In this document: in pieces, positions 1 to 64,000 of the stretch
How positions within the stretch are numbered: position 1 is the first letter of the stretch
Layout of the letters: each line of letters begins with the position of its first letter
Origin: a virus
Direction: 5' to 3' (one strand)
DNA: 64,000 nucleotides
IMG/VR virus record: IMGVR_UViG_3300035703_000012
Coordinates: 1-64,000 of that record
Position numbers and translations under genes: made by a program
Notes under the pieces: generated by a model
What the model was told of the DNA's origin: nothing
The model's database searches: none
Seen by the model: only the letters and a program-made list of their open reading frames with translations

Positions 1-59
1 CCGATAAATACGGGGCGTGGATCCCGTCCAAAGGCTGGTATAGCCAGGTTAGTGGGCCG

Positions 60-554
60 ATGTGGCATGAGAAATGGCCGGGCGGATGGGCGGCTTGCGT
101 AGACGCCGACCTCATCGCCAACGCCCCTACCGACCTAGCCGCCCTGGTGGCCGAGGTGGAGCGGCTGCGGGCTTGGATTACGGAGCTTAGCGGTTTTTAC
201 GATGAAGCACCTGAGCAGAAAGAGAAAATCCCACAAACGCCCCGGCCCCGTAGGCACCTTTTTGAGGAGCTGGAGCAGCCAGTGACCTTGCCTCCTCAGC
301 CGACGGGCCCTCCTCCACGGCCCTCCATCCAAGAGCAGCTGGCCGCTTTGCTGGAAGAAAACAAACAGCTGCGGGCTCAGGTGGAGGCCCTGCAACAAAC
401 CGACGACCAGCGCGACGCTTTCGAGGAAGCGGTTTGGCACGAGGTTTGTAAAACCCTGGCAACCGACAAGCTTCCAAACTCGACATCCGGCCTAGCGGCG
501 TCTATCCAGCAGGCTTGTCGAACGTTTCTCAAGAAAGACATCCCCCATGATTGA
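60..554 (+). CDS. Ead/Ea22-like early protein with coiled-coil C-terminus
   Basis: 164-aa ORF that overlaps the next gene by 8 nt. The motif APTDLAALVAEVERLRAW recurs in 6932..7144. The C-terminal half is Q/E/L-rich. Confidence 0.6.
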   Translation: MWHEKWPGGWAACVDADLIANAPTDLAALVAEVERLRAWITELSGFYDEAPEQKEKIPQTPRPRRHLFEELEQPVTLPPQPTGPPPRPSIQEQLAALLEENKQLRAQVEALQQTDDQRDAFEEAVWHEVCKTLATDKLPNSTSGLAASIQQACRTFLKKDIPHD

Positions 555-1287
555 CCTGACGCCCTTCAAGCAGCGCCTGGAAGGCGTTTCCATCCCGCTT
601 TCGCTTGGAGACGCAGACTTCATCGACGTCCTGGCGCTCGAGCGGGCGGATGCGGAGTTTTTGAAAAACGCCGTCTACGACGTGGCTTTGCTGGTGGACG
701 AAGTCGAGCAGCTTCAAGCGCACGTGCAGCGCCTGCAGACCGAAAACCGGGTGCTGCTGGACCCCCACCAGGCCAAGCTCGTCTCGTTTGCCGACAACAC
801 TTTCACCTTCGAGTCCGAGGTCTTTCGCGTTTGCCTGGCGGGTCTGGTGCAGATGCTCGACGCCTGCGAGGCCGAAAACTACTTGAGCCTGGACTTCGGT
901 GGGCGCACGGACGACGCCGTCAACGTGACGGTTCAGCGGCGCAACCAGCCCACGCCGCACCAGAAGCGCCAGGAAGCCGAAGCCAAGCTCGCCGACATGA
1001 AACAGGCCTACAACGCGCTGGCCGATGAAACGGACCGGCTGCGCGCAAAGCTGGCAAAGCCTGCGCAAGCACCTTCTTCGCTGGAAGGTGCGCCCTACCT
1101 CGCGGCCCTCAAGGCCATCGAGCATGCGCTCAGCGCGCTGGTGGCCGGCAAGCCGCAGCGGGCCAAGTCCTTGCTGTTCATGGCGCTCGGTGCCCACGCG
1201 GGTGAGGCGGACTGGGCGGAGTTTGCCGCTTACCTCGATGCACAACCGCTTTTGCTGAAAGAAGGTCCCCATGCCCAAGACCCCTGA
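547..1287 (+). CDS. hypothetical coiled-coil early protein
   Basis: 246-aa ORF coupled to both neighbours. The segment ALLVDEVEQLQAHVQRLQTEN resembles the Ea22-like motif. Confidence 0.6.
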   Translation: MIDLTPFKQRLEGVSIPLSLGDADFIDVLALERADAEFLKNAVYDVALLVDEVEQLQAHVQRLQTENRVLLDPHQAKLVSFADNTFTFESEVFRVCLAGLVQMLDACEAENYLSLDFGGRTDDAVNVTVQRRNQPTPHQKRQEAEAKLADMKQAYNALADETDRLRAKLAKPAQAPSSLEGAPYLAALKAIEHALSALVAGKPQRAKSLLFMALGAHAGEADWAEFAAYLDAQPLLLKEGPHAQDP

Positions 1288-1849
1288 CCCTGCTTCAACC
1301 AAAACCCAGACGACGACGCGCAGGCCCCGCAAGCAAAAGCAGCCCGCTGAGCCCAGCTACACGCTGGTCGTCAGCAGCCGTCAGGCCTCGCTGATCGCCC
1401 ACGCGCTGGACTTCTACGACCGCATCCACGGCGGCCAGCTCGGCGAGCTGACGCACGCGGCCTCCGAAAAGCCCTACTCAAAACACTGGGACCTCGAGCG
1501 GCTGGCCCGCGAAGCCCCGGTCCGGGCCGAGCGCGACGCGCAGGGCCAGCCTGTCTGGGAGCTTGACTACCGCAAGCTGCACGCGGCGATCGAGCAGCTC
1601 AAGCCGCTGATGTTTCCGTGGCTGCCCTGGAACGCCAGCGACTTCAGCTTTCCGGGCGGGCGCGAGTGCTTCAACATGCGCAAGCTCATCCAGTCGACCC
1701 TCAGCCACCACGAGCGGCCGCTTCAGCCCGGTGAGCTGCGCTCCGTGTCCTACAACGAGCCGCTCGAAGGCTGGTGGGAGACCGAGTTCCGCCCCACGAT
1801 GACCCCCAACCAGGAGGTGTCCGATGCCCAAGACCAGACGCCCCGCTGA
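1271..1849 (+). CDS. hypothetical protein with basic N-terminus
   Basis: 192-aa ORF with balanced composition. It overlaps both flanking genes in an operon-like arrangement. Confidence 0.55.
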   Translation: MPKTPDPASTKTQTTTRRPRKQKQPAEPSYTLVVSSRQASLIAHALDFYDRIHGGQLGELTHAASEKPYSKHWDLERLAREAPVRAERDAQGQPVWELDYRKLHAAIEQLKPLMFPWLPWNASDFSFPGGRECFNMRKLIQSTLSHHERPLQPGELRSVSYNEPLEGWWETEFRPTMTPNQEVSDAQDQTPR

Positions 1850-2144
1850 GGGCGCAGCTTTTATCGTGCCGAACACCAAGGCTGAGCTGATGGCTGCCAT
1901 CAACCAGGCTGGCATCGCCGACCTCAAGTGCGAGAGCAGCTTCGACGACGGCGTGCTGCTGTTCAGCCTGTCGGTGCTCACGAAAGACGATCGGCAGTTC
2001 TACTTCTGCCAGGAGGTCACGTTGGCGCCGCGCTTACATCCGATGGAAGTGCACGACTTCACGGAAGAAGACGGCCGCATGGTAGACGCCCACTTGGGCA
2101 CGCAGTTTGATCCCAGCCAGCGGTGGAAAAGAAAGAAAAAGTGA
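1824..2144 (+). CDS. hypothetical protein
   Basis: 106-aa ORF that overlaps its neighbours and has a lysine-rich tail. Confidence 0.5.
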   Translation: MPKTRRPAEGAAFIVPNTKAELMAAINQAGIADLKCESSFDDGVLLFSLSVLTKDDRQFYFCQEVTLAPRLHPMEVHDFTEEDGRMVDAHLGTQFDPSQRWKRKKK

Positions 2145-2425
2145 CAACGAGCAAGCCTGAAGAATTGCCGGCTGAAGGCCTGATGCTGCGGCCATACCGC
2201 GGCTACCATGGCGTGGTGCACCGGCTTGACCTGGAAGCCAACCTCTTCGCGGGTCGCGTGCAGGGGCTGCACCGCGACATGGTGACCTTCTACGGCGCCA
2301 CGCCTCTGGCCCTGCAAGCGGCGTTTGAGGCCAGCCTCGATTCGTACCTGCAAGGGTGCAACGCCGACGGCGTTCGCCCCGAACTACCTGCCCCCATCCA
2401 TGGAGAACCACCCCATGACGCCTGA
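2123..2425 (+). CDS. HicB-family (COG4226-type) N-terminal domain protein
   Basis: The pattern YRGYHGVV..DLEANLFAGRVQGL.DMVTFYG.T...LQAAFEASLDSYLQGC...G fits the HicB-like antitoxin fold signature. No C-terminal DNA-binding domain is present and no HicA is adjacent. Confidence 0.55.
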   Translation: MEKKEKVTTSKPEELPAEGLMLRPYRGYHGVVHRLDLEANLFAGRVQGLHRDMVTFYGATPLALQAAFEASLDSYLQGCNADGVRPELPAPIHGEPPHDA

Positions 2426-2579
2426 ATACCATGCCGTCGCCGCCGTGCTTGGCGCGCTCCCCATTGCTCGGCGCGATCGCCTCACCACCTGGCTGTGGCG
2501 TCACGCGGGTCCGTTCGACGCCTGGAACCTGGACGCCCTGGCCCAGGCCGAGCGGGCGATCGACAGCCAGGGGGTCTGA
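2415..2579 (+). CDS. hypothetical small protein
   Basis: ATG at 2415 lies 7 nt after GGAGAA. 54 aa, in frame with track ORF 2325..2579. Confidence 0.45.
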   Translation: MTPEYHAVAAVLGALPIARRDRLTTWLWRHAGPFDAWNLDALAQAERAIDSQGV

Positions 2580-2580
2580 G

Positions 2581-2757
2581 ATGCCCGTCGACGTCGCGGC
2601 GATCGAACAGAGCCTCAAGGAGGCCCAGCGCTGGCCCGTGAGCACAGCCCCGGTCATGGCGCACTGGGTCCGCGTGCTGCTGGCGGAGGTCCAGCGCCTC
2701 GAGCAGGAGAACCGGCGCCTGCACGACGCAAGCGATCGCCAGCCCGTCGAGCGCTGA
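2581..2757 (+). CDS. hypothetical small coiled-coil protein
   Basis: ATG lies 1 nt after the upstream stop. 58 aa, containing LLAEVQRLEQENRRL. Confidence 0.45.
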   Translation: MPVDVAAIEQSLKEAQRWPVSTAPVMAHWVRVLLAEVQRLEQENRRLHDASDRQPVER

Positions 2758-2800
2758 AGCTGCATACAATTTCCCCTGGTCGTTGACGTTTACTGGGGGC

Positions 2801-3349
2801 ATGCCGCCTACCATCGACGTCTTGAAGCTGCTGCACGAGGGCCAGGCCTTCGAGTGGGGTCACATCGCCGTGGGCCCGGACCGCCATGCGGAGGTCTGGG
2901 TCGACCTGCGGCCCTGGCTGTCGCAGCCGGAGCTGCTCAAGCCGCTGGCCTGGCAGCTGATCCGCAACATGGTGCCCGCGCACGTGCACATCGATACGCT
3001 CGTGGCCATTCAGGCGGACGCGCTGCCGCTGGCCTACGAGCTGGCCGCGCAGCTCAAGAAGCCGCTCAACTGGCTCGACGCGGACCAGCGCCCGCTGCGC
3101 CCCTTGCAGCCCGGCGAGCGCGTCTTGCTGGTGACGGACGTGGCCCGCACGGGCGAGACGCTGCGCCAGGCAGCCAGCCAGCTGGGTCCTTGCCAGCTGC
3201 TGGGGGCGGCGGCCCTGGTGGCTTCGAGCGCGCTGAACCGCCTGCCCTTCGCGCTGCATGCAAGCCTGAAGCTGCCGCTCGCGCAGTTCGCGCCGGACGC
3301 CTGTCCGGGCTGCGCCGAGGGACATGCGCTGAAGCAGAAAGGACTCTGA
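2801..3349 (+). CDS. type I phosphoribosyltransferase-like protein (OPRT-like)
   Basis: PRPP-binding loop ERVLLVTDVARTGETL, an upstream IDTLVAIQADALPLAYELA helix, and a C-terminal CPGC. Confidence 0.65.
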   Translation: MPPTIDVLKLLHEGQAFEWGHIAVGPDRHAEVWVDLRPWLSQPELLKPLAWQLIRNMVPAHVHIDTLVAIQADALPLAYELAAQLKKPLNWLDADQRPLRPLQPGERVLLVTDVARTGETLRQAASQLGPCQLLGAAALVASSALNRLPFALHASLKLPLAQFAPDACPGCAEGHALKQKGL

Positions 3350-3351
3350 CC

Positions 3352-3441
3352 GTGCTCGAGCTGCTGCAGGTGCTGGCGCTGGCCGTTCCCGCCGGCTGTC
3401 TGGCCTTCTGGGCCACGGACTGGTGGTTTGGCGCGCCATGA
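3352..3441 (+). CDS. possible 29-aa hydrophobic micropeptide
   Basis: GTG lies 3 nt after the PRTase stop. The peptide VLELLQVLALAVPAGCLAFWATDWWFGAP has one predicted TM helix. It is below the ORF-track cutoff. Confidence 0.3.
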   Translation: MLELLQVLALAVPAGCLAFWATDWWFGAP

Positions 3442-4024
3442 CGAGCCGCCCCGCGAGGCGGAGGTCGTGCCCGTGCTGATGGCCGGGCTGGCGCAGCACC
3501 CCGAGCTGCGGGCGCTGCTGCCGGAGTTCCCCTTGGGGCGCACGGCCCGCATCGACCTGCTGGCCGTCTTCGCCCACGGCCTGCACGGCTACGAGGTGAA
3601 GTCCGCCCACGACACGCTGCGCCGCATCCGGCGCCAGGCGCGGGCCTACAACCGGTTCTGCAGCCACGTCACGCTGGTGCTCGACCCCCGGCATGCCACG
3701 GCGGCCGACGCCGAGGTGCCCGCCTGGTGGGGGCTGCTGCTGGTCACGCGCAGGCGCCAGGCGCTGCGCTTCCAGACGCTGCGGGCGGCCTGCCCCAACC
3801 CGTCGGCCAGTCCGGCCGCGATGCTGAGCCTGCTCTGGAACGCCGAGCTGCGTGCTGTCTTGCGACAGCTGTCCCACCCCAAAGGAGTGTCCCGTCTCTC
3901 TCATGCACGACTGGTCAACACCGTTCAACGCTACCTCGATCCCCCGACGATCGTATCTGTGGTGGCGCTGCTCCTGGCCGAGCGCCAGGCCCAGCACCCC
4001 CGCCGACAAGGATTTTGCCCATGA
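3428..4024 (+). CDS. MmcB-like PD-(D/E)XK nuclease-fold protein
   Basis: RIDLLAV...GYEVKSAHDTLRR matches the D...E-x-K core typical of MmcB-family DNA repair proteins. Confidence 0.55.
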   Translation: MARHDEPPREAEVVPVLMAGLAQHPELRALLPEFPLGRTARIDLLAVFAHGLHGYEVKSAHDTLRRIRRQARAYNRFCSHVTLVLDPRHATAADAEVPAWWGLLLVTRRRQALRFQTLRAACPNPSASPAAMLSLLWNAELRAVLRQLSHPKGVSRLSHARLVNTVQRYLDPPTIVSVVALLLAERQAQHPRRQGFCP

Positions 4025-4134
4025 ATCGCCTGGAGTGCCGCACATACTGGAGGGAACTGCAGCGCCTGCACGCAGCGACGCTTGAGGTCGTGTGGCGGGC
4101 CGCAATCCTGCTGCTCGGGCAAGGACGGCCATGA
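4021..4134 (+). CDS. hypothetical 37-aa protein
   Basis: ATGA overlaps occur at both ends (4021-4024 and 4131-4134), indicating translational coupling. Confidence 0.35.
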   Translation: MNRLECRTYWRELQRLHAATLEVVWRAAILLLGQGRP

Positions 4135-4517
4135 ACCGGAAGCAAGAACCCCTCTGGATGAAGAAGCTCTCGCTGGTCCATGCCGACCCGTCAGACCCCG
4201 CCTTGCACTTCGCCCGACAGACGGAGTTTCCGCTTTCCTGCAAGGCGCAGCTGCAGGTGCTCTCCGAGGCGGCCTGCGCTGCGCTGCTGACGCCTTCTGG
4301 CTCAGAGGCCGAAGAGTCCGCGCTCTACGCGCTCGGGCACGTGATGGCGCACATGGTGGACGGCGAGAGCGTGAAGCTGCCAGAAAGCCTGGCCGACGTG
4401 CGCTTCAGCCTGCCGACACCCGGCCTGGCGCAGCGTCTGCGTGGGGCGTGGCAGCTGCTGTGGACGGGCAGCGTGCAGCTGCCGCTGGTGCGAAAGCGGT
4501 CGGGCCATGGCGGATGA
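4131..4517 (+). CDS. hypothetical protein
   Basis: 128 aa from the ATG at 4131, which overlaps the upstream stop. Confidence 0.5.
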   Translation: MNRKQEPLWMKKLSLVHADPSDPALHFARQTEFPLSCKAQLQVLSEAACAALLTPSGSEAEESALYALGHVMAHMVDGESVKLPESLADVRFSLPTPGLAQRLRGAWQLLWTGSVQLPLVRKRSGHGG

Positions 4518-4764
4518 GGGCGTGCTGCAGCCCCACAGCCTGCGGGTGCTGCGGGTCGAGGACGAGGACGGGCGCATCATCCCGTTTCTGGCCGTCGAGG
4601 TGGAGCCCGAAAGCGACCTCGACGCCAACCTCGTGCACTTCGGCGAGGAGGCGCACAGCTTCCTGGCGGGGCGCTACTTCTACTGCTTCAAGCTCGACAA
4701 GGCGGAGCTCGAGCGGCTGGCCTACTACGCGCTGGTCGTGGTGGGCCAGATGCAGCCGGACTGA
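4507..4764 (+). CDS. hypothetical acidic protein
   Basis: 85 aa from the ATG at 4507, with an 11-nt overlap with the upstream gene. Confidence 0.5.
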   Translation: MADEGVLQPHSLRVLRVEDEDGRIIPFLAVEVEPESDLDANLVHFGEEAHSFLAGRYFYCFKLDKAELERLAYYALVVVGQMQPD

Positions 4765-4773
4765 GGAGGAACG

Positions 4774-5334
4774 ATGCCCAGCGTGATTGACCTTTCAAGT
4801 GCTTTTGGTCGGGAGGCTGCGGCCACCTGCATGGGGCTGAAGCTGGCGCTGTTTGCCCACAACGACCAGAAGGACCAGCCGCTGGGCGCGCCCACGCAGG
4901 TGGTGTTGCACTGGACGGCTGGCACCTACGCGCAGTGCTGGGACTCCTACCACTTCAACATCGCGTTCGACGCCAAGGCCCCGCGGGCCTGCGTGGTGAA
5001 GGCGCTGTCGCTGAAGCAGAAGGGCCAGCACCTGTCGAAGCGCAACACCGGGGCGATCGGCGTGACGCTGTGCGCGATGGCGAGCAAGAGCCACCCGGTG
5101 CAGAAGCTGCAAGAAGAAGCCGCGGCTGAGCTGTGCGCGGAGCTGCTGTGGCACCACAAGCTGTCGATCGCCCAGCTCACGGACCACGCCCACTGGGCCC
5201 GCATCGACGGGTACTTCCCGCACCGCTGGGACGTGGGCGATCGCTTCGCCGTCATCCGGGCGCTGACGGAGGCCCGGCTGCGCGAGCTGCAGGCAGGCCA
5301 GCGCAAGCCGGCCTACACCCACCTGTTCACCTGA
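4774..5334 (+). CDS. N-acetylmuramoyl-L-alanine amidase (Amidase_2/PGRP-like)
   Basis: VVLHWTAG...YHFNI...NTGAIGVTLC...DHAHW pattern. AGGAGG lies upstream of the ATG. Confidence 0.65.
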   Translation: MPSVIDLSSAFGREAAATCMGLKLALFAHNDQKDQPLGAPTQVVLHWTAGTYAQCWDSYHFNIAFDAKAPRACVVKALSLKQKGQHLSKRNTGAIGVTLCAMASKSHPVQKLQEEAAAELCAELLWHHKLSIAQLTDHAHWARIDGYFPHRWDVGDRFAVIRALTEARLRELQAGQRKPAYTHLFT

Positions 5335-5512
5335 ACCCGAAGGTCCCGTCACCCCGGCTGCGTTTTTCAACGCCCCTGCTGCCCCGCTCCGGTTATCTGG
5401 TCCTATTCGCGTTATCTGGCCTGTCGAACCTGCCCGCAACGCCGCCGGTCCGGCCCACCCCCAACCCGATCCCTCAAACTCGCTCAGAGCCTCGGATTCC
5501 GAAATCATGACA

Positions 5513-5528
5513 GATAAGGCTAATTATC
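5513..5528. promoter_or_regulatory. GATAA-N6-TTATC palindrome, copy 1
   Basis: GATAAGGCTAATTATC ends 25 nt upstream of the GTG at 5554. TTATCTGG half-sites also occur at 5393 and 5412. Confidence 0.6.
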
Positions 5529-5553
5529 TGGGAACCTCCTGGAGGGTCTGCGC

Positions 5554-6117
5554 GTGATGGTGGTGCTGGATCTCGAGGCGACATGCTGGGCGCCGGGGCA
5601 GGGGCATGGGGTGAAGGAGGCCGAGATCATCGAGCTGGGGGCGGTGAAGCTGGCCGAGGGTTCGCTCTCCGTCGTCGATCGCCTGGAGACCTTCGTGGGT
5701 CCCGTCCGGCACCCGGGGCTCTCGGCTTACTGCCAGGAGCTCACGGGCATCGTGCCCGCCATGCTGCACGGGGCGCCACGCTTTCCCGAAGCGTACCACC
5801 AGCTCGTGCGCTTTTGCGGTCGGCGCAATCACACGCTGCTGGCGGCCTGGGGCCAGTTCGATCGCACGCTGCTGCTGCGCGAGTGCGAGCGCTGGGGCCT
5901 GGCAGACCAGCTGCCGCACGAGTACCTGAACCTGGCCCGGCTGTTCCAGACCCTGACGGGCTGTCCCAAGAAGCTCTCGCTGCACGACGCCATGGGCTGG
6001 CTCGGGCTGGTGCCGGAGGGTCCGGCGCACCGGGCCTTGCCGGATGCGTGGAACGCGGCGCGGGTGTGGCGTGCGCTGCTGCAGCGCCCGGAGGAAAGTC
6101 ATGAACTTGCTGGCTGA
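5554..6117 (+). CDS. DEDDh 3'-5' exonuclease (RNase T/ERI-1/KapD-like)
   Basis: VVLDLEATCW (DxE), AWGQFDRTLL (D) and HRALPDAWNAARV (H-x4-D). Confidence 0.75.
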   Translation: MMVVLDLEATCWAPGQGHGVKEAEIIELGAVKLAEGSLSVVDRLETFVGPVRHPGLSAYCQELTGIVPAMLHGAPRFPEAYHQLVRFCGRRNHTLLAAWGQFDRTLLLRECERWGLADQLPHEYLNLARLFQTLTGCPKKLSLHDAMGWLGLVPEGPAHRALPDAWNAARVWRALLQRPEESHELAG

Positions 6118-6430
6118 AACGCTCGAAGCGCTGGCGCGGGCCCAGAAGGGTCCGGCGGACGTGCACCAGGTGGTCATCCACCCGGGTTACGTCGTGAGCT
6201 GGGCGCAGTTCGCCGCCGTGGCGGCCCAGTGCGAGTACGACGAGGACATCGGCGACGAGGTGATGCCCGCCCTCAAGGTGCGGGGCGACACCTGGTGGCT
6301 GGAGCGCGAGAGCTACGATGACTATTTGCACCACGACTGGGTGCTGCGGCAGCTGCCGGTTGAGCAGCACTTCAACGCCGTGAAGCCGCTCAAGCCGGCG
6401 GACCTGGTGTGGTGGGCGGAAAAAGAGTAA
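6101..6430 (+). CDS. hypothetical protein
   Basis: 109 aa from the ATG at 6101. It overlaps the exonuclease 3' end by 17 nt. Confidence 0.5.
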   Translation: MNLLAETLEALARAQKGPADVHQVVIHPGYVVSWAQFAAVAAQCEYDEDIGDEVMPALKVRGDTWWLERESYDDYLHHDWVLRQLPVEQHFNAVKPLKPADLVWWAEKE

Positions 6431-6448
6431 CAATTTTGAACGCTTGAA

Positions 6449-6477
6449 GTGACAAAAACACACAATTTGATTAGGAT
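6449..6477 (+). promoter_or_regulatory. sigma70-like promoter (GTGACA-17-TAGGAT)
   Basis: It lies in the only AT-rich gap (6431-6483) of this arm. The predicted start is about 6484, on the ATG of a micro-ORF. Confidence 0.4.
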
Positions 6478-6483
6478 GGAAGC

Positions 6484-6552
6484 ATGCAATTTTTCCTTTG
6501 CTGGGCCTCGCTCCTGAGCGGACCCTGCACCTACGACACCTTCTGGAAGTAG
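6484..6552 (+). CDS. possible 22-codon hydrophobic leader ORF
   Basis: Encodes MQFFLCWASLLSGPCTYDTFWK. The stop lies 2 nt before the GTG at 6555. It could be leaderless if the promoter call is right. Confidence 0.2.
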   Translation: MQFFLCWASLLSGPCTYDTFWK

Positions 6553-6554
6553 CC

Positions 6555-6707
6555 GTGCACCCTCACAGCACCGGGCGTCTCTACGAGGAGCTGCACGACT
6601 TGTCCGAGGCTGTGCGGGCCGCGGTGCTGGCCAAGCTCGCCGAGCTGCCGGAGACCCGGCCGCTGGCGCAGGCGCTGGGTGCGTACTGGGAGCACCACCG
6701 TGGGTAG
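6555..6707 (+). CDS. hypothetical small protein
   Basis: GTG follows GGAAG. 50 aa, in frame with track ORF 6498..6707. Confidence 0.4.
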   Translation: MHPHSTGRLYEELHDLSEAVRAAVLAKLAELPETRPLAQALGAYWEHHRG

Positions 6708-6945
6708 CTTTGACCCGACATGCCCGCTCTGCGCCGACTGGAACACGCCCCATGCCACGAGCGACTGTCCGCGCTGCGGCGTTGTTGCGGCCGAGGCCGT
6801 GCTGCAGTGGCAGGCCGTGCAGCGCCGCACGCAAAGCCTGGTCGCGGCTTCGCAGGTGCTGAAGCTGCCCTACGACACGACGCTGGATGCCTACAGCCGC
6901 TGGCTGGCGGCACCACGGGAGGCTGAGCCGCATGCTGGATCTTGA
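6700..6945 (+). CDS. zinc-ribbon small protein
   Basis: CPLC...CPRC pair. The GTG at 6700 overlaps the upstream stop. Confidence 0.45.
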   Translation: MGSFDPTCPLCADWNTPHATSDCPRCGVVAAEAVLQWQAVQRRTQSLVAASQVLKLPYDTTLDAYSRWLAAPREAEPHAGS

Positions 6946-7144
6946 GGCCATCAAGGCCCGGCTGGAAGCCACCCGTCCCGGCACCTGGCGCCTCGAGCAC
7001 AACCACGCCTGGTTTCGCGTGGTGCTAGGCAAAGACGCCCAGGGCACGGGCGCGCAGGGCGCGCACCTGGAGCTGCTGGCCCACGCGGCCGAGGATCTTG
7101 CCGCGCTGGTCGCGGAGGTCGAGCGGCTGAGAGCGGCGTCTTAA
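6932..7144 (+). CDS. Ead/Ea22-like small protein
   Basis: RLEATRPGTW...AHAAEDLAALVAEVERLRAA. The 13-aa core is identical to that in ORF 60..554. Confidence 0.6.
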   Translation: MLDLEAIKARLEATRPGTWRLEHNHAWFRVVLGKDAQGTGAQGAHLELLAHAAEDLAALVAEVERLRAAS

Positions 7145-7169
7145 GCTGTTTTAACAACCTTCACCATCC

Positions 7170-7206
7170 GGCAAAGCGCTGACTCCAGTGGTGTCAGCGC
7201 TTTGCC
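7170..7206 (+). terminator. 14-bp perfect stem-loop at operon end
   Basis: GGCAAAGCGCTGAC-9 nt-GTCAGCGCTTTGCC begins 26 nt after the stop at 7144. No U-tract follows. Confidence 0.5.
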
Positions 7207-7207
7207 A

Positions 7208-7223
7208 TGTAATCACTATTATC
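7208..7223. promoter_or_regulatory. degenerate copy of the GATAA-N6-TTATC motif
   Basis: TGTAATCACTATTATC. The right flank ATTATCGCGAC is identical to that of copy 2. Confidence 0.35.
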
Positions 7224-7262
7224 GCGACACCCACCCGGGCTAAGTAGAAAGGGAGTTAAACC

Positions 7263-7574
7263 TTGACACCGACTAAAAACGACACGGTTGTTTGCAAGAT
7301 GCTTGAAATATCAACCGGGCACGTCACCAACGAAACGTGCAACGGCTGGATCAAAGCCAACCTGGAAGACGGCTTTCCGCGCGCTGTTCAAACTGAGTTC
7401 GGCTGGTTTATTTACACCGGCTGGGTGGCGGAAGATGAAGAAGATGATCCGATGCAAAGGTTTCCCGAGGATCTTCGTTGCGTCGTAACTTTTGCAAGAA
7501 ACCTGAACTGCCGATGGCTTCACCTTGATTGTGATGCCGACACCATTGATAAGCTTCCGCTGTACAAGTGGTAA
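7263..7574 (+). CDS. hypothetical protein in a low-GC islet
   Basis: TTG start lies 7 nt after AAAGGGAG. 103 aa containing ISTGHVT...LHLDCDADTIDKLPLYKW. GC is clearly lower than in the flanks. Confidence 0.55.
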   Translation: MTPTKNDTVVCKMLEISTGHVTNETCNGWIKANLEDGFPRAVQTEFGWFIYTGWVAEDEEDDPMQRFPEDLRCVVTFARNLNCRWLHLDCDADTIDKLPLYKW

Positions 7575-7586
7575 AGGAGAGAAACC

Positions 7587-7829
7587 ATGACCACGACCGA
7601 TCGCATCAGCGACATCGAAGCCGTCCGCATCGGCACGGAGGCCCTCATGGCCATCGCCGACCGGGTGGGCCTGCAGCCCCTTTACGACCTGCTGAACCAG
7701 GCCAACAAGCTCGCCGTCACGCTGGCCGACGAGCTCGACCCCCATCAGGAGGTCTGGAAGGAGCATGGCAACCAGGCCTTCGATCGCATCAAGAAGGCGG
7801 TCGACGACATCCCCTGGCAGAAGAAGTGA
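7587..7829 (+). CDS. hypothetical protein, paralogue A
   Basis: AAAGGAG RBS. DIEAVRIGTEAL...LYDLLNQANKLAV aligns with 7898..8182. Confidence 0.6.
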   Translation: MTTTDRISDIEAVRIGTEALMAIADRVGLQPLYDLLNQANKLAVTLADELDPHQEVWKEHGNQAFDRIKKAVDDIPWQKK

Positions 7830-7861
7830 CGCGGCCGAGCCGCCACGACTGTGCGGCTCCG

Positions 7862-7877
7862 GATAATTGAAATTATC
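7862..7877. promoter_or_regulatory. GATAA-N6-TTATC palindrome, copy 2
   Basis: GATAATTGAAATTATC ends 20 nt upstream of the ATG at 7898. Confidence 0.6.
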
Positions 7878-7897
7878 GCGACGAAAGGAGCGAGACC

Positions 7898-8182
7898 ATG
7901 CAACCCACCCACGTCACCAAGTCGGTCCTCGACACCGAGGCCGTTCGGTTGGGCACGGAAGCCCTCCTGCCGCTGGCAGCCACGACAGAGCTGCGTCCGC
8001 TGCACGACCTGCTGAAGCAGGTCCACGCGCTGGCGGTCGCCCTCGGCGAGCAGAACGACCCTCGGCAGCACTGGCAAGGCGACATCGAGCTGGTCGTGAA
8101 GACGCTGTCCGACGCCCTCGATCGCCGCCTGTCGAAGCTCGAGGACTACGACGGCAACGCCGTCTGGCCCATCAGTTCGTAA
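7898..8182 (+). CDS. hypothetical protein, paralogue B
   Basis: DTEAVRLGTEAL...LHDLLKQVHALAV. RBS AAAGGAG. Confidence 0.6.
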   Translation: MQPTHVTKSVLDTEAVRLGTEALLPLAATTELRPLHDLLKQVHALAVALGEQNDPRQHWQGDIELVVKTLSDALDRRLSKLEDYDGNAVWPISS

Positions 8183-8208
8183 GCGGCCGGGAGGGACTAC
8201 CGATCCGG

Positions 8209-8224
8209 GATAACCCCCATTATC
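8209..8224. promoter_or_regulatory. GATAA-N6-TTATC palindrome, copy 3
   Basis: GATAACCCCCATTATC ends 20 nt upstream of the GTG at 8245. Confidence 0.6.
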
Positions 8225-8244
8225 AAGTTACTAGGAGGTCTACA

Positions 8245-8421
8245 GTGTTCATCGTTCACAGCGTGCACCCCCTCTGCAAGTACGCCCTGGTGATTTCGTT
8301 CAAGACCCTCGACGCCGCGATGAGCAACCTGCGCGCCGGCGAGCAAGACGGATCGACGTGCTGGCTGTACCGGGAGGGGATGGAGCCCCCGACGGCGAAC
8401 ACGCCGAAGGTTCGGCTCTGA
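8245..8421 (+). CDS. hypothetical 58-aa protein
   Basis: GTG lies 6 nt after AGGAGG, in frame with the tail of track ORF 7867..8421. Confidence 0.45.
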   Translation: MFIVHSVHPLCKYALVISFKTLDAAMSNLRAGEQDGSTCWLYREGMEPPTANTPKVRL

Positions 8422-8428
8422 CCGGCAC

Positions 8429-8767
8429 ATGAGCACGTACAAGTTTCCTGAGACCCTACAAGACCTCGCGGCGGCACCCTACGTGTATCAAGTTCGAGAA
8501 GGTGCCACCATGTGGTTGAACAGGCCCAGTGCTGGCTGGGTCATGGAAATAGGCATCAATGACCGCTGGCTGCCTAGCTGGTGGGGAAACTACGAGATGG
8601 ACTTAGAGGCCGGCGGCACGCTTGAACAGTGCCTTCAGTTTCTCGGCGTCATCTGGCCCCTCCTGCGGGATCCCGAAACTAACGAGCACGTCAGCAACGC
8701 GCCTTTGGCATGGGACAGCCCAGCCGCGCGGGATGTGTGGCGGCGCTACAGCGATGCCTTGATTTGA
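8429..8767 (+). CDS. hypothetical Trp-rich protein
   Basis: 112-aa ORF with balanced composition. Confidence 0.55.
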   Translation: MSTYKFPETLQDLAAAPYVYQVREGATMWLNRPSAGWVMEIGINDRWLPSWWGNYEMDLEAGGTLEQCLQFLGVIWPLLRDPETNEHVSNAPLAWDSPAARDVWRRYSDALI

Positions 8768-8776
8768 CCCCTGCGG

Positions 8777-8792
8777 GATAACAGCGGTTATC
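8777..8792. promoter_or_regulatory. GATAA-N6-TTATC palindrome, copy 4
   Basis: GATAACAGCGGTTATC. Unlike copies 1-3, no RBS or start codon lies within 40 nt downstream. Confidence 0.55.
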
Positions 8793-8945
8793 AAAAGACG
8801 ACAAGCACTCTCGGCCAGCGCTGCCGCCGTGCTATCCTGATGACCCGCTGACACGCGCCGCCTACCCGTCATAGCAACCTTGAGGGCACCCACCTTGGAC
8901 GGACGTTTGCTGACACCTGAAAACGCCAGTTACAGACTTTCCGTC

Positions 8946-9149
8946 ATGATTGCCGGCAGGGACCCTGACAGCTACCGGCAGTGGCAAGAGAGGGCGCCCT
9001 GCTCCGTGCCGTGGCTGACGCTGACTCCCCGGCGTACGGCGGCGGGCGTACAGCCCTTCCGGGGGCTCACGCTGGTTGCCCCTGGCGGCTACCGCGTCGA
9101 AGGACTGACGGTGGAAACGGCCGCTGCCCTCTTGAAGGCGCTGGCATAG
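8946..9149 (+). CDS. possible 67-aa protein
   Basis: GC3 is high after the ATG at 8946 and the C-terminus looks protein-like, but there is no Shine-Dalgarno sequence. Confidence 0.3.
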   Translation: MIAGRDPDSYRQWQERAPCSVPWLTLTPRRTAAGVQPFRGLTLVAPGGYRVEGLTVETAAALLKALA

Positions 9150-9276
9150 GGACTGTGATCCGCTGAACGACAGAGCGGAATCACCACGGGTATGGCGGGC
9201 TGACAATCCCCGCAGCCTCTGGGTGTCCCCACGCGTGTGGGGGAGGCAGGCCCGAGCGCCTGCAGAAGGAGGACCC

Positions 9277-9519
9277 ATGACCCCAGGACCCAACCAAGCT
9301 GCTTACGACGCAGCGTACGCTCGAGTTGCCAAACGGGTATATGACATCTGCGGTCGCGAAGCCGGAGATGCCGAGGTCGACCGCGTGGTCGATACCTACG
9401 GCGTCAACCTGGTCGACGTCTCGGATCGAGACATCTGGGATGCCGCCACCGAAAGGGCGGACTGGCCGCACGAAGACGAACCGGAAGACAGCTGTGAAAG
9501 AGACGAGCCAATCGACTGA
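9277..9519 (+). CDS. hypothetical acidic protein
   Basis: ATG lies 5 nt after GAAGGAGG. 80 aa. Confidence 0.55.
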   Translation: MTPGPNQAAYDAAYARVAKRVYDICGREAGDAEVDRVVDTYGVNLVDVSDRDIWDAATERADWPHEDEPEDSCERDEPID

Positions 9520-9532
9520 AGTAGGCGTTCGC

Positions 9533-9691
9533 GTGGGCTTGCCTGTTTTAGGCGAACGGGGGCTGCGGCAAGGCCAGGTGGTGGAGCACCTGGGCGAAAC
9601 AGCCTGGGTGCTGTTCGACGACGGCTCCAGGCGCCTGTGTCCACTCGAGGCGCTCGTCGCCGTGGCCCAGGAGCCTTCCCGTGTCCGCTGA
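9533..9691 (+). CDS. possible 52-aa protein
   Basis: GTG start with a weak RBS. The sequence GQVVEHLGETAWVLFDDGSRRLCPLEAL looks like a small beta domain. Confidence 0.3.
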   Translation: MGLPVLGERGLRQGQVVEHLGETAWVLFDDGSRRLCPLEALVAVAQEPSRVR

Positions 9692-10046
9692 AGACCCCAC
9701 GCGCTGCCCGGGCTGCGGCAAGCTTTTCAAAGACCTGCACCGGCACCTGAACCACCCTGGCGTGCCTTGCGGCAAACCCTCGAGCGAAAGCCGCTCGCTC
9801 TCGGCCGTGCTGGCCGCCTTGCCCCCAGCGCTGCGGCTCGATGTCGAGGGCTTGCCCCTGGCAACGGCCGACCAGCTGCGGGCCGTGCTGGGGCTGACCT
9901 CCGAGGGGCGTGCGCTGCTGGCCCGGCCCGCCCAGGCCCGGCTCGAAAGCCGGTCTTACCGCACCTACACCCGCTACACGGGCAGCGTCTGGTTCGACAA
10001 CAACCTCGGCCGCGTTTGGGCGGAGGTGCCTGCCCAGTTGCTTTGA
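9681..10046 (+). CDS. hypothetical protein with N-terminal CxxC...HxH zinc-finger-like motif
   Basis: CPGCGKLFKDLHRHLNH. 121 aa. Confidence 0.5.
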   Translation: MSAEDPTRCPGCGKLFKDLHRHLNHPGVPCGKPSSESRSLSAVLAALPPALRLDVEGLPLATADQLRAVLGLTSEGRALLARPAQARLESRSYRTYTRYTGSVWFDNNLGRVWAEVPAQLL

Positions 10047-10063
10047 GCGAAAGAGATGCTTTT

Positions 10064-10714
10064 ATGAACCTGAAACTGACACTGGCTTGCTGGCTGCTGC
10101 TCTGCAGTGGCTCCGCGTGGGCCAAACCCAACGAGCCGCTGAATGTGGCCTGGCCTTACGCGCGCGCGTTGGGGATCAAACAAGGCGAATACAGCCTCGA
10201 GCGGCCTGCTCGCGTGACTGCTGAGACTTGGGTAGCCCCCGAGGGCGGCTGGACCTTCGAGAAGGCCAAAGCGCTCGCCAACTTGATGATGAACGCGAAA
10301 AAGCCCAAGCGCGTGCACCGGCCCTCGCCCGAGTACACCGTGCTCAACTACCCCAACGGCGCGGTGGCGCTCAAACTCGAAGGCGGCAAGATCGTCTCGC
10401 TGACGGGCCTTGCTAGCGACTGGGACGAGAACAACGACTACCTCGAGTTCACGTACCGCATCAAGGGGGCCTTCACCTACGTCAATGACACCCTGCAGGT
10501 GACCAACATGATGTACATCAAGCTGCGACCCGGCATGACGCACGGGGAGGTTGTCAGCGCGCTCGACGGCAACTACGGCGAGGAGATCTCCGACATGCAG
10601 TTCGGCGAACACCGCATCAGCAGCTACGTCTACAAGAACTTCATTGGGTCGTTCATGACGCTGACGTTCCAGGACAACGTGCTGACAGGTAAGCAGCAGG
10701 TCGGCCTGGACTGA
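10064..10714 (+). CDS. secreted protein (Sec signal peptide)
   Basis: MNLKLTLACWLLLCSGSAWA|KP has the n-h-c organisation with an AxA cleavage site. 216 aa. Confidence 0.6.
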   Translation: MNLKLTLACWLLLCSGSAWAKPNEPLNVAWPYARALGIKQGEYSLERPARVTAETWVAPEGGWTFEKAKALANLMMNAKKPKRVHRPSPEYTVLNYPNGAVALKLEGGKIVSLTGLASDWDENNDYLEFTYRIKGAFTYVNDTLQVTNMMYIKLRPGMTHGEVVSALDGNYGEEISDMQFGEHRISSYVYKNFIGSFMTLTFQDNVLTGKQQVGLD

Positions 10715-10729
10715 ACGAAAGGAAACGCC

Positions 10730-10927
10730 ATGTCCGCTTACATCCTCCGACGCCCCATCTCCAGCGACCCGCACCTCGCGCGCGAGGGCATGGTCGTCAG
10801 CCGTCACGAGACGCTCGAAGCCGTGGAAGAGGCCCTTTGCGACAGCCGCGCAGGGGCGCAGGCCCAGGGCGGCTACAGCCAGGACTATCTCTGGGACGAG
10901 ACCGCTCAGGCGCGTATCTCCTGGTAG
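10730..10927 (+). CDS. hypothetical protein
   Basis: 65-aa ORF with a GAAAGGAAA-type RBS region upstream. Confidence 0.5.
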   Translation: MSAYILRRPISSDPHLAREGMVVSRHETLEAVEEALCDSRAGAQAQGGYSQDYLWDETAQARISW

Positions 10928-10929
10928 CT

Positions 10930-11208
10930 GTGAATACCTTTCCGGGCGTCGTTACCTTTGAGCCCGACCACCCCGTTAAGCTCACCCTCCACGGCTGTCA
11001 CGCACGCTGGGTGGCTCGGCTCAACCCACCCGATGTGGCGTTGCCTGGGCATGTCATCACCTTTGCGATCAGCCGCACCCACGCTGAAAAACACCTGGCC
11101 TGCGAGCTGTATGCCGATGTGCACGGCTGCGAGCCAGAAGAGGTGAGCCTGGACCACGCCTGGGCGTGGTTTCAGGCCGAAGGTTTTTACGTCACCTGGC
11201 TGGCTTGA
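10930..11208 (+). CDS. hypothetical protein
   Basis: GTG lies 2 nt after the upstream stop. 92 aa. This is the last gene of the + arm. Confidence 0.4.
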   Translation: MNTFPGVVTFEPDHPVKLTLHGCHARWVARLNPPDVALPGHVITFAISRTHAEKHLACELYADVHGCEPEEVSLDHAWAWFQAEGFYVTWLA

Positions 11209-11450
11209 AGCCAGCTTGAATCCCACTCGGAGACCAGAAATTTCTCATCGTCCAGCACAATGACGGTTTTTTGGTCTTCGGTTTTGTGAAGGTAGACCAG
11301 GCTCTGGCCGATCCCTGGTTGTTGTTTTTCGACGCGCTCCAAAAACGCCAGCGGGTGGGCCGGCCCGGACCCGTCGTTCACGTTCATGTGGAGCACCACG
11401 TACGCGCGAAGCACGTCTTCAAGGTGCATAAAACTGAAAGCCATCTGCAA
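11187..11450 (-). CDS. hypothetical protein, last gene of the late arm
   Basis: 87-aa ORF with lower GC. It is convergent with 10930..11208 and overlaps it by 22 nt. Confidence 0.5.
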   Translation of the reverse strand: MQMAFSFMHLEDVLRAYVVLHMNVNDGSGPAHPLAFLERVEKQQPGIGQSLVYLHKTEDQKTVIVLDDEKFLVSEWDSSWLQASQVT

Positions 11451-11571
11451 CCTGCTTTGGTGAAACTTGCAAGGCCTAGCTTAGCCCATTCGGCAAAACA
11501 TGCCAAGAAGGACGGGAAAACCTTGAATTTCTTCGATTAAGCGCAGGCCCGTTAACCCAAGCAAGCTCCAC

Positions 11572-13419
11572 TCAGCGCCAGCTCCACGTCACATTGCGCT
11601 CGCATGACAGCTGCCCGATCAGCCTGATGTCCGAGGCCGCAGCGCCCATCATGCCGCCCTCCACCATGCCCGGCTCGAGGTTGCCCTCCAGCTGGGCGAT
11701 CTGCCAGTTGACCACGGCCACGCAGTCGGCCAGGTCCTTGGAGATCTTGCCGCGTCCCGGCACGGCGCTGTCCTTGTTCTTGGGGTGGGCGATCGACTCG
11801 CCGTTGCGCAGCTCGATGTGCTTGAGCTCCTCGATGAGCGTCGGGTGGTTGGGGATGCGCACCAGCCCCGCGTTCAGCCGCGCCCGCAGCATGTCGTAGA
11901 GCTTCTTCTGAAACGGCCCCGAGAAGTGGAACTCCCGGGTGACGACGTTCTCCCGGAACAGCCGCTGGATGCTGCCCGCCGAGTTCCAGTGGTCGAACGT
12001 CAGCCGCTGCATGTTCCGCTTCTTGGCGATCTCGATGAGCACCTCCTCCACGTTGACGAGGTCCACCGGCGCCACCTTGTTGCGGCCGAGCGGCTTGGGC
12101 ATCCACTCCAGCACCGCGTCGATCACCGTCACGATGCCCACCTCGCTCCACTCTGCATGCCCCACCGCAAAGCCGAAGCTGTCGCGCTTGAGGCCGGGGT
12201 CGCAGTGCCCGATGCTGATGACGTTGCTGTGCGTCAGCGGCGTCACCGCCACCTGCAACCCCGCCATCTCCCGCGTCTCCCCCTGAGACGCCCCCTTGGC
12301 CTCGCCCAGCCCCCGGTTGATGACCTGCGGCTGGTGCGCGATCACCGCCTGGGGGTCCCGCCCGGCTGCCGCCTTCTCGATGACGGCCGGCATGAAGAAC
12401 GACGTGGCCGACCCCGGCCGCAGGTTCTCGTAGTCGCGGGCCGCCGCCACGGGGTCCTTGACGTAGTCGCTGGCGATGCCCGAGTCGTCCTTGGAAAGCG
12501 TCGGGTTGAAGTCGAACGTCGTCAAGTCGAAGACCAGACACCCCTGCCGCTGCCGGTCCCAGTCCTCGCGCACGAGCTGCTCCATGAAGTCGCCCTCGCA
12601 CTTCACGGACGAAAGCGCGATGCGCTTGGCCGCGTCCTTGTAGGTGGCCGTCGACTTGCCCACGCGGGTGTAGACGTCCTGGGCGTTGCTCGTATGCCCC
12701 TCGTCGGCGCTGAACATCGCCAGCTCGTCGAAAGCCACCATCACCGCCGTGCGGCCGACGATGGAGGTCGCTTTGGAGTGGCCGCAGGCGATGATGACGC
12801 CCTTGCTCGCGCACTCGATGTCGAGCTCGCGCACCACGATTTCCCCCTGCTCGATCATGTTCTTGAAGAAGGTGGACTCCGTCACGTACTTCTTCACGTA
12901 GTAGAAGATGGTGCCGAGCACCTGCCGCTCTGTGCTGGCGATGACGGTGATGTAGATGGGCGAGCTCTTGGGCACGCCCAGCTCGTGCTGCGGACACGGG
13001 CTCGTGATGTGCTTGAAGAACTCGTAGACGATCGCGAGCGCCACGGAGCTCGACTTGGCGCTGCGCATGCCGGCCTGGAACGTGATGTTCTGGTAGCTGA
13101 AGCGCGGCTTCTCCGGCTTGCCCTCGAGCACCCGCTGCATGTTGGTCTCCGTCAACAGCTGGCTGGGGTCGCGCCAGTTGGTCTTCTCCGACTGGACCCA
13201 CTGGTCGAGTAAGGCCTGCTCCTCGGCGTTCATCGTGTCGCCGAACATCGTCTTGAGAAACACACGCTGGCTGAGAAACAGCGGCACGTCGAAGGCGTCG
13301 ACAATGGTTTCCACGAACTCCACCGGCCCGAGCTGCCGCGCTGCCGCCTGCACCTTGACCAGCTTCGAGCTGACCTGGTCGAGGATGTTGAGGTTCAGGT
13401 TCTTGGCGGGCGTGCTCAT
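11572..13419 (-). CDS. terL: terminase large subunit
   Basis: Walker A-like QAGMRSAKSS, Walker B VMVAFDELA, and RNaseH-like nuclease half HCDPGLKRDSFGFAVGH...KDLADCV. The ATG at 13419 overlaps the upstream stop (ATGA). Confidence 0.9.
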   Translation of the reverse strand: MSTPAKNLNLNILDQVSSKLVKVQAAARQLGPVEFVETIVDAFDVPLFLSQRVFLKTMFGDTMNAEEQALLDQWVQSEKTNWRDPSQLLTETNMQRVLEGKPEKPRFSYQNITFQAGMRSAKSSSVALAIVYEFFKHITSPCPQHELGVPKSSPIYITVIASTERQVLGTIFYYVKKYVTESTFFKNMIEQGEIVVRELDIECASKGVIIACGHSKATSIVGRTAVMVAFDELAMFSADEGHTSNAQDVYTRVGKSTATYKDAAKRIALSSVKCEGDFMEQLVREDWDRQRQGCLVFDLTTFDFNPTLSKDDSGIASDYVKDPVAAARDYENLRPGSATSFFMPAVIEKAAAGRDPQAVIAHQPQVINRGLGEAKGASQGETREMAGLQVAVTPLTHSNVISIGHCDPGLKRDSFGFAVGHAEWSEVGIVTVIDAVLEWMPKPLGRNKVAPVDLVNVEEVLIEIAKKRNMQRLTFDHWNSAGSIQRLFRENVVTREFHFSGPFQKKLYDMLRARLNAGLVRIPNHPTLIEELKHIELRNGESIAHPKNKDSAVPGRGKISKDLADCVAVVNWQIAQLEGNLEPGMVEGGMMGAAASDIRLIGQLSCERNVTWSWR

Positions 13420-13784
13420 CCGGCGTGCACCAGCATCACCGTGCGCGTCTCGCCTTCCGTGTTGGTGTAGTAGAGGTAGGCGTAGTAGCCGAAGCTGTAG
13501 TCCAGCAAGAATATCCAGTCGACCTCCCCAAAGCCCCACACCGCCTCCGTCAAGCCCGTGGCAGCGCTGTGCGCGCCCAGCAGCGTGAACGTCTCGTCGT
13601 AAAGCTGGTAGCCCGCCTCGAGGTCCAGGTCGGGGAGCTCGAAGAACGGGTCGGAGACCTTCACGAACAGCACGTCGTCGGTGTGGGCCAGGGCCCGGTA
13701 CAGCGTGGGGGCCGGCAGCGCGTCAAGCAGATTGGCATCGCCGACCTGCGCGATCCACTGCGCGAGCACAGGCGTCAGCGTCAT
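13416..13784 (-). CDS. hypothetical acidic protein coupled to terL
   Basis: 122 aa with ATGA overlap with terL. It sits where a small terminase would, but no DNA-binding-like features are visible. Confidence 0.55.
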   Translation of the reverse strand: MTLTPVLAQWIAQVGDANLLDALPAPTLYRALAHTDDVLFVKVSDPFFELPDLDLEAGYQLYDETFTLLGAHSAATGLTEAVWGFGEVDWIFLLDYSFGYYAYLYYTNTEGETRTVMLVHAG

Positions 13785-15616
13785 CGCTTACCTCTCCGCT
13801 GTTGGGCAATCCGCTGGTTGTTCCGCTCCGCCAGCTTTTTCCACTCCTCTACATTTGCGCTGATGCGCTGCGACGTGATTGTTGCTTGACGACTTGTGAA
13901 CAGCTTCTGATTCACCGCACTTACCGTGGCTTGGGCAGCTTCTCGTGCCAAACTGTTGTAGCCGTCCTTGTAAGAGCTGATGGTTTGCACCGGATACACT
14001 CGGCCCGGGTTCTTGTTCAGCACTTCGTTGAACTCGCTCAACCTGTCCTCATACGCCTTTAACTCTCTCTGTTTTTGAAAGTTAGGAATCACAACGGGGG
14101 TCACAATAGGTACGTAGTTGCTGTTCTCCGATGGCACCGGCTTGGGCGTGGGCTGCGGAGAGCTCGGCCTCGCAGCCGGAGGTGACACGGCAGGCTTGGG
14201 AGAAGAAGCAGAAGAAGCCGCAGACGTACCCGGCAATAATGGAACTTTGTAGTTGTAAGCTTTCACTAGAAGCATGGTGGATTTTTGTTTTTCGTAAACT
14301 TGTTCTAAAATTTTTCTGTCTGCAGGAGGTAGGGTTTTGGCATACGCAAGCATTTCTTCAACCCCTTTTAGGTTGTTTTGAACCGTTTCTGGGGAGTATT
14401 GCGCACCTTCCACTTCTGCAGCAGAAGCGTCAATTATACGCGCGTCCTTTTCTAACTCTTTGCGCGTGCCGGCAGGCACGCTGCTGGAAAGCTGGCTCAG
14501 GCTGGCGGTGGCGTTAAACCCTCGCAAGTACAAAAAGTTGGACGTTGCGGTGTCCTGGTTGGGCGTTGCAGCGGGGTTGGGAGTTTTTCCGAAGGGTCCT
14601 CGCGGTTTTTCCGTGGGCGCTGGCGTTGCCGGGTTTGCCGGAGCCACGGGTTGGGAAGCTGCTTGATCCGCGTTGGCTCCTGCCGGCGGGGTGGCATCCG
14701 GCTGAGGCACGATCTCCGCCAGCGTGGCCAAAACGGTCGGCAGCGGCACGGGCTTGCCGTAGGCGCTCTTGCTGTTGAGCATGTCGTCGCTGTTGGTCAC
14801 GATCATGCTGACGCGGTAGTAGACCCGGTGGGCGGTGGCGTAGGTCCGCACGATCGAGTGGATGTACCCTCGGAAGATGTGCTCGTTGTCGAAGCGAATG
14901 TGGTGGTCGATGCCTGACAGGCTGGCGTCCTTGACGTTGTTGTTGTCGCTCTCGTCTTCCCAGCCGATGAGAAGCCCCACCTCCTTGCCGGCCCGCACGG
15001 CGTAGGCCAGGCGCTGCGACTTTTCCCAGGCGTTCTGGTAGTCGGGAAAGTCCGTGTCGTAGGTGGGCTTGTCGTCGTGGCTGACGTACTCGTCGTGGCC
15101 GATGAAAGCCCCCACGAACTCGATGCGCTCCTCGGCGATGCCCATGTGCTGGTAGACCGGGCGGGCGCCTGGCACGTTGAGCTTGGCGATGTTGGCTTTG
15201 CTCATCAGGTCCATGCCGGCGCCCACGCCCGGCACGGGCTGGCCCTGCTTCTCGAAGAAGCTGCGCCGGGCGGGTGCCATCTCGAAGAGCACGGCGTTGT
15301 TGTGGTCGTAGCCGTAGCGGCCCGTGTCGCGGCCCCGGTTGGCGACGGCCAGCTTGAAGTAGGTCTTGCCGCCCACGCCGCGCGTGTACAGGCCCTGCTT
15401 GGGCGGGTTCCACAACGTGGGAACCGGAATCTTCAAGAAGTCGCCCGCGTTGCTGGTTTCCGCTGGCGTAACCGGCGGGGTGTTGGTGTCTGCCGCAGGC
15501 TTGTGCCTTCTTGCGGCCTTGTTGGGTTTTCTGGCGGCGCCCCCGCCTCTTGCAGCCGCGGCTGCCGGCTTGGCTTTGCGTCGCCTTGCTTTGCGGCTTA
15601 CTACGTGTTGTGTCAC
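13781..15616 (-). CDS. large hypothetical protein with basic termini and Pro/Ala/Ser linkers
   Basis: 611 aa. The N-terminus is RKARRRKAKPAAAAARGG and the C-terminus is QRIAQQRRGKR. An in-frame segment of about 42% GC lies within it. Confidence 0.65.
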   Translation of the reverse strand: MTQHVVSRKARRRKAKPAAAAARGGGAARKPNKAARRHKPAADTNTPPVTPAETSNAGDFLKIPVPTLWNPPKQGLYTRGVGGKTYFKLAVANRGRDTGRYGYDHNNAVLFEMAPARRSFFEKQGQPVPGVGAGMDLMSKANIAKLNVPGARPVYQHMGIAEERIEFVGAFIGHDEYVSHDDKPTYDTDFPDYQNAWEKSQRLAYAVRAGKEVGLLIGWEDESDNNNVKDASLSGIDHHIRFDNEHIFRGYIHSIVRTYATAHRVYYRVSMIVTNSDDMLNSKSAYGKPVPLPTVLATLAEIVPQPDATPPAGANADQAASQPVAPANPATPAPTEKPRGPFGKTPNPAATPNQDTATSNFLYLRGFNATASLSQLSSSVPAGTRKELEKDARIIDASAAEVEGAQYSPETVQNNLKGVEEMLAYAKTLPPADRKILEQVYEKQKSTMLLVKAYNYKVPLLPGTSAASSASSPKPAVSPPAARPSSPQPTPKPVPSENSNYVPIVTPVVIPNFQKQRELKAYEDRLSEFNEVLNKNPGRVYPVQTISSYKDGYNSLAREAAQATVSAVNQKLFTSRQATITSQRISANVEEWKKLAERNNQRIAQQRRGKR

Positions 15617-15898
15617 TTACCCCTCCCAGCAGCGCCGGACGTGGCGTTGCTGCCGGTACAGCGCATTCATGAGGTACACCACGAATACCACCTGGTTGCT
15701 CTGGTTTTCTGGGTATTCGAGGATGACAATGTCCCCGTCCTGGTCGTCCGCGCCGAGCACGCGGAGCTCCTGAAAGCTGACCTCCTCGCGCAGCAGCTGT
15801 TTGAAGCGCTGGGTGAGGTAACCCGAAGGCAGAATCCACACGAGCCTGCGGGTGTGCTCGCTGACAGCCGTGACGCGTGGAGCCTTCAGCTCGGTCAT
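15617..15898 (-). CDS. hypothetical protein
   Basis: 93 aa from the internal ATG of track ORF 15617..16189. The ATGA-type overlap with the upstream gene follows track coordinates. Confidence 0.45.
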   Translation of the reverse strand: MTELKAPRVTAVSEHTRRLVWILPSGYLTQRFKQLLREEVSFQELRVLGADDQDGDIVILEYPENQSNQVVFVVYLMNALYRQQRHVRRCWEG

Positions 15899-16182
15899 GG
15901 CTCGCTCTCCGCCTCCGGCGAGTGGAACCACGTGTGGTTGAGCTGCTTGATCTCGGCCAGGTGCTGCTGAAAGAGGTAGCAGACGAAGCTGACCTCGAGC
16001 ACCTTCTCGTGGGGGTACTGGCATGTGAGCCGGGCTTGTCCGCTCTTGAGCGGCCAGATGTTGCCCTTGAGCTCGACCTCGCCGAGCAGCTCCTGCAGGC
16101 GATCCGCAAAGTAGGTGTTGCCGAGCAGCCACGTGAGCTTGTAGCTGCCGTCTTTGTTTTGCTGGACCACCGGCTCGGCCAT
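15895..16182 (-). CDS. hypothetical protein
   Basis: 95-aa ORF with balanced composition. Confidence 0.55.
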   Translation of the reverse strand: MAEPVVQQNKDGSYKLTWLLGNTYFADRLQELLGEVELKGNIWPLKSGQARLTCQYPHEKVLEVSFVCYLFQQHLAEIKQLNHTWFHSPEAESEP

Positions 16183-16185
16183 GGC

Positions 16186-16839
16186 TCAAAACCGGTACTG
16201 CAGCGACAGACCCGGCTGCACGGAGACGGGCAACCCTGGCACCGGCGTGTAGCCGAGGGCGGTCTGGGGGCCCAGGTACACACCCACGCCGGCCACCAGC
16301 CTGGGTGCCACCGTCCCGTGGATAGCAAGGCCCAGCACGGGCGCTGGCTGGGGCACGGCGAGCACACCAGCCTGCGCTTCCAGGCTCAGCGGGGGCAACG
16401 CCAGCAGGGTCACGCCGGCCGTCAGGCCCACGCCCGTCGGAGTGGCAAGCAAGCCTGCCGTGAGCCCGGTGGGGGCCGGCTCCCGGTGGTTGACGGTGTG
16501 CGCCTGCGTGGCCTCGGCCAGCGCCACGCTGCGGGTGGCGGCCTGGGTCTGCTGGGTGGTCTCCTCGCGCTGGCGGGTGGTCTCGGAGAGCAGCCGGCCC
16601 GTGGCGGGGTCATAGCGCCGGGTGGTAACGACCTCGCGCGTGCGCCGCTGGCGCTGGGCGTTGTGCTGCGCGTGGACAGCCTTTTGGACCTGGCGGCTGG
16701 TTTTGACCTCCTGCAGCGCGATTTGGGTCAACCCAGATTTGGGACGGGCAGGCCGGGTTTTCTGGAAAAGCGCGAACGCAGCCAGCAGCGCCAGCAGGAG
16801 GCCGAACACCCAGAGCAGTTCGCGCTTAGCCGCGGTCAT
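16186..16839 (-). CDS. membrane protein with N-terminal TM helix and C-terminal ...LQYRF; spanin-position gene
   Basis: TM helix LLWVFGLLLALLAAFALF, then a Q/R/T-rich middle, then a G/P/L/V-rich C-terminal half ending in YRF. It overlaps the holin 3' end by 14 nt. Confidence 0.6.
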   Translation of the reverse strand: MTAAKRELLWVFGLLLALLAAFALFQKTRPARPKSGLTQIALQEVKTSRQVQKAVHAQHNAQRQRRTREVVTTRRYDPATGRLLSETTRQREETTQQTQAATRSVALAEATQAHTVNHREPAPTGLTAGLLATPTGVGLTAGVTLLALPPLSLEAQAGVLAVPQPAPVLGLAIHGTVAPRLVAGVGVYLGPQTALGYTPVPGLPVSVQPGLSLQYRF

Positions 16840-17398
16840 CGGGTGGGTCCGCCGGAGGTGCGGGCTGGGCGTCGGGTGCCGGCTCGAAGTCGAGGCGCTG
16901 CACCAGGCTCTCAGCCAGGGTGGGCAGCTTGGCGTTCTGCAGCTCGCGCGTGAGGCGCTCGAGGTCCATGCCCAGCCGGTCGACCAGCGCGTCGATGAAG
17001 ACCGTCTCCTGGCCCCGCAGCGTGCGGATCACGCGCAGGTTCTCCAAGATGGAGAGCGCCTCTTTCAAGACGTAACCCGTCAGCACCGCCGTCTCGAAGA
17101 ACGCCGACATCGGCCCGAACGGCAGCACCAGCGTGAGCGTGTGCAGCACGGCGTAGACCACCAAGTAGTACACGGCCCGGTCGAGCGCGTGCCCGAAGCG
17201 CGTCGAGGCCAGCTTCTTGAGCAGCTTGGCCTTGTAGATGCCCGTGCCGAAGTCGATGAACAAGAAAGCCATCAGGCCCAGCAGCAGGTTCACGTCGAAG
17301 AACGAGAACAGCGGCGCCAGCACGACGGAAAGCAGCTTGAGCGTGGCAGGGATGTCCATCTGGCTGGCGTGCGCCCAGCGATCGAAAAACTGCGTCAT
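16826..17398 (-). CDS. holin (holin family 4-like)
   Basis: 190 aa with 3-4 TM helices (LLSVVLAPLFSFFDVNLLLGLMAFLFIDF, AVYYLVVYAVLHTLTLVL, FETAVLTGYVLKEALSILEN). The ATGA overlaps the upstream gene. Confidence 0.8.
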   Translation of the reverse strand: MTQFFDRWAHASQMDIPATLKLLSVVLAPLFSFFDVNLLLGLMAFLFIDFGTGIYKAKLLKKLASTRFGHALDRAVYYLVVYAVLHTLTLVLPFGPMSAFFETAVLTGYVLKEALSILENLRVIRTLRGQETVFIDALVDRLGMDLERLTRELQNAKLPTLAESLVQRLDFEPAPDAQPAPPADPPDDRG

Positions 17399-17997
17399 GC
17401 GTCCACCTCCAAAGGAAACTGCAGGCCGAAAGGCTGGGGCATGGCGGTCATGCTGTAGCGGGCGTTGAACTGGGTCTCCATGAAGGCCTTGAGGTCGCGG
17501 GCGCTGGCGTGGTGGTGCACCCCGCTGGTGTCGACGCTCGTGAGCCGCCCGTCGCCGCGACGAATGACGCAGACGGCGTGCGTGGCCGAAGCAGGCCGAC
17601 CCTGGAGCATCACCACCTGGGCCTGACCCAGGTTGGCGTACTCGGCGAGGTAAGCCGCCAGCAGGGCCACGTCGTCGCAGTCCGCGGCCACGTGCGCCGG
17701 CCAGAAGTACTGGTAGCCCGACTCGCTGTAAGCCCGGTTGTTCTCCGCGTGCAGCAGCAAGCGCAGCGGGTGGATGGTGTGGTCGAGCCAGCCGCGCGTG
17801 CTGCCCTCGAGCCACGGCAGCGCCGGATCACCCGTGTAAGGGATGTAGCGCCGGATGTAGTCCCACAGGCCTTCGACGGTCTTGAACTGCGGCACAAGCG
17901 CCATGGCCAGCCGCTCGTCCTGGCGGTCGAACAGCCGGGAGACGAAGTTCCGCCAGGCTCCCCAAACCCGAAGCCTGCGTGGCATGTGGTTTTGCAT
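17395..17997 (-). CDS. BTLCP/LapG-like transglutaminase-fold cysteine peptidase; candidate endolysin
   Basis: ADCDDVALLAAYL (Cys), THAVCVIR (His) and TSVDTS (Asp) occur in the order typical of bacterial transglutaminase-like Cys proteinases. The ATG at 17997 follows AAGGGGAGAGG. Confidence 0.55.
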   Translation of the reverse strand: MQNHMPRRLRVWGAWRNFVSRLFDRQDERLAMALVPQFKTVEGLWDYIRRYIPYTGDPALPWLEGSTRGWLDHTIHPLRLLLHAENNRAYSESGYQYFWPAHVAADCDDVALLAAYLAEYANLGQAQVVMLQGRPASATHAVCVIRRGDGRLTSVDTSGVHHHASARDLKAFMETQFNARYSMTAMPQPFGLQFPLEVDA

Positions 17998-18072
17998 GGA
18001 CGCCTCTCCCCTTGCCCCAGGCTTCAAGCCTAGTTGAGGGGCGGGCGTTGTTTCTGCGCAACGCGGCTAGAG

Positions 18073-18564
18073 CTAGAGCAGCACCCAGCCTGCGCCCGTG
18101 GCCATCACCGTGACGCGCTCGTAGGCCACGTCCAGCACCACCGCCGCCTCGCCGTCCACCGTCTCGGCCCCGCCTGCTTCCAGTGTAACCGGATGCGTGT
18201 CGGCTGTGCCAAGGGCGTCTTTCAGCACGAACGTCGTGCCTGCGGGGGCTGCCACGGGCAGCGTCAGCGTCAAAGGCTCTTCAGCAGCCAGCAGCAGCAC
18301 ATGGTGAACGTCCGCGTCCAGCACCAGGTCCGACGTGACCGCCGTGACGCGCGGCAGCAGCTGACCCGTAGCGAGCGCTAGGCCGTCGACCGTCAGGTGG
18401 CCCTGCAGGTGCTGCGGGGCCTCCGGCGCGGGGTTGGCGACCAGCAGCTGGGCAGCTTCGTCCGGCTGGGGCCAGACCGCCAGCAGCAGCCCGTGCAGCG
18501 CCTGCAGCGGGTTCACGCGCTGGTAGAGGTGGTTGAAGCACAGCTTGAGCTCGGGCAGGTTCAT
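18073..18564 (-). CDS. small fibre-associated beta-domain protein
   Basis: The C-terminus LTLPVAAPAGTTFVLKD..G.A..HPVTLEAGG.ETVDGE....LDVAYERVTVMATGAGWVLL is paralogous to 21245..21598. Confidence 0.55.
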   Translation of the reverse strand: MNLPELKLCFNHLYQRVNPLQALHGLLLAVWPQPDEAAQLLVANPAPEAPQHLQGHLTVDGLALATGQLLPRVTAVTSDLVLDADVHHVLLLAAEEPLTLTLPVAAPAGTTFVLKDALGTADTHPVTLEAGGAETVDGEAAVVLDVAYERVTVMATGAGWVLL

Positions 18565-18597
18565 GTTGCTACCTTAGCGCAGGCCTGGGCTCAGTTT

Positions 18598-18876
18598 TTA
18601 GGCAGCCTGCTCAGCTTCTGGCCTGGCGGGCTCTTCCACGACGGGTGCCACAAACACGTCGGCCGCCGGGTCGTAGCTGTAGCCTGCGCCCGGGTAGCAG
18701 CCGCGGAAGGTGCCGTTGTAGCTGCACTGAACCCAGCGCCCGCCCAGCAGGTCGTGGCAGAGCTGCGCGCCCTTTGCCTCGCTCTCCTGGCCCTGCTCGT
18801 CGAGCATGTCGGCGTTGTTCACGACCGTCACGCGCAGGACGGTGTTGGTGTCATCGAGTTCTGCAAAGTGTGCCAT
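18598..18876 (-). CDS. conserved phage hypothetical protein (MAHFAELD... type)
   Basis: MAHFAELDDTNTVLRVTVVNN...WVQCSYNGTFRG.YPG.GYSYDP..DVFV is a pattern I recall from many phage genomes. Its function is unknown. Confidence 0.6.
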   Translation of the reverse strand: MAHFAELDDTNTVLRVTVVNNADMLDEQGQESEAKGAQLCHDLLGGRWVQCSYNGTFRGCYPGAGYSYDPAADVFVAPVVEEPARPEAEQAA

Positions 18877-18882
18877 GCGATG

Positions 18883-19491
18883 TTACCCCGTGTAGGTGAA
18901 GGTGCCGTTGCCCGTGAAGGTGTGGACGGTGAAGCCGTTGCCGCTGGTGATGGTGCCGCCCGTGGCCTTGGTGCCGCCGGGGTAGCGGACGATGACGATG
19001 CCGGAGCCGCCGTTGCCGCTGTTGTAGTTTGCAGCAACGGCCCCAGTCGAAGCTCCACCCCCACCCCCACCCGTATTGGCGGTGCCGTTTCCGCCTGCTG
19101 CGACGTTTCCGCCGTTTCCGCCACCGCCAACGCCACCACGGCCGGCAAAAACGCTGGCAACACCAGAGCCGCCACCGCCGCCATAACTAGCTTGAGAGCC
19201 AGAAATGGACGAGGGTAACCCGGTCCCTCCGTTTCCACGTTCGGCCGGCGACAAGATTCCACCACCGCCACTCGGATACTCGTTTGCAGTACCGATGGTC
19301 CAGCCGTAACCGCCGTTAGAACCTTGTCCAGCAGTCCCCGACAGCGCGGTGCGGCTACTCGTTCCGCCACCGCACCCGCCGCTCACGAGCGCGCCTCCGC
19401 CGCCAGTGGCAGTGAATGAGCCAAAAGAAGTATTGCTGCCGTTTGCGCCAGGGGAGTTAGTATTACCAGCTCCACCTGCACCGATTGTCAC
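18883..19491 (-). CDS. glycine-rich domain fibre protein
   Basis: 202 aa, more than 35% Gly. It ends GNGGSGIVIVRYPGG...FTYTG. GTG start. Confidence 0.6.
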   Translation of the reverse strand: MTIGAGGAGNTNSPGANGSNTSFGSFTATGGGGALVSGGCGGGTSSRTALSGTAGQGSNGGYGWTIGTANEYPSGGGGILSPAERGNGGTGLPSSISGSQASYGGGGGSGVASVFAGRGGVGGGGNGGNVAAGGNGTANTGGGGGGASTGAVAANYNSGNGGSGIVIVRYPGGTKATGGTITSGNGFTVHTFTGNGTFTYTG

Positions 19492-19586
19492 AGCAGGTTC
19501 CTCCGGCGCCCGAGCGCCTGGAGGAATTATCAGGCGATCGGGCGGGAGGTCCCCAACGGGCCGGTTCGGCTCAGCGCGAAGGCGTC

Positions 19587-19985
19587 TTAGACAGCATCCA
19601 GCGCCAGGTCAACCGCCTTGATGACAGCAGCCCGTGCGCCCTGCATCGCGGCCTCGTCGCGGTGCTGGGTGCCGAAGGCGATGGCCTGCTCCTGGCTCAT
19701 CGGCGCGCGGCCGATGCCACCCGGCGCGTGCGGCTGCGCCCGCAGCACAAGGCCCGTGGCCGTGTCGCGCAGCAGGTACATGTGGCCGCCTTCAGGGAGG
19801 TCGCCGTTCGCCTTCCAGTGGGCGGCCGGGATGCCCTGAATGTCGGACACGCCATCCCACACCTCGACGCTGACCTTGGCCTGTTCGGCGGCGAAGATGG
19901 CGGCCTGATCGATGCCGGGCAGCAAGGCGCGCACGGCGGCAACGTCCTCACCGAGTTCCTTGGCGATTTCACGAGCGGTGAACAT
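19587..19985 (-). CDS. hypothetical protein
   Basis: 132-aa ORF. Confidence 0.55.
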   Translation of the reverse strand: MFTAREIAKELGEDVAAVRALLPGIDQAAIFAAEQAKVSVEVWDGVSDIQGIPAAHWKANGDLPEGGHMYLLRDTATGLVLRAQPHAPGGIGRAPMSQEQAIAFGTQHRDEAAMQGARAAVIKAVDLALDAV

Positions 19986-19997
19986 TGGTTTCCCTCC

Positions 19998-21095
19998 TCA
20001 GAAGATGAGCACGTCGGTTGTGACGGATGAGACAATCTTGTCTCCGTTTTTACAGAACACGATGCGGCCTTGCGCCTGTGTCGTGGTGTTGGTAAGGGTT
20101 GCGTCAGAGTTGTATGAGATGGCGATGCTATCGCGCGTCACCGTGTAGTCGTTCGAGAGAGTTGTGTCGGGGTCATATTTTTGAGTTGTAAGCAGGCCCC
20201 CAGATCCGTTATCCATTCCGCCGTAAACATAAATATTAACACCTACAGCAGCCATGGCGTGCCTGTTTCTATTGTTTGACGCAGGAAGTTGCAGCCATAG
20301 ATTGCTTAGCGGATAGTATGCCATCGTGGTGGTGTATGGTGAAGTTAAGCCGCCGACGCAATATATGACGCCCGCTGCCGTGGCTGCCTTGTGTGCATAT
20401 TGCGCCACTGGAGCAGCGGCAAGCGTTGACCATACATTCATCGAAGGCGAGAACTTGTAGGTTGTTGTTGTTGCGGCTGGTGTGGTGCTGCGACCGCCAA
20501 AACAAAATACTCCGCCATCGCCGTGCGATGCGGCAGGCTCGTGGCGTGCCTCTGGAACGGCTGTTTTCGAGGTCCAGGTATTAGCGCCGGGGTCGTATTC
20601 TTCAACCGTTGCAACAGTGGCGGTTGTGTAACCGGCGATGGAGTATACTTTGCCGGCAAATGCAGCGACGCCGAGATCATAACGAGCTGTGCCTAAATTG
20701 GCCTTCGCCGTCCAGGTATTGGCGGTGGGGTTGTATTGCTCAGTAACCGCGCTCGCTGCGGCGACATAGCCGCCGACAGAGTAGACGTATGTCCCGTCAA
20801 AAGCACCGCCGAGTGAATATCTCGCAGTGTTCATGCTGGCTCTAGATGACCAGGAGTTGGCTACTGGATCATAGCGTCTCGTAACAGCGGTGTTTGAACC
20901 GCTCGCAAAACCGTTAACCCCACCAAACACATAGGCATAGGTTCCGTCTCCCGCACCGGCCGTAAGTCGGTGATAGTCAGGAAACGCCGCCATCGTGCTC
21001 CAGGCGCCGGCCGCATAGCCAGCCGTCAGAGTCGTTATGGTCGGGTTCAGCTTGGCGGCCGTGATCGTCTCGCCCGTGGTCCAGGTGTAAGGCAT
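19998..21095 (-). CDS. Kelch-repeat beta-propeller tail fibre/receptor-binding protein
   Basis: N-terminal fibre motif MPYTWTTGETITAAKLN, then at least 5 repeats of the type Y.PxxNxW....l..aR......a....vY..GG. GC is markedly lower than in the neighbours. Confidence 0.75.
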   Translation of the reverse strand: MPYTWTTGETITAAKLNPTITTLTAGYAAGAWSTMAAFPDYHRLTAGAGDGTYAYVFGGVNGFASGSNTAVTRRYDPVANSWSSRASMNTARYSLGGAFDGTYVYSVGGYVAAASAVTEQYNPTANTWTAKANLGTARYDLGVAAFAGKVYSIAGYTTATVATVEEYDPGANTWTSKTAVPEARHEPAASHGDGGVFCFGGRSTTPAATTTTYKFSPSMNVWSTLAAAPVAQYAHKAATAAGVIYCVGGLTSPYTTTMAYYPLSNLWLQLPASNNRNRHAMAAVGVNIYVYGGMDNGSGGLLTTQKYDPDTTLSNDYTVTRDSIAISYNSDATLTNTTTQAQGRIVFCKNGDKIVSSVTTDVLIF

Positions 21096-21241
21096 CAGGA
21101 AGCTCCCAGGTTGATCGTCCAGGTGAACGTGACGGCAATCGAGGCCGTCTTAACGATGGTGGGCGACAGCTTGACCCGGCACAGCATCGTTCCGCCGCTC
21201 GCCGCGTTGAAGATGCCGGCCTCGGTTTCAGTGCTGCTCAT
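21095..21241 (-). CDS. 48-aa ORF coupled to the Kelch fibre gene
   Basis: Encodes MSSTETEAGIFNAASGGTMLCRVKLSPTIVKTASIAVTFTWTINLGAS. Its TGA overlaps the ATG of the Kelch gene (TGATG). It is below the track cutoff. Confidence 0.4.
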   Translation of the reverse strand: MSSTETEAGIFNAASGGTMLCRVKLSPTIVKTASIAVTFTWTINLGAS

Positions 21242-21244
21242 GGC

Positions 21245-21598
21245 TCAGCCCACCACGGCTGCGGACAACCGAGCCGGCTGCGACCAGTTGTTCCACTGCG
21301 TGCCGTTGTAGACCAGGGACACGGCGCCGTAGTTGTTGTTGAGAACGTAGCTCGCAGCCCCGTCGATGTTCTTGCCGTTCCCCGCCACGGTGACGTTGTT
21401 GGTCGCCGCGTCACCCTTGCCGTCTTTCACCGTGACGACCTCGCCAACGGTGGGAGACGCCGGCAGGGTCACGGTGGTCGCGGAGCCCGTCTCCTTGTTC
21501 ACGATCACCACGTCGTCCAGCGGGTCCACCGTGTAGGAGGCCCCGGAGGTCACGACGGCGACCTTGTTCTTGATGACCGCGTTGCTGATGTTGCGCAT
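21245..21598 (-). CDS. small fibre-associated beta-domain protein
   Basis: VTLPASPTVGEVVTVKDGKGDAATNNVTVAGNGKNIDG....VLNNNYGAVSLVYNGTQW is paralogous to 18073..18564. Confidence 0.6.
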   Translation of the reverse strand: MRNISNAVIKNKVAVVTSGASYTVDPLDDVVIVNKETGSATTVTLPASPTVGEVVTVKDGKGDAATNNVTVAGNGKNIDGAASYVLNNNYGAVSLVYNGTQWNNWSQPARLSAAVVG

Positions 21599-21617
21599 GG
21601 CCTACCACCTTGTGGGG

Positions 21618-22475
21618 TCAGGAGACGGCTGCGACCGTCCGGGGTGCTTCAAGGGCGAGGGACTTGGCCGCGCCGCCGTCCGCGTAGGGACCGGACAGGC
21701 TTACGGCCAGGTGCGTGAGGTTCTCGACGGCCCCGGCCGAGCCCTCGAACCAGGTGTTGAACGACAGGCTGATGCGCGTGCTGTCCGTCGTCACGGGCGG
21801 CACCATGTGCTCCAGTTCCGACGGGAACAGCACGAGGTCTCCCGCCGCGACGGGAATCCACCAGGAGTCGCTGTTCCAGGGGTTGAACTCGGCCTGCGTG
21901 AACGGCACGCGCTTGTAGCCGCCACGAAAAAACATGATGCGGTCGGTGTCACCGCTAGCCGCCACGTAGTACACCCCGCTGATGAGGCTGCCCGGGTGGG
22001 CGTGCTTGTGATGCCACTGGCCCTGCGTCGTGAAGTTCAGCCACGCCTGGGTCGGCAGGAACTTCACGTCGCCCACCGGGGCGATCGTGGTCTTGACGTA
22101 CTCCGCCAGCGCGGCGTCGATCTCCTCGTACAGCACCACCAGCCCGGGCGCCGCCCCCATCGCCGACAGCGCCGCATGGGCCCACGCCGCCACGTCGTCG
22201 CAGTCCACCGGCAGGCGCGCCGCCGTGCCGGCCTCCAGCGCCGCCTGCAAAACCTCGGGGTGCCAGTAGAAGTCCACCACCCCGTACACCGGATCCCCCG
22301 TGTAGGTGTAGCGGGCCGCCAGGTAGTCCCAGGCGGCATGCGGCGACGTGAACGCCGGCAACGGGCGACGCGGGACGCCCGCGAGCCAGGCGACCAGGCG
22401 CGAGGCCGCGCGCTTGCTGGCGTCCAGCAGCCGCACGGCGGCGGGAACGAACCGACCGAACACCGCCTCCCTCAC
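21618..22475 (-). CDS. fusion of a truncated BTLCP-like N-terminal segment and a 2OG-Fe(II) oxygenase
   Basis: The N-terminus YTYTGDP...VDCDDVAAWAHAAL matches 17395..17997 but lacks its His/Asp part. The C-terminus QAWLNFTTQGQWHHKHAHPG...FPSELEHMV...RISLSFNTWF is paralogous to 22677..23303. The GTG start overlaps the upstream TGA. Confidence 0.65.
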   Translation of the reverse strand: MREAVFGRFVPAAVRLLDASKRAASRLVAWLAGVPRRPLPAFTSPHAAWDYLAARYTYTGDPVYGVVDFYWHPEVLQAALEAGTAARLPVDCDDVAAWAHAALSAMGAAPGLVVLYEEIDAALAEYVKTTIAPVGDVKFLPTQAWLNFTTQGQWHHKHAHPGSLISGVYYVAASGDTDRIMFFRGGYKRVPFTQAEFNPWNSDSWWIPVAAGDLVLFPSELEHMVPPVTTDSTRISLSFNTWFEGSAGAVENLTHLAVSLSGPYADGGAAKSLALEAPRTVAAVS

Positions 22476-22684
22476 GGCAGGCGGTTCAGCGTGAAGGTGG
22501 TGTTCGCGGTGGCAGGGGCCGTGACGCTGGTGACGCTGGTCGCGAGCGACGTGCCGGCAGCGCTGGGGTTGTAGGTGTGCGTGTGCGCGTTGAAGTCCGT
22601 CGCCAGCTCGTTGTAAAGCTCGGCGTGGCGCTGCACGATGGCCTCCAGCCGCAAAAGCCGCATCTTCAGTTCGTGGTTATCCAT
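22472..22684 (-). CDS. hypothetical 70-aa protein
   Basis: Coiled-coil N-terminus and S/T/A-rich tail. It is coupled at both ends. Confidence 0.5.
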   Translation of the reverse strand: MDNHELKMRLLRLEAIVQRHAELYNELATDFNAHTHTYNPSAAGTSLATSVTSVTAPATANTTFTLNRLP

Positions 22685-23303
22685 AGGGCCCTCCCACCTG
22701 ACAGGCCAGGCCCGTCAGGCTGTCCACGCTGCCTGCCTCTCCGTTGAACCACGTGTTGATCGCCAGGCTGATGCGCGTGTGTCCATCCGCCATGTTCGGG
22801 GCCACGTGGTGCTCCAGGTAGCTCGGGAAAATCACGAGGTCCATCGGCCCGACCGGGATCCACCAGCTCGGGCTGTTCCACGGGTTGAAGTCCGCGGCCT
22901 CGAACATCAAGCGATCGTAGCCGGAGCGGTGGAAGTAGATGCGATCCGTCTCCTTGTTGGCCGACACGTACAGGCAGGCCGACAGCCACGAGCACGGGTG
23001 CGCGTGGCGGTGGTGCCACTGGCCCTTCTCGTTGAAGTTCAGCCACGACTGCGTGATGGCGATGCGGGGCTTGGTGACGGGCACGACCACGCCGTCCACG
23101 TAGGCCTGAAGGTGCTCCAGCACCAGCGCCTTGAGGTCCGCGAGCCGGGGGTCGTGCAGCACCAGCCGGTAGGCGCTGGTCTGGTTGCCCTCGTTGGGCT
23201 TCTTCTCGGCCCCCAGTTCCTCGATTGCCGCTCGCTCCTCTGGCGTCAACTCGCGCAGCGTGCGCCGCCCCACGGCGGTCGGAAACAGGTTGATGATTTC
23301 CAC
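22677..23303 (-). CDS. 2OG-Fe(II) oxygenase (small phage/cyanophage-type family)
   Basis: GTG at 23303 lies 5 nt after AGGAG. IINLFPT..., SWLNFNEKGQWHHRHAHP, FPSYLEHHV, RISLAINTWF. Confidence 0.7.
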   Translation of the reverse strand: MEIINLFPTAVGRRTLRELTPEERAAIEELGAEKKPNEGNQTSAYRLVLHDPRLADLKALVLEHLQAYVDGVVVPVTKPRIAITQSWLNFNEKGQWHHRHAHPCSWLSACLYVSANKETDRIYFHRSGYDRLMFEAADFNPWNSPSWWIPVGPMDLVIFPSYLEHHVAPNMADGHTRISLAINTWFNGEAGSVDSLTGLACQVGGPYG

Positions 23304-23320
23304 GATGGCTCCTGTCTGGC

Positions 23321-23899
23321 CTACCAGGCCCACGAGACGAACGAGTAGCGCGTCCCCGCCGTGATCTCCAAGACCTCGTGCGGGTAGAGGAAGCAGGACG
23401 GCCACACCAGCACCTGGCCCGCCTTGAGCGCGTAGGGCTTGCCGCAGAGCACCAGATCGCCACCCTCGTAGCCGTCGTTGAGGTTGCCGACGATGGACAG
23501 CGCCGGGATGCCCTTGGCCTGCCCGTCGAACAGGGTGTGGATGTGGTCGGTATGCGGGCGCATTACGGACCCGACGGGGTAGCGGTTCAGGCGCACGTTG
23601 CTGCACGCCGTCACCTGCGCATGCGCCATCAGCTCTCGGCTGTAGCGCATCACGGCATCGACCACCACATCCGTCAGGGCCTTGAATAGCTCCGGCTGGT
23701 CGTCAACAGGACGAACGTCCAGCTCTTTCTCTGCTTCGCTGTGCGAGTGTTGCGTCGCCGGGTTGTACCACTGGTGCTTGGTCCAGCCCTCCAGCGCTGC
23801 GACAGCGGTCGCCTCGGCGCTCAGGTCATAGTTGTACAGCCGGATGTAGCCGTCCAGGGTCTGCGCGGGCGCTGGCGGCGCCTCAAGCTGCTGGGTCAC
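23321..23899 (-). CDS. prolyl-4-hydroxylase-like 2OG-Fe(II) oxygenase
   Basis: RPHTDH (HxD), YPHEV (distal His) and TRYSFVSW (RxS). Confidence 0.75.
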   Translation of the reverse strand: MTQQLEAPPAPAQTLDGYIRLYNYDLSAEATAVAALEGWTKHQWYNPATQHSHSEAEKELDVRPVDDQPELFKALTDVVVDAVMRYSRELMAHAQVTACSNVRLNRYPVGSVMRPHTDHIHTLFDGQAKGIPALSIVGNLNDGYEGGDLVLCGKPYALKAGQVLVWPSCFLYPHEVLEITAGTRYSFVSWAW

Positions 23900-24278
23900 A
23901 CATTACCTCCAGGTCGTAGCGGGCCAGTTCTTGCCCGTCAGGGTCGCGAATAATCAGCACGTCGCCTTCGACGTGCGGCGTGTTGCCGGCGAGCTGGGAA
24001 ACGGGCGGACCAGGAACGTGTAGCACGTCCACCTTGGGGTCGCCCGCCTCGTCGAGCACCGGCTCGCCCTGCTCGTCGAGCACGGGCACCCGCACCTCAA
24101 TGGGTTCGCCCGGGACGTGCCGCAGGGCGAACAGCAGCGCGTTCACCTCATTGATGATGGGCCTGGTGGCGCGCAAGATGCGCGCCGCAGGGCTTTCTTC
24201 TCGGAGGATGCCGAGGATGTCGTGATCGGGATGGTTGGCGCGGACGCGAACGCTGGCGCCGTCATGAATGATCCACAT
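23883..24278 (-). CDS. hypothetical protein
   Basis: 131-aa ORF that overlaps the P4H-like gene by 17 nt. Confidence 0.55.
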   Translation of the reverse strand: MWIIHDGASVRVRANHPDHDILGILREESPAARILRATRPIINEVNALLFALRHVPGEPIEVRVPVLDEQGEPVLDEAGDPKVDVLHVPGPPVSQLAGNTPHVEGDVLIIRDPDGQELARYDLEVMCDPAA

Positions 24279-24281
24279 ATC

Positions 24282-25745
24282 TTACACCTGCCACTCGATA
24301 CGGATGTAGCCCGGGGCGCCGGGGCCGCCAGCGCCGCCCGTGCCTCCTGCGCCGCCGATCCCTACCTGGGTCGTGGCGTTGCTCGGGGTACGCACTGCGG
24401 TGCCGCCGGCCCCGCCGCCTCCCCCGCCTCCCCCGCCTCCCCCGCCAGCTCCCCAGCCGCTTGAGTAGCCGCCGGCCCCACCGTTGCCACCGGCCCCACC
24501 GTTGCGTCCAGGCTGGTCAGAGGCCCCGCCGCCTCCTCCGCCGCCCCCGGCGCCCCCTGATCCGGTCGCCGCGCCCCCGGCTCCCCCCAGGCCACGCCCC
24601 TCATTTCCTGTGGCCGAAAACAGGATCCCCTGCGGGAAATTGCCCCACGGAGCAGCATGCACCGGATATGAGCCGGACGAGGTTCCCGCGGCACCGGCCC
24701 CACCGGCACCACCAAGCAGCATGGCGGCGTAGATATAACCCGCCGCCCCGCTGCTTCCTCCGGCCCCGCCGCCTCCCCCGCCGCCCCCGCCATAGACGTA
24801 TTGCGCGGGCGTCCCCCACTGGACGGCAGTGGTCTGGCCGCTGCGACCGCCGCTGGCGCCGGCACCGCCCGCAATTTCAGCCATCGTGGTCAGATGGAGG
24901 CCCCCCGTGAAGCCCACGGAGCCACCACCCGCGGTGTAATACGCAGGTTGGGTGGTGTTTGCATCGGAGCCAGAGCCGCCCACTCCGTACCTGTAGGCGT
25001 TTTGCCAGCCGCTGGACGGATGATTGGTTGCGGTCCCGACGTTGGCACCGGCACCGCCGGCGCCGGGCAGGATGAAGTAGTCGGTGTAGATGATGGGGTT
25101 GCTGACGTTGGTGCCGTTGGTGTTCATGGCCCCACCGACCACAGCCGTAAGCGTAAAGAACGTGCCACCGCTGCCGCCGACGCCGCCCGAGCTTGCGGGC
25201 TGGTAGTTGCCGTAAGGCCCGACGATGCCGGTCACGGCCCCGGCGCCGCTGCCGCCGCGCGCCATCACCAAGCTGGGGGCGCTCGGAGTTCCGAATGTGG
25301 ACGTTTGCCCCGTTGCGCCAGCCCCACCGAAAGGGGCGGGCAAGCCCTCAGTGGCCGTTATGGGGTTGTACTGGGTTCCACCAGTACCAGCGGCACCGCC
25401 AGCGCCGCCGGCACCCACCGAGTAGGTCATCTCAGCGCCAGGCGTGAGCGTGATGGGCACCTCCAGCAGAGTGGTGCCAGAACCACCGCCTGCGCCGCCG
25501 TAGCCGCCAATTCCGTAACTTTGATTCAGAACCCCTTGGCGACTCGTGAATGGCGAGGGTGATTGCGGGAAAACATCTCCGTAGAGGCCGCCCTGGCCGC
25601 CGCGCCCCCCGCCCCCACCACCCCCGCCACCCACGATGGTGATCCGGGCCTTCGTCACGCCGGGGGGGACGGTCCACGTGCCGCTGCCGGACGTAAACTC
25701 CTCATAGCGCCAGTTGTTGCTCTCGCCGCTTTGGATGATGGGCAT
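24282..25745 (-). CDS. glycine-rich domain tail fibre protein
   Basis: GTWTVPPGVTKARITIVGGGGGGGGGRGG ... GAPGYIRIEWQV. 487 aa with long poly-Gly tracts. Confidence 0.7.
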   Translation of the reverse strand: MPIIQSGESNNWRYEEFTSGSGTWTVPPGVTKARITIVGGGGGGGGGRGGQGGLYGDVFPQSPSPFTSRQGVLNQSYGIGGYGGAGGGSGTTLLEVPITLTPGAEMTYSVGAGGAGGAAGTGGTQYNPITATEGLPAPFGGAGATGQTSTFGTPSAPSLVMARGGSGAGAVTGIVGPYGNYQPASSGGVGGSGGTFFTLTAVVGGAMNTNGTNVSNPIIYTDYFILPGAGGAGANVGTATNHPSSGWQNAYRYGVGGSGSDANTTQPAYYTAGGGSVGFTGGLHLTTMAEIAGGAGASGGRSGQTTAVQWGTPAQYVYGGGGGGGGGAGGSSGAAGYIYAAMLLGGAGGAGAAGTSSGSYPVHAAPWGNFPQGILFSATGNEGRGLGGAGGAATGSGGAGGGGGGGGASDQPGRNGGAGGNGGAGGYSSGWGAGGGGGGGGGGGGAGGTAVRTPSNATTQVGIGGAGGTGGAGGPGAPGYIRIEWQV

Positions 25746-25754
25746 TTCTTCACC

Positions 25755-27077
25755 TCACCGGATGGTCACGTACAGGTCTTGGGCACCGGCTGGTGCCGCA
25801 GTCAGCTTCACAGCCAGCACGCTGCCGGCTGCGATCGAAGGCGTGTTGGGCAGGTTGGCGCCTGTGAACGTCGCAAAAGACGCGTTGCCGACGCACGTCA
25901 GGGTCGGCTTGGTGTTCGAGGTGTACAGGGACGTGAAGGGCCCCCCGCTGTAGGTCGCCACCAGCAGGTCGATCGTGATGCTGCCCGTGTTCGGGGAGAC
26001 GGGACAGAGCATGTCGATGGCCGTGATCGTGAAGCTCGACGGCACGAACAGATAGTCGATGACAGGGCCGCCAGCTTCAGTCGCCGCGATGATGGCGAGG
26101 TCGCCAAGCGCCAGGCAGCGGTCCAGTCCGACCGCTGAAATGGGAACTCGCCCCGAGGCGTCGAGCGCCACGACTGCGCCGGCTGCGCTGGCGGTGCCTA
26201 TGCTTGCGTGGTTGGCCGCTCGCAGCACCCCGCCCCCGTCCCGCTTGGCGATCGCGTTGGCCGTCGCAGCCGTTTCGGCCGTTTGCCCGCCCAGCGTCAG
26301 GGCGTCCGTGCCCACCAGGGGCGCTGCCGCCACGCTGATGACCACATCCTCGCCCGCGGCCGGGATGTTGCCGGCGACGAAGGTGATGGTGTTGGAGGCG
26401 CGCGTGTAGTCGGTGCCGGGCACCTGGATGGCGCCGCCTTTCCAGACCATCTCCATGCCGGCCCCCGGCAGCGCGTAGGTCGCGTTGTTGGTGCCGGCGT
26501 TGGCCGTGACCACGGCGGGCACGGTCATCGCGCCTTGCGCATCGTTGGTGGGTGCGCTGGGGTACAGCGCTGCGCTTGCAATAACCGTCAAGCCCGCATC
26601 CAGGGCCGGTGTGAACGTCACCTGGCCGGAAGCGTTGACGGTGTAATCAGAATCTTTGACCTGCAGCGAGCCGTCGACCCAGACCATGGGGTGCTCGCGG
26701 GTGTAGGGCAGGTTGTAGAGGTTCGAGCCCGTGCTCGTCTCGGTGATGACCATCGGCGTGCCCATCACGCCGCCGCCGCCCGAGGTGCCCCCCTCGACCG
26801 CCACCGTCACCCAAGACGTGCTTGAGCTCTTGTAGCGGTCGAGTTGGGTTTTGCCCTCGCCGTTGTCCAACACCAGGACCAGGTCGCCATCTTGGGGCGA
26901 GCTGAGCGCATTCCGTCCGGCGATGTTCGACACCTTGGCCCGGATGAAACGCCGGGCATCCAGAAAGCTCTGGATGTTCGACGTTCCTCCTGCGGTGGTA
27001 TCGCCAATCCAATCGGCGGTGATGGGCTTGATACGCTCGACCGGAAGACTACCCGGTCCGGTGGGACTGTACGGCAT
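25755..27077 (-). CDS. tail fibre protein with repeated beta-sandwich modules
   Basis: 440 aa with two modules of the type Y.LP......V.vdG..q....DYT.....itF. Confidence 0.65.
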   Translation of the reverse strand: MPYSPTGPGSLPVERIKPITADWIGDTTAGGTSNIQSFLDARRFIRAKVSNIAGRNALSSPQDGDLVLVLDNGEGKTQLDRYKSSSTSWVTVAVEGGTSGGGGVMGTPMVITETSTGSNLYNLPYTREHPMVWVDGSLQVKDSDYTVNASGQVTFTPALDAGLTVIASAALYPSAPTNDAQGAMTVPAVVTANAGTNNATYALPGAGMEMVWKGGAIQVPGTDYTRASNTITFVAGNIPAAGEDVVISVAAAPLVGTDALTLGGQTAETAATANAIAKRDGGGVLRAANHASIGTASAAGAVVALDASGRVPISAVGLDRCLALGDLAIIAATEAGGPVIDYLFVPSSFTITAIDMLCPVSPNTGSITIDLLVATYSGGPFTSLYTSNTKPTLTCVGNASFATFTGANLPNTPSIAAGSVLAVKLTAAPAGAQDLYVTIR

Positions 27078-27105
27078 GCGGCCAGAGCTCCAGGGTTACC
27101 GGGGA

Positions 27106-28881
27106 CTACGCCTTCTTGTAGCTGACCCGCAGCCACTCACCCGTGATGGGCTGGTAGGGGTCGGTGAAGGTCAGCGTCGCGCCCGAGAACGTGAAGTGGG
27201 TGCCAGGCAGCATCATCAGGCCGGAGACGAACACCTGGAGGGTGCCCGACGCCGGGGTGTGAGCCAAGGTGAACTCCCGGTTGGTGCCGTTGATGCTGCC
27301 CGTCGGCGTCTCGTTGATGACGAAGCGAGCGATCTCGGTGTCGACGTAGCCCTTGCTGGCGATGTCGGCAGCCACCGCGGGATCGGCCACCTTGGCGCGG
27401 CCGTTGGCGTCGCGGAGCACCAGGGTGTCCGCCACGGCCGAGGCCGTACCCGTCGTCGCGGAGTTCGCCACCTTGCCTGCCGTCGAGATGGTGGCGAGCT
27501 TGGTGTCGGCAATCGCGGCCGTGGCCGAGATGTCCGCGTTGACGATCGAGCCCGTCAGCGCCAGCTTCGAGTACGCAATCGCCGCTGCGGCCGCGATGTC
27601 CGCGTTGACGATCGAGTTTGCCAGGGCCAGCTTCGAGTAGGCGATGCCCGCTGCGGCCGCGATGTCCGCGTTGACGAGACTGCCCGTCAGAGCCAGCTTG
27701 GAGTACGCGATCGCAGCCGAGGCCGAGATGTCGGCGTTGACGATCGAACCCGTCAGAGCCAACTTGGAGTACGCGATGGCAGCCGAGGCCGACACATCCG
27801 CGTTCACCAGGCTGCCAGCCAGGTTCAGCTTCGAGTAGGCGATCGCCGCGTTGGAAGCGACGTTCGCGTTGGCGATCTGACCGACCTGGATGGAGTCGCC
27901 GTTCACCGTGATGGTGGAGTCGGCCGCGACGATGTCGAGGGTGTTGCCCGTCTTCGTCAGACCGGCACCCGCCGTGAGCTGACCCGCGCCCGAGAACTGC
28001 ACGAAGGCAAGGGCCGTCGTGCCGAGGGTGATGGCGCCATCCGTGGACAGCACGAAGCCGGCGTCGGCGTTGGCCGTGCCTTCCTCGACGAAGACGAACA
28101 TGCCGGAGCTCACCTTGGCGGATGAGTCGGCATCGGTTGCCCGCGACCAGGTGCTGGCCGCCACGACGTAGATGCCGTTGGCGGAAGCCGTCGACTGGTT
28201 CTTCACCAGCACGCGGTCTCCGGCGACCAGCTCGACGCCGTCGATGGTCTGCTCACCCGAGAGGGTGATGTTGGCCGTGGTGGCCGCGCGCACGGACGCC
28301 TTGACGTCGAGGCCCTGGGCCACGCTGTCGACGTACGCCTTGGTGGCGGCGTCGGTGGAGTTGGTGACGGTGCCCGTGAGGCTGATCATCGCGGTCGAGA
28401 ACTTGCCGTCGGCATCGCGGGCGACGATCGCGCTGGCCGTGTTGCTGGCCGTGGCGGTGGTGGCAGAGTTGCTCACCTTGCCCGCCGAGGCGATGGTCTT
28501 GAGCTTGACGTCGGCAACCGAGTCGTGAATCAGCCGGTGACCACCAAGAAAACCAATGTCTGTCGTCATGGGTGAAGACCCCTCCTGTTGGACTGTCGCG
28601 GACACTGTGACCGAGACCTGGGACGAAGCGATAAGTTCGCGAATTTGCAACTCGTTGTCGGCAACGACGGAGATGAAAACCCGCTGCCAGGTATCTTCCT
28701 GGCTGTCCTGGATTAAAACGACGGCAGTTCCTTCAGCCAAAGGCGTAACGACACCCGTGACGGAATCGACTGAAACGTAAAGCTCAGAACCAGCGTCAAC
28801 CACGTAAACAGCGCCAGCCGCCAGCGGAATGCTGTACAGTTCGGCGAGGTCCAGCGTGCCTGAAAGGGCTACCTCGTACAC
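27106..28881 (-). CDS. tail fibre protein (N-terminal Big_2-like domain, central fibre domain, 20-aa repeats)
   Basis: ATTANITLSGEQTIDGVELVAGDRVLVKNQ...NGIYVV fibre motif and six AAIAYSKLAL repeats. GTG start follows AAGGAA. Confidence 0.8.
   Translation of the reverse strand: MYEVALSGTLDLAELYSIPLAAGAVYVVDAGSELYVSVDSVTGVVTPLAEGTAVVLIQDSQEDTWQRVFISVVADNELQIRELIASSQVSVTVSATVQQEGSSPMTTDIGFLGGHRLIHDSVADVKLKTIASAGKVSNSATTATASNTASAIVARDADGKFSTAMISLTGTVTNSTDAATKAYVDSVAQGLDVKASVRAATTANITLSGEQTIDGVELVAGDRVLVKNQSTASANGIYVVAASTWSRATDADSSAKVSSGMFVFVEEGTANADAGFVLSTDGAITLGTTALAFVQFSGAGQLTAGAGLTKTGNTLDIVAADSTITVNGDSIQVGQIANANVASNAAIAYSKLNLAGSLVNADVSASAAIAYSKLALTGSIVNADISASAAIAYSKLALTGSLVNADIAAAAGIAYSKLALANSIVNADIAAAAAIAYSKLALTGSIVNADISATAAIADTKLATISTAGKVANSATTGTASAVADTLVLRDANGRAKVADPAVAADIASKGYVDTEIARFVINETPTGSINGTNREFTLAHTPASGTLQVFVSGLMMLPGTHFTFSGATLTFTDPYQPITGEWLRVSYKKA
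27487..27876. repeat. coding tandem repeat, about 6 x 60 bp
   Basis: Units resemble GATGTCCGCGTTGACGATCGAGCCCGTCAGCGCCAGCTTCGAGTACGCAATCGCCGCTGCGGCCGC. They encode (S/A)xAAIAYSKLALTGS(I/L)VNADI. Confidence 0.85.
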
Positions 28882-29049
28882 GTTTGGTTCCTTGCTAGGC
28901 TACAACGCTGGCTCCTGTATTTTCTGGCTAACCTTGCTACGACCGCAGCCGACGCACATGATTTTTGCCTTGAAGACCGGCGTTTTGGTTGTTTTCTGGT
29001 ATAGCAGCTCGAACAGCTGTAAAAGTGCGCACGTTGAGACGGGTGTGCT

Positions 29050-30060
29050 TTACGTGTTGTTGGCCCTGTAGCTGATGAAGGCCTTGCTGCCGTCCGGCAG
29101 CACGCCGCCGATGCCCTTGACGTAGGTCAGCGTCGTGCTGCCGTTGGTGCCGGCAAACGTGGAGAGCAGCGCGACGCTGCTGCCGTACGCGTCGCCTGCG
29201 ATCGCCAGGGGCGAGGCCGGCGGCGTGAAGGTGGTGCTGTAGCGCGCCACCCCCTTGGTCACGCGCACGTCCCGGAGGTAGCCCGCGTAGGCCTCCACGC
29301 CGTTGGCGTGCGCCCCGATGTACAGGCGCGTCTCGGTGAAGTTCTGGTTGTTGGTCGCCGTCGCCACGGACGCGCCGTTGACCCACAACGTCAGCGTGGT
29401 GCCGCTGCGCGTCAGGGCCAGGTGGTACCAGTTGTTCGCCAGGATGGTGTTCGACGGGCTGATCAGGATCCAGCTGTTGGTGTAAAAGAACACCTCGCCG
29501 TTGGCCCGCAGGCCGAGCCCGTACATGTTCGGGTCCGAGCGCGCGTCCGGGCGAGAGCTCAGGATGGTGTTGTAGTTGTAGACGCCCGTCGGATAGATGC
29601 GGGCCTCCAGCGTGAAGTCGCCCGTGCCCAGCGCATGGGATGCGTCGGTGGCCGAGAGCACCACGTCGCCCACGCCGTCGAGCAGCAAGGCCGTCGTGGC
29701 CTGGCCGGGCGGCAAGGCGAGCTTGGCGTCCCCCAGCACGGTGTAGCTGCGCGAGAGCGGGTACATGCGCAGCTTGCGCTTGATGCCGCCCGCGTCGTTG
29801 AGCACCTCGTAGGTTTTGGTGGCGGTCACGCCGTCTTGCACCAGGCCGTCCACCACCACCGTGGGAATGCTGCCCGTCACAATGCCCGCGGGGGCAGCGG
29901 CCAGCAGGTACTCGTTGTTGGCGTCCGGCGTGACCACCTCATAGTCCACGAAGCTGGGGCTGGCCTCGAGGGCGGTCACACGGGTGTCCAGGGCCTTGTC
30001 GGCAGCCGCACGGGCGGCCGCTTCGTCGGCCAGGTTGTTGAACGTGGCGAAATCAGACAT
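29050..30060 (-). CDS. LamG/concanavalin-A-like lectin-domain fibre protein
   Basis: GDFTLEARIYP...WYHLALTRSGTTLTLWVNG...LYIGA...YAGYLRDVRVTKG is a laminin-G-type signature. Confidence 0.7.
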   Translation of the reverse strand: MSDFATFNNLADEAAARAAADKALDTRVTALEASPSFVDYEVVTPDANNEYLLAAAPAGIVTGSIPTVVVDGLVQDGVTATKTYEVLNDAGGIKRKLRMYPLSRSYTVLGDAKLALPPGQATTALLLDGVGDVVLSATDASHALGTGDFTLEARIYPTGVYNYNTILSSRPDARSDPNMYGLGLRANGEVFFYTNSWILISPSNTILANNWYHLALTRSGTTLTLWVNGASVATATNNQNFTETRLYIGAHANGVEAYAGYLRDVRVTKGVARYSTTFTPPASPLAIAGDAYGSSVALLSTFAGTNGSTTLTYVKGIGGVLPDGSKAFISYRANNT

Positions 30061-30075
30061 GAAAACTTCAGCTCC

Positions 30076-30381
30076 TTACTGGCCGTTGGCAGCGGCGATG
30101 CCCGCCGCCAGCGTGATGGCACCGCTGGCAAGCTGCTGGCGGATGGTGTACTCCGCCGCGGGAATCACCGACACGGCAAGCTTGCGAACCACGACGTTGC
30201 TGGCGTTCTTCACCAGGACCACGCCGACGCCGACAGCCAGGGGCGTCACCAGCCCACCGGCGCTCACGGTGAGAATGCTTTCACACCCGGGTGCGACGCT
30301 GTAGGTGATGCCCGTGTCTGCCCCGGCGCCGTTGTAGTTGATGTTGAAATCCAGCGTTGCCGTCAAAGACATTTCGTACAT
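30076..30381 (-). CDS. Big_2-like Ig-domain small protein
   Basis: MYEMSLTATLD...VSAGGLVTPLAVGVGVVLV is homologous to the N-terminus of 27106..28881. Confidence 0.55.
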   Translation of the reverse strand: MYEMSLTATLDFNINYNGAGADTGITYSVAPGCESILTVSAGGLVTPLAVGVGVVLVKNASNVVVRKLAVSVIPAAEYTIRQQLASGAITLAAGIAAANGQ

Positions 30382-30392
30382 GGCGAGACTCT

Positions 30393-33284
30393 CTAGCTGG
30401 CGTAGTAGTAGTAGGTCACCACCAACCACTCCTGCGCGATGGGCTTGGCTCCCGGCAAAATCGTGAGGGTGGACCCATCGACCGTGTAGTCGATGCCGTA
30501 GCGAAGCTCGGCAATGCCCGAGATCTTCACGACGGGCAAAGGCTCCAGCGCGATTGGGTGGCTGACGTTGAAGCTGCCGTTGCCGTCGAAGCCGTCCGTC
30601 GAGTTGATGTCACCCGAGGCCACTTCCTGGATCTGCACCAGCTGGGCCGGCGCAGACGTCGCCGCGTCGTCCTCGCCAATCTGAAACTCGATCACCTCAA
30701 CCACCTCATCTTGCAAACAGGGCTTGCGAAACCGGATGCTCGTGGCGCTCTCGACCACCCAGTCGAAGTCGGTGCCGGCCGGGTCGCTGCCCTGGCTGAG
30801 CGCCAGCCCGCTGCGGAAGACCTGCAGCAAACGCCTGTTGGTCTGATACGGCTCGGGCAGCGTCAGCACGGTCTGGCCGGCCGTCATCACGAACGGTCCG
30901 TGCAGCTTGATCTGCACGCTTTCGCGGCTGGCTCCGATGGGGACCCAGGTCCCCGGCGTCCCGCCACCGATGCACACCCAGCCCAGGTTGTGGCGGCTGT
31001 TGGGGGCGCTGTTCCACACCCGGTCACCGGCCTTCCAGGTGCCCGCCACGGGCGCGGTGCTGCGGTAGGCCTCTTTGAGCTGGCCGTCGTGCGTCACACG
31101 CGCCAGGCGCTCCGCCACGTTGGTGCTGAGCGTCTCGACGCTGCCCACCAGCTGGTTCTCGTGCTCGAACAGCACGCCGAGGTTGAGCAGCCCGAAGCCG
31201 TAGACCTGCGGGGGCACCGCCTGCGTGCTGCCCAGCACGTTGCGGGACAGCACGACCTGGCTGGCCGTGCTCACAAGCAGGCTGGTGCTGGCCGCACCCG
31301 TCGCGAGGCTGCGCTGGTTGGCGTCGAGCAGGTGGTTGTCGAGCACCCACATGCGGGTCTTGCCCCCGTCGGCGTCCCCCACCAGGGAGAAGCCCGTCCG
31401 GCCGCAGGCCCGCAGCTGGTTGCCCTGCACGTAGACGGCCTGCTCGGCCTGCTGGGGATGGTAGCTGGTCGCAGGCAGCAGGCTCAGCGCGTCGCCGGTG
31501 GCCCTCACAAAGGTGTTGTGCAGCACCTGCGCCAGGCTCGCTTGCAGCCGGTCGAGCAGGACGTTGCAGCCCTCGAAGTGGTTGCGCTCGAGCCGGACCT
31601 GGGCGAAGCCTCCCTCGGCCTGCCCCAGCAACCGCACGCCCAGCCGCTGCTGGCCCGCGAGGCTTTCCGTCTCGGCTTCAAAGCGATTCTCCACCAGGCT
31701 GAGCGTCACGCCGCGGCCACCCGCCGAGGCCTGGAACAGCAGCCCGGTGCCGACAAAGCCCTCGTAGCGCCAGGTGTTGCGCCGCACCTCGACCAGCAGG
31801 GGGCCTGAAAACCCTGCCAGACCCTGCAGGCCGCAGGCCACCAGCGCGGCGGCGGCACCACCCGTGGCCCGGTGCCCCTCGAAGGTGTTGTTCTCCAGCA
31901 TCAGGTGGCCGGCGCGCAGCTGGGCGAAGCGCAGCACCTCCTGCTCGGGGCGCCCTTGCAGCAGCCGCGAGTCCCGCACCGTCAGGTCACGCCCGCCCAG
32001 CAGCAACAGCCCCTGGCACGTCAGCCGCTCGAGCCAGAGCCCGTCGGTGTTGGGACCTGCCTCGAGCACGGGCAGGGAGCCGTGGCCGCGCAGCACGCTG
32101 TCCTTGAGCTGGACCTGCCGGTTCAGCAGGGCTGCCCCACCCGGCCAGGGCAGCAGGCTCACGGCCGTGCGCACGCTGTCGACGCGCAGCTTCTCGAGCA
32201 GCACGCCTTCGCAGCCCTGCAGCGTCAGCACCGCCCCCTCGGCCGGCCCCGGCTCGGCGTCGCGCGCCTCCACCTCGCTGAGCACCAGCCCCTGGCACAG
32301 GCCGAAGCGGAGCTGACCGGCCAGCGGCCCTGTCAGCAGCAGGTCCTCGAAGTGGCAGTGCCTGCCCAGCTGCACCTCCAGCAGCGGCTTGGGCCCGAGC
32401 ACCACCAGGCTCAGCCCCTGGAGGCCGACCTCGACCGGGGCCAGGCTGTACAGCTGGGCAAGCCCCGGCACGTACGCCGCCCGCAAGGGATGGACGAGCG
32501 GGAGCAGCCCCGCCACCGACAGCCCTCCCTGGCTCGCCGTCTGCAACGCGCCGGCGCTGAGGACCACCTGGCCCTCTCCCACAGCCGTGACGGTGGTGCC
32601 AGAAGGCAGCAGGTCCGGTGCCGTCAGCGCGTCGCCCACCCGCAGCACGCCCCCGTGGCTGAGGCCCGTCAGGATGTTGCTGCCCTGCTGGAAGTCGGCC
32701 TTGAGCTGGGCTTCCTCGACGAACTCGCCCGGCAGCGCCGCCGCGCCGCTGAAGCTGTCCGCCTCGGCGCCCGCCAGCAGCCAGGTGGCACCCAGCTCGG
32801 CCCCGGCCGTCGCATCCACGCGCAGGTGCCGCTGACCCGCCGCCGCGGGTTCGAGCAGCGGCAGCTCCGGCACCAGCTCCCCGGCAGCCTGCAGGTGGGC
32901 CGCCGCGGGTCCGGCGTCCTGCAGCACCAGCTGGGTGCGGCGCGAGCCTGCGCCCTCGAGCCCCACCAGGTGCGGCAGCGTGATCGCGCCTGAAAGCTCG
33001 TAGCGCCCCGCCGGGGCGTAGACCGTGCCGCCGCCCTCGGCCTGCGCAGCCGCCAGTGCCTGCTCGAAAGCCTGGGTGTTGTCGAAGCCGGGCACGGCCT
33101 GCGCGCCGAAGTCGAGCACGTTGAGGCGCAGCTGCTGCAGGCGCTTGCGCAGGGCGAGCGTGCGGTTGGCCAGCTGCTTGAACGGCACGTTGAGGATGCC
33201 GTCCGGGCCCGCCAGGGCGCGGTCGGTTGTTTCGAGCTGGTAGATACCAGCTTCCCAGGAAGGGGCTTCGAAGAGGTTGGCCAT
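30393..33284 (-). CDS. tailspike with right-handed beta-helix (pectate-lyase-like) domain
   Basis: N-terminal fibre motif WEAGIYQLETTD...NVPFKQLANRTLALRK, then NVLDFGAQ..PGFDNTQAFEQALAAA...GGTVYAPAGRYEL. The ATG at 33284 lies 7 nt after AGGAG. Confidence 0.8.
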   Translation of the reverse strand: MANLFEAPSWEAGIYQLETTDRALAGPDGILNVPFKQLANRTLALRKRLQQLRLNVLDFGAQAVPGFDNTQAFEQALAAAQAEGGGTVYAPAGRYELSGAITLPHLVGLEGAGSRRTQLVLQDAGPAAAHLQAAGELVPELPLLEPAAAGQRHLRVDATAGAELGATWLLAGAEADSFSGAAALPGEFVEEAQLKADFQQGSNILTGLSHGGVLRVGDALTAPDLLPSGTTVTAVGEGQVVLSAGALQTASQGGLSVAGLLPLVHPLRAAYVPGLAQLYSLAPVEVGLQGLSLVVLGPKPLLEVQLGRHCHFEDLLLTGPLAGQLRFGLCQGLVLSEVEARDAEPGPAEGAVLTLQGCEGVLLEKLRVDSVRTAVSLLPWPGGAALLNRQVQLKDSVLRGHGSLPVLEAGPNTDGLWLERLTCQGLLLLGGRDLTVRDSRLLQGRPEQEVLRFAQLRAGHLMLENNTFEGHRATGGAAAALVACGLQGLAGFSGPLLVEVRRNTWRYEGFVGTGLLFQASAGGRGVTLSLVENRFEAETESLAGQQRLGVRLLGQAEGGFAQVRLERNHFEGCNVLLDRLQASLAQVLHNTFVRATGDALSLLPATSYHPQQAEQAVYVQGNQLRACGRTGFSLVGDADGGKTRMWVLDNHLLDANQRSLATGAASTSLLVSTASQVVLSRNVLGSTQAVPPQVYGFGLLNLGVLFEHENQLVGSVETLSTNVAERLARVTHDGQLKEAYRSTAPVAGTWKAGDRVWNSAPNSRHNLGWVCIGGGTPGTWVPIGASRESVQIKLHGPFVMTAGQTVLTLPEPYQTNRRLLQVFRSGLALSQGSDPAGTDFDWVVESATSIRFRKPCLQDEVVEVIEFQIGEDDAATSAPAQLVQIQEVASGDINSTDGFDGNGSFNVSHPIALEPLPVVKISGIAELRYGIDYTVDGSTLTILPGAKPIAQEWLVVTYYYYAS

Positions 33285-33294
33285 GGGTTCGCTC

Positions 33295-33993
33295 CTACAC
33301 CGTGCCGCGCCAGAACAAGGCGCCATTCAGGCGGTACAGCCCGTTGAACAAGAAGGGCTCGGTCTTGGTGGTGCTGCGCTTGACGGTGATGAGCCGGCCC
33401 TCGGCGTCGAAGGCGTAGCGGCTGGTGTGGGTCTTGTCGGGCTCGATGGCCACGATTTCGCGGATGCGCCCGTTGTCGTCGTAACGGTAGAACTCCTCGC
33501 GCACGATCCAGTCATGAAGCCCTTCGTAGGCCTTGAGCAGCGTGCCTGTGGCGTCGTGCTCGAGCCACACCTGGGGCCGGATGGCCCGCAGCGACACCAC
33601 GCCGGTCTCGTCGCGCAAGACGTAACCGAGCACCGTGAGCGCCGTGGCGGGCACGCGGGTGTGCCACTGCAGCTGACCTTCCGAGCCGGCGCACAGAAAC
33701 AGCACGGCCCCCAAGGAGGCATCCGGCAGAGCCACGGCCTGCGTCGGCCAGGACCACGCCACCCCCGTCGCATCCAGGTGCGTGCCGGCTGTTAGCTGCA
33801 CCGACGCGGCGTCCAGCACCTGCAACGCAAGGCCGCTGCGGCTTTCTGCCGGCCAGTTCCGCAAGGACACGGCGTTGCGCGCGGTCCGCAGCTGGTCCTG
33901 CACCCGGTTGTTGGCCGCGAGCAGCGTGGGGCCGACCCGCGCCACCTTCGGGTTCCAGGCAGGGTTCACAAACGGCACGCCAGCAAGCGGCAT
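33295..33993 (-). CDS. YD-repeat-containing fibre-module protein, paralogue 2
   Basis: FYRYDDNGRI and YAFDAEGRLI. It shares the VQLTAGT N-terminal domain motif with 33993..34739. TGATG coupling. Confidence 0.6.
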   Translation of the reverse strand: MPLAGVPFVNPAWNPKVARVGPTLLAANNRVQDQLRTARNAVSLRNWPAESRSGLALQVLDAASVQLTAGTHLDATGVAWSWPTQAVALPDASLGAVLFLCAGSEGQLQWHTRVPATALTVLGYVLRDETGVVSLRAIRPQVWLEHDATGTLLKAYEGLHDWIVREEFYRYDDNGRIREIVAIEPDKTHTSRYAFDAEGRLITVKRSTTKTEPFLFNGLYRLNGALFWRGTV

Positions 33994-34739
33994 CAGTCGA
34001 ACCCCTGCACAGCGGTCTCTCCGATGCCGAAAAACAGGCTGTCGCCGAGCACCAGCGACAGCGCCCCCACGTACGAGACGCCCACGCGCTCCGGCAAGCC
34101 GCTCGCGTTGTAGGCCCACTCCTTCACCGTGAAGTCGTTTTCCAGGGTCTCGACCGCCAGAATGAGGCGGCCGGCCTGGTCGTAGATGTAGTACTGGGCC
34201 TTGAGCATGCGCGCCCCGTTCGAGAACTCGACGCTCTCGAGCTGCCCCTGGGCGTTGTAGTTGCAGGTCTCGACGAAGACCTCCAGGTCGAAGACCAGCT
34301 CGCTGCCATCCTCGTTGAGCTCGCAGGTGCCAAGCAGCACCAGGGCGTCTTCGGGCAGGCTCGTGCTGATGTCGACCGTGTAGTTGGCCGCCAGGTACAG
34401 GTAGTTGGTGACGCCCTCATGGGGAATGTAAGCCAGCTCGCCCGGGTCGTACTCGACCACCATGCCTTCCGGCGTCACCACCGTGCCCGCCGTCAGCTGG
34501 ATGACGGGCGGGTTTTGGCCGATGGGCTTGAAGCCGAACACCAGCAGCCGGCCATTCAGCAGCGCCTTGAGGCCCGCGCGCTGGTCGTCCCGCAAACCGG
34601 TGAACCCCGCGTTGAGGTTCTCCAGCGTGGCAGGGATGGTGCTCGCCACCGTGTGGGGCGTGTAGGTGAAGAAGCGGCCGGGGATGGTCACGCCTCCAGT
34701 TTCTGCAACCGGAGGGGGCACATTCTGGGAAAGTTGCAT
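33993..34739 (-). CDS. YD-repeat-containing fibre-module protein, paralogue 1
   Basis: YYIYDQAGRLI and IQLTAGT. 248 aa. Confidence 0.6.
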   Translation of the reverse strand: MQLSQNVPPPVAETGGVTIPGRFFTYTPHTVASTIPATLENLNAGFTGLRDDQRAGLKALLNGRLLVFGFKPIGQNPPVIQLTAGTVVTPEGMVVEYDPGELAYIPHEGVTNYLYLAANYTVDISTSLPEDALVLLGTCELNEDGSELVFDLEVFVETCNYNAQGQLESVEFSNGARMLKAQYYIYDQAGRLILAVETLENDFTVKEWAYNASGLPERVGVSYVGALSLVLGDSLFFGIGETAVQGFD

Positions 34740-34755
34740 GGCTGCAAGGCGCCCA

Positions 34756-34764
34756 TGCTATGAT
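34756..34764 (+). promoter_or_regulatory. extended -10 element TGCTATGAT
   Basis: It lies in the 56-bp divergent gap, with TTGCAT 19 nt upstream. This placement would favour the ATG at 34796 as the ATPase start. Confidence 0.35.
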
Positions 34765-34795
34765 CACCGATCGGAGCCCGTTTCCTGAGGTTGTC

Positions 34796-35611
34796 ATGCA
34801 GATGCTGGACGTTCCCGCGCTCGACCAGCCTTTTTCCACCACCCCGAGCCCGCGCTACTTCTACCTGGCCGAGCAGTACCGCGAGGCCCTGAACCACGCC
34901 ATCAGCACCGTGATGCAGCGCGACGGCCTGGGCATCCTGGCGGGCCCCATCGGCTGCGGCAAGAGCACGCTGCTGCGCTACCTGGTCGACTGGCTCAACG
35001 ACGCCCTGCTCGACCGAATGCAGCTCGGCATCATCTACAACCCGAGCGTGAGCACGGACTTCCAGCTGCTCAAGGCCATCTGCAAGGAGTTCGACCTGCC
35101 GCCCAAGCCCCGCAAGGACGAGCAGCTCGAAGCCCTGCGCGAGCACCTGGCGGCCCAGGAGCAGGCCGGCAAGGTGGTGGTGCTGCTCATCGACGAGGCC
35201 CACAAGCTGAACGGGCCGCAGCTCGAGCTGGTGCGGGAGTTCTTCAACTTCGCGCACAACGACCGCTTCTACATGCAGGTGATCCTGGCGGGCGAGACCC
35301 AGCCGCTGAAGCACAAGCTCAAAAACAAGCAGGCCATTCTCTCGCGGGCCATGTACTACTACGACCTCGAGCCGCTGACGCTGGCGGACACCCGGGAGCT
35401 GATCCGCTTCCGCCTCAAGGTCGCCGAGCTTCCGACCGATTGGTTCACGGACGGGGCCATCGCGACGGTGCACCATGTGACCAAGGGCGTGCCGCGCAGC
35501 ATCGTCAAGCTGTGCCGGCACGCCTACGATCTCGCCAAGCCGGGCGAGGCCATCGACGTCGACCAGGTGGAGCACGTCGCACGCAAGGGAAAGGCGGTTT
35601 TTGGTGGGTAA
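34796..35611 (+). CDS. AAA+ ATPase, ExeA/GspA-TniB-MuB-like
   Basis: Walker A GPIGCGKST (34943-34969) and Walker B VVVLLIDEAHKL. An alternative ATG lies at 34760. It overlaps the next gene by 11 nt. Confidence 0.8.
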   Translation: MQMLDVPALDQPFSTTPSPRYFYLAEQYREALNHAISTVMQRDGLGILAGPIGCGKSTLLRYLVDWLNDALLDRMQLGIIYNPSVSTDFQLLKAICKEFDLPPKPRKDEQLEALREHLAAQEQAGKVVVLLIDEAHKLNGPQLELVREFFNFAHNDRFYMQVILAGETQPLKHKLKNKQAILSRAMYYYDLEPLTLADTRELIRFRLKVAELPTDWFTDGAIATVHHVTKGVPRSIVKLCRHAYDLAKPGEAIDVDQVEHVARKGKAVFGG

Positions 35612-36476
35612 CCTCGACTACCTGTCGAACGCCAAGCGCATCCGCGAGCAGACCCTCGAGCTCAAGCGGGCGCAGTTCGCCGAGGAGGTCGAGGCCAGCT
35701 TTCAGATCAAGCTGGAGCTCATCGACCCCAACCCCTACCAGCCGCGGGTGGACTTCTCGGCCGTCGAGCGCATGGCCGAGAGCCTGCGCGAGCACGGGCA
35801 GTACTACCCCATCCTCGTGCGCCGCGTGGCGGATCGCTACCAGGTCGCCGACGGCGAGACGCGCCTGCGGGCCGCCAAGCTGAACGCGGCCCAGCACCCC
35901 GACAGTCCCGCCACCATCGCCGCGGTGCTCAAGCCTTACAACAATGTCGACATGGCCGTCATCGCCTTCCGCACGGCCTACGACCGCAAGGAGCTCAACC
36001 CCGTGGAGGAGGCCCGCGGGCTGCGCCGGCTGCATGACGAGCTGCGCATCGAGTACCGCGAGATCGCACGCCGGCTGGGCCGGCCGGAGAGCTACATCTA
36101 CGACCGGACCCGCCTGCTGGGGCTCAACCCGCTGCTCAGCGCGGCCATCGAGCAAGACGCTCTGAGCGCGAGTGCCGCCATCAAGCTGCAGGCGCTGGGG
36201 CTGGAGTCCGACGAGGAGCTGGCGCGCGCGATCGCCCTGGTGCGCGAGGAGCGCATGACGGTCCAGACCATCCAGGCCCAACGCGCTCGCCTGCTGCAGG
36301 CCGCCAAGACCCAGGAGCCGGTCGACAGCGCTGCGCCCGACGCCAGTCAGACCCTGTGGCGGGATCTTCGCACCATCTGGAAGCACCTCGACCCGGCGGC
36401 CCAGAAGCGGCTGGTCGAGACGGCCTCCCAGCTCGCGGCCACCCGGCTCAGCGGAAGTACTCCGGCGGAAGCTTGA
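35601..36476 (+). CDS. ParB/Srx-like N-terminal domain protein with HTH
   Basis: LELIDPNPYQPR, PILV, ADGETRLRAA (about 35850-35876) and HTH EIARRLGRPESYIYDRTRLL. Confidence 0.8.
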   Translation: MVGNLDYLSNAKRIREQTLELKRAQFAEEVEASFQIKLELIDPNPYQPRVDFSAVERMAESLREHGQYYPILVRRVADRYQVADGETRLRAAKLNAAQHPDSPATIAAVLKPYNNVDMAVIAFRTAYDRKELNPVEEARGLRRLHDELRIEYREIARRLGRPESYIYDRTRLLGLNPLLSAAIEQDALSASAAIKLQALGLESDEELARAIALVREERMTVQTIQAQRARLLQAAKTQEPVDSAAPDASQTLWRDLRTIWKHLDPAAQKRLVETASQLAATRLSGSTPAEA

Positions 36477-36648
36477 GGCGAATCTCCGCAGGCAGCGCCG
36501 CCAGCAGCGCCTGCATCTTGGCTTCGAGCTCCGTCAGACGGGCGTCGTCCGTCGCGGGCGGGGGCATGAAGACCAGACCGCCCGTTTCGGGGCAGCGGTA
36601 GTAACCTTCCACGGGCTGAACCTCAGGCGTTGAGGATGCACACGACAT
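36448..36648 (-). CDS. hypothetical 66-aa protein
   Basis: Convergent with the ParB-like gene and overlapping its 3' end by 29 nt. Confidence 0.45.
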   Translation of the reverse strand: MSCASSTPEVQPVEGYYRCPETGGLVFMPPPATDDARLTELEAKMQALLAALPAEIRLKLPPEYFR

Positions 36649-38104
36649 CCTTGAGGGCGGGGGCTTGCGCCACGTTCTGGCTGCTGAGCTTGAACATGTA
36701 GAAGAACTTGGTGCGGGTGGCGTCAGCGCTCAGCGTCACCTGGCGCTCGTGCTCGTACCAGCCGGCTTCCAGCCCGGGCACGGGCACCTTGGTCTCGCCG
36801 GTGGCCGGCACGAGCCGCCAGACCATGCTGTTGAAGAGCTCGACCTCGGCCCAGTCGGCGTTGCTCGGACCCGGCGTCGAGCCTGCTGCCACGCTGCCGA
36901 GCGCCACGTAGGTCGTGGCCTGGTAGGTGACCAGCGCGTTGGCGCTGTAGCTGCTGGCCGCGCTGTAGGCCGCAGGGGTGGTGGCCAGCCGCCCGTCGCT
37001 GAAGTACCAGCGCACCTGCGCGGCGCTGCTCGGCACCCAGAGCTTGGCGACCATGCGCACGCTCTGGTAGGCCGCCGCCAGCGTGAGCTGCTTGCTGACC
37101 ACCCGCGAGCTGGCCTCGCGCTCGAAGAACTCCACCCGCAGGCTGCTGAGGTCCACGAAGGGCGAGACCAGGCTGGTGCCGCCCCCGCGCAGCCGCACGC
37201 GCAGCTGGATCTTCTGGAAGGGCGCATCGAGGAACTGATTGGAAAACGGCTGCACGCTGCGCCAGTTGGACCAGACGGTCGAGGTCTCCAGCGGGGCGGT
37301 GCGGTACTCCCAGGCCACCTCCGTGACGAGGTTGGCGCGCTCGCTTTGCATCAGGTTGAAGAGCGCATGCAGCCGGAAGCCCACCACGTTGGGCCGGCCC
37401 ACCAGCATCTCGTCGAAGGTGAAGGTCTCGGACGTGTTGTCGAACTGGGCGAAGTGCAGCCGGAACCACAGGTCCCGGTTGGGCAGCGGCTCCCAGCTCG
37501 CGAGGTCCGAGCTCTGCAGCAGGGTGCCCTCCGGGTAGGGCTGGGTCTTGATGCGCCCGTCGCTGGACGTGGCCCCGATCTCCAGCTGGCCGAGCTCCGC
37601 GTAGTACACCTGGTAGAGCGGAGAATCCGTCGCCACCACCACGGCGTAGCGCTGGCCCGCGCGCAGCAGCGTGGGCGTCGGCAGCACGAAGTCCACGACC
37701 CCGCTTGCAGTCGTCAAGCGGTCTCGGACGTCGGCAGCCGAAACCCGGACGGGCTCGACCACCAGCATGTCGGTGGGAATGCCGTTCTCGACCTCGCGTA
37801 CCTCGATGCGGACGTCCGGGTCGGCGGCCGTGACGGAAGCGGGCGCGGGCGGGGCGGCCACGAACTTCAGCTGCACCTTCGTCAGGTACGCGTCGGCCTC
37901 GGGCAGCTGGAAGGTCTGCGCCAGCGGATCGCGCCGGATCGGCGTGCGCCGCGGAGGCGCCTGCGGCTTGGGGGGCTCGAGCACGTCGATCTTGACGATC
38001 TTGGTGTCCGGCGGCACGCTGGGAAAGGGGCTGGAAGCCACCACCTGGACGTTCGTGCTGGAGTTGGTCGGCAGACCCGTCAGCGTGAAGATCTTCTTGT
38101 CCAT
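36623..38104 (-). CDS. virion structural protein with CBM5/12-like motif
   Basis: 493 aa. Contains DPLAQTF and YSANALVTYQATTYVALGSVAAGSTPGPSNADWAEV. Confidence 0.6.
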   Translation of the reverse strand: MDKKIFTLTGLPTNSSTNVQVVASSPFPSVPPDTKIVKIDVLEPPKPQAPPRRTPIRRDPLAQTFQLPEADAYLTKVQLKFVAAPPAPASVTAADPDVRIEVREVENGIPTDMLVVEPVRVSAADVRDRLTTASGVVDFVLPTPTLLRAGQRYAVVVATDSPLYQVYYAELGQLEIGATSSDGRIKTQPYPEGTLLQSSDLASWEPLPNRDLWFRLHFAQFDNTSETFTFDEMLVGRPNVVGFRLHALFNLMQSERANLVTEVAWEYRTAPLETSTVWSNWRSVQPFSNQFLDAPFQKIQLRVRLRGGGTSLVSPFVDLSSLRVEFFEREASSRVVSKQLTLAAAYQSVRMVAKLWVPSSAAQVRWYFSDGRLATTPAAYSAASSYSANALVTYQATTYVALGSVAAGSTPGPSNADWAEVELFNSMVWRLVPATGETKVPVPGLEAGWYEHERQVTLSADATRTKFFYMFKLSSQNVAQAPALKDVVCILNA

Positions 38105-38120
38105 GGCTTTGCGTCCTGTC

Positions 38121-41100
38121 TCAAACGTCCCGCGACGTGGCCGTAACTCCCGGTGGCAGCCCTTGCAGCGTGACCGTGGCGCCGTCCGTCACCGTGGCGG
38201 CGATTTCCACGGGCTGAGTGCCCGTGGTGCGAATCTCTGCTGGCAGCTGGATGATATTTGCACTGACCCGGTCCACGCTTGTGTTGTTCACCTTCAAGTC
38301 AATCCGAGCTGCCGTGACGCTGTCCCGGTTCTTCAGCACGACGGTGAACTGCAGCGGGACCTTGACGGTGGTGAGACCCGCTCCACTGATGGTGATGCGG
38401 CGCTCCGTCGCATCGGTTGCCACTTCACGCCACTGGACCGTGAACTTGTTGGTCACGTCCGGCCCCTGCAGGACGCCGTCTCGGTCGTAGGTCAGGTAGC
38501 CGTTGTTGGGGGCAAGCGGGATGTTGACGCCACTGACGTGCGCCACGTGCACCTGCACCTGGCCGGGCACGCCCACCGTGCCGTTGCTGACGACGGGCAG
38601 CTTGAAGTGCACGTCAAGCTCGATGTTGGCGGTGTCCGTCGTCAGGTTGGCGAGCTGGAGGTTGCCGTCCGGCAGCAGCGTCCGGGTGGTGGGGCTGGTC
38701 ACGTGGTAGAGCTTGAGGGGTGCTGTCTGCACGAACTGCGGCGCGTACTGCTTATTGGGGCTTTCGATCAGGCGCGCGAGCTGCGCGAGCTCGGCCGTGT
38801 TCTCCACGATGCCGATCAGCGCGGCAGCCTTGTAAGGGGCCTGGGCCGCCAGGTTCTTGTCTGTGAAAAGCACGCGGGCCTCCACGGCGACGGTGCCGGA
38901 GGTGATGCCTTCCGGGATGTAGAACTCGACATCGAAGCGCCCCTCGGCCGAGGCCTGCACCAGGTAGGACGCGGGGTAAGCCACGACCTTGGTCTTGTTG
39001 AGCAGCTCGACCTCGGTTTTGTCGGCCTCCACCGCACGGGTGCCGTCCATGTCGCAGATGAACCCGTGCCCGGCGGCCCCCTTGATGCCCTTGATCAGCG
39101 GCCGGCGGCCGTCGACGCGCAGCTCGACGAAGCTGAACGCCGGAAAGCCCGAGCCGTGAGCACCGTTGAGCGTCGGGGCCATGGTGGCGGGGATGCCCCG
39201 GCTCGCCGCACCCGACGTTTTGAACGCGGTGGCGTAGCGGTTGCGATCCTCGGTGTAGGCCTGCCAGTCATACTCGTAGTTCTGGATGAGCTTGCGGAAG
39301 TTCTCGCTGGCGCCGCTGCTGATGGTGAGGTCTGTGTTCTCGACCGCACCGTTGTCGGCATCCAGCGTCAGGCTGGGGCCTGCCACGTACTCGTCGAACT
39401 GGTTGACCTGCAGCGCCCCTGTGGCGAGCTGCTGGCCAAGGTCGCCCAGCTCGACCTCGCGGGCCCGGCTGAGCGTCAGAAGCTTCTCGCCGCCGGCGAG
39501 CTTCTTGGCCTCGGCGCTGAGCGTGGCAAGCGTAAGGGTGTACTGCGCCCCGGGCGCTGTGCCCGTCGGCGGGTGGTAGGTGTGCGCCGTCATCGGCAAG
39601 GTGAAGCGCTGCCCGATAAGATCCAGGCTGCGCTCGGAGCTGGAGGCCTCGTCGAACCGCAGCTCGCGCCGGGCGAGGTTGTCGACGGTGTAGATGAAGC
39701 TCTCCGTGACGATGCCCCGCAGCGCGGCGCTGTTGCCGGCCCGCTGGATGGCCTGGTTGTTGAGGTCGTTGACGGCCGCGTTGTACTCGGCCCGGTTGAG
39801 CCGCTCGACCAGCTCGCGCAGCTCGAGCATGGTCAGACGCTTCACGTTGTAGGCCGTGACCGTCGTCCCGGCGTGGCCCTGCCCGGCCTTCACCAGCAGC
39901 GAGCCCAGCGCCAGCACGTCCGGGAGCACCGGCGGGGCGATGGGCTTCTCCGCGCTCTGGCCGAGCGCGAGCCGGAGCTCGCCCGCGCCGTCGAGGTAGA
40001 CGACGTCGAGCCGGTTGAGGTGGTAGCGGTACTCCACACGAAGCTCGGAGCCCGGGGTGCTGCCGTCCGTCTTGTTCCGAAAGAAGGGCTTTTGCGCCCC
40101 GGCGTTGGTGAGGAAGTAGGTCAGGTCCAGGTAGTGCTCGCCGCTCTCGCTGGTGTAGAGTGCGAACTCGGCCAGCTCCAGCTTGCGCTGGTAGCGCAGG
40201 TAGACGTGGTACACGTCGTTGGCCGCCGGCTCGCTGAGGTAAACCTCCTGCCAGTACTCCGCGTCGATGGTGCCCGCCAGGTCCTTGACGGGCGGCTTGT
40301 TGGCGTGGGCCTTGCGGGCGCGCCAGTAACGGTTCTCGCCGTCGCGCTGCAGGTACTGGACGACAGCCCCCTTCTCGTAGGTGACAGCCGACTCCCAGGC
40401 AAGGGCTTCGCTGCTCGGAATCGGGTTCCAGTACAGCCGCGTGCCCTGCAGGTAGTAAGCCCCCAGCCCGACGTTGCTGACGGCGTTGAGGTAGACCTTT
40501 TCCGGATTCTCGATGGCCGCATCCGACGTGTCGCCCGCCGTGAAGACCTGCAGAATCTCGGCCAGGCTCTCGTCTTGGCCCAGGGGAATCTCGTCGAAGC
40601 CGTTCAGGCTGTGGCCCGTGACCGTCACGACCTTGTCGAAGTAGGCGTAGACCGCGTCGATCGCCGCCACCGGCTGCTTGAACAGCAAGAAGCGGTGGCT
40701 GGCCAGGCTGTTGTCCTGCGTGACGGCGTAACGGTGGTAGGTGTCGATGGCCTCGTCCGTGTCCAGCGCCTTGGGCACGTCGAGGTACTCGGGCACCAGC
40801 TTGAGGATCTGGTTGCCTTGGACGTAGGCCGTGGAGCCAGCGCGGTTGGCGTCGTTGCGGTTGTTGACCTTGAGCCGGAAGCTCGTGCTGTCGGGGTCGC
40901 TGGCGGCCTCCACCGCAAGGTCGAAGCCGTTGACGACGTAGTTGCCGCTCTCGTCGTAGGTGCGCCGGGCCAGCGTGCGCGTCACCGGGTCGAGCTGACC
41001 CACGGCCACGGCGAGCTGCTGCTGCCGGTCGAGGAAGGTGTAGACGGGGATGAAGCCCGCCTCCGGCGTGGCGTCGGTGCGCATCTCCCAGGCGGCCGTG

Positions 41101-41531
41101 ACGCGCAGCCGGTTGGCACCCGGCTGGCCGTAGTTGAGCTCCTCGACCGCCGGGTCCAGCAGCGCCGGGTCCTGGTCAGCCGTGACGAGCGCCTCCGTCA
41201 GCCGCACGCCCACGTAGGCGTAGCCCGTGGCGGGCAGCGCCAGGGTGGCGGCCGGCACGTGGTGAATCAGGCCCGAGGCGTAGAAGGAGATGCCCTTCAT
41301 GGCGAGCGTGGCGCCGTCCACGCTCTGGCTGAAGGTGCCGTCCTCGGCCTTGACGATGCTGCCTTCCTTGAAGAGCACGTCCGTCAGCGTCTGGTGGATG
41401 CTGCGGCTGATGGCCTGCAGCTCGTTAAACTCCTGCGACTGCGGCGGGTAGCCCGCGCGCGCCCGCACCTCGACGTAGCGCTTGGCGGCGTCGAACTGGT
41501 TGTAGTAGCCTTCCTCGGCGGGGATGGTCAT
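38121..41531 (-). CDS. large baseplate-distal structural protein
   Basis: 1136 aa. Contains YEKGAVVQYL...YWRARKAH...PP......YWQEV (CBM5/12-like). Confidence 0.65.
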   Translation of the reverse strand: MTIPAEEGYYNQFDAAKRYVEVRARAGYPPQSQEFNELQAISRSIHQTLTDVLFKEGSIVKAEDGTFSQSVDGATLAMKGISFYASGLIHHVPAATLALPATGYAYVGVRLTEALVTADQDPALLDPAVEELNYGQPGANRLRVTAAWEMRTDATPEAGFIPVYTFLDRQQQLAVAVGQLDPVTRTLARRTYDESGNYVVNGFDLAVEAASDPDSTSFRLKVNNRNDANRAGSTAYVQGNQILKLVPEYLDVPKALDTDEAIDTYHRYAVTQDNSLASHRFLLFKQPVAAIDAVYAYFDKVVTVTGHSLNGFDEIPLGQDESLAEILQVFTAGDTSDAAIENPEKVYLNAVSNVGLGAYYLQGTRLYWNPIPSSEALAWESAVTYEKGAVVQYLQRDGENRYWRARKAHANKPPVKDLAGTIDAEYWQEVYLSEPAANDVYHVYLRYQRKLELAEFALYTSESGEHYLDLTYFLTNAGAQKPFFRNKTDGSTPGSELRVEYRYHLNRLDVVYLDGAGELRLALGQSAEKPIAPPVLPDVLALGSLLVKAGQGHAGTTVTAYNVKRLTMLELRELVERLNRAEYNAAVNDLNNQAIQRAGNSAALRGIVTESFIYTVDNLARRELRFDEASSSERSLDLIGQRFTLPMTAHTYHPPTGTAPGAQYTLTLATLSAEAKKLAGGEKLLTLSRAREVELGDLGQQLATGALQVNQFDEYVAGPSLTLDADNGAVENTDLTISSGASENFRKLIQNYEYDWQAYTEDRNRYATAFKTSGAASRGIPATMAPTLNGAHGSGFPAFSFVELRVDGRRPLIKGIKGAAGHGFICDMDGTRAVEADKTEVELLNKTKVVAYPASYLVQASAEGRFDVEFYIPEGITSGTVAVEARVLFTDKNLAAQAPYKAAALIGIVENTAELAQLARLIESPNKQYAPQFVQTAPLKLYHVTSPTTRTLLPDGNLQLANLTTDTANIELDVHFKLPVVSNGTVGVPGQVQVHVAHVSGVNIPLAPNNGYLTYDRDGVLQGPDVTNKFTVQWREVATDATERRITISGAGLTTVKVPLQFTVVLKNRDSVTAARIDLKVNNTSVDRVSANIIQLPAEIRTTGTQPVEIAATVTDGATVTLQGLPPGVTATSRDV

Positions 41532-41543
41532 CGGCTTCTCCGG

Positions 41544-42368
41544 CTAGAACTCGAGGACGTAGCGCATGAACTCGCGGTGGTTGGCCTGCCGCACCACGAC
41601 GCTGTCGTTGACCACCAGCTCCATCGCGCCGATGCGCTCGACCTGGCTGGGCAGCAGCACCTGCGGGTAGGGCGTCGCCACCGTGCTCTTCGGCTGCAGC
41701 TGCGTGAAGACGGCGGACTGCCGAAAGCTCTTGAGCGGCAGCTCGACGTAGCGCAGCACCGCCTCGACAAACACGTGCCGGGCCCCGCTGTCGTAAGCCG
41801 CCTGGAGCTGCGCGGCCGTGGCCGTCGGCACGCTGCGGAAGTTGCCGCCGGCGTAGTCGATGTCGCCGTCGGCGTCGGGAATGCACAACATGCGGCGCTC
41901 GACCTGCTTGAACCCGATGGCGCCGTCCACCTTGTAGGTGACGCTCTCGCCGATGCTGGCGGCGGGCATCTCGGCCGTCACCGTCAGGCTCAGGCCCTTG
42001 ACCAGCGTGGTGCGGGGCGTCGCGCTGGGCGTCAGGCCACCTGCCAGCAGCGTCTCGCTGCCCAGGTTGCTGACGCTGTAGAGCGCGTAGGTGTTGGCGT
42101 CCGTCACGCGCAGGCGGTAGGCCGCCACGCCGCCCTCGAAGGCGTCGCGCGTGAAGCGCAGCGAGGCCGTGCCGGTCGTCAGCACCGTGCTGTTGCTCTC
42201 CACCACGGCGATGCGGCCCATGTTGGTGTCCGCGACCGTCGGCAGCGGCGGGTCCGACTCGTCCAGCCAGGGGTCCGCCACGGCGATGCCCACCCAGATC
42301 TCAGGCTCGTTGAGAAAGCGGATGGCACGCGCGGTTCGTCCCACACTGGGGGCAACGGGGATGGGCAC
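41544..42368 (-). CDS. baseplate-associated structural protein
   Basis: 274 aa. GTG start follows GAGGGAG. Confidence 0.55.
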   Translation of the reverse strand: MPIPVAPSVGRTARAIRFLNEPEIWVGIAVADPWLDESDPPLPTVADTNMGRIAVVESNSTVLTTGTASLRFTRDAFEGGVAAYRLRVTDANTYALYSVSNLGSETLLAGGLTPSATPRTTLVKGLSLTVTAEMPAASIGESVTYKVDGAIGFKQVERRMLCIPDADGDIDYAGGNFRSVPTATAAQLQAAYDSGARHVFVEAVLRYVELPLKSFRQSAVFTQLQPKSTVATPYPQVLLPSQVERIGAMELVVNDSVVVRQANHREFMRYVLEF

Positions 42369-42433
42369 TGCGAAACTCCCTCAGAGGTGTGCCTTCTTAA
42401 TCTAGAAGCTCCCCTTCGGCAGATTCTGGGCAG

Positions 42434-43330
42434 CTAGTTCGTCAGCACGCGCCGGTCCGTGTTGGGGTGGACCTGCACCGGCCCCGCCACGGCCTGCGCC
42501 CACGTCACGCCCGCGAAGCTGTGGAAAGCCACCTGGCAGCGCAGGTCCAGGGTGTTCCAGCAATCGACTTCGGGGATGTCCGTGGTCTGGAAGCGGTCGT
42601 AAAAGCCGACCTTGCCGCCGCCCCAGGGTGTTTCGTGGCTCAGAACCAGCGGCTGGTGAAGCCGGTGGCGGTACTCGTAGCTGTGGTCGCTCTCGATGAG
42701 GCCGCCCGCCGCGAGCGTGATCTCGTCGACGCGGTAGTCCCGCAGCGTGCTGAAAAACAGCTTGACGCCCGCTGCGACCGCGCGCTCCGCCGTGGGGCGC
42801 GTCAGGGGCGAGTAGCCCCGCGTGCGCACGTCCACCACGAACGGGCGGTCGTAAGGGCTGGCGTAGCGGGCCTGCCCGGACCAGCCAAACACGGAGTCCT
42901 TGCCGGCGGTGCCGGGCGTGCGCTTGCCGTACCAGGCCTGCGTCTTCCAGGGAATCAAGAGCGTGGTCTCGAGCCCCGTCGTGTCCGCCACGAAGGCGCG
43001 CAGGCCCGTCTCCGTGGTGTGGTCGACGCCGACAGAGTCAAGCAGCCTCTGGCGGTAGGCGTCGTCGACCTCGCCTGGCAGCCTCTCCAGCGCCAGGTCC
43101 TCGCCCCAGCGGTCGAGAAACTCGCCCTCTGCCTGGCTGAGAACCAGGCCCTCGCGCGTGACGGCGATGGCGTCTTGCAGGCTTGCCAGCTGGTCGGCCA
43201 GGTTCGCGACGAGCCGGCCCACGACGCCGGTGGCGAGCGCCTGCTCGGAGAACCACTGCGGACGCACGGGCAGGTGCTTTTTGAGCTCGCCGAGCGCCAG
43301 GTCCTTGAGAAGCTGCAGCCGCGTCGTCAT
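42434..43330 (-). CDS. baseplate protein (tail protein I/Mu gp48-position)
   Basis: 298 aa, immediately downstream of the J-like gene. Confidence 0.5.
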   Translation of the reverse strand: MTTRLQLLKDLALGELKKHLPVRPQWFSEQALATGVVGRLVANLADQLASLQDAIAVTREGLVLSQAEGEFLDRWGEDLALERLPGEVDDAYRQRLLDSVGVDHTTETGLRAFVADTTGLETTLLIPWKTQAWYGKRTPGTAGKDSVFGWSGQARYASPYDRPFVVDVRTRGYSPLTRPTAERAVAAGVKLFFSTLRDYRVDEITLAAGGLIESDHSYEYRHRLHQPLVLSHETPWGGGKVGFYDRFQTTDIPEVDCWNTLDLRCQVAFHSFAGVTWAQAVAGPVQVHPNTDRRVLTN

Positions 43331-43333
43331 GCG

Positions 43334-44479
43334 TCACACCGACCGGAAGAAGACTTCCACGCTGACGGGGCTGAGGTTGAGCACCTGCTGGGGCCCGGCC
43401 GTCGTTTCCGGCGTCTCGGGCGCGATCACGACCACGTCCTCGGTGGGAGCCAGGTTCAGCTCGTCGCGCACGGCCGCCACCAGCTCGCTGTGGAAGAGCG
43501 AGACGCCCATCAGGTTCTCTTCCAGGCGCTGCTGCGAGAGCCGGGCCATCAAGGCCGCCACGCGCTGCTGGATCTCTACGGCCGACAAGCTGTACGCCGT
43601 GGTGACGACGACCCGCAAGGTCACGGGAATCGTTTTGATCTGCACGGCCTTGATGACGTAGCCCAGCCCCGCAGGACCCCAATCGAGCAGCGTAGCGGCA
43701 ATCGCGTCACGCGTGCCCTGCGACACGGTGGCGCTGCTGCTGGCGACGTGGATGCGCACGTAACCGGGACCGGGCTTGGCGTTTTCCAGCACCAGCCCGC
43801 TGACGCCCGGCGTGCCGAGCAGGGCCTGGCGCACGGCCCCGTAGGTCGAGCGCGGCAGGCCCTGCAGGTAGTACGGGAAGCGCAGGGCGTAATCCGCGTC
43901 CGTCTCCGCGTTCAGGCCCCCCAGCAGATCCCCCTGGGCCAGGCCGTCGAGCCGGGTGCTGCCCACCTCGAAGCGCATGTCCTGCAAGGCGGTGCTGCTG
44001 GTGTACAGCCGCGTGCCCGCCGGCAGGTTGTAGGCCAGGCCCGACTGCACGGCCTCGATTTCGACGGCCTGCTCCGTGCCGCTGTAGGTCGCGGTGCTGA
44101 CCACCAGAAAGTCCAGCGTCGGCACGGTCTGCGTCGAGAGCAAGGTGCCTTCCTCAATCCCCACGGACGTGGTGTCTGCCGAGAGGCTGCGCGCCAGCAC
44201 GAAGCCTCGGGCCTGCAAGCCGGGGTTGCGCAGCATCCCGAGGTCTCCCAGGCGGTCGTCGAGCAGCGTGCCGTAGGCCGTGCTGACGTAGAAACCCTCG
44301 CGCAGGCTGCGCAGCTGGTCCCAGGCCGAGACCAGACCGGCTGCGAAGGCTCGCACCAGCGCACCCATGACCGACAGCGAGCTGACGTCGCGCAAGGGGC
44401 GCGTGTCGCCTTCGGCCCGCTGCTGGATGGCGCCGCTGACCTCCTCGACGATCTGGGCGAAGCTCTTGAAGGTGAACAT
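43334..44479 (-). CDS. baseplate J-like protein
   Basis: 381 aa. The N-terminus FAQIVEEVSGAIQQRAEG...LVRAFAAGLVSAWDQLRSL and the gene's position follow the gpJ pattern. Confidence 0.75.
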   Translation of the reverse strand: MFTFKSFAQIVEEVSGAIQQRAEGDTRPLRDVSSLSVMGALVRAFAAGLVSAWDQLRSLREGFYVSTAYGTLLDDRLGDLGMLRNPGLQARGFVLARSLSADTTSVGIEEGTLLSTQTVPTLDFLVVSTATYSGTEQAVEIEAVQSGLAYNLPAGTRLYTSSTALQDMRFEVGSTRLDGLAQGDLLGGLNAETDADYALRFPYYLQGLPRSTYGAVRQALLGTPGVSGLVLENAKPGPGYVRIHVASSSATVSQGTRDAIAATLLDWGPAGLGYVIKAVQIKTIPVTLRVVVTTAYSLSAVEIQQRVAALMARLSQQRLEENLMGVSLFHSELVAAVRDELNLAPTEDVVVIAPETPETTAGPQQVLNLSPVSVEVFFRSV

Positions 44480-44955
44480 CAGCGCAGCTCGAGCTCCTGG
44501 GTGAAGGGGTTGACGGTCATCAGGGTGAACTGGTCATCGGGCGTTCCTCGCACGCGGTAGAAGACGTCCATCGCCAGCGTGGCGCCACGCTCCGTGGGCT
44601 CGATGCGGGGCTGGACCTCCAGCAGCACGAGGCGCTCTTCCTGGTCGGCGCAGGCCTGGATGGCGTGCCGCATCGCCAGCGTCAGGCCGGGCCCGAGCGG
44701 CTCCGAGAGCAGGGCGTAGGCCCCGTTGCCGTAGTTTTGCATCGTCACGACCAGGCGGTAGGGGTCGACGTCGTGCACGAAGCGCGAGAGGGCGTTGAGC
44801 GGCGTGGCCAGGATGCGCCGGAAGGAGGCCACCACGTTGGCGGCGTCCTGCACGGTCTGAAAGTCGCCCTGTTCGTCGAAGGCCAGGTCGCCGTCGACGA
44901 GCGCCAGGTCTTCTTGCAGGTAGTCCGGGTCAAAGAGATCGACGCGTGTGGTCAT
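44479..44955 (-). CDS. gp25/GpW-like baseplate wedge protein
   Basis: VVASFRRILATPLNA...YG......LSEPLGP......AIQACADQEERL.LLEV. Confidence 0.65.
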   Translation of the reverse strand: MTTRVDLFDPDYLQEDLALVDGDLAFDEQGDFQTVQDAANVVASFRRILATPLNALSRFVHDVDPYRLVVTMQNYGNGAYALLSEPLGPGLTLAMRHAIQACADQEERLVLLEVQPRIEPTERGATLAMDVFYRVRGTPDDQFTLMTVNPFTQELELR

Positions 44956-45929
44956 GCGAAGCTGGTTCCCTGCCCTGCCATGCCCTCGTACTGGGGCACC
45001 ACCTGGATGCCGGCCATCTCGCCCTTGCTGCCGTCCGCCAAGACCACCGGCAGGACCACCACCGGAAGGGTCGGTGCCGTCGGGATTCCGAGGGGGTTGA
45101 GGTCGATGACGCCGTTGGTGACCTTGATGGTACCGCCGGCCATGTCGCAGATGCTGTGCATCTTCGCCGAGGACTTCAGGGTGTTGGCCGTCGCCAGGTC
45201 GATGCCGTCCTTGCTCGAAATCGTGACATCCCCCAGGGCCGCGATCTCGACCTTGCCCTCGGCCCGGATGGATGCGAGGTCCTTGAGCAGCAGCGAGAGG
45301 GTCTTGGCGTCGAGGCCGTAGTGGTTGGAGAGCCGGTGAATCTCGTCCCGGGTGAGGATGATCTTGGCGTCTTTGAGCGTCTCTTGGGAGACCGACGCCG
45401 TCAGCTGCTCGGCCGTGACGTTGGTCAGCAGCGCGGGCGCCCGCTGCAAGATCACGGTCTGGGCCCGCAGCACCACACCCTTGGCCGCCATCATCCAGAA
45501 GTCCGTCAGGCGGCTGAGCTCCCAGCCGTGGCTGCGCTGCAGACCCACGCCGACCGTCAGGGCCGCGAGCTCGTTGCGCACCCCGAGCAGCGTGTCGCGC
45601 AGCGCATCCAGGCTGACCTTGGGCAGCTGCGCCGCCAGCTGCACCAGCCCGGGCGTGAGGTCGGCCTCGATGTGCGTCCGCAAGACCTGCAGGTGCTGCT
45701 TGGCACGCTCGCGCAGGTCGTAAGCGTAGTCGTGCTTGACCTGCGCCGTGGACTTGGCGGGGTTGCTCAGCGCGCTGGTGGGCTCGTCCTTGCGCAGCAC
45801 GTTGCTGAGCAGCGCCCCCATCACGTCGGTGGTGTTTTCCGCGATGGCCGCAAACTGCTTGCCGGCGTTCGCTGCCTGCTTGCGGTGCGCCCGCGCGAGC
45901 GCGCGGGCCTTGCCGTCACTGGGCGCCAT
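44952..45929 (-). CDS. possible central spike/baseplate protein
   Basis: 325 aa. The C-terminal beta-rich segment GDVTISSKDGIDLATANTLKSSAKMHSICDMAGGTIKVTNG sits in the position upstream of the gp25-like gene. Confidence 0.4.
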   Translation of the reverse strand: MAPSDGKARALARAHRKQAANAGKQFAAIAENTTDVMGALLSNVLRKDEPTSALSNPAKSTAQVKHDYAYDLRERAKQHLQVLRTHIEADLTPGLVQLAAQLPKVSLDALRDTLLGVRNELAALTVGVGLQRSHGWELSRLTDFWMMAAKGVVLRAQTVILQRAPALLTNVTAEQLTASVSQETLKDAKIILTRDEIHRLSNHYGLDAKTLSLLLKDLASIRAEGKVEIAALGDVTISSKDGIDLATANTLKSSAKMHSICDMAGGTIKVTNGVIDLNPLGIPTAPTLPVVVLPVVLADGSKGEMAGIQVVPQYEGMAGQGTSFA

Positions 45930-48637
45930 CAGCGTTCCTCCGCCAGCACCCGGAAGATCTCATCCAGGGTGCTCGAGTGCGTCACGTGCTTCATGAAGCC
46001 CTGCCCGGTGCGAGCCAGCGCCTGGACCTCTCCTTCCAGAAACGCCGCGTCGGTGCCGGGCGTATCAGCCTGGTACAGCGCCTCGATGCGTTTGAGCATC
46101 AACACGGCAGCCATCAGGGTGAAGAGCTCGTAACCCGCTGGCCCGCCGTACTCGTCGGCCCGCGTGCGCAGCAACATGATAAACCCCGGCAAGGTGCCGA
46201 TGTCGGCCTTGTAGGTCTCCCAGAAGCGGGCCGAGGCCTCGGCCGCGACCGTCTCCTTCGGCGTGAGCCCCTGCGGCCGGGCGACCTGCTTGTTGACCTT
46301 GGCGGCCGAGCGCGTCCAGCGGTCGAAGGGCAGCAGGTCGTTGCGGTAGTCGTGGCGCAGGAAGTTCTGCGTGCCCTCGAGCAGGGTGAAGCCCTCGAGC
46401 GACCGCAGGCCCTCGGCCAGAAAGGTGAACGCCGAGTCGGCCAACAGGCCCTGGGTGTTGGCCTTGTCGTAGACTGCCTGGTGCACGTGCCGGTCAGCGG
46501 CATCCAGCTCGCGGTAAACGGCCTTGAAACGCTCCCACTGCACAACCTCGCTGTCGTTTTCCAGCAGCAGCAAAATTGGAAGGTCCGGCAACGCTTTGGC
46601 GCTGCCCATGAGCGCCAGGTTCTTCACCGTGGCGATGTGCGAAGCTGTCATGCCGGGCCGGACCAGGCGATCCACGAGCTGATCGTAAGCTTTCTCCGTG
46701 TTGTAGCTGGCGTCTTTTTCCAGGTCCTTGTTCCAGCGCTTCATAAGGTCGGCCGGGCTGAACGGCAGCGTCGCCGCGGTGGCCGGGATGTTGCCGTACA
46801 TCTGCCGCAGCTCGGCCTCGGTGGGTTGCTTGAGCCCCTGCGGAATGCCGTCAGGCGTCGGCGGCAGCTGCTTGCCGTTGGCCTCGCAAGCGAACCAGTC
46901 CGCCGCGGCGAGCGTGAGCCCCTCGAGGCTGCTGTCGCGCAGCATGTTCACGGACAGCGCCGTCTGCCCTGCCCGGCTGACGAGCCCGGCACACAGCTCC
47001 GCGTTGGTGACCTCTTTGCGGGCGCGCTGGCGCAGGAGCTCGGCCACCTGGCCCGCCTGCTTGGCGCGCTCTGCCCCGGCGCGGGCCAGGCTGAGCACGT
47101 TGGTGGCGTTCGCGACCTGGTTGCGGATGCTGTTGGCCGGGTGGGGGTGCACGGCCACGGGCTTGCCGTCCGCCCCGATCGCCTCCATGGCCATGTCTTC
47201 CGGCTGCACGTCGCCCACGCCCGGCTTGAAGAAGCCCGACAAAAAACCGGCGACGTAGCCCACGCTGGAGATGACGGTGTTGAGGTTCGAGAGAATCGCA
47301 CCCTCGTCCGGCATGACGACTGGCGGCGTGGGCGCCACCTTGTTGAGGCCCGTGTGACGAATCCAGTTGTTGCGGATCACGTTCATGGGGTTGCCGGTGG
47401 CCTTCTCCTCCGGCGTCGCCCCCAGGGCGTCCATGGCCGTGTCCGAGATGGCCTTGGTCATCTTCTGCACGGCCTCCTGATACATCTGCTCGAAAGATTC
47501 AAGACTCTCTGTCGGGTTGGCCTGCTTGGGGTCGCTCAGCCCGAACACGTCCGTGAAGCACTTGAACACGCCGCTGAAGCCCGCCAGCCGGGAACGCAAG
47601 CCGTCCACGGCGCGCAAGAACAGCCCGGGCTGGTTGGGCAGCTTGAACACCACCTGCTTGGGAATCAGGTTGAGCACCAGGGTCGCAAGCAGCGCGTCCA
47701 GGTTCATCATGAGCCATTGAAGGTTCTTGAAAAGCTGCTTGTAGGCTTCCATCAGCTTGCAGACCGCAAGCAAGAAGGCCTGCGCGAACCCGACCCACTT
47801 CGACACCTCGTTGAGCCAGTAGCTTGCGGTGTTGAACACCGCCGAGCTGGCGTCAAAAGAAGTTTTCCAGGCAGCCAGCGCCTTGCTGACCTCGTTGCCC
47901 GGAAACAGGCTCTCGAGCCCGCCGATGAGGTCTTCCACGCCGACGCCCGCCTCAAGCCGGCGGCTGAAGCTTTCGATGTTGTTGTAGACCTTCGAGACCT
48001 GCTCGATGCCTTCCTCGCCAATCAAAATACTGGCGACCAGCGCCGTCGCGCCGGCGTAGTTCCCGGACCTGGCTGCCAGCGCAAAAGCCCCGACCTTGGC
48101 GATGCCATCCAGCATGGCGACGTTCTCTTTGGAAACCCTCAGGACCTGCAGGTTCGTGCGCACAAAGGACAAGCCGTCCTTGAGGTCGCGGATCGTGGCG
48201 ATCCCCGAGGTCAGCCGGTTGATCGTGCCAACCCAGGTTTGCAAGTTGGCGTAACCCTCCGACCGCAACGGCACCGGCAGCCCCTGCCGGAAGCCTTGCA
48301 TTCCCCTTTCCACTTCTGCCTTGCGCGCCTCGGCCTCGGCTTTGGCTGCAAGCAGGCGCTCTTCAATGTTCGTCAGCTGCCGCAGCCGCTCGCTGGTCTC
48401 CGCCAGGGCAGCCTCGATGACGGCTTTGCCCCTCAGCGTGTCGAGCTCGGCCTGCAAGTCTGCCACGAGCTTTTCCGTGGCCGCGATCGAGCCGGGCACC
48501 TCGGGGTCGCGCAGCATGTCAGGAGGCACCCGCTCCTGCGGCGGCGCGTCGCCCGGCGCTTCACCAGACGGAGCCGGCGGCGGCGTCGGGCGCTTCTTGA
48601 AGGCCTCTTCCAGGCTCTCAGGGCGACACTCCGACAT
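45929..48637 (-). CDS. tape-measure-like large tail protein
   Basis: 902 aa with an N-terminal coiled coil and hydrophobic Gly/Ala stretches. Confidence 0.45.
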   Translation of the reverse strand: MSECRPESLEEAFKKRPTPPPAPSGEAPGDAPPQERVPPDMLRDPEVPGSIAATEKLVADLQAELDTLRGKAVIEAALAETSERLRQLTNIEERLLAAKAEAEARKAEVERGMQGFRQGLPVPLRSEGYANLQTWVGTINRLTSGIATIRDLKDGLSFVRTNLQVLRVSKENVAMLDGIAKVGAFALAARSGNYAGATALVASILIGEEGIEQVSKVYNNIESFSRRLEAGVGVEDLIGGLESLFPGNEVSKALAAWKTSFDASSAVFNTASYWLNEVSKWVGFAQAFLLAVCKLMEAYKQLFKNLQWLMMNLDALLATLVLNLIPKQVVFKLPNQPGLFLRAVDGLRSRLAGFSGVFKCFTDVFGLSDPKQANPTESLESFEQMYQEAVQKMTKAISDTAMDALGATPEEKATGNPMNVIRNNWIRHTGLNKVAPTPPVVMPDEGAILSNLNTVISSVGYVAGFLSGFFKPGVGDVQPEDMAMEAIGADGKPVAVHPHPANSIRNQVANATNVLSLARAGAERAKQAGQVAELLRQRARKEVTNAELCAGLVSRAGQTALSVNMLRDSSLEGLTLAAADWFACEANGKQLPPTPDGIPQGLKQPTEAELRQMYGNIPATAATLPFSPADLMKRWNKDLEKDASYNTEKAYDQLVDRLVRPGMTASHIATVKNLALMGSAKALPDLPILLLLENDSEVVQWERFKAVYRELDAADRHVHQAVYDKANTQGLLADSAFTFLAEGLRSLEGFTLLEGTQNFLRHDYRNDLLPFDRWTRSAAKVNKQVARPQGLTPKETVAAEASARFWETYKADIGTLPGFIMLLRTRADEYGGPAGYELFTLMAAVLMLKRIEALYQADTPGTDAAFLEGEVQALARTGQGFMKHVTHSSTLDEIFRVLAEER

Positions 48638-48639
48638 CG

Positions 48640-49284
48640 TCAGCCCTGCTCCAGCAACGCCATGGCGTTCTTCAGCCCCAGCACCGCCTCGCGCATCATC
48701 TCCTCCGCGTAAGACATGTTGGTGCCGTTGCGCTCGATGTGCTGGTGGCTCTGGTCGTCCACATCCCGCGAGCCGATGTAGGTGGTGTAGACCTCGGAGT
48801 TGTTGTTGGTGTAGCTGGCGTTGCCCAGCATGGGGCGCTGGTCGGGGTCCTGGCGCCCCTTGAACCAGCCCGCTGGCCTGCGCGGATCCACCACCAACCG
48901 CCCCACCCCCTGCTGCTGGAACGGGGCGTAGGCGGGCGGGTGCTTGCTCGTGTAGCTGTAGGTCGTGCCCGTGATCTCCCCGCAGCTGTACATTCCGGTG
49001 CGATAGCCGTCCACGAAGGCAACCTTGTAGCGCTCCTCGGGCACGATGGCGAAGATCTCGCCCGTGCCCGGCATGTCGCCCGCGTAGTGGACCTGGTTGC
49101 GCACCTCGAGGAGGTCGCCCCCGCCGCTTGCGATCGGCAACACCTTGGTGGTGTTCGTGATAGGGTCGTACTCCTTCGCGATGACCTCCGTGAAGGGCAT
49201 CTCGTCGACCTTGCCCGCCAGCGTGTAGGTGGCGTTCTGCCGGAGCGGGTCGTAGAGCTCGTGGAAGATGTTGTCGAGGTTCAT
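48640..49284 (-). CDS. tail/baseplate structural protein
   Basis: 214-aa ORF in the tail module. Confidence 0.5.
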   Translation of the reverse strand: MNLDNIFHELYDPLRQNATYTLAGKVDEMPFTEVIAKEYDPITNTTKVLPIASGGGDLLEVRNQVHYAGDMPGTGEIFAIVPEERYKVAFVDGYRTGMYSCGEITGTTYSYTSKHPPAYAPFQQQGVGRLVVDPRRPAGWFKGRQDPDQRPMLGNASYTNNNSEVYTTYIGSRDVDDQSHQHIERNGTNMSYAEEMMREAVLGLKNAMALLEQG

Positions 49285-49293
49285 GGAAACCGC

Positions 49294-51123
49294 CTAACCC
49301 TTGACAGGCACGTAGTTGATGTCAAGCTCTGTTGCAGTCAGACACTGGTTCCGGATGGCGTTGAACTCCACCTCGGTGCGGATCACGCGGTTGACGCCGT
49401 TATCCGTGCTGCCGTCCAGGTCGATGGGCCCGCACAGCACCACGCTCACGTAGCCGCGCTTGACGCCGCCCACGGCGAACATGTGCTGCACGGCCTCGAT
49501 GCGGTGGATGCCTTCGTGGTTGGCTTCGAGGTCGTCGTAGATGCCCTTGGGCGCGATTTTTGTGGCGTCGCCGCCCTGGGTGTTCTGCCCCTTGCTGTCG
49601 AAGCGCCGGCCGAAGTAGCCCGTGTTGAAGACCTGCACGGCCTCCCCGATGGTGAGCGTGGGGTCGCCCGGCACCACGATCGTCGTGACCTCGATGGCCC
49701 GCCCCAGCGTGAAGTACAACGCGCCCAGCACGCTCTCGTAGCGCTTGAGCTCCAGGGCCTCGTTCGTGATGGTCTCGTCGTAGACGAAGCGCGTGCGCGA
49801 GAGCGGGCGCAAATACCGCCCCGTTTGGGGATCGCGGAGGATGGCGTACGGCGTCTCCGTCACGATGTCCATCGGCTGGTGGCTGGCGCCGTCGCTGCGC
49901 GGGTTCGTCAGCATGAAATGCGTGATGGTGGCGTGCGTCGACCACTCGGAGGTGTAGTTAAGGATGTTGGCCCGGTCCGTCGGGTAGCGGTAGAAGTACT
50001 GCCGGGTGGCCGACATCTGCGGGCTGGTGCTGAACAGCCTGCGCCCGTCGGTGCGCCGGGCCATCCAGTGAATGACGCCCGTGCGGTGGTCCGCGAAGAC
50101 CTCGCGCGGGTAGTCCTCCATGAGGCTGTAGTGTTTGATGAGTTGCAGCGGGAACTTGTCGACGATGAGCATGCCCACGGGCGTCTTGCCCCGCACGTCA
50201 GGCACCACCTGCTCGCGACGGCTGCTCTTCTCGATGAGCCCGAGCTTGACGTAGCAGTTCTCCTGCCCGAACGTGGCGCTGACTGTGAACCGGGTTTTGG
50301 CGTCCCGCTCGGCTTCCCGTGGTTCGGGCTTGTCACCCGGGGCTTTGCGGTCTCCGACGAACTGCACCGGGTCGATGGCCGCGCCCCGGTAGATGAGGTC
50401 ACGCACCAGGAACGCCCGGTTCTCGGCGTAGACGCCTTCCGGGTTCAGGCTGCCGCGCATCTTGTTGTCGTTCAAATAGCGCATCATGTCGCGGCACTTC
50501 ACGGTGAAGACGACGCCGTCGCTCTCGCCGCTGCCGCCGCGCTCCGCAATGCTGTCCACGCAGCCGAAGAACACCACGTCGCCCGAGAAGTTCTTGTAGT
50601 TGGTCGAGCCATCGGGGTTGGCCACGCGCACCAGCGGGCTGTCGATGTAACCCATCTCGATGGCGACGACGTCGTTGGGCAGGATCGGGGGGATGTGGAG
50701 GTCTTCGGTGTTCGTGATGGGGTGGGCAATCTGGAACGACGCCGACGAGCAGTTCCACTGTCGGGTGAGGTTGACGCGGGCGTTGAGCACGGCCCACTGG
50801 ATGGGCATCGCCGTCGAAGTGCCCTGCGCGTTCTTGAGCCGCAAGCCTTCCGAGTTGTAGTACGCAAAGGCCTCCCGGCCCAGGATGGCGTAGGGCCAGG
50901 TGGTCTCGCCCGTGGCAAACCCCCCGCCTGGCGTGAACTTCGGCAGGCCGGCGAGCTGCTTGTAGCTGTCGCTCTTGAGCAGCTTGTCGAGCTGCTCGGC
51001 GCGGCTCATGCCCTCGGGCTTGACCACCGAGGTCAGGCTCCACACCAGCACCCGGCACACGGGCGTGGCATGGGCGTGCTGCATCCCCAAAGCGGGGTTG
51101 AAGCTGGTGGTGTCCGCGGTCAT
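49294..51123 (-). CDS. baseplate hub-like (gpD/XkdQ-type motif) protein
   Basis: PNDVVAIEMGYIDSPL...DVVFFGCVDSIAERGGSGESDGVVFTVKCRDMMRYL. Confidence 0.45.
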   Translation of the reverse strand: MTADTTSFNPALGMQHAHATPVCRVLVWSLTSVVKPEGMSRAEQLDKLLKSDSYKQLAGLPKFTPGGGFATGETTWPYAILGREAFAYYNSEGLRLKNAQGTSTAMPIQWAVLNARVNLTRQWNCSSASFQIAHPITNTEDLHIPPILPNDVVAIEMGYIDSPLVRVANPDGSTNYKNFSGDVVFFGCVDSIAERGGSGESDGVVFTVKCRDMMRYLNDNKMRGSLNPEGVYAENRAFLVRDLIYRGAAIDPVQFVGDRKAPGDKPEPREAERDAKTRFTVSATFGQENCYVKLGLIEKSSRREQVVPDVRGKTPVGMLIVDKFPLQLIKHYSLMEDYPREVFADHRTGVIHWMARRTDGRRLFSTSPQMSATRQYFYRYPTDRANILNYTSEWSTHATITHFMLTNPRSDGASHQPMDIVTETPYAILRDPQTGRYLRPLSRTRFVYDETITNEALELKRYESVLGALYFTLGRAIEVTTIVVPGDPTLTIGEAVQVFNTGYFGRRFDSKGQNTQGGDATKIAPKGIYDDLEANHEGIHRIEAVQHMFAVGGVKRGYVSVVLCGPIDLDGSTDNGVNRVIRTEVEFNAIRNQCLTATELDINYVPVKG

Positions 51124-51188
51124 GCCACCAGTAAAGACGAGGAACCTGGGCGGATTCTAGGCACAGCGCACCGCACCCGAAGCAAAGA

Positions 51189-51212
51189 CCGATCTGGGTT
51201 AACCCAGACCGG
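51189..51212 (-). terminator. palindromic stem-loop after the tube genes
   Basis: CCGaTCTGGGTTAACCCAGAcCGG, followed on the - strand by TCTTTGCTT. It lies in the 123-bp gap after the stop at 51247. Confidence 0.5.
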
Positions 51213-51246
51213 CCCCTGCCACCACCCTTGTTGCGGAAAGCTTTTA

Positions 51247-51837
51247 CTAGGCCAAGTTAGACTCAATGTCTCCCTGTGTGCCGGCATTGCTTTGCGTGGC
51301 CTTGGCCGGTGTATCATCCACGCCTTCAGCTGTACCCTGCCAAGAGTTTGCAGCCACTGCGCGGCCAGGGGCGACGCCAAAAGTCAGCGTGTCGACACGA
51401 GCCATCTTTAGCTCAATACGCGTTAGAGAAACGCCGCTACCTTCTTCTCGGAAACCTGCTTCACCCGGCGTAAAGTCTGCCATGTTGGCCTGGCACACCA
51501 AGTTAAAGCGCTTTTGCCTCGGTTGCAGGGTTTTGCGAGCGTCTGTATCCCCAAAGCTGTCTGCAAAAGGCTTGCCAAACGTACGAGACACCACGTCCAT
51601 GTTGACCAGTCCCTGGTCCAGGGACCAGACCACCAACACTTCGCCGTCCAGCATTCGTGGGATGCGCTGATTCAGTGAGATGTAGGCCTCGGTCTGGTTA
51701 ACCAGGCGCCACATAAACGTGTTAAAAGAGCCAAGCAGCCGAGCACCCGCGCCCGAAGCCGTGCCGTCTGCAGGTTCAACCACCGTGACCTTTAGGTCGT
51801 AGCCTTGCAACGGATCGCGCAGAACATTGACAGACAT
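51247..51837 (-). CDS. tail tube protein, paralogue 2
   Basis: VNQTEAYISLNQRIPRMLDGEVLVVWSLDQGLVN is nearly identical to the corresponding block in 51873..52445. Confidence 0.75.
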   Translation of the reverse strand: MSVNVLRDPLQGYDLKVTVVEPADGTASGAGARLLGSFNTFMWRLVNQTEAYISLNQRIPRMLDGEVLVVWSLDQGLVNMDVVSRTFGKPFADSFGDTDARKTLQPRQKRFNLVCQANMADFTPGEAGFREEGSGVSLTRIELKMARVDTLTFGVAPGRAVAANSWQGTAEGVDDTPAKATQSNAGTQGDIESNLA

Positions 51838-51872
51838 CTTTACACCTCAGCGCTTGTACGCACGTCTTAAAA

Positions 51873-52445
51873 CTAGGAGGACTTTGCAGACAAGGACTGC
51901 GCGGTGCCTTGCCACGACGACGCAGCCACGCGGCGACCTGCCACAACCCCGAAGCTGCCTGTATCCACGCGGCAGTAGTGAAGCTGGATGTCGAGCTTTT
52001 TCAGAGAACCTCCCGTGGCCTTGTCATCTCCATCGTTGGCAAACGTCGCCTCTCCCAGGTCTTTGGTGTCAATGTGACCGGACATGGTTTTCATAAAAAT
52101 ATGGAACCGACGTTGACGTGGAATTACGTTTTGCTGACGTCCTTGCTGCATGGCGGTTGCAAACTTCTCACCGTAGGTTGCCTTGACCCACTGCTGATTG
52201 ACCACGCCTTGTTCCAGCGACCAGGCCACGATTACCTCACCGTCCAGCATGCGCGGGATGCGCTGGTTGAGAGGCAGGTAGGCTTCAGTCTGGTTCACAA
52301 TACGACACATGAAGCCCGTAAACGAGCCTTCCAGCCGGGTTTTTTCGGTATCGCTGCCGCCAGGAATCGACTGAACCTCAACGTTGATGTCGTAACCCTG
52401 GTAGGGGTCCCGATAGTAACTTTCGTCGTTGGGAACAAACGTCAC
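51873..52445 (-). CDS. tail tube protein, paralogue 1
   Basis: It lies directly downstream of the sheath gene. 190 aa. Confidence 0.8.
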   Translation of the reverse strand: MTFVPNDESYYRDPYQGYDINVEVQSIPGGSDTEKTRLEGSFTGFMCRIVNQTEAYLPLNQRIPRMLDGEVIVAWSLEQGVVNQQWVKATYGEKFATAMQQGRQQNVIPRQRRFHIFMKTMSGHIDTKDLGEATFANDGDDKATGGSLKKLDIQLHYCRVDTGSFGVVAGRRVAASSWQGTAQSLSAKSS

Positions 52446-52458
52446 GACTCAGCCCTCC

Positions 52459-54282
52459 TTAAGCCAGCCGGATGCTGGCACGCAGCACGCGGTTGATGTT
52501 GAACTGGGTCTTGTCGTTCGGGTACAGCGGCTCGATGAAGATGTCGACGTAGCGCTGACCGGACGCCCGGACCGCCGGCGGGTTGTTGGAGTCGTTCGAG
52601 ACCGTGGGGTCGTAGCCCGCCAGCTGGCGGTTGGCCACCCGGTTGCCCAGGTAGGCGTCGATGCCCTGCTGGATGGTGGCATCCAGCGCCGCGTTGCTCG
52701 GCTCGGACTTGGTGAACTGGAAGTTGAAGAAGATGTCCGTGCGGATGGTGTCGTAGATGCGCCGCACGCAGTTCCAGTACCAGGCCGGGTCGCTGGCCGT
52801 CGTGCGGCCATTCAGGCAGTGGAACGCGCCCGAGACGGGGTCCGCGATGAGGGCCTCGCAGCGGTAGCGCGTGATGTCGTTCCAGGCGCTGACGGTGGCC
52901 GGGGTGTCGAGCTCGGTGATGCCCTTGATGGTGGGCGAGCTGGTGCGGGCCGCCGTGGAGATGTGCGCCGGCGTCACGACGCAGTGGCCGGCGTAGAGGG
53001 CCGCCGGATCCACCGAGAAGCGGCGCGCTTTGGTCTGGCGGGCGCTGGAGCCCCAGCCCACCACCATGACCGTGCGCTGCGAGTCGGGGATGCGGGAGGC
53101 CGCCCGCAGGCCCGGCAGGTCCGCCTGGGTGGTGCCGCGCGGCGCGGAGAGGATGGCCTGGCGCAGGCCCACCATCTCGCCCATCTCGGCATCGCCCGCC
53201 TCGGCCTGGGCGACCAGCGTGGCGTTGAGCGCCCACTGGTCGACGCCGTCGGGCTTGAGGCCCGGGCAGATGATAAAGGTGGCCTGGATGGCCTTGTAGG
53301 CGTCGATGGCGCGGATGAAGTCCTCGGTCGTGAGCGTGGGGTCGCCGTCGTGGCCGCCCGTGAAGCTGAAGACGCCTTCCGTGAACTCCTGGCCGGCCTC
53401 GTCGAGGACCACACCCCGGGCGAGCATGGAGGAGCGCAGCGGCGCGAACTTGTCCTCGTCGTAGACGTCAGCCAGCGAGAGCTCCGAGAAGGTCTCGGTG
53501 ATGCCGCGCTCGGCGTTGGTGAGGATCAAGGAGAACTTGTCGGCGTCGAGCGAGCGCACGACCTCGACCTTGGTGTTGCCGTTGGCGGCCGTGCCGGGCG
53601 AGAGCTCGACCAGGCGCAGCACGTCGGTGAGCACACCGCCGACCTTGGCCTGGAGGGTGACCTGGGCCGACTGGGGCGCATCGAAGCCGCCTTCCAGCTC
53701 GGCGTCGGCCGGCACCGTCAGGCCCGTGTGGCCCGAGACCGAGAGGCCCACCACGATGTCGTTGCCGGCATCACCCGCCTCGGCGGCGGTGAAGACGATG
53801 CTGCCCGTCGTGCCGGAAGCGGTGCCCACGGCCGCCGTGAAGGGCAGACCGTCGGTGTCGGCGACGAGGGCCACCAGGTCTGCGACGATCTCGCTGGCTG
53901 TCTTGCCCGTGAAGTCGGTGTCCGAGACCAGGGTCGTGGCGACGCCGCCCGCGACCGCGTACTCGACGCCGATGCTGCCGTCCCCCGCGGCGGTGCCGAC
54001 GAGCTGCAACGTGACCTTGGCCTTGCGGGCGGCGGGCAGCACGCGCGAGATCAAGATGTCGTTGACGCCCTGGTCGAGCACGGCCTGCATGTGCACGGAG
54101 CCCACGGAGGTGTCGGCCCCGAAGAGCTTCAGGGCGTCGTTGGCGTCCGCCACCGTCACGCCCGCGGGCCCGTAGCGGAACACCCCGGCCAGCGCCACCC
54201 GATCGACGGTGGCCGGCCGCACGGGCCGAGGGCCCACGTTGCCCTCGAAGAAGCTGAAGCTGGGGAACAGCTGGAAAGCCAT
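52459..54282 (-). CDS. tail sheath protein
   Basis: 607 aa. The C-terminal conserved half contains VGWG...SVDPAALYAGH...AWNDITRYRCEALI...NGRT....PAWYWNCVRRIYD. Confidence 0.9.
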   Translation of the reverse strand: MAFQLFPSFSFFEGNVGPRPVRPATVDRVALAGVFRYGPAGVTVADANDALKLFGADTSVGSVHMQAVLDQGVNDILISRVLPAARKAKVTLQLVGTAAGDGSIGVEYAVAGGVATTLVSDTDFTGKTASEIVADLVALVADTDGLPFTAAVGTASGTTGSIVFTAAEAGDAGNDIVVGLSVSGHTGLTVPADAELEGGFDAPQSAQVTLQAKVGGVLTDVLRLVELSPGTAANGNTKVEVVRSLDADKFSLILTNAERGITETFSELSLADVYDEDKFAPLRSSMLARGVVLDEAGQEFTEGVFSFTGGHDGDPTLTTEDFIRAIDAYKAIQATFIICPGLKPDGVDQWALNATLVAQAEAGDAEMGEMVGLRQAILSAPRGTTQADLPGLRAASRIPDSQRTVMVVGWGSSARQTKARRFSVDPAALYAGHCVVTPAHISTAARTSSPTIKGITELDTPATVSAWNDITRYRCEALIADPVSGAFHCLNGRTTASDPAWYWNCVRRIYDTIRTDIFFNFQFTKSEPSNAALDATIQQGIDAYLGNRVANRQLAGYDPTVSNDSNNPPAVRASGQRYVDIFIEPLYPNDKTQFNINRVLRASIRLA

Positions 54283-54300
54283 AGAACCAAGTCCTCCGTG

Positions 54301-55458
54301 TCAGATTTCAAAGGTGTCCCTGAGCTCCAGGGCGTTGGCGTCGTAGATGTTGACCAGGCCTGCCTTGAGCGGCAGCAGCTCTGCGGATGGGGAAAGGGGC
54401 GCACCCGTCGTCGGGTTCTTGATGGTTCCTGTGCCGGGGTCGTAGGTGACGGGGGTGCCGTCCGGGAGCTGGGTGACGATCGTGCCGGTGCAGGTCTGCA
54501 GCTGGTTCGTCGTCTGGTTGAAGAACAGGTTCTGGTTGCCTGCGAGCACGCCGACGATCAGGAGGTTCTGGTCGATCCACACCTTGGCGGGGGTCTGCGT
54601 CGTATCCTGCTTTTCGGCGTTCGTCAGCGGGGTGCCGTCCAGCTTGGTGAGCTGCTTGGTGTCGGGGTTGTAGGTAACGGTCAGCCCTTGCGGCGTGGTC
54701 CGCAGCGGAAAGCCCTCGAGGGTGACCAGGAAGCCGGAGAAGGTGTCCCAGTAGATGGGGAAGCAGTCCCGGGTGCGCACCCCGACGTACAGCCAGCTGC
54801 TCGTCGGGCTCGTGTTGGGAAGCGCGATGCGTTGCGGAATCTCCCGCCAGTTGCGTGGGGCGTAGAGCTCGATTTGCCAGAGCAGCGCGGCCTGGTGGAA
54901 GACCAGGTTCTCGCCCCCCTTGGTGGAGCCGGGGCTGGCGTTCCAGGTGGAGGTCCGGAAGCTGCCCCAGTTCACCGTCGAGTTCTTCACCAAGCCTGCC
55001 AGATTCCCGACGGGATTAGTGAGCAAGATTGCCCGCAGGATGGTCAGCCAACGGTGCAGCGCCCGTTCCTGCTTGCTGCGCTCGATCACGACCTTGTTGG
55101 GCGGCGGCTCAAGGTCCATCTTGCTGCGCTGCGTGCCCTGGGCCTGGAGCTTGACCACCAGCGAAAGCCGGCAGCGGTCGAAGCCCTCGGTGGCGCCGCC
55201 CAGGGTGTAGGGCTCGTAGACCAGCGCGGCGTTCTGCGAGGCAATCGACTCGTTGGAGGCGCCCTGGTAGCTGTAGGGGAAGATGCTGAGCGTCAGGCCG
55301 TTGGGGTTGGAGATGAAGCCGTCGAAGTCGCGGATGTGGTTGATGCGGATCGGCTTGCTCTCTTCGTTGAGCACAATGGGGTCGCGGAACAGCGGGTGGT
55401 TCGCGATCATCAGGATCGCGCGCTCGATGACCTCGTCGACCGTCAAGAAGGGAATCAT
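54301..55458 (-). CDS. virion (neck/tail-completion position) protein
   Basis: 385 aa from the ATG that overlaps the upstream stop (ATGA). Confidence 0.55.
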   Translation of the reverse strand: MIPFLTVDEVIERAILMIANHPLFRDPIVLNEESKPIRINHIRDFDGFISNPNGLTLSIFPYSYQGASNESIASQNAALVYEPYTLGGATEGFDRCRLSLVVKLQAQGTQRSKMDLEPPPNKVVIERSKQERALHRWLTILRAILLTNPVGNLAGLVKNSTVNWGSFRTSTWNASPGSTKGGENLVFHQAALLWQIELYAPRNWREIPQRIALPNTSPTSSWLYVGVRTRDCFPIYWDTFSGFLVTLEGFPLRTTPQGLTVTYNPDTKQLTKLDGTPLTNAEKQDTTQTPAKVWIDQNLLIVGVLAGNQNLFFNQTTNQLQTCTGTIVTQLPDGTPVTYDPGTGTIKNPTTGAPLSPSAELLPLKAGLVNIYDANALELRDTFEI

Positions 55459-57011
55459 CGGCCGAACTTGCCCCACTTCTCGAGCATCGACCGCAGCCGC
55501 GGGCTCGGCTCGTAGGTCGACACCCGGGCGTCGCCTTGCTGCTGCGCCGGCGTGCCGGGAGCGGCGCTGGAGGTCGGCTTGTTGACCGTCGCCTTGATGA
55601 CGACGCTCTTGGGAGCGTCATCCCAGACAGGCTCCGTGAAGGTGCTGCGCTGCACGACGGCGAAGACCACCTCACCGGGCACGTCGACGATGGTCATGAC
55701 GAACTGCGTCACGCTGCTCTCGAGCGCGTAGGCCACGATCTCCAGCGCAGGGCTGTTCTCGGGCGAGCCCTGGCGGGTGATGACGGCGCTGGGACGCACG
55801 GCCCCGAGCACGCGCTGCGTCCCCACGAGCCCCGCCATGTGCACGGCCAGCATGTGGGCCAGATCCGTCGCGTTGGCGCCCGCGGGGATGGCCAGGGTCT
55901 GCTCGGACAGCTCGTTGACGCGGTACGTGAGGCTGCCCGGGACGGTGGTGAGGCCGTCCGGCGCCGTCACCTGGAAGAAGAACGCGTCCGAGACGGGCTT
56001 GGTGCTGGTGCTGTCCGTCAGGCTGGTGGTCTTGCCCTGCTGAAGGTCCGCCGCGATGGCATGGGGGCCCGAGCGCGTCAGCCGCAGCAGCTGGCCGCTC
56101 ACGCCGTAGAGCAGCCCTGCCACGCCGGGCTTCCAGACGCCGCCGTCCAGGTGCTCCAGGTAGACAGTCGCCACCAGCAGGTCCTGGGCGGCGTCGTACT
56201 GGCGCGGCAGCAGCGTCAGGCCCGCCCCGCTCGTGACCAGTGTGACGCCCGTGCCGTCGGGAAAGTCGGGGTGCGTGCGCCAGACCTTGCCCGGCCACAG
56301 GCTGCGCTCGGCCACCGCGAGGTTGCAGTTGGGGCGATCGCCCTCGGGCAGGCTCTCGAACCCGGTGAGCAGCTTGCTGGCAACCGCAATCGGTGTGTCG
56401 CCCGCGGCGATGGCCGCCATCAGCTCCTGGCCGTTGATAACCAGCCGGATGCGGCCCGCCTGGGTGGCGCCCGACTGCGGCGCGAGGGTGCGGTCGGTGG
56501 AATCCAGCGTGGCGTCGTCGCCGTCGAGCGCCAGGTACAGCGTCATCGGGGCCGCGGCCTGCGCCTGGGCCGTCTGACCTTGCAGGACGTCCGCGACGGC
56601 GGTCTTGAGCACGGGCGAGCGCACCAGCCGGTCGAGGTCGGCCATGGCCTGCTTCTCGAGGAAGCTCGCGGCCTTCTGCTGGCTGTCGAGCACGGCGTAC
56701 TTGGAGAGCAGCAGCCAGTGCGCCACCAGGGCGGCCACGATGCGCGTGAGGGCCGGGGCCACGGAGGGCTGCAGCATCAGGTCGTCGACCAGGTCTTCGG
56801 CCTGGTCCGAGCTGGCGTTCTCCGTCAGCTCCTTGACCGTCGTGTAGAAGATGTGGGCGTTGGCGCCGTCGGTGGCCGTCAGGATGTAGAGCCGCACGCG
56901 CGGGCCCGCATGCAGGTTGACGCCGGCGTCGATCTCGGCGTCGGTGGCATCGAGCAGCAGCTCGGACAAGGACCGCACCATCGGGCGCAGCGTGGAGAGA
57001 TCGAAGCTCAC
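55455..57011 (-). CDS. virion structural protein
   Basis: 518-aa ORF lying between the head and tail modules. Confidence 0.6.
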   Translation of the reverse strand: MSFDLSTLRPMVRSLSELLLDATDAEIDAGVNLHAGPRVRLYILTATDGANAHIFYTTVKELTENASSDQAEDLVDDLMLQPSVAPALTRIVAALVAHWLLLSKYAVLDSQQKAASFLEKQAMADLDRLVRSPVLKTAVADVLQGQTAQAQAAAPMTLYLALDGDDATLDSTDRTLAPQSGATQAGRIRLVINGQELMAAIAAGDTPIAVASKLLTGFESLPEGDRPNCNLAVAERSLWPGKVWRTHPDFPDGTGVTLVTSGAGLTLLPRQYDAAQDLLVATVYLEHLDGGVWKPGVAGLLYGVSGQLLRLTRSGPHAIAADLQQGKTTSLTDSTSTKPVSDAFFFQVTAPDGLTTVPGSLTYRVNELSEQTLAIPAGANATDLAHMLAVHMAGLVGTQRVLGAVRPSAVITRQGSPENSPALEIVAYALESSVTQFVMTIVDVPGEVVFAVVQRSTFTEPVWDDAPKSVVIKATVNKPTSSAAPGTPAQQQGDARVSTYEPSPRLRSMLEKWGKFGR

Positions 57012-57069
57012 GAACGGGTCTCAAGCAAAACCCGGGGTCCCCCTTGCAGGCGACCCCGGGCAGCGGGAT

Positions 57070-57375
57070 TCAGCGCCGGCCGCGCCGGGCGGGCTTCTCG
57101 CCCTCTTCGGCGTCGGCCGCAGGCTCCTCCTGCGCAGGTGCGTCGTCGAGGACGACGGGCAGCTCCTCGACCGGCATCGGTGGGCCTTGCGGCACGCCGG
57201 GCTCGGGGGCGGGCTCCCAGATGGTCGGGTCGAGCGCCATCACGGGAAAACCCACCTCGAGGTCCGGCCGCAGCGCGTCCTCGACCTGGTGATCCGGAAG
57301 CTCCCGGAGGTCACCGGCGAGGAAACGCTCCCCGTCAGCGGAGGTGTGAGGAAACACCACACGCAGGATTGCCAT
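57070..57375 (-). CDS. hypothetical head-module protein with acidic Pro-rich tail
   Basis: 101-aa ORF. Confidence 0.5.
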   Translation of the reverse strand: MAILRVVFPHTSADGERFLAGDLRELPDHQVEDALRPDLEVGFPVMALDPTIWEPAPEPGVPQGPPMPVEELPVVLDDAPAQEEPAADAEEGEKPARRGRR

Positions 57376-57386
57376 GGTTCACTCCT

Positions 57387-57842
57387 TTACTGGTTCGCCA
57401 CCCGGCGGGTGCGACGCTTGGAACCGGCGCCGGCCTTCAGGCGGACGGCGTTGTCGATGTCGGCCGCAGCCACCTTGGTGTCGGCCCCGACGAGGACCTC
57501 GGCCAGCAGGAGCGAGCGCCCCTCCCGGACGGCGACGGAGCCGTTGATGGCCCGGCGCTCGGTGTCGGCTTCCTGGGAACCCACGGTGATGCGGGCCAGG
57601 GCGTTGCCGGCGGCATCCTTGGCGCCCGGGGCGTTCAGGAAGACCTGGTACAGGCCGGCCACGGCGGGCACGGCGATGTCGACGGCGGCTTCGGCCGGCT
57701 TGCGCTCGAAGCGCTCCCCGCCGACGATGGCGAGACCCGCCTGGACCACGATGTTGTTGTCGCCCGAGCCCTTGGCGACCATCATCCCGGCGTAAAGGCC
57801 GTCGTCGAGCCCCACGTGGGCGTTACCGTTGATCGGGTACAT
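57387..57842 (-). CDS. hypothetical head-associated protein (decoration position)
   Basis: ATG at 57842 follows AAGGAGAA. 151 aa. Confidence 0.55.
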   Translation of the reverse strand: MYPINGNAHVGLDDGLYAGMMVAKGSGDNNIVVQAGLAIVGGERFERKPAEAAVDIAVPAVAGLYQVFLNAPGAKDAAGNALARITVGSQEADTERRAINGSVAVREGRSLLLAEVLVGADTKVAAADIDNAVRLKAGAGSKRRTRRVANQ

Positions 57843-57863
57843 ATCGAGCTTCTCCTTGAAGCG

Positions 57864-57885
57864 GCGGGGAGGTCGCCCTCCCCGC
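57864..57885 (-). other. GC-rich 9-bp stem-loop downstream of the capsid gene
   Basis: GCGGGGAGG-TCGC-CCTCCCCGC. No U-tract follows. It may act as an mRNA stabiliser or attenuator. Confidence 0.45.
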
Positions 57886-57906
57886 ACAAGAGGTCACGCT
57901 GGGGGA

Positions 57907-59052
57907 CTAGACGATGTACTTGGAGCCGAGCACGCCCGTCAGGTCGGCCTTGTCGCAGGCGGTGACGAGGTGCACCCACCAGGGCTTGTACAGCACCGGC
58001 AGGCCCGACATGCCGACCTGCATCGTGAGGCCGGGGGGCAGGGTGGGATCGAGGAGGTTGTCCTCACGGACCTCGCCCGTGCGGACGAAGATGCCCGTGC
58101 CGCCCTGGAGGCCGTTCGGATGCTCGCCGCGGGTGACCACGGAGTAGCCGAGGCGCTGGGTGGGCAGCGAGGGGTGGCGCGCCGCGAAGAAGGCGATCTT
58201 GTTCACGGGCCACATGAACTGGCGCGTGAGGTTGCCCGCGACGTAGTCGTCCATCAGCATCTTGTGCACGACGAACTTCACGCCCGCGATCGTGTCGACC
58301 TTGCCGTCCGGACCCCAGGTGACCAAGCCGGTCGAGTACAGGCCGCTGGTGTTCCCGGGCAGGAACTGGCGGACCTGGGCGTTGCGGCTGATCATCTCGA
58401 GCATGGCCGCGCCGACCACCGCGTGGGTGGGGGCGTTCTTGCCTTCGAGCGTCATCATGTAGACGAGGCGCTGCACGTCATCGACGATCTTGGCGTTGGC
58501 GACGTCGTGCCACTTGGTGGAGCCGGCCATGGCGCCCGCGCCGATGGTGTAGAGGTTGCCAGCAGGGATGCCGGAGTTGGCGACGATGGAGACGCCCGAC
58601 TCCTGGTCCTGGTAGTTGATGCCGCCCGACATCAGCTGGGCGCGCAGCATCGCCATCATCAGGTTGGCCTGGTCGATGAGGTTCATGAGCCGGTTCTGGA
58701 CGAGGTCCATGCCGTACTCCTTCTGCATCTGGCCGGGCTGACGCAGGTGGTTGATGATCTCCATGTCGATGAAGTCACCGCGGCGGAAGTGGGCCGGCTT
58801 GAAGGTGAACTCCTTGGCCTTGGCGAAGGTGTTCAGCTTGTTGGGCATGCCGGGCTTGACCACGCCCATCAGGCGCAGCTCTTCTTCCGTCCACTCCACG
58901 CGCACGTCCTTCTCCTGGACGGCACGCTGGGGCAGGAACTCGACCAGCGGGTCCACCGACTGGATCTGCTGGATTTCCAGCGCGAACTCCGTCAGGTAGG
59001 TGTGGCCGAGCTCCAGGATGCCAAACGGCGGGGTGTAGTTGGTCAGACTCAT
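57907..59052 (-). CDS. major capsid protein (HK97-fold, gpE-like)
   Basis: 381 aa, positioned after the protease/scaffold gene. The composition and length are typical of a major capsid protein. Confidence 0.8.
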   Translation of the reverse strand: MSLTNYTPPFGILELGHTYLTEFALEIQQIQSVDPLVEFLPQRAVQEKDVRVEWTEEELRLMGVVKPGMPNKLNTFAKAKEFTFKPAHFRRGDFIDMEIINHLRQPGQMQKEYGMDLVQNRLMNLIDQANLMMAMLRAQLMSGGINYQDQESGVSIVANSGIPAGNLYTIGAGAMAGSTKWHDVANAKIVDDVQRLVYMMTLEGKNAPTHAVVGAAMLEMISRNAQVRQFLPGNTSGLYSTGLVTWGPDGKVDTIAGVKFVVHKMLMDDYVAGNLTRQFMWPVNKIAFFAARHPSLPTQRLGYSVVTRGEHPNGLQGGTGIFVRTGEVREDNLLDPTLPPGLTMQVGMSGLPVLYKPWWVHLVTACDKADLTGVLGSKYIV

Positions 59053-59087
59053 GGTGTGCGGTCTCCTCGAAGCGCCTGCGGCGGCTA

Positions 59088-60416
59088 CTACTTAGCAGCG
59101 GCCTGGGCCTTGAGGCCTTCGGTCCGCTTCAACCAGGGGTTAACGGAAAGGGGTTCGGTGACTTCCACCGTGCCGGCCTGCTCGAAGCTGACCTTGCCCG
59201 GGTGATCCGCCAGCAGCTCGAAGACGGCGTCGACGAGGCTCACTTGCTTGTCCGAGAGCATCAGGGTGTCGGCCTGACGGTGCAGGGCCTGGATGAGCTG
59301 CGAGGCCTTCTCGGCGGCGGCCGGGGGCACGCCCTGCGACACGACGGCCTTGACGCGATCCGAGAGCATCAGCGCGAACTCGCGCTCCTTGTAGGCCTGC
59401 TCCAGCTTCTGGGCCTCGGCGGCCTTCTCGGCCAGCGCGTCTTGCGCGGCCTTGAGCGCGGCTTCGGCGGCCATCAGCTTGGCCTGCAGCTCGGCGTCGG
59501 CCTCGGCGGCCTCTTCCAGTTCCTCTTCTTGCGCCTCGGCCTCGGGGGCCTCGGGCGTCTGCGGCTCCGCTTCCGGGGCCGGGGCCTCGGGCTGCTCGGC
59601 GTACTGCTCCTCGGCCGCGGGGGCCTCGGGCGCGGGCTGTGCGGCTTCGGGGGCCTCTGCCTCCGGCTGCTTCATCGGTTCGTCGGACATCTGGGCAGGC
59701 TCTCCTTGCTTCGACAGCACGTTCTCGATGCGCTGCATGAACTGCGCGAGCTGGTTCAGCGTGCGAACCAGCATGTTGGGCTGCTCCTCGGCCTCGGGGG
59801 CGGGCATCTCGGCCAGCTGCTCCGGCTCGGCCAGCTGCTCCGGCTCGGGCGTCTCGTCGGCCGCGGCCGGCGGAGGCGCTTGCAGGTCTTCGGGGTCCTT
59901 CATCATGGCAAGGGTTTCCAGCTCGATGGGGAACGCCAGCGGCTCGAGGTCGTCGCTCAGGCTAATTGCCAAGTTATCCGCTTGCACCACGAGGTTTCTG
60001 GGCAACCAGGGCACGGACGGCGCGTTGGTCAGGGCCACGCCCAGCAGCAGCCGACCGAGCGGGGCGTTGGTCTCGCGATCGCGGGCGTTCTTCAAGAACT
60101 CGGCCGAGCTGTAGCGGTAGTGTCCCTGCGCGATCTCATCGAGCACCTCGGCCGTGATGGGCTTGAAGTAGCCCCAGAGGATCTCGCCTTCCTGCTCCAT
60201 GTGCACGCAGTAGGCCAGCGCGCGCTCGCCCTGGAACACGCCCGGCCCGCGCTCGTGGTGGCCGTAGCGCACGTAGGGCTCGTAACCCCGGGCGTTGCGC
60301 TCGAAGTTGCGCTGGATGTCGTCGAGGTCCGCCTGGCTGAAGCTGATGACGCCCAGGGTTTCGTGAAACCAGGAGCCGCGCTTCGCCACCGGAAGCTTGA
60401 GGAGCTTGCTGAGCAT
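59088..60416 (-). CDS. Mu-I-like prohead protease fused to acidic scaffold
   Basis: N-terminus YVRYGHHERG...GVALTNAPSVP, then a low-complexity E/A/P-rich segment and a coiled coil. Confidence 0.65.
   Translation of the reverse strand: MLSKLLKLPVAKRGSWFHETLGVISFSQADLDDIQRNFERNARGYEPYVRYGHHERGPGVFQGERALAYCVHMEQEGEILWGYFKPITAEVLDEIAQGHYRYSSAEFLKNARDRETNAPLGRLLLGVALTNAPSVPWLPRNLVVQADNLAISLSDDLEPLAFPIELETLAMMKDPEDLQAPPPAAADETPEPEQLAEPEQLAEMPAPEAEEQPNMLVRTLNQLAQFMQRIENVLSKQGEPAQMSDEPMKQPEAEAPEAAQPAPEAPAAEEQYAEQPEAPAPEAEPQTPEAPEAEAQEEELEEAAEADAELQAKLMAAEAALKAAQDALAEKAAEAQKLEQAYKEREFALMLSDRVKAVVSQGVPPAAAEKASQLIQALHRQADTLMLSDKQVSLVDAVFELLADHPGKVSFEQAGTVEVTEPLSVNPWLKRTEGLKAQAAAK
59808..59843. repeat. 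perfect 18-bp tandem duplication in the scaffold linker
   Basis: CTCGGCCAGCTGCTCCGG x2, encoding PEQLAEPEQLAE. Confidence 0.85.
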
Positions 60417-60467
60417 GCTTTCACGCTAGCAAAACGCCGCCGGGCTTTCTGGGCAACCGGGCCAGGA

Positions 60468-60749
60468 TCAAAGCAGGTCGCTGTTTTCCGGGTTCCGCAG
60501 CAGCCGCTCGCGGACCCGCTCGACGTTGTCGACGCAGATGCGCGTCACGGCCGCGATGGGGTAGACGTAGGTGCCCGTCCAGGTCTCCTCGTCGTCGTCG
60601 AGCACCTCGAAGGTGAAGGTGGCGCCGTGCACGCCCAGCACCCGCGCGTAGACCAGGTCCTCGTAGACCTCGAGCAGCAGCACGCGCTCGCACCGGGCGG
60701 CCGCCTTGAGCTGCGCACGCATCGACCACAGCGTCCAGAACTCCAGCAC
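60468..60749 (-). CDS. hypothetical protein
   Basis: 93-aa ORF lying between the portal and protease genes. Confidence 0.5.
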   Translation of the reverse strand: MLEFWTLWSMRAQLKAAARCERVLLLEVYEDLVYARVLGVHGATFTFEVLDDDEETWTGTYVYPIAAVTRICVDNVERVRERLLRNPENSDLL

Positions 60750-60832
60750 GGGACTTCCTCCGGCATCGCACCGGAAGCCAAGCTAACACGGACGTGTTCT
60801 GGCTTTCTGGGGAAGTTGGCTAGCTGGGCCGG

Positions 60833-62524
60833 TTAGGCGCGTTTGGCCTGCTTTGCCAGCTTGTCGTTGGGGTCCTGGTTGGCGTAGTAGTCCGGCGGCT
60901 GGTTGTCCTGGCTCTCCGCCCGGATGCGAGCCTCGCGGGCCGCGTCGGCGTCGGCCTTCTGCTTTTTGGCCTGCTCCTTGAGCTTGAGCTGGGCGACGGC
61001 CAGCTGGGTGTCGGCCGCGCGCTGGGAGCTCTCGTCTTGCTGGGCCGCCATGATCTCGGCCTGGGCGATGGTCGCGTCGTGCCGGATCTCCGCGATCTTG
61101 ACCTTGTCGACGTCGTGGCGGCGCTTGGCCTCCATAAGGCTCTTGTTGTTGCGCAGGCGCGCCGCCATCGTGTCCTCCGAGGCCTGGTCGAAGCCGAGCT
61201 GGGCGCGGGCCATCTGCAGGTCCTCGGCGATGGAGAAATCCAGCACGCCCTGCTCGTTGGCCAGCGCGAAGGTCTTCATGATGGTGTCGGCCGCGGAGAT
61301 GTCGAAGGGCTTGAAGGCGAACTTGCCGGGGTCTTCCAGCCCGAAGTTGAGGTAGAGCAGATCGCCGAGCAGCTGCTGGGTGAAGGGCTCCACGAAGTCC
61401 TTGTGCAGGCTCACGATGAGCTGCTTGTAGGTCTCGGCGTGCACCTTGGCGATGGTGCCGGCCGAAAGCCCCCCGTCGTGCTCCAGGAACAGCAGCGGCG
61501 GCACGCCCAGCCCCACCATGATGTCGCGGTAAAGCTTGGCGATGGTCTGGTGGAACGCCTCGGCGAAGTTGTTGAAGCTGCTGATGTTCTGGATGCGCAC
61601 CTTCGGGTCGCCCGGCAGGCCCACCGGTTCCTCGATCACCAGCCCGTTGGAGACGGAGAGCTGCCCCATCTGCTCGGCCACCTTCTGCGCCAGGCTCTTG
61701 AAGGCCGAGCCTCCGCCCGGCAGGTTCACGACCTCGGCGGTCGTGGCCCGCGGCACGATGGCGGCCACCTGGGGGCTGCCGTAGCGCTCGGTGGTGATCA
61801 TGAGGTTCTTCCAGGTCTCGTAGAGCATCTCGATGCGCTGCCAGACCGAGGCCAGGCGGCTCTCGCCCATGTGGTTGCCGTGGCGCCCGCCGTGGTGCAC
61901 GTAGACCAGCTTCTTCATCGGCAGCCGCACGTACTCGACGGCCGTGCCGCTGACGTTGACCAGGGCCTTGCGGTCGAGCGGGCTCTTGAACACGCCGTTC
62001 ATGGGCAGCCGCTGCCAGATGCCCGTCTTGCGGATGAGCTGGTGCGCGGCGTCCGCCTTGTTCTCCGTGAGGCGCCCCGCCTTGTCGGGCACGACGTAGA
62101 GGCTGATGGGGTGGTAGTTGACCAGCGCCTGCAGCCAGATGCGGTTGCCCTCCGCGTAGTAGAGCTTCTCGGACACGCCGAAGCCCGACCACAGGCTCGA
62201 GACGATGAGCTCCCAAAGGGCCTGGCGCAAGGTGCCCTCCATGCGCATGTCGAGCTCCGCCACGTAGGCGACGGCGCGGGGGTCCTCGTGGAGGTAGGCC
62301 CCCAGGCTCGCGATCATGGTGTCGGCGATGAAGTTGAGGCAGGTGTGCACGTAGGGGTCGTTGCGGTAGACGCCCTCGTAGTCCTGCAGATAGCCCCGCT
62401 CGGGGCTGTCGTAGTAGTTGCCGCGCGTGTGCTGCGCCCCGCGGGTGAGGGTTGACCCCACCAGCGCCTTCGAGCCGTACGGCACGCGATCCACGGGCTT
62501 GCGACGTCTAGCCATCGGCGGCAC
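60833..62524 (-). CDS. portal protein
   Basis: 563 aa, upstream of the protease/scaffold and capsid genes, with a C-terminal charged coiled coil. An alternative start lies at 62515. Confidence 0.75.
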   Translation of the reverse strand: MPPMARRRKPVDRVPYGSKALVGSTLTRGAQHTRGNYYDSPERGYLQDYEGVYRNDPYVHTCLNFIADTMIASLGAYLHEDPRAVAYVAELDMRMEGTLRQALWELIVSSLWSGFGVSEKLYYAEGNRIWLQALVNYHPISLYVVPDKAGRLTENKADAAHQLIRKTGIWQRLPMNGVFKSPLDRKALVNVSGTAVEYVRLPMKKLVYVHHGGRHGNHMGESRLASVWQRIEMLYETWKNLMITTERYGSPQVAAIVPRATTAEVVNLPGGGSAFKSLAQKVAEQMGQLSVSNGLVIEEPVGLPGDPKVRIQNISSFNNFAEAFHQTIAKLYRDIMVGLGVPPLLFLEHDGGLSAGTIAKVHAETYKQLIVSLHKDFVEPFTQQLLGDLLYLNFGLEDPGKFAFKPFDISAADTIMKTFALANEQGVLDFSIAEDLQMARAQLGFDQASEDTMAARLRNNKSLMEAKRRHDVDKVKIAEIRHDATIAQAEIMAAQQDESSQRAADTQLAVAQLKLKEQAKKQKADADAAREARIRAESQDNQPPDYYANQDPNDKLAKQAKRA

Positions 62525-63356
62525 TCCGCTCCAAGTAGTCCAGGTACACTTCTTTGAGCCGCTTGCGGCTCTCCTTGCTCGCGGGGTTCAACCCCAGGTT
62601 CTTCGCCACGAACTCCAGGTCGAACCCGGCCTGGATCATGCGGCAGGCATAGGTCATGCGCAGCCGGCTGGGCGTGACGTCCGGCAAGCCCGCCCGCACG
62701 ACGGTCTCGCGCAGGCAGCGGTTGAGGTAGAGCCGGCCCGTCTCGCCCTTGGGCAGCTTGCGCTTGCGCCGCAGCTCGACGAGCAAAGCCGCAGCTTGCT
62801 TGCCGATGTAGACCACCCGCTTCTCGCCCGTGGCCGTGCGCACCAGCAGGCGCTGGGCGCGCAGGTCGTCGAGCGTGAAGGCGAGATCCACCAGCTCGGA
62901 GAGCCGCATGCCCGTGAGCAGCAGCACGCGGTAGGGCCCCACGGCCGCCTTGGCGTGCTGCTCGAGGGCCGCGAAGAGCGCCGTGACCTCGGCGTCGAGC
63001 ACGGCCCGTGTGAGGTCCTTGCGCACGCGCAGCGGCGGGCGCACGCTGTCGAGCAGGGTCTCGTGGCCGTTGGCCCGGTAGAAGTAGCGGCAGGCGATGA
63101 GGTGGTTGCGGATGGTCGTGCCGCTCTTGTTCTCGAGCAGCAGGTCGTGCAGGTAGTTGCTCACGCGGTGGGCGAAGTTCTCAGGCGGCGGCAGCGGGCG
63201 CTCGTCGACGAAGAGCCGGCTCGCCACCCGCCGCCAGATCTGCAGGTACTCCACGCACGAGTTCGCGCTGACGCCGCGGCGCTGCAAGAAGGCCCAGAAA
63301 GCCTTCTCCCCGTCAGAAGCCGGGGAATTGCTGGCTCGGCCCCGTGAGGTTCTCAT
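62508..63356 (-). CDS. tyrosine-recombinase-fold protein with non-canonical active-site residues
   Basis: TGMRLSEL (Arg I), TGEKRVVYIG (Lys), SRLRMTYA in place of HxLRHT, LGL in place of LGH, and EVYLDY (Tyr). It overlaps the portal start. Confidence 0.65.
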   Translation of the reverse strand: MRTSRGRASNSPASDGEKAFWAFLQRRGVSANSCVEYLQIWRRVASRLFVDERPLPPPENFAHRVSNYLHDLLLENKSGTTIRNHLIACRYFYRANGHETLLDSVRPPLRVRKDLTRAVLDAEVTALFAALEQHAKAAVGPYRVLLLTGMRLSELVDLAFTLDDLRAQRLLVRTATGEKRVVYIGKQAAALLVELRRKRKLPKGETGRLYLNRCLRETVVRAGLPDVTPSRLRMTYACRMIQAGFDLEFVAKNLGLNPASKESRKRLKEVYLDYLERSAADG

Positions 63357-63531
63357 ACCTCTTCGCGTGTGCTTCAAATCCTGCAAGGGCTTGCTGTTCC
63401 TGCTTGGCCTTCTGGACCGCGGCGCCGAGCGCCCGGTAGAGGGCCTGCGCCTCTTCCGGCGTCATGGCCAGGTACTCCGAGTAGCTGACGTGGCCCAGCA
63501 AGTTGAGCTGGGCCCAGAGCTCCAGGTTCAT
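63313..63531 (-). CDS. possible 72-aa protein
   Basis: ATG at 63531 with a weak RBS. It overlaps the recombinase start by 44 nt. Confidence 0.35.
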   Translation of the reverse strand: MNLELWAQLNLLGHVSYSEYLAMTPEEAQALYRALGAAVQKAKQEQQALAGFEAHAKRYENLTGPSQQFPGF

Positions 63532-63548
63532 GGCCAGCTGCCAGGCGA

Positions 63549-63944
63549 TTACGCCTTTCCCGCTTTCCGCTTCTTGATCTCGTCGACGATCGCCTCGACC
63601 ATCGCCTTGGTGGGCATGTTGAGCAGCTCGAAGGCGCTGGTGTAGGCCTGCACGTCCATCAGGCACAGGTCATCGAAACGCTTCCAGGGCGTCTGCATGT
63701 CGTCTTCGGCGAACTCGAGGACCTGCTCGTCCGGGAACTCCTCGGCGTAGCCGGCCGGCACCACCATCCGCTTGATGCAGGCCGCGGCGATGGTCTCCAG
63801 CATGAAGCGGATCTGCTCCTCGGGCTGCTCGACGAGCAGGCGACGGATGCGGTTGGTCGGCTTACGCGCCTCGATCACGACCCCACCGGGAAGCTTGAAG
63901 CTGGTGGTGTGGGCGTCGGGCTTGCTGACTTCGGCTTTGGACAT
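63549..63944 (-). CDS. hypothetical protein
   Basis: ATG at 63944 follows GAAGGAG. 131 aa. Confidence 0.55.
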   Translation of the reverse strand: MSKAEVSKPDAHTTSFKLPGGVVIEARKPTNRIRRLLVEQPEEQIRFMLETIAAACIKRMVVPAGYAEEFPDEQVLEFAEDDMQTPWKRFDDLCLMDVQAYTSAFELLNMPTKAMVEAIVDEIKKRKAGKA

Positions 63945-64000
63945 GGCGCGCGAAGGCTCCTTCTGGGTTCTCACGGGGGATCTCCACCCAGGAACGCCCA

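Follow-up and report, generated by a model that had tools for sequence, protein, structure and literature searches.

Three 2OG-Fe(II) oxygenase genes in the fibre region of an uncultured myovirus: two ordinary enzymes, one accidental chimera and a recurrent fibre-linked cassette

Introduction

Few "auxiliary" genes are as common in aquatic phages as those for 2OG-Fe(II) oxygenases, which published papers treat as metabolic or DNA-repair genes. The PF13759 type has no known substrate; in the literature we found no functional studies of PF13759/TIGR02466, of Gly_rich_2 proteins or of fibre hydroxylation, and no characterised PF13759 member, the solved structures PDB 2rg4 and 3bvc both being annotated as uncharacterised. 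Viral enzymes that hydroxylate structural proteins are the collagen lysyl hydroxylase L230 of mimivirus and the P4H of PBCV-1, the latter a prolyl-4-hydroxylase-like oxygenase. We know of no phage of the kind described here for which side-chain modification has been demonstrated, and to our knowledge the linkage of this PF13759 subclade to Gly_rich_2 fibre genes has not been described earlier. Gly-rich domains of phage proteins can serve as receptor-binding tips, as in the gp38-type adhesins (PMC12032242).

Here a stretch of 64,000 nt from a viral metagenome record (the window) is analysed around three oxygenase ORFs, here called A, B and C, which a first-pass annotation had taken to fit a fibre-tailoring module, with a domain fusion among them, or the modification of a host surface substrate. 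The oxygenases prove to be of an ordinary phage kind, the fusion an accidental chimera, and the cassette around them conserved and of moderate interest.

Results

Genome organisation

The window is part of the genome, about 169 kb, of an uncultured high-GC myovirus, with the late genes on the minus strand in the order portal, head, sheath, baseplate, fibres and lysis. Megablast of the region against GenBank phages gave no match. All three oxygenase ORFs are confirmed (Table 1), the motifs quoted for them by the first-pass annotation are found in the translations, and Pfam assigns A and B to PF13759 and C to PF13640. The oxygenase and fibre genes are closely packed: where neighbours overlap they do so by 17, 8 or 4 nt, and the gaps measure 17–19 nt. 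The oxygenases had been placed directly downstream of a 487-aa Gly-rich gene, but a 131-aa ORF, with homologues in the identical position in L003, L082, L164 and L165, intervenes before C. Between B and A lies a 70-aa ORF that shares 8 nt with B and 4 nt (GTGA) with A, and shows 87–89% identity to its counterparts in L004/L005 and 54% to that in L003 (tblastn). Neither small ORF has a match in Pfam or PHROG.

The 487-aa Gly-rich protein has no Pfam match and falls below the cutoff for PF21722 (Gly_rich_2), and its N-terminus resembles those of the proteins encoded at this place in L082 and L165, which do match PF21722. The Gly_rich_2 ORF further downstream covers model positions 62–225 of 226 and is the counterpart of the C-terminal part of a single ORF in contig L174 (10..1248). 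The fibre gene that is one ORF in L174 is interrupted in the window by a low-GC Kelch gene, which is obviously foreign; this is a further sign of recombination near A.

Table 1. Features of the oxygenase and fibre region of the window.
Feature	Position	Strand	Evidence or remark
Holin (PF05105)	~16826..17398		adjoins the peptidase-like gene 17395..17997, which lies just upstream
Intact, diverged peptidase-like paralogue (Cys-His-Asp), just upstream of holin	17395..17997	-	alignment; AF2 pLDDT 85.6
phrog_7759 protein, 92 aa	18598..18876	-	phrog_7759, E 2.4e-23
Gly_rich_2 ORF, 202 aa, domain truncated N-terminally	18883..19491	-	PF21722, E 8.3e-9; phrog_2295, E 1.2e-20
A, fused ORF, 285 aa	21618..22475	-	PF13759 at residues 144-240, E 5.8e-21, 75.2 bits (cutoff 27)
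A C-part, residues 119-285, PF13759 core, P0002-type allele	21618..22121	-	begins at donor codon 61
Recombination junction, in frame: ...CTGTACGAGGAG joined to ATCGACGCC...	22120..22123	-	crossover 22121/22122
A N-part, residues 1-118, 5' fragment of transglutaminase-like Cys-peptidase-like gene	22122..22475	-	91.5% aa identity to P0006
ORF between B and A, 70 aa	22472..22684	-	conserved in L003/L004/L005
B, intact PF13759 (2OG-FeII_Oxy_5, TIGR02466), 208 aa, GTG start	22677..23303	-	Pfam, E 5.8e-19
C, intact 2OG-Fe(II) oxygenase, 192 aa	23321..23899	-	PF13640 (2OG-FeII_Oxy_3) / phrog_61
ORF between Gly-rich gene and PF13640 gene, 131 aa	23883..24278	-	
Gly-rich fibre-like protein, 487 aa, first in cassette	24282..25745	-	N-terminus matches phrog_863 and phrog_2295

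The intact oxygenases B and C

B scores 68.8 bits for PF13759 against a gathering cutoff of 27 bits, its phrog_81 match spans residues 1–191, and it matches PDB 3bvc and 2rg4 by sequence. The protein has the full-length, single-domain architecture of about 200 aa, keeps the family's N-terminal motifs LFPxPV and N.GN.TS, and is 95% identical to its L004/L005 counterpart. The paralogy that had been proposed for B and the C-terminal half of A is borne out with 47% identity over 190 aa (E 2e-57). In both, H155/H156/H158/H160, H223 and R234-x-S236 (numbering of A) are at least 90% conserved in an alignment of 43 sequences. The conserved PF13759 histidines are candidate metal ligands.

C is unrelated to A and B at the sequence level. 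It matches PF13640 with E 8.9e-11 (43 bits against a cutoff of 27) and phrog_61 with E 2.4e-24, and H116-x-D118, H174 and R184-x-S186 are invariant in the alignment of five homologues, which includes those of L003, L082, L164 and L165; in these four the homologue lies directly upstream of a PF13759 gene. The metal and 2OG ligand motifs pointed out by the first-pass annotation are in this way conserved in proper alignments for all three ORFs, and both B and C are predicted to be intact oxygenases of the Fe(II)/2-oxoglutarate type. When C was compared with solved structures by sequence (phmmer), none of the matches was a P4H or PHD; the description of C as "P4H-type" should therefore be taken to name the fold family only and implies no prolyl specificity.

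ORF A joins two truncated genes

Between 24029 and 22121 the DNA of the window is 94–95% identical to that of L004/L005, and the match ends exactly at 22121. At that position L004/L005 have an intact 175-aa peptidase-like gene with Cys, His and Asp, and the first 118 codons of this gene are about 95% identical in DNA to the N-part of A. The remainder of A is 91.6% identical over 475 nt to L082 10000–10474 (P0002; blastn), with 90% identity at the amino acid level, and aligns with codons 61–209 of the single PF13759 gene of L082. The two parents have only "GA" (2 nt) in common at the junction, within a 29-nt patch that is about 66% similar. Synteny with L003/L004/L005/L082 stops at the junction and the gene content downstream is unlike that of all relatives; the phrog_1394 gene found 3' of the peptidase gene in these loci has no homologue in the window.

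Both halves are incomplete. The N-part retains Cys92 (DCDDVA) and ends at E118, before the conserved His and Asp of the family, just as the first-pass annotation had noted, and with only the Cys remaining A cannot be a Cys-His-Asp peptidase. The C-part retains every metal and 2OG motif residue of the family alignment. It falls short of the full-length PF13759 architecture of about 200 aa, its first residue corresponding to position 61 of the family; 11 of the 58 positions that are at least 85% conserved are missing with the first 60 residues, among them the invariant F7, N37, G39 and N40. The structure prediction that had been proposed for the fusion gives a confident C-part (AF2 pLDDT 81–93; Foldseek 3bvc/2rg4, E 2e-9), but an N-part with pLDDT of 35–75, a value that is weak evidence of misfolding as only three homologues align over that part.

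The combination is found in this contig alone. In a homologue search with 145 matches the only full-length match to A is A itself, all others covering at most 61% of the query: the N-part matches stand-alone proteins of 172–178 aa (P0006 with 91%, P0010 with 86%) and the C-part stand-alone proteins of 221 aa (P0002 with 90%). Apart from A, none of 162 peptidase-like family representatives, drawn from 1.84 billion proteins, pairs this N-part with an oxygenase, and no second A-like fusion occurs in either of the two protein libraries searched (5.8 billion clusters; 1.84 billion representatives). When A, P0002 and P0010 were looked up as exact sequences in the contig index, there was no match. 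The relatives have two separate and complete genes. In L082 the order is PF13759 followed by peptidase, and a simple deletion between neighbours is therefore rejected as the origin of A; in L003/L004/L005 the peptidase gene is followed by phrog_1394, not by an oxygenase. The local paralogue 17395..17997, which had been taken as the source of a duplication, is likewise rejected: the A N-terminus does resemble it, but distantly (31% of 77 aligned columns identical, pairwise E 5e-6), whereas identity reaches 91.5% with the P0006 subfamily, from which the N-part comes.

The peptidase-like family

The family to which 17395..17997 belongs consists of small stand-alone proteins of about 175 aa encoded in phage fibre and lysis regions. 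C107, H140 and D156 are at least 90% conserved in 17395..17997 and its stand-alone relatives, in the transglutaminase-like order. The best Foldseek matches of the 17395..17997 model are vasohibin, CPR-C4 and LapG (E 0.01–0.07, TM about 0.4); LapG 4fgp gives E 0.045, probability 0.97 and TM 0.41–0.43, with vasohibin and CPR-C4 scoring alike, and the family profile against CPR-C4 gives E 0.1 with Cys and His aligned. Among 82 distant members detected by profile, five carry DUF553, two Transglut_core and one Peptidase_C93. The segment had been called BTLCP-like: a transglutaminase-like relationship fits the Foldseek results and the distant members, but neither 17395..17997, the N-part of A nor nine close relatives have any Pfam match, BTLCP (PF06035) included, even at E<=10, and only one of the 82 distant members matches PF06035 (E 6.5e-5). 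Scores of this kind are weak; they suggest a transglutaminase-like family with the vasohibin/CPR-C4/LapG fold that is not a member of Pfam BTLCP.

An oxygenase cassette beside Gly_rich_2 fibre genes

The gene order Gly-rich gene, small ORF, PF13640, PF13759, (small ORF), transglutaminase-like Cys peptidase is kept in L003, L004/L005, L082, L164 and L165, and a simpler form, Gly_rich_2, phrog_21526, PF13759, phrog_7759, is found in L152 and in the cultured phage DSL-LC04. In seven lineages (window, L082, L164, L165, L152, L001 and L002) no more than 2.3 kb separates PF13759 from a Gly-rich or Gly_rich_2 ORF upstream of it, and the six ORFs outside the window pass the PF21722 cutoff. With the cassette, as proposed here, defined as a PF13759 gene within about 2.5 kb of a PF21722 gene, on the same strand and in the tail-fibre region, it is present in these seven and also in L220, L222, L228 and L229.

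Twenty-two loci were picked by Gly_rich_2 alone, independently of the oxygenases. PF13759 is found in four of them and the PF13640 and PF13759 pair in one, always beside fibre genes; the oxygenases are absent from the other 18 and are therefore dispensable. In 18 of these 22 the gene that follows Gly_rich_2 immediately downstream is phrog_7759. Directly downstream of PF13759 it is found in 127 loci, which collapse to about four lineages; a figure of 127/128 loci for this adjacency is inflated, since a single lineage (>=70% identity) accounts for 135 of 161 loci. Gly_rich_2 and phrog_7759 form a tighter partnership than phrog_7759 and PF13759. The recurrence of PF13759, often with PF13640, beside Gly_rich_2 genes and phrog_7759 in at least seven lineages supports, without proving, a fibre-linked role.

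Discussion

Sequence comparison establishes A as the one-off, in-frame product of illegitimate recombination between two truncated genes, not a designed bifunctional enzyme. At a mosaic boundary in the heavily reshuffled fibre region, codon 118 of the cassette's peptidase-like gene was joined to codon 61 of a PF13759 allele that is xenologous and stems from a related lineage of phages; B and the intact paralogue 17395..17997 cover the two functions lost in A. A meaningful domain fusion is not supported, the combination being unique to one contig, with separate complete genes in the relatives and a recombination breakpoint at the junction. It is quite unlikely that A is a functional new enzyme, in which the peptidase-like N-part of 118 residues docks the oxygenase core onto the normal substrate of the peptidase. 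The frame and the translational coupling are preserved with no stop or frameshift, all oxygenase motif residues are present, the N-terminal region is the best-conserved part of the peptidase-like family (YTGDP, DCDD), and in a metagenome protein, P0163, the complete peptidase-like domain is followed by a C-terminal extension that resembles fibre proteins. Nor is dN/dS raised against relatives (0.39 for the N-part and 0.19 for the C-part, not above the neighbouring intact genes), but most of the divergence behind these values predates the recombination and the ratio is uninformative as a test of decay. The rarity of the fusion in the databases also speaks against a function, as do the cut midway through the transglutaminase-like fold, whose N-part is predicted with low confidence, and the loss of 60 oxygenase residues with four invariant ones. 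An artificial join made in assembly or sequencing from two co-occurring related phages is very improbable, even if the junction is seen in a single assembly, its 32-mer was not found in IMG/VR, close relatives of both parental gene types occur in public metagenomes, and one metagenome (3300035703) yielded L082 and L174 and holds both parental types. L174 begins inside an ORF like the 117-aa fibre gene that adjoins A in the window, which suggests local strain variation. With no more than 2 nt common to the parents at the crossover, k-mer assemblers would have had nothing to join on, and a collapse on a common repeat is for the same reason unlikely; the join is moreover exactly in frame. Both sides differ by 5–9% from every available relative and are therefore not two known contigs simply pasted together, and a Logan contig of SRR11566518 is 100% identical to window 22266..23492, so that at least the left side is reproducible. 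A is most likely a tolerated recombination scar.

For the locus as a whole we favour, with a probability of roughly 55%, the reading that B and C belong to a fibre-linked accessory cassette that modifies a fibre-module protein, A being an accidental chimera. B and C would be made late, together with the fibres, and while these assemble would oxidise a side chain in one of the proteins of the fibre module, hydroxylation being the simplest case. The tailoring of fibres proposed earlier draws support from the linkage of PF13759 to Gly_rich_2 in several lineages, but is tempered by its presence in only four of the 22 independently picked loci and by the metabolic setting of the PF13759 family in a T4-like cyanophage. 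These two observations also favour a less likely but serious alternative, namely that the oxygenases are host-directed auxiliary genes, the usual assumption for 2OG-Fe(II) oxygenases of cyanophages, and act on a metabolite, a nucleic acid or a host protein (a translation factor, for instance), with a position that merely reflects a hyperplastic region that collects morons, as the foreign Kelch gene there would also suggest. PHROG places both families in "moron, auxiliary metabolic gene and host takeover", PF13759 homologues occur in 224 phage records, mostly of T4-like cyanophages, and the fold neighbours include small-molecule enzymes and a Pseudomonas P4H solved with EF-Tu. The comparison with cyanophages suggested by the first-pass annotation went the same way: in the T4-like cyanophage S-B64 the PF13759-family gene adjoins psbA and DNA endonuclease V, which are metabolic, non-structural genes, and not fibres. 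Against a host-directed role, the cassette order by Gly_rich_2 is kept across lineages whose PF13759 proteins are 40–55% identical, which is more than random moron insertion predicts; the cassette is found in both myo- and podovirus-like contigs, and the oxygenase genes abut or overlap those of the fibres. Rather more doubtful is an extension of the fibre-linked reading, in which the PF13640 and PF13759 pair, the transglutaminase-like peptidase and the small ORFs together serve the maturation of receptor-binding Gly_rich_2 fibres as a system dedicated to it, in which side chains would be oxidised and the protein then processed or crosslinked. Such a system would be an undescribed class of phage virion post-translational modification, with A as a natural "retargeting" experiment.

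The clade that travels with Gly_rich_2, phrog_7759 and the transglutaminase-like peptidase offers a concrete substrate hypothesis for the PF13759 oxygenases, and should the fibre-linked role be confirmed, oxidation by an enzyme would have to be added to the few known modifications of phage virions, with a bearing on receptor binding and host range. A, in turn, is a clean case of illegitimate recombination at a tail-fibre mosaic boundary and a warning against reading one-off architectures as designed fusions.

Comparison with known systems

Within the PF13759/TIGR02466/phrog_81 family (2RG4, 3BVC, and many members in T4-like cyanophages and pelagiphages, where it is frequent) B is full-length, and the C-part of A has the family's HHxHxH, H...RxS, WW and FPS motifs; A differs from the family in lacking the first 60 residues, and the subclade of the window in being linked to Gly_rich_2 fibre genes. 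C has the HxD...H...RxS pattern of the PF13640/phrog_61 P4H-like oxygenases (PHD/EGLN, bacterial P4H) and scores above the Pfam cutoff. With LapG/BTLCP (Peptidase_C93), the vasohibins and CPR-C4 the peptidase-like family has Cys (DCDD), His and Asp in matching order; unlike these, the family in the window is without a Pfam match, and A keeps only the part up to the Cys helix. Gly_rich_2 and gp38 (PMC12032242) are likened here as Gly-rich phage proteins. Collagen-like G-X-Y repeats are absent here, and the likeness to L230 and to the PBCV-1 P4H is one of concept, that of a virus-encoded 2OG oxygenase beside a Gly-rich virion or fibre protein.

Genome setting

The window has a high GC content of about 0.66, with a myovirus late region on its minus strand. 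The terminase large subunit-like gene is located past the lysis genes, the portal being at the opposite end of the late region. Its closest relatives in GenBank (31% identity) belong to the Ma-LMM01 group of Microcystis phages; despite this relatedness the GC content of the window is far above that expected for phages of that group. The region has no DNA-level match among GenBank phages.

Table. Features of the late region and the oxygenase cluster.
Feature	Position	Strand	Remarks
Portal	60833..62524	-	late region
Major head protein	57907..59052	-	late region
Tail sheath	52459..54282	-	late region
Large baseplate and fibre proteins, then cluster of fibre-like genes		-	late region
Gly-rich protein	24282..25745		487 aa
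131-aa ORF	23883..24278		
Gene C	23321..23899	-	192 aa, PF13640
Gene B	22677..23303	-	208 aa, PF13759
70-aa ORF	22472..22684		
Gene A	21618..22475	-	285 aa, chimeric, junction at 22121/22122
Phage_depo_C-like ORF	21245..21598	-	117 aa
Kelch-repeat gene	19998..21095	-	six-bladed
132-aa ORF	19587..19985	-	
Gly_rich_2 ORF	18883..19491	-	202 aa, N-terminally truncated
phrog_7759 gene	18598..18876	-	92 aa
Peptidase-like gene	17395..17997	-	intact paralogue
Holin	~16826..17398	-	PF05105
N-terminal-TM protein	16186..16839	-	
Terminase large subunit-like gene	11572..13539	-	
Endolysin-like homologue	4774..5334	+	

The three oxygenases

The three ORFs described as tandem 2OG-Fe(II) oxygenases in the first-pass annotation, and every motif quoted for them, are found in the window. 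A (residues 144–240) and B match PF13759 (2OG-FeII_Oxy_5/TIGR02466) and C matches PF13640 (2OG-FeII_Oxy_3), all above the Pfam cutoff, with PHROG families 81 and 61 as the respective counterparts. A and B are paralogues as proposed, with 47% identity across 190 residues, and similarity of C to either is undetectable at the sequence level. The claim had been made to depend on conservation of the ligands, and the alignments show the ligand motifs conserved: in C, H116-x-D118, H174 and R184-x-S186 are kept in 5 of 5 homologues, and in the PF13759 proteins the cluster H155, H156, H158 and H160 is kept together with H223 and R234-x-S236 (39–43 homologues), all of these being present in both A and B. 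B and C are intact genes with complete motifs, and the oxygenases are additional members of well-populated phage families.

At residues 155–160 of A the PF13759 alignment has an invariant HHxHxH where 2OG oxygenases usually carry HxD/E, and PDB entry 2rg4 retains the first, third and fourth His, which hints at a putative His-only metal site in this family. The only solved structures matched by B are 3bvc and 2rg4, structural-genomics entries of unknown function, and a model of the A core finds the same two, followed by generic 2OG oxygenases. No solved structure matches C in sequence, so the term "P4H-type" names the fold family and nothing more specific. Literature searches found no study on the function of either PF13759 or Gly_rich_2 (PF21722).

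The peptidase-like family

No Pfam model matches the peptidase-like proteins of the window or their close relatives. The AlphaFold model of the intact paralogue (pLDDT 85.6) has vasohibin 1/2, CPR-C4 and Legionella LapG as closest PDB neighbours, all weak (E 0.01–0.07, TM about 0.4), and a sequence-profile match to CPR-C4 (E 0.1) aligns both the Cys and the His. Among 82 distant members DUF553 is found in five, Transglut_core in two and Peptidase_C93 in one. The earlier designation "BTLCP-like" is fair in the sense of the transglutaminase-like cysteine peptidase superfamily, but the proteins are not members of the BTLCP family itself. The paralogue lies directly upstream of the holin gene and the gene for the N-terminal-TM protein. 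In phage contig L174 the peptidase-like gene is followed by a 101-aa ORF, an endolysin-like ORF and a 107-aa ORF; the endolysin-like homologue of the window is distant and on the opposite strand. In a metagenomic protein of 305 aa (P0163) a peptidase-like domain that has the Cys, the His and the Asp continues into a fibre-like C-terminal extension, which is separate evidence linking the family with phage fibres.

Origin and state of the chimeric gene A

Among 5.8 billion protein clusters searched, protein A has a single record, on a 168,796-bp JGI contig, and matches only itself over its full length. Residues 1–118 match stand-alone proteins of 172–178 aa (P0006 with 91% and P0010 with 86% identity), which run on as ...SLRGAHCVCVY...AIDTNG..., containing the conserved His and Asp of the family, and residues 119–267 match stand-alone 221-aa PF13759 proteins (P0002, 90%) that have 60 extra N-terminal residues relative to the C-terminal part of A. 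Contigs L004 and L005 match the DNA with 94–95% identity over a stretch that starts at 24029 and stops precisely at 22121; it takes in C, B, the 70-aa ORF and codons 1–118 of the intact 175-aa gene of these contigs. Beyond 22121 the DNA is 91.6% identical to positions 10000–10474 of contig L082, which is the single PF13759 gene of that phage from about codon 61 on. At the crossover "GA" alone is common to both parental sequences, and the surrounding patch of 29 nt is about 66% similar between them. A is a unique in-frame chimera derived from recombination, and it is a mosaic joint at which synteny with all relatives stops.

A deletion between neighbouring genes is ruled out as its origin, since in L082 the PF13759 gene comes before the peptidase-like gene, and in L003, L004 and L005 the peptidase-like gene is followed by that of a phrog_1394 protein, of which the window has no copy. 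The junction 32-mer was not found in IMG/VR, and a 1227-nt Logan contig (L211, from SRR11566518) that is 100% identical to 22266..23492, from the end of C over B and the 70-aa ORF to the first 70 codons of A, stops 145 nt before the junction; over that span the window genotype is thus recoverable from raw public reads. A k-mer assembly error at the junction seems unlikely, as the parents have just 2 nt in common there.

When 1.84 billion representatives were searched with a profile, the peptidase-like family came to 162 members; almost all of these are stand-alone and of 165–200 aa, and none except A is joined to an oxygenase. The domain fusion pointed out earlier is real in the sequence but accidental, and should not be taken as a new architecture. 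YTGDP, DCDD, one His and the Asp in DT.G are near-invariant in the family, and the peptidase-like part of A ends just past the Cys helix. PF13759 proteins have 58 positions conserved at at least 85%, 11 of which, including the invariant F7, N37, G39 and N40, fall in the 60 residues missing from A. AlphaFold gives a confident oxygenase core (pLDDT 81–93) and a poor N-terminal part (35–75, from a shallow alignment). There are no stops or frameshifts in A, and dN/dS against the nearest relative is 0.39 and 0.19 for the two halves, comparable to neighbouring intact genes, indicating that the event is either recent or tolerated. For both activities lost in A the genome has intact copies, B and the diverged peptidase-like paralogue.

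The fibre genes beside A also seem to be rearranged. L174 has a single uninterrupted fibre ORF (10..1248), and the Phage_depo_C-like ORF and the truncated Gly_rich_2 ORF are the counterparts of its two ends; in the window these lie apart, with the Kelch-repeat gene and the 132-aa ORF in between, so that a fibre gene seems to have been split by insertion. The Kelch gene (Kelch_1, E 3.9e-35) has a GC of 0.55 and a GC3 of 0.58, against about 0.66 and 0.85–0.93 in its neighbours, and is by its composition probably a recent foreign acquisition.

Oxygenases and Gly_rich_2 fibre modules

L003 and L082 share the order 131-aa ORF, PF13640, PF13759, (small ORF), peptidase-like with the window, and parts of it are found in shorter or end-cut contigs, L004/5 being without the upstream end and L164 and L165 having the first three genes. 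Where upstream sequence is available (L082, L164 and L165) the cassette is headed by a Gly_rich_2 gene, and the PF13759 proteins of these relatives show only 48–95% identity to B. A second arrangement, Gly_rich_2, phrog_21526, PF13759, phrog_7759, is shared by the cultured phage DSL-LC04 and an abundant lineage from freshwater, which comprises L152 and about 130 contigs similar to it, and one podovirus-like contig has Gly_rich_2, phrog_7759, PF13759. The upstream Gly-rich ORF (30–37% Gly) is above the PF21722 cutoff in six other lineages (L082, L164, L165, L152, L001 and L002); the 487-aa protein of the window is below it, and has an N-terminal domain in common with the L082 and L165 proteins.

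In a partly independent sample of 22 IMG/VR loci (L212–L233), fetched by the Gly_rich_2 protein of the window alone, phrog_7759 is directly downstream of the Gly_rich_2 gene in 18, as in the window, while PF13759 is found in four and the PF13640-PF13759 pair in one, always adjoining fibre genes. The oxygenases are accordingly optional accessories of Gly_rich_2/phrog_7759 fibre modules. The phrog_7759 protein has a homologue among the tail-fibre genes of Synechococcus phage Bellamy, and together with Gly_rich_2 it looks like a putative fibre/chaperone-type pair.

The oxygenases would be expressed late, together with the fibres, and may oxidise a protein of the fibre module, the 131-aa protein, phrog_7759 and the Gly-rich proteins being candidates. 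The link of the cassette to Gly_rich_2 is of use as a lead, since it makes the substrate question testable. The main rival explanation is a host-directed auxiliary role. In published papers phage 2OG oxygenases are treated as metabolic or repair genes. The neighbourhood of the present genes with Gly_rich_2 fibre genes is conserved. In the T4-like cyanophage S-B64, by contrast, the PF13759 gene is located among psbA and other non-structural genes.

Follow-up and report, generated by a model that had tools for sequence, protein, structure and literature searches.

The window analysed here is a stretch of 64 000 nucleotides of phage DNA with a GC content of 67%. Two overlapping plus strand genes, 34796..35611 (+) and 35604..36476 (+), lie in its late region, and from 11.5 kb to 64 kb neither annotation nor homologous loci supported any further plus strand ORF, in agreement with the first-pass annotation of this DNA. 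Both ORFs are genuine, with third-position GC (GC3) of 0.89-0.90, as in the true genes of the window. The first (GC3 0.89) encodes an ExeA/GspA-family AAA+ ATPase (AAA_22) of 271 amino acids, an assignment drawn from Pfam, NCBIfam, homologue length, alignments, AF2, Foldseek and GC3. The second encodes a deviant ParB of 290 amino acids, identified by Pfam, TIGR00180, a match to Spo0J, alignment, AF2 and Foldseek.

The ATPase gene does not begin at 34740 or 34760. Its homologues are all ∼271 amino acids long, and these, together with a Shine-Dalgarno sequence, GAGG (34787..34790 (+)), located 5 nt before the start codon and kept as AGAGG in the related loci L026 and L027, place the start at ATG 34796. 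The parB ORF also opens at TTG 35601, which is the source of the 11-nt overlap described previously. The most likely start is GTG 35604, yielding 290 amino acids as in a database protein of 100% identity (P0034) and an overlap of 8 nt, the value found in eight of nine related loci.

The left border of the plus strand island is formed by a divergent late gene, 33993..34739 (-), encoding 248 amino acids with no family match; its product is 62-70% identical in L026 and L027. The 56-bp gap adjoining this gene carries, as was noted earlier, TGCTATGAT at 34756-34764, which was read as a putative extended -10 promoter element within CCCATGCTATGATC (34752..34765 (+)). On alignment, this was the sole conserved non-coding block, unchanged across the window, L026 and L027, with variable intergenic bases on either side. 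A simple sigma-70 scan found no full -35/-10 pair upstream of the ATPase gene, and we therefore infer a promoter of the extended -10 type. Conservation of the block suggests that the pair may be expressed by host RNA polymerase independently of the late genes. No terminator was found in the window downstream of parB. The 3' end of parB overlaps by 29 nt, as previously reported, the 3' end of a small convergent gene, 36448..36648 (-), which is conserved in five genomes (53-66 amino acids), with an ORF in the same place in L001, L026, L027 and L033. Its product carries the motif CPETGG(L/M)(V/I)F in the three closest genomes and CPKTKGLVF in L001; a motif of this type was not recognisable in L033. 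This gene is a neighbour of the pair and only a candidate link to the system.

The ATPase and ParB genes lie side by side in each of the 13 related metagenomic phage genomes or contigs that were examined, comprising nine sequenced loci and four further contig-matched pairs, and the pairwise identities of the two proteins were correlated (r = 0.91, 78 genome pairs). Adjacency, the 8-nt overlap and this co-divergence bear out the proposal that the two genes are one unit. The pair was always located as a plus strand island between two minus strand late-gene blocks. It had been described as splitting the tail-fibre module; it is a conserved backbone feature of the phage group rather than an insertion, and the syntenic placement across 45-100% ATPase identity suggests a backbone function. 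The clade is rare. An exhaustive search of 1.84 billion proteins identified only about five representatives of the ATPase clade at 50% identity, and members were absent from cultured phages, GTDB genomes and IMG/VR; a nucleotide search of cultured phages likewise gave no match. Close relatives thus offer no MuB/ParB pair of routine annotation and known role: no cultured or annotated relative carries the pair, and our search returned no publication describing a ParB paired with an ExeA/GspA-type AAA+ protein. The combination appears to be undescribed and may represent a new mode of phage DNA organisation or segregation.

The ATPase matched AAA_22 (PF13401) with an E-value of 3.4e-22 (79.6 bits against a cut-off of 27), and the Walker A (GPIGCGKST, 34943-34969 (+)) and Walker B (LLIDEAH, 35183-35203 (+)) motifs were present as claimed, as was GETRLRAA in the partner. 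The same domain call agrees with the earlier statement that the protein is not of the ParA type. Its best NCBIfam match was TIGR03015 (E = 4e-36, 124.7 bits, below the cut-off of 324.5), and the protein is part of a family continuum of 26,152 members. Of the initial label 'ExeA/TniB/MuB-like', the ExeA part stood and the MuB/TniB part did not, identity being ∼35% to GspA of type II secretion (T2SS) versus ∼26% to phage MuB-type proteins. On sequence evidence the protein falls in the ExeA/GspA branch of AAA_22. It has both the sensor-2 GxPR (G231-x-P233-R234) and the N-terminal PF..P.PR.FY motif of that type. The Walker motifs, sensor 2 and a candidate arginine finger (R184) were invariant in clade alignments.

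Comparison with the ExeA/GspA and XrtA/PEP-CTERM ATPases, the closest sequence family at ∼35% identity, showed that these share the N-terminal motif (PF..P.PRYFY), the Walker and sensor motifs and an overlap with a downstream partner gene. The cellular members, however, belong to secretion or exopolysaccharide loci and have GspB, TPR or Wzz-type envelope proteins as partners, whereas the phage ATPase has neither the C-terminal extension nor the peptidoglycan-binding domain, and its partner is predicted to bind DNA. No GspB gene was found beside the ATPase; the phage clade has ParB in place of a GspB, TPR or Wzz partner. The AF2 model of the ATPase (pLDDT 89.9) recovered the AAA+ fold, and Foldseek matched it to ORC/Cdc6 (2e-10), the MuB-DNA filament 8xvb (5e-9, TMt 0.68) and TnsC (TMq 0.70), all AAA+ proteins that load on double-stranded DNA. 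As the closest sequence relatives work at the cell envelope, partnered by GspB, TPR proteins or Wzz, the putative binding of DNA by the ATPase is drawn solely from similarity at the level of the fold.

These matches bear on whether the ATPase is a MuB/TniB-type transposition helper whose transposase has been lost or is distant. A match to PHROG 296, 'DNA transposition protein' (5e-25), the MuB filament among the structural matches and ∼26% identity to the B proteins of Casadabanvirus phages would accord with such a role. Neither the 64-kb window nor any of the nine loci yielded a DDE transposase, however, extending the earlier observation that none is adjacent; the TniB Pfam family (PF05621) scored 19.8 bits, below the cut-off of 22.4, the sequence is closer to GspA, and the phage has a large terminase and a recombinase rather than a Mu-like layout. 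A helper of this kind is extremely improbable and close to refuted. A MuA/MuB-type transposition module was accordingly rejected, only the fold being shared with MuB, TniB and TnsC. The resemblance to MuB, TnsC and TniB is that a small AAA+ protein of the initiator clade is partnered with a sequence-specific DNA-binding protein, whose stimulation of ATP hydrolysis in those systems sets the pattern of the ATPase along DNA; the phage pair differs in having no transposase, ∼26% similarity, no N-terminal DNA-binding domain in the ATPase and a ParB as the partner.

The structural matches to ORC/Cdc6 initiators and loaders, which rank highest, also raise the question of an accessory role in replication initiation or packaging, which would have ParB as the marker of an origin or pac-like site and the AAA+ protein, of the initiator clade, as loader. 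The ATPase has no DNA-binding domain of its own, and ParB could supply one; a terminase-like gene is 3-4 kb distant from the pair in loci of the holin type. The terminase of the window lies at a distance of 21 kb, as first noted, and no locus has a helicase or polymerase gene next to the pair. The ATPase sequence is that of an ExeA/GspA protein and not of DnaC, DnaA or Cdc6, and we consider this role very improbable.

The partner had been described as bearing ParB N-terminal boxes and an HTH, and matches to ParB_N (PF02195, 2.6e-12) and HTH_ParB (PF17762, 5.7e-13) were found by Pfam. TIGR00180 scored 81.8 bits, above its cut-off of 58.45, and Spo0J (1vz0) was matched at 5e-20. The AF2 model (pLDDT 90.4) was matched by Foldseek to Noc, ParB and KorB. 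The protein consists of an N-terminal helix, the ParB N-domain, HTH_ParB and a clade-specific C-terminal helical hairpin.

Among CTP-dependent molecular switches ParB is the founding example, and to our knowledge every characterised segregation-type ParB works with a ParA ATPase. The first-pass annotation had drawn attention to GETRLRAA in place of the GERR box; this stood, and the deviation proved wider. G-E-(T/S)-R replaces GERR in 13 of 13 clade members (GETR at 35853-35864 (+) in the window), and the E-N of ENLQRE in box III is lost in all 13, where (T/S)-A-Y-x-R-K is found. In Caulobacter ParB, the substitutions R103A and N136A abolish CTP binding and E135A abolishes CTP hydrolysis (PMC8367383). 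The equivalents of Caulobacter Q58, R60, E102, R104 and R139 are kept in the clade. The residues present therefore point to a ParB without key residues of the CTP switch, with a pocket that is probably degenerate. The ParA-binding motif (L/F/I)G(K/R)G(L/F/I), as defined in PMC12704722, occurs in the chromosomal ParBs that were aligned with the clade but is absent from the clade itself. The C-terminal dimerisation domain PF23552, which is listed for the chromosomal ParB matches, was found in no clade member, and the model has a helical hairpin at 248-284 where this domain would be expected. Conserved clade-specific N- and C-terminal elements thus replace the lost ParA motif and PF23552; the N-terminal helix contains a conserved basic residue, R15.

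ParB-family proteins that dispense with the CTP switch have precedents in ParT of the Streptomyces plasmid SCP2, a CTP-independent ParB-like protein that still works with ParA (PMC12260392), and in the phage 5mYOX-activating ParBs, which have no HTH and lie beside a TET/JBP dioxygenase (PMC13229309). Unlike these, the protein studied here has no ParA partner, carries an HTH and has no TET/JBP dioxygenase beside the pair. A ParB activating 5mYOX (thymine dioxygenase) was also considered as an identity and rejected, given the HTH and because the oxygenases of the window, 2OG-FeII_Oxy_5/_3 genes at 11-14 kb from the pair, are not of the TET/JBP type.

The closest ParB relatives outside the clade were chromosomal Spo0J-type proteins (30-38% identity). 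This relationship is compatible with a host-takeover factor, in which ParB would bind host DNA or the segregation/condensin machinery early with the ATPase as motor, and a host-type promoter would allow early expression. The recognition helix, PESYIYDRTR, differs from those of chromosomal ParB and Noc at the positions reported to set specificity (Jalal 2020), however, and the ParA-contact motif is lost; the takeover reading is distinctly improbable.

Candidate binding sites were sought in the window. Canonical parS gave one match at three mismatches against 1.76 expected, which is chance level, and perfect and near-palindromes, repeated palindromes and local repeats did not exceed chance. An inverted repeat, CAGCTT-N7-AAGCTG, at the 5' end of parB was rejected, since S-F...K-L codons account for it and L001 does not share it. 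Repeated 14-bp palindromes do adjoin or flank the operon in two related loci: CTGTGTCGACACAG occurs twice in L001 and TTGTGACATCACAA twice in L002, with 0.01-0.10 expected. The form seen in these loci, TGTGW-NN-WCACA, was absent from the window, L003, L026, L027 and L033, and matches to TGTG(N2-6)CACA in L034 and L035 were of other forms and at chance level.

The position of the pair, always exactly at the junction of two late blocks and facing them on both sides, may alternatively point to a late-transcription regulator resembling KorB, VirB or Noc. ParB would load near the junction, spread, and silence or insulate the late blocks, with the AAA+ protein loading or evicting it. The N15 Sop system facilitates late gene expression, and KorB and Noc are as good matches to the ParB model as ParB itself. 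KorB is reported to be a sliding-clamp repressor that acts with a partner protein (PMC11790492). KorB (with KorA, of RK2) and Noc share with the phage protein a ParB N-domain and HTH together with a non-ParA partner or a non-segregation role, and the structural match is of similar quality. They retain a functional CTP pocket, however, and neither is known to work with an AAA+ ATPase, a partner without known precedent in such regulators. The apparently degenerate CTP pocket of the phage ParB argues against canonical clamp sliding, and a search around the flanking genes of the window gave no operator-like site. We regard a regulator as fairly unlikely.

An antisense island with its own host-type promoter is typical of morons, and the pair could be a defence or superinfection-exclusion moron, expressed from a prophage to sense or block incoming foreign DNA. 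Menshen and related systems pair ParB-fold sensors with ATPases (PMC12065111). The Menshen architecture nevertheless differs, consisting of ParB-DUF262, an ABC ATPase and an effector (PMC12065111), and no effector gene (nuclease or toxin) lies beside the pair in any locus. In PADLOC, ParB had no match and the ATPase had only four, all marginal P-loop hits, the best of them at E = 1.7e-4 (19 bits). Menshen and other known defence systems were therefore rejected as identities for the pair. Syntenic placement and co-divergence with the phage backbone, in a distribution that is not patchy, further argue against a moron, as does an intein inside Walker A in one clade member, which suggests that the ATPase gene is not dispensable. 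A defence role is improbable. The first-pass annotation had listed partition, exclusion, packaging and a roadblock as equal possibilities; these data shift the weight towards a function in the DNA biology of the phage itself, whichever of its forms that may take.

The reading that we favour, with less than even confidence, is a translationally coupled, ATP-driven and ParB-anchored module that acts on the phage's own DNA to position, segregate or maintain genome copies. ParB would be the site-specific anchor, binding phage DNA through its HTH domain and dimerising through the clade-specific C-terminal hairpin, while the ExeA-type AAA+ ATPase would supply the nucleotide-driven step. The ATPase may assemble in its ATP form, probably on DNA, as do the structurally similar MuB, TnsC and ORC/Cdc6. 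The N-terminal helix of ParB, with R15, would contact the ATPase and turn it over. Genome copies would be positioned, segregated or maintained as a result, in analogy to ParA-ParB, and a host-type promoter of its own would let the module be expressed apart from the late operons around it. The data show the genes themselves, their conserved pairing and placement, the domain identities, the motif losses and the folds; DNA binding by the ATPase, its contact with ParB and the biological role are inferred.

As in type Ia ParABS (P1 ParA/ParB, F SopA/SopB, Soj/Spo0J), a two-gene operon on a mobile element encodes an NTPase and a centromere-binding protein, with the NTPase gene first and a translationally coupled ParB, carrying the ParB N-domain and HTH, downstream. 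The phage NTPase is, however, an ExeA/GspA AAA+ protein and not a deviant-Walker ParA. ParA was absent from the annotated genes of the window and from the families listed in the nine paired loci, where the partner is AAA_22. The phage ParB, for its part, lacks the peptide that contacts ParA, two residues for CTP binding and one for its hydrolysis, and the canonical C-terminal domain. The absence of an identified parS or other binding site in the window counts against a ParB-anchored module. Partition cassettes of known phage-plasmids sit with replication genes and are not known from late operons, and the location of this pair within late structural operons counts against partition. The nearest cultured relatives of the phage are large lytic-type cyanomyoviruses (26-31% identity) and the only lysogeny-type gene seen was a XerC/D-like recombinase, which weakens a partition role for a plasmid-prophage.

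A full-length, HTH-bearing ParB without the ParA peptide and key CTP residues is here evolutionarily locked to an AAA+ ATPase. The molecular role of the ExeA/GspA ATPase family is poorly understood, even in type II secretion. If both proteins cooperate on DNA, ParB-type complexes would have an NTPase engine of a third kind, this ATPase family would gain a two-protein model that is soluble and tractable, and phage biology would gain a strategy of maintenance or organisation; were the pair to serve in regulation or exclusion instead, it would still widen what the ParB fold is known to do. A broader reading, possible though doubtful, is that the pair defines a new class of segregation or positioning system in which ParA and the CTP switch of ParB are both replaced by an initiator-clade AAA+ protein from the ExeA/GspA family. 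Phage genomes would then be patterned or moved as this protein assembles on DNA in an ATP-dependent manner and ParB triggers its disassembly.

An ATPase of 41% identity was found on a plasmid-like contig, L031, coupled to a small ribbon-helix-helix (RHH)-like protein. Since the RHH assignment (E = 4e-4) is below the Pfam cut-off and L031 has its own ParA operon, this coupling is kept as a hint only; under the new-class reading, the L031 ATPase and its RHH-like partner would be a 'type Ib-like' counterpart of the same system.

The two + strand ORFs (34760..35611 and 35601..36476) had GC3 values of 0.89 and 0.90, and their codon-position GC pattern was that of real genes at 67% GC. All homologues of the first product, an AAA+ ATPase, are ∼271 aa in length and start at its second methionine (ATG 34796), 5 nt before which lies a GAGG sequence; with this start, the 56-bp gap to the divergent gene 33993..34739 (−) described in the first-pass annotation was obtained. 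The end of the ATPase gene overlaps the start of the following parB gene by exactly 8 nt in eight of the nine related loci, and the equivalent start in the window, GTG 35604, matches the database protein P0034 (290 aa, 100% identity). The 11-nt overlap claimed previously therefore most likely arose from ORF calling, which opened parB at a TTG further upstream; the 29-nt convergent overlap of parB with 36448..36648 (−) was correct. The latter is a small conserved gene (53–66 aa) for which no family match was found. An ORF lies at the same place in the related phage loci L001, L026, L027 and L033; the motif CPETGG(L/M)(V/I)F is common to the window, L026 and L027, the L001 counterpart reads CPKTKGLVF, and the motif is not recognisable in L033.

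In each of the nine loci sequenced, as well as in four additional contig-matched pairs, parB followed the ATPase gene, and the pairwise identities of the two proteins were correlated (r = 0.91, 78 genome pairs). Next to more distantly related AAA_22 genes of cells, plasmids or viruses, no ParB was found at the loci examined. Overall, the evidence supports a single coupled module which acts on DNA. Both proteins come from known families; the pairing itself was not found in the cultured phages, GTDB genomes, IMG/VR contigs or published literature searched, and no published description of it was found. It is rare, known from uncultured phages and clearly defined, with a putative function. A plasmid-like contig (L031:10001-11732, JGI 3300037422) carried a 41%-identical AAA_22 ATPase gene. 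Overlapping it is a gene for a 100-aa protein whose tail is disordered and which matches ribbon-helix-helix proteins weakly (Antitox_RHH, E = 4e-4), and a 195-aa gene with weak winged-helix matches comes next; the contig also has a ParA operon of its own, along with TA modules and ArdC.

The ATPase matched AAA_22 in Pfam (3.4e-22), with TniB scoring under threshold, and its best NCBIfam model was TIGR03015 (XrtA/PEP-CTERM-associated ATPase, 4e-36), far under the equivalog cut-off. Database searches placed it in a tight clade of ∼18 clusters at 90% identity, spanning 43–100% identity, every member of which was from metagenome assemblies. When 1.84 billion representatives were scanned exhaustively by HMM, no more than about five of the clade, at 50% identity, exceeded 300 bits, below which lay a continuum of 26 152 ExeA-family proteins. 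The next relatives, at ∼35% identity, are genuine GspA genes within type II secretion operons; GspA/GspB pairs and exopolysaccharide-locus ATPases adjoining Wzz and tyrosine-kinase genes are also related. That the closest sequence relatives partner envelope proteins weakens the case for an action on DNA. The AlphaFold model was confident (pLDDT 89.9) and predicted a bare AAA+ core and lid, with ORC/Cdc6, the ATP-DNA-MuB filament and TnsC as best PDB matches. The Walker A and Walker B motifs, R184 and the G-x-P-R of sensor 2 are unchanged across the aligned sequences. The PHROGs match was to the MuB-type 'DNA transposition protein' family, and the closest cultured-phage proteins, at only ∼26% identity, were B proteins of transposable Pseudomonas phages, whose genes adjoin a transposase. 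Neither a transposase nor ParA was detected in the window, and a role for the ATPase as a transposition helper appears highly improbable. One clade member (P0263, 609 aa) harbours an intein within the Walker A loop, GPIG-[C...HN]-CGKSS, and an intein bearing a LAGLIDADG domain was also seen in a 1117-aa MJ0330_N (terminase-like) gene at L034:2830-6183, in a related phage locus.

Both ParB_N and HTH_ParB are present in the window ParB, which scores above the TIGR00180 cut-off and can be aligned with the structures of Spo0J, Noc and KorB. Its clade is phage-only (∼20 clusters), with chromosomal ParBs as the next relatives. Every member has G-E-(T/S)-R where the chromosomal relatives have GERR, (T/S)-A-Y-x-R-K in place of ENLQRE, and neither the (L/F/I)G(K/R)G(L/F/I) ParA-contact motif nor the PF23552 C-terminal domain. 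In their place the members have a conserved N-terminal helix, N.DYLSNA..IR, with L8 and R15 invariant in the nine paired sequences, and a C-terminal helical hairpin. In Caulobacter ParB, CTP binding is abolished by R103A and N136A, and hydrolysis by E135A (PMC8367383); the positions replaced in the clade are exactly the equivalents of these three. As the equivalents of Q58, R60, E102, R104 and R139 are kept, the nucleotide pocket is, judged from the alignment, remodelled and not destroyed. ParB folds are able to bind ATP or GTP (PMC12704722), so another nucleotide may be used.

The ParB would serve as a specific anchor on DNA and the AAA+ protein as a nucleotide engine. This arrangement accommodates three observations at once: the ParA peptide and the CTP-switch residues have been lost, and clade-specific termini have been gained. 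ParA-ParB is the closest working analogy; MuA-MuB and TnsB-TnsC also fit and are mechanistically similar, a site-bound protein stimulating hydrolysis by a DNA-bound ATPase. We tentatively suggest that the pair positions, segregates or maintains the phage genome. Against this reading, neither a canonical parS nor repeated palindromes were found in the window. L001 has a 14-bp palindrome, CTGTGTCGACACAG, 84 bp upstream of the operon (9917-9930) and a one-mismatch copy (CTGTGTCGACACAG/A form) 8.8 kb away (1121-1134), and in L002 the 14-bp palindrome TTGTGACATCACAA lies on both sides of the operon (9383-9396 and 11623-11636). These candidate ParB sites have the common form TGTGW-NN-WCACA, present twice in each locus against 0.10 and 0.01 expected. 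The L001 and L002 ParBs differ from the window ParB in the recognition helix, so the site in the window is probably different.

In the window and the related loci, except L002, the pair forms a + strand island at the junction of two − strand late blocks, and the only conserved non-coding block upstream of it, CCCATGCTATGATC, is a putative extended −10. The window, L001, L026, L027 and L033 have the pair at the fibre/DUF4815 boundary, and in L002 it is found among small + strand genes. In L003, L034 and L035 the pair and the holin/lysis-terminase block are divergently oriented. The distribution is one of conserved synteny down to 45% ATPase identity, not patchy and moron-like. Among the rival readings, a late-gene regulator is rather doubtful, a defence or exclusion device is unlikely, a host-takeover factor slightly more so, and an accessory function in replication or packaging seems very unlikely.

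Elsewhere, the window is occupied by the late genes of a myovirus, which are encoded on the − strand and comprise the portal (60833-62524), a protease-like gene (59088-60416), major capsid (57907-59052), sheath (52459-54282), a DUF4815/phrog_877 protein (38121-41531), fibres (∼24–33 kb), a holin-like gene and the large terminase (11572-13539); a block of other genes occupies 1–8 kb on the + strand. Among cultured phages, the terminase (31% identity) and capsid (26%) have their closest relatives in 160–180 kb cyanobacterial myoviruses (Ma-LMM01, MaMV-DC and a Microcoleus phage). The lineage itself is therefore essentially uncharacterised, which is a weak point of the proposed genome-positioning role. 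An XerC/D-type tyrosine recombinase (62508-63386, −; 292 aa, SAM-like N-domain and catalytic domain) adjoins the portal; no other gene of a lysogeny or resolution type was seen in the window. A weak RHS-repeat match was obtained for ORF 33295..34119 (−). If the earliest available start is taken, the 5' end of this ORF runs ∼127 nt into the 3' end of 33993..34739 (−), so the true start probably lies further downstream. Three tandem 2OG-Fe(II) oxygenases (2OG-FeII_Oxy_5, Oxy_5 and Oxy_3; 21618-23899, −) separate the lysis genes from the fibre genes; they are not of the TET/JBP type and might be protein hydroxylases acting on the fibre proteins.
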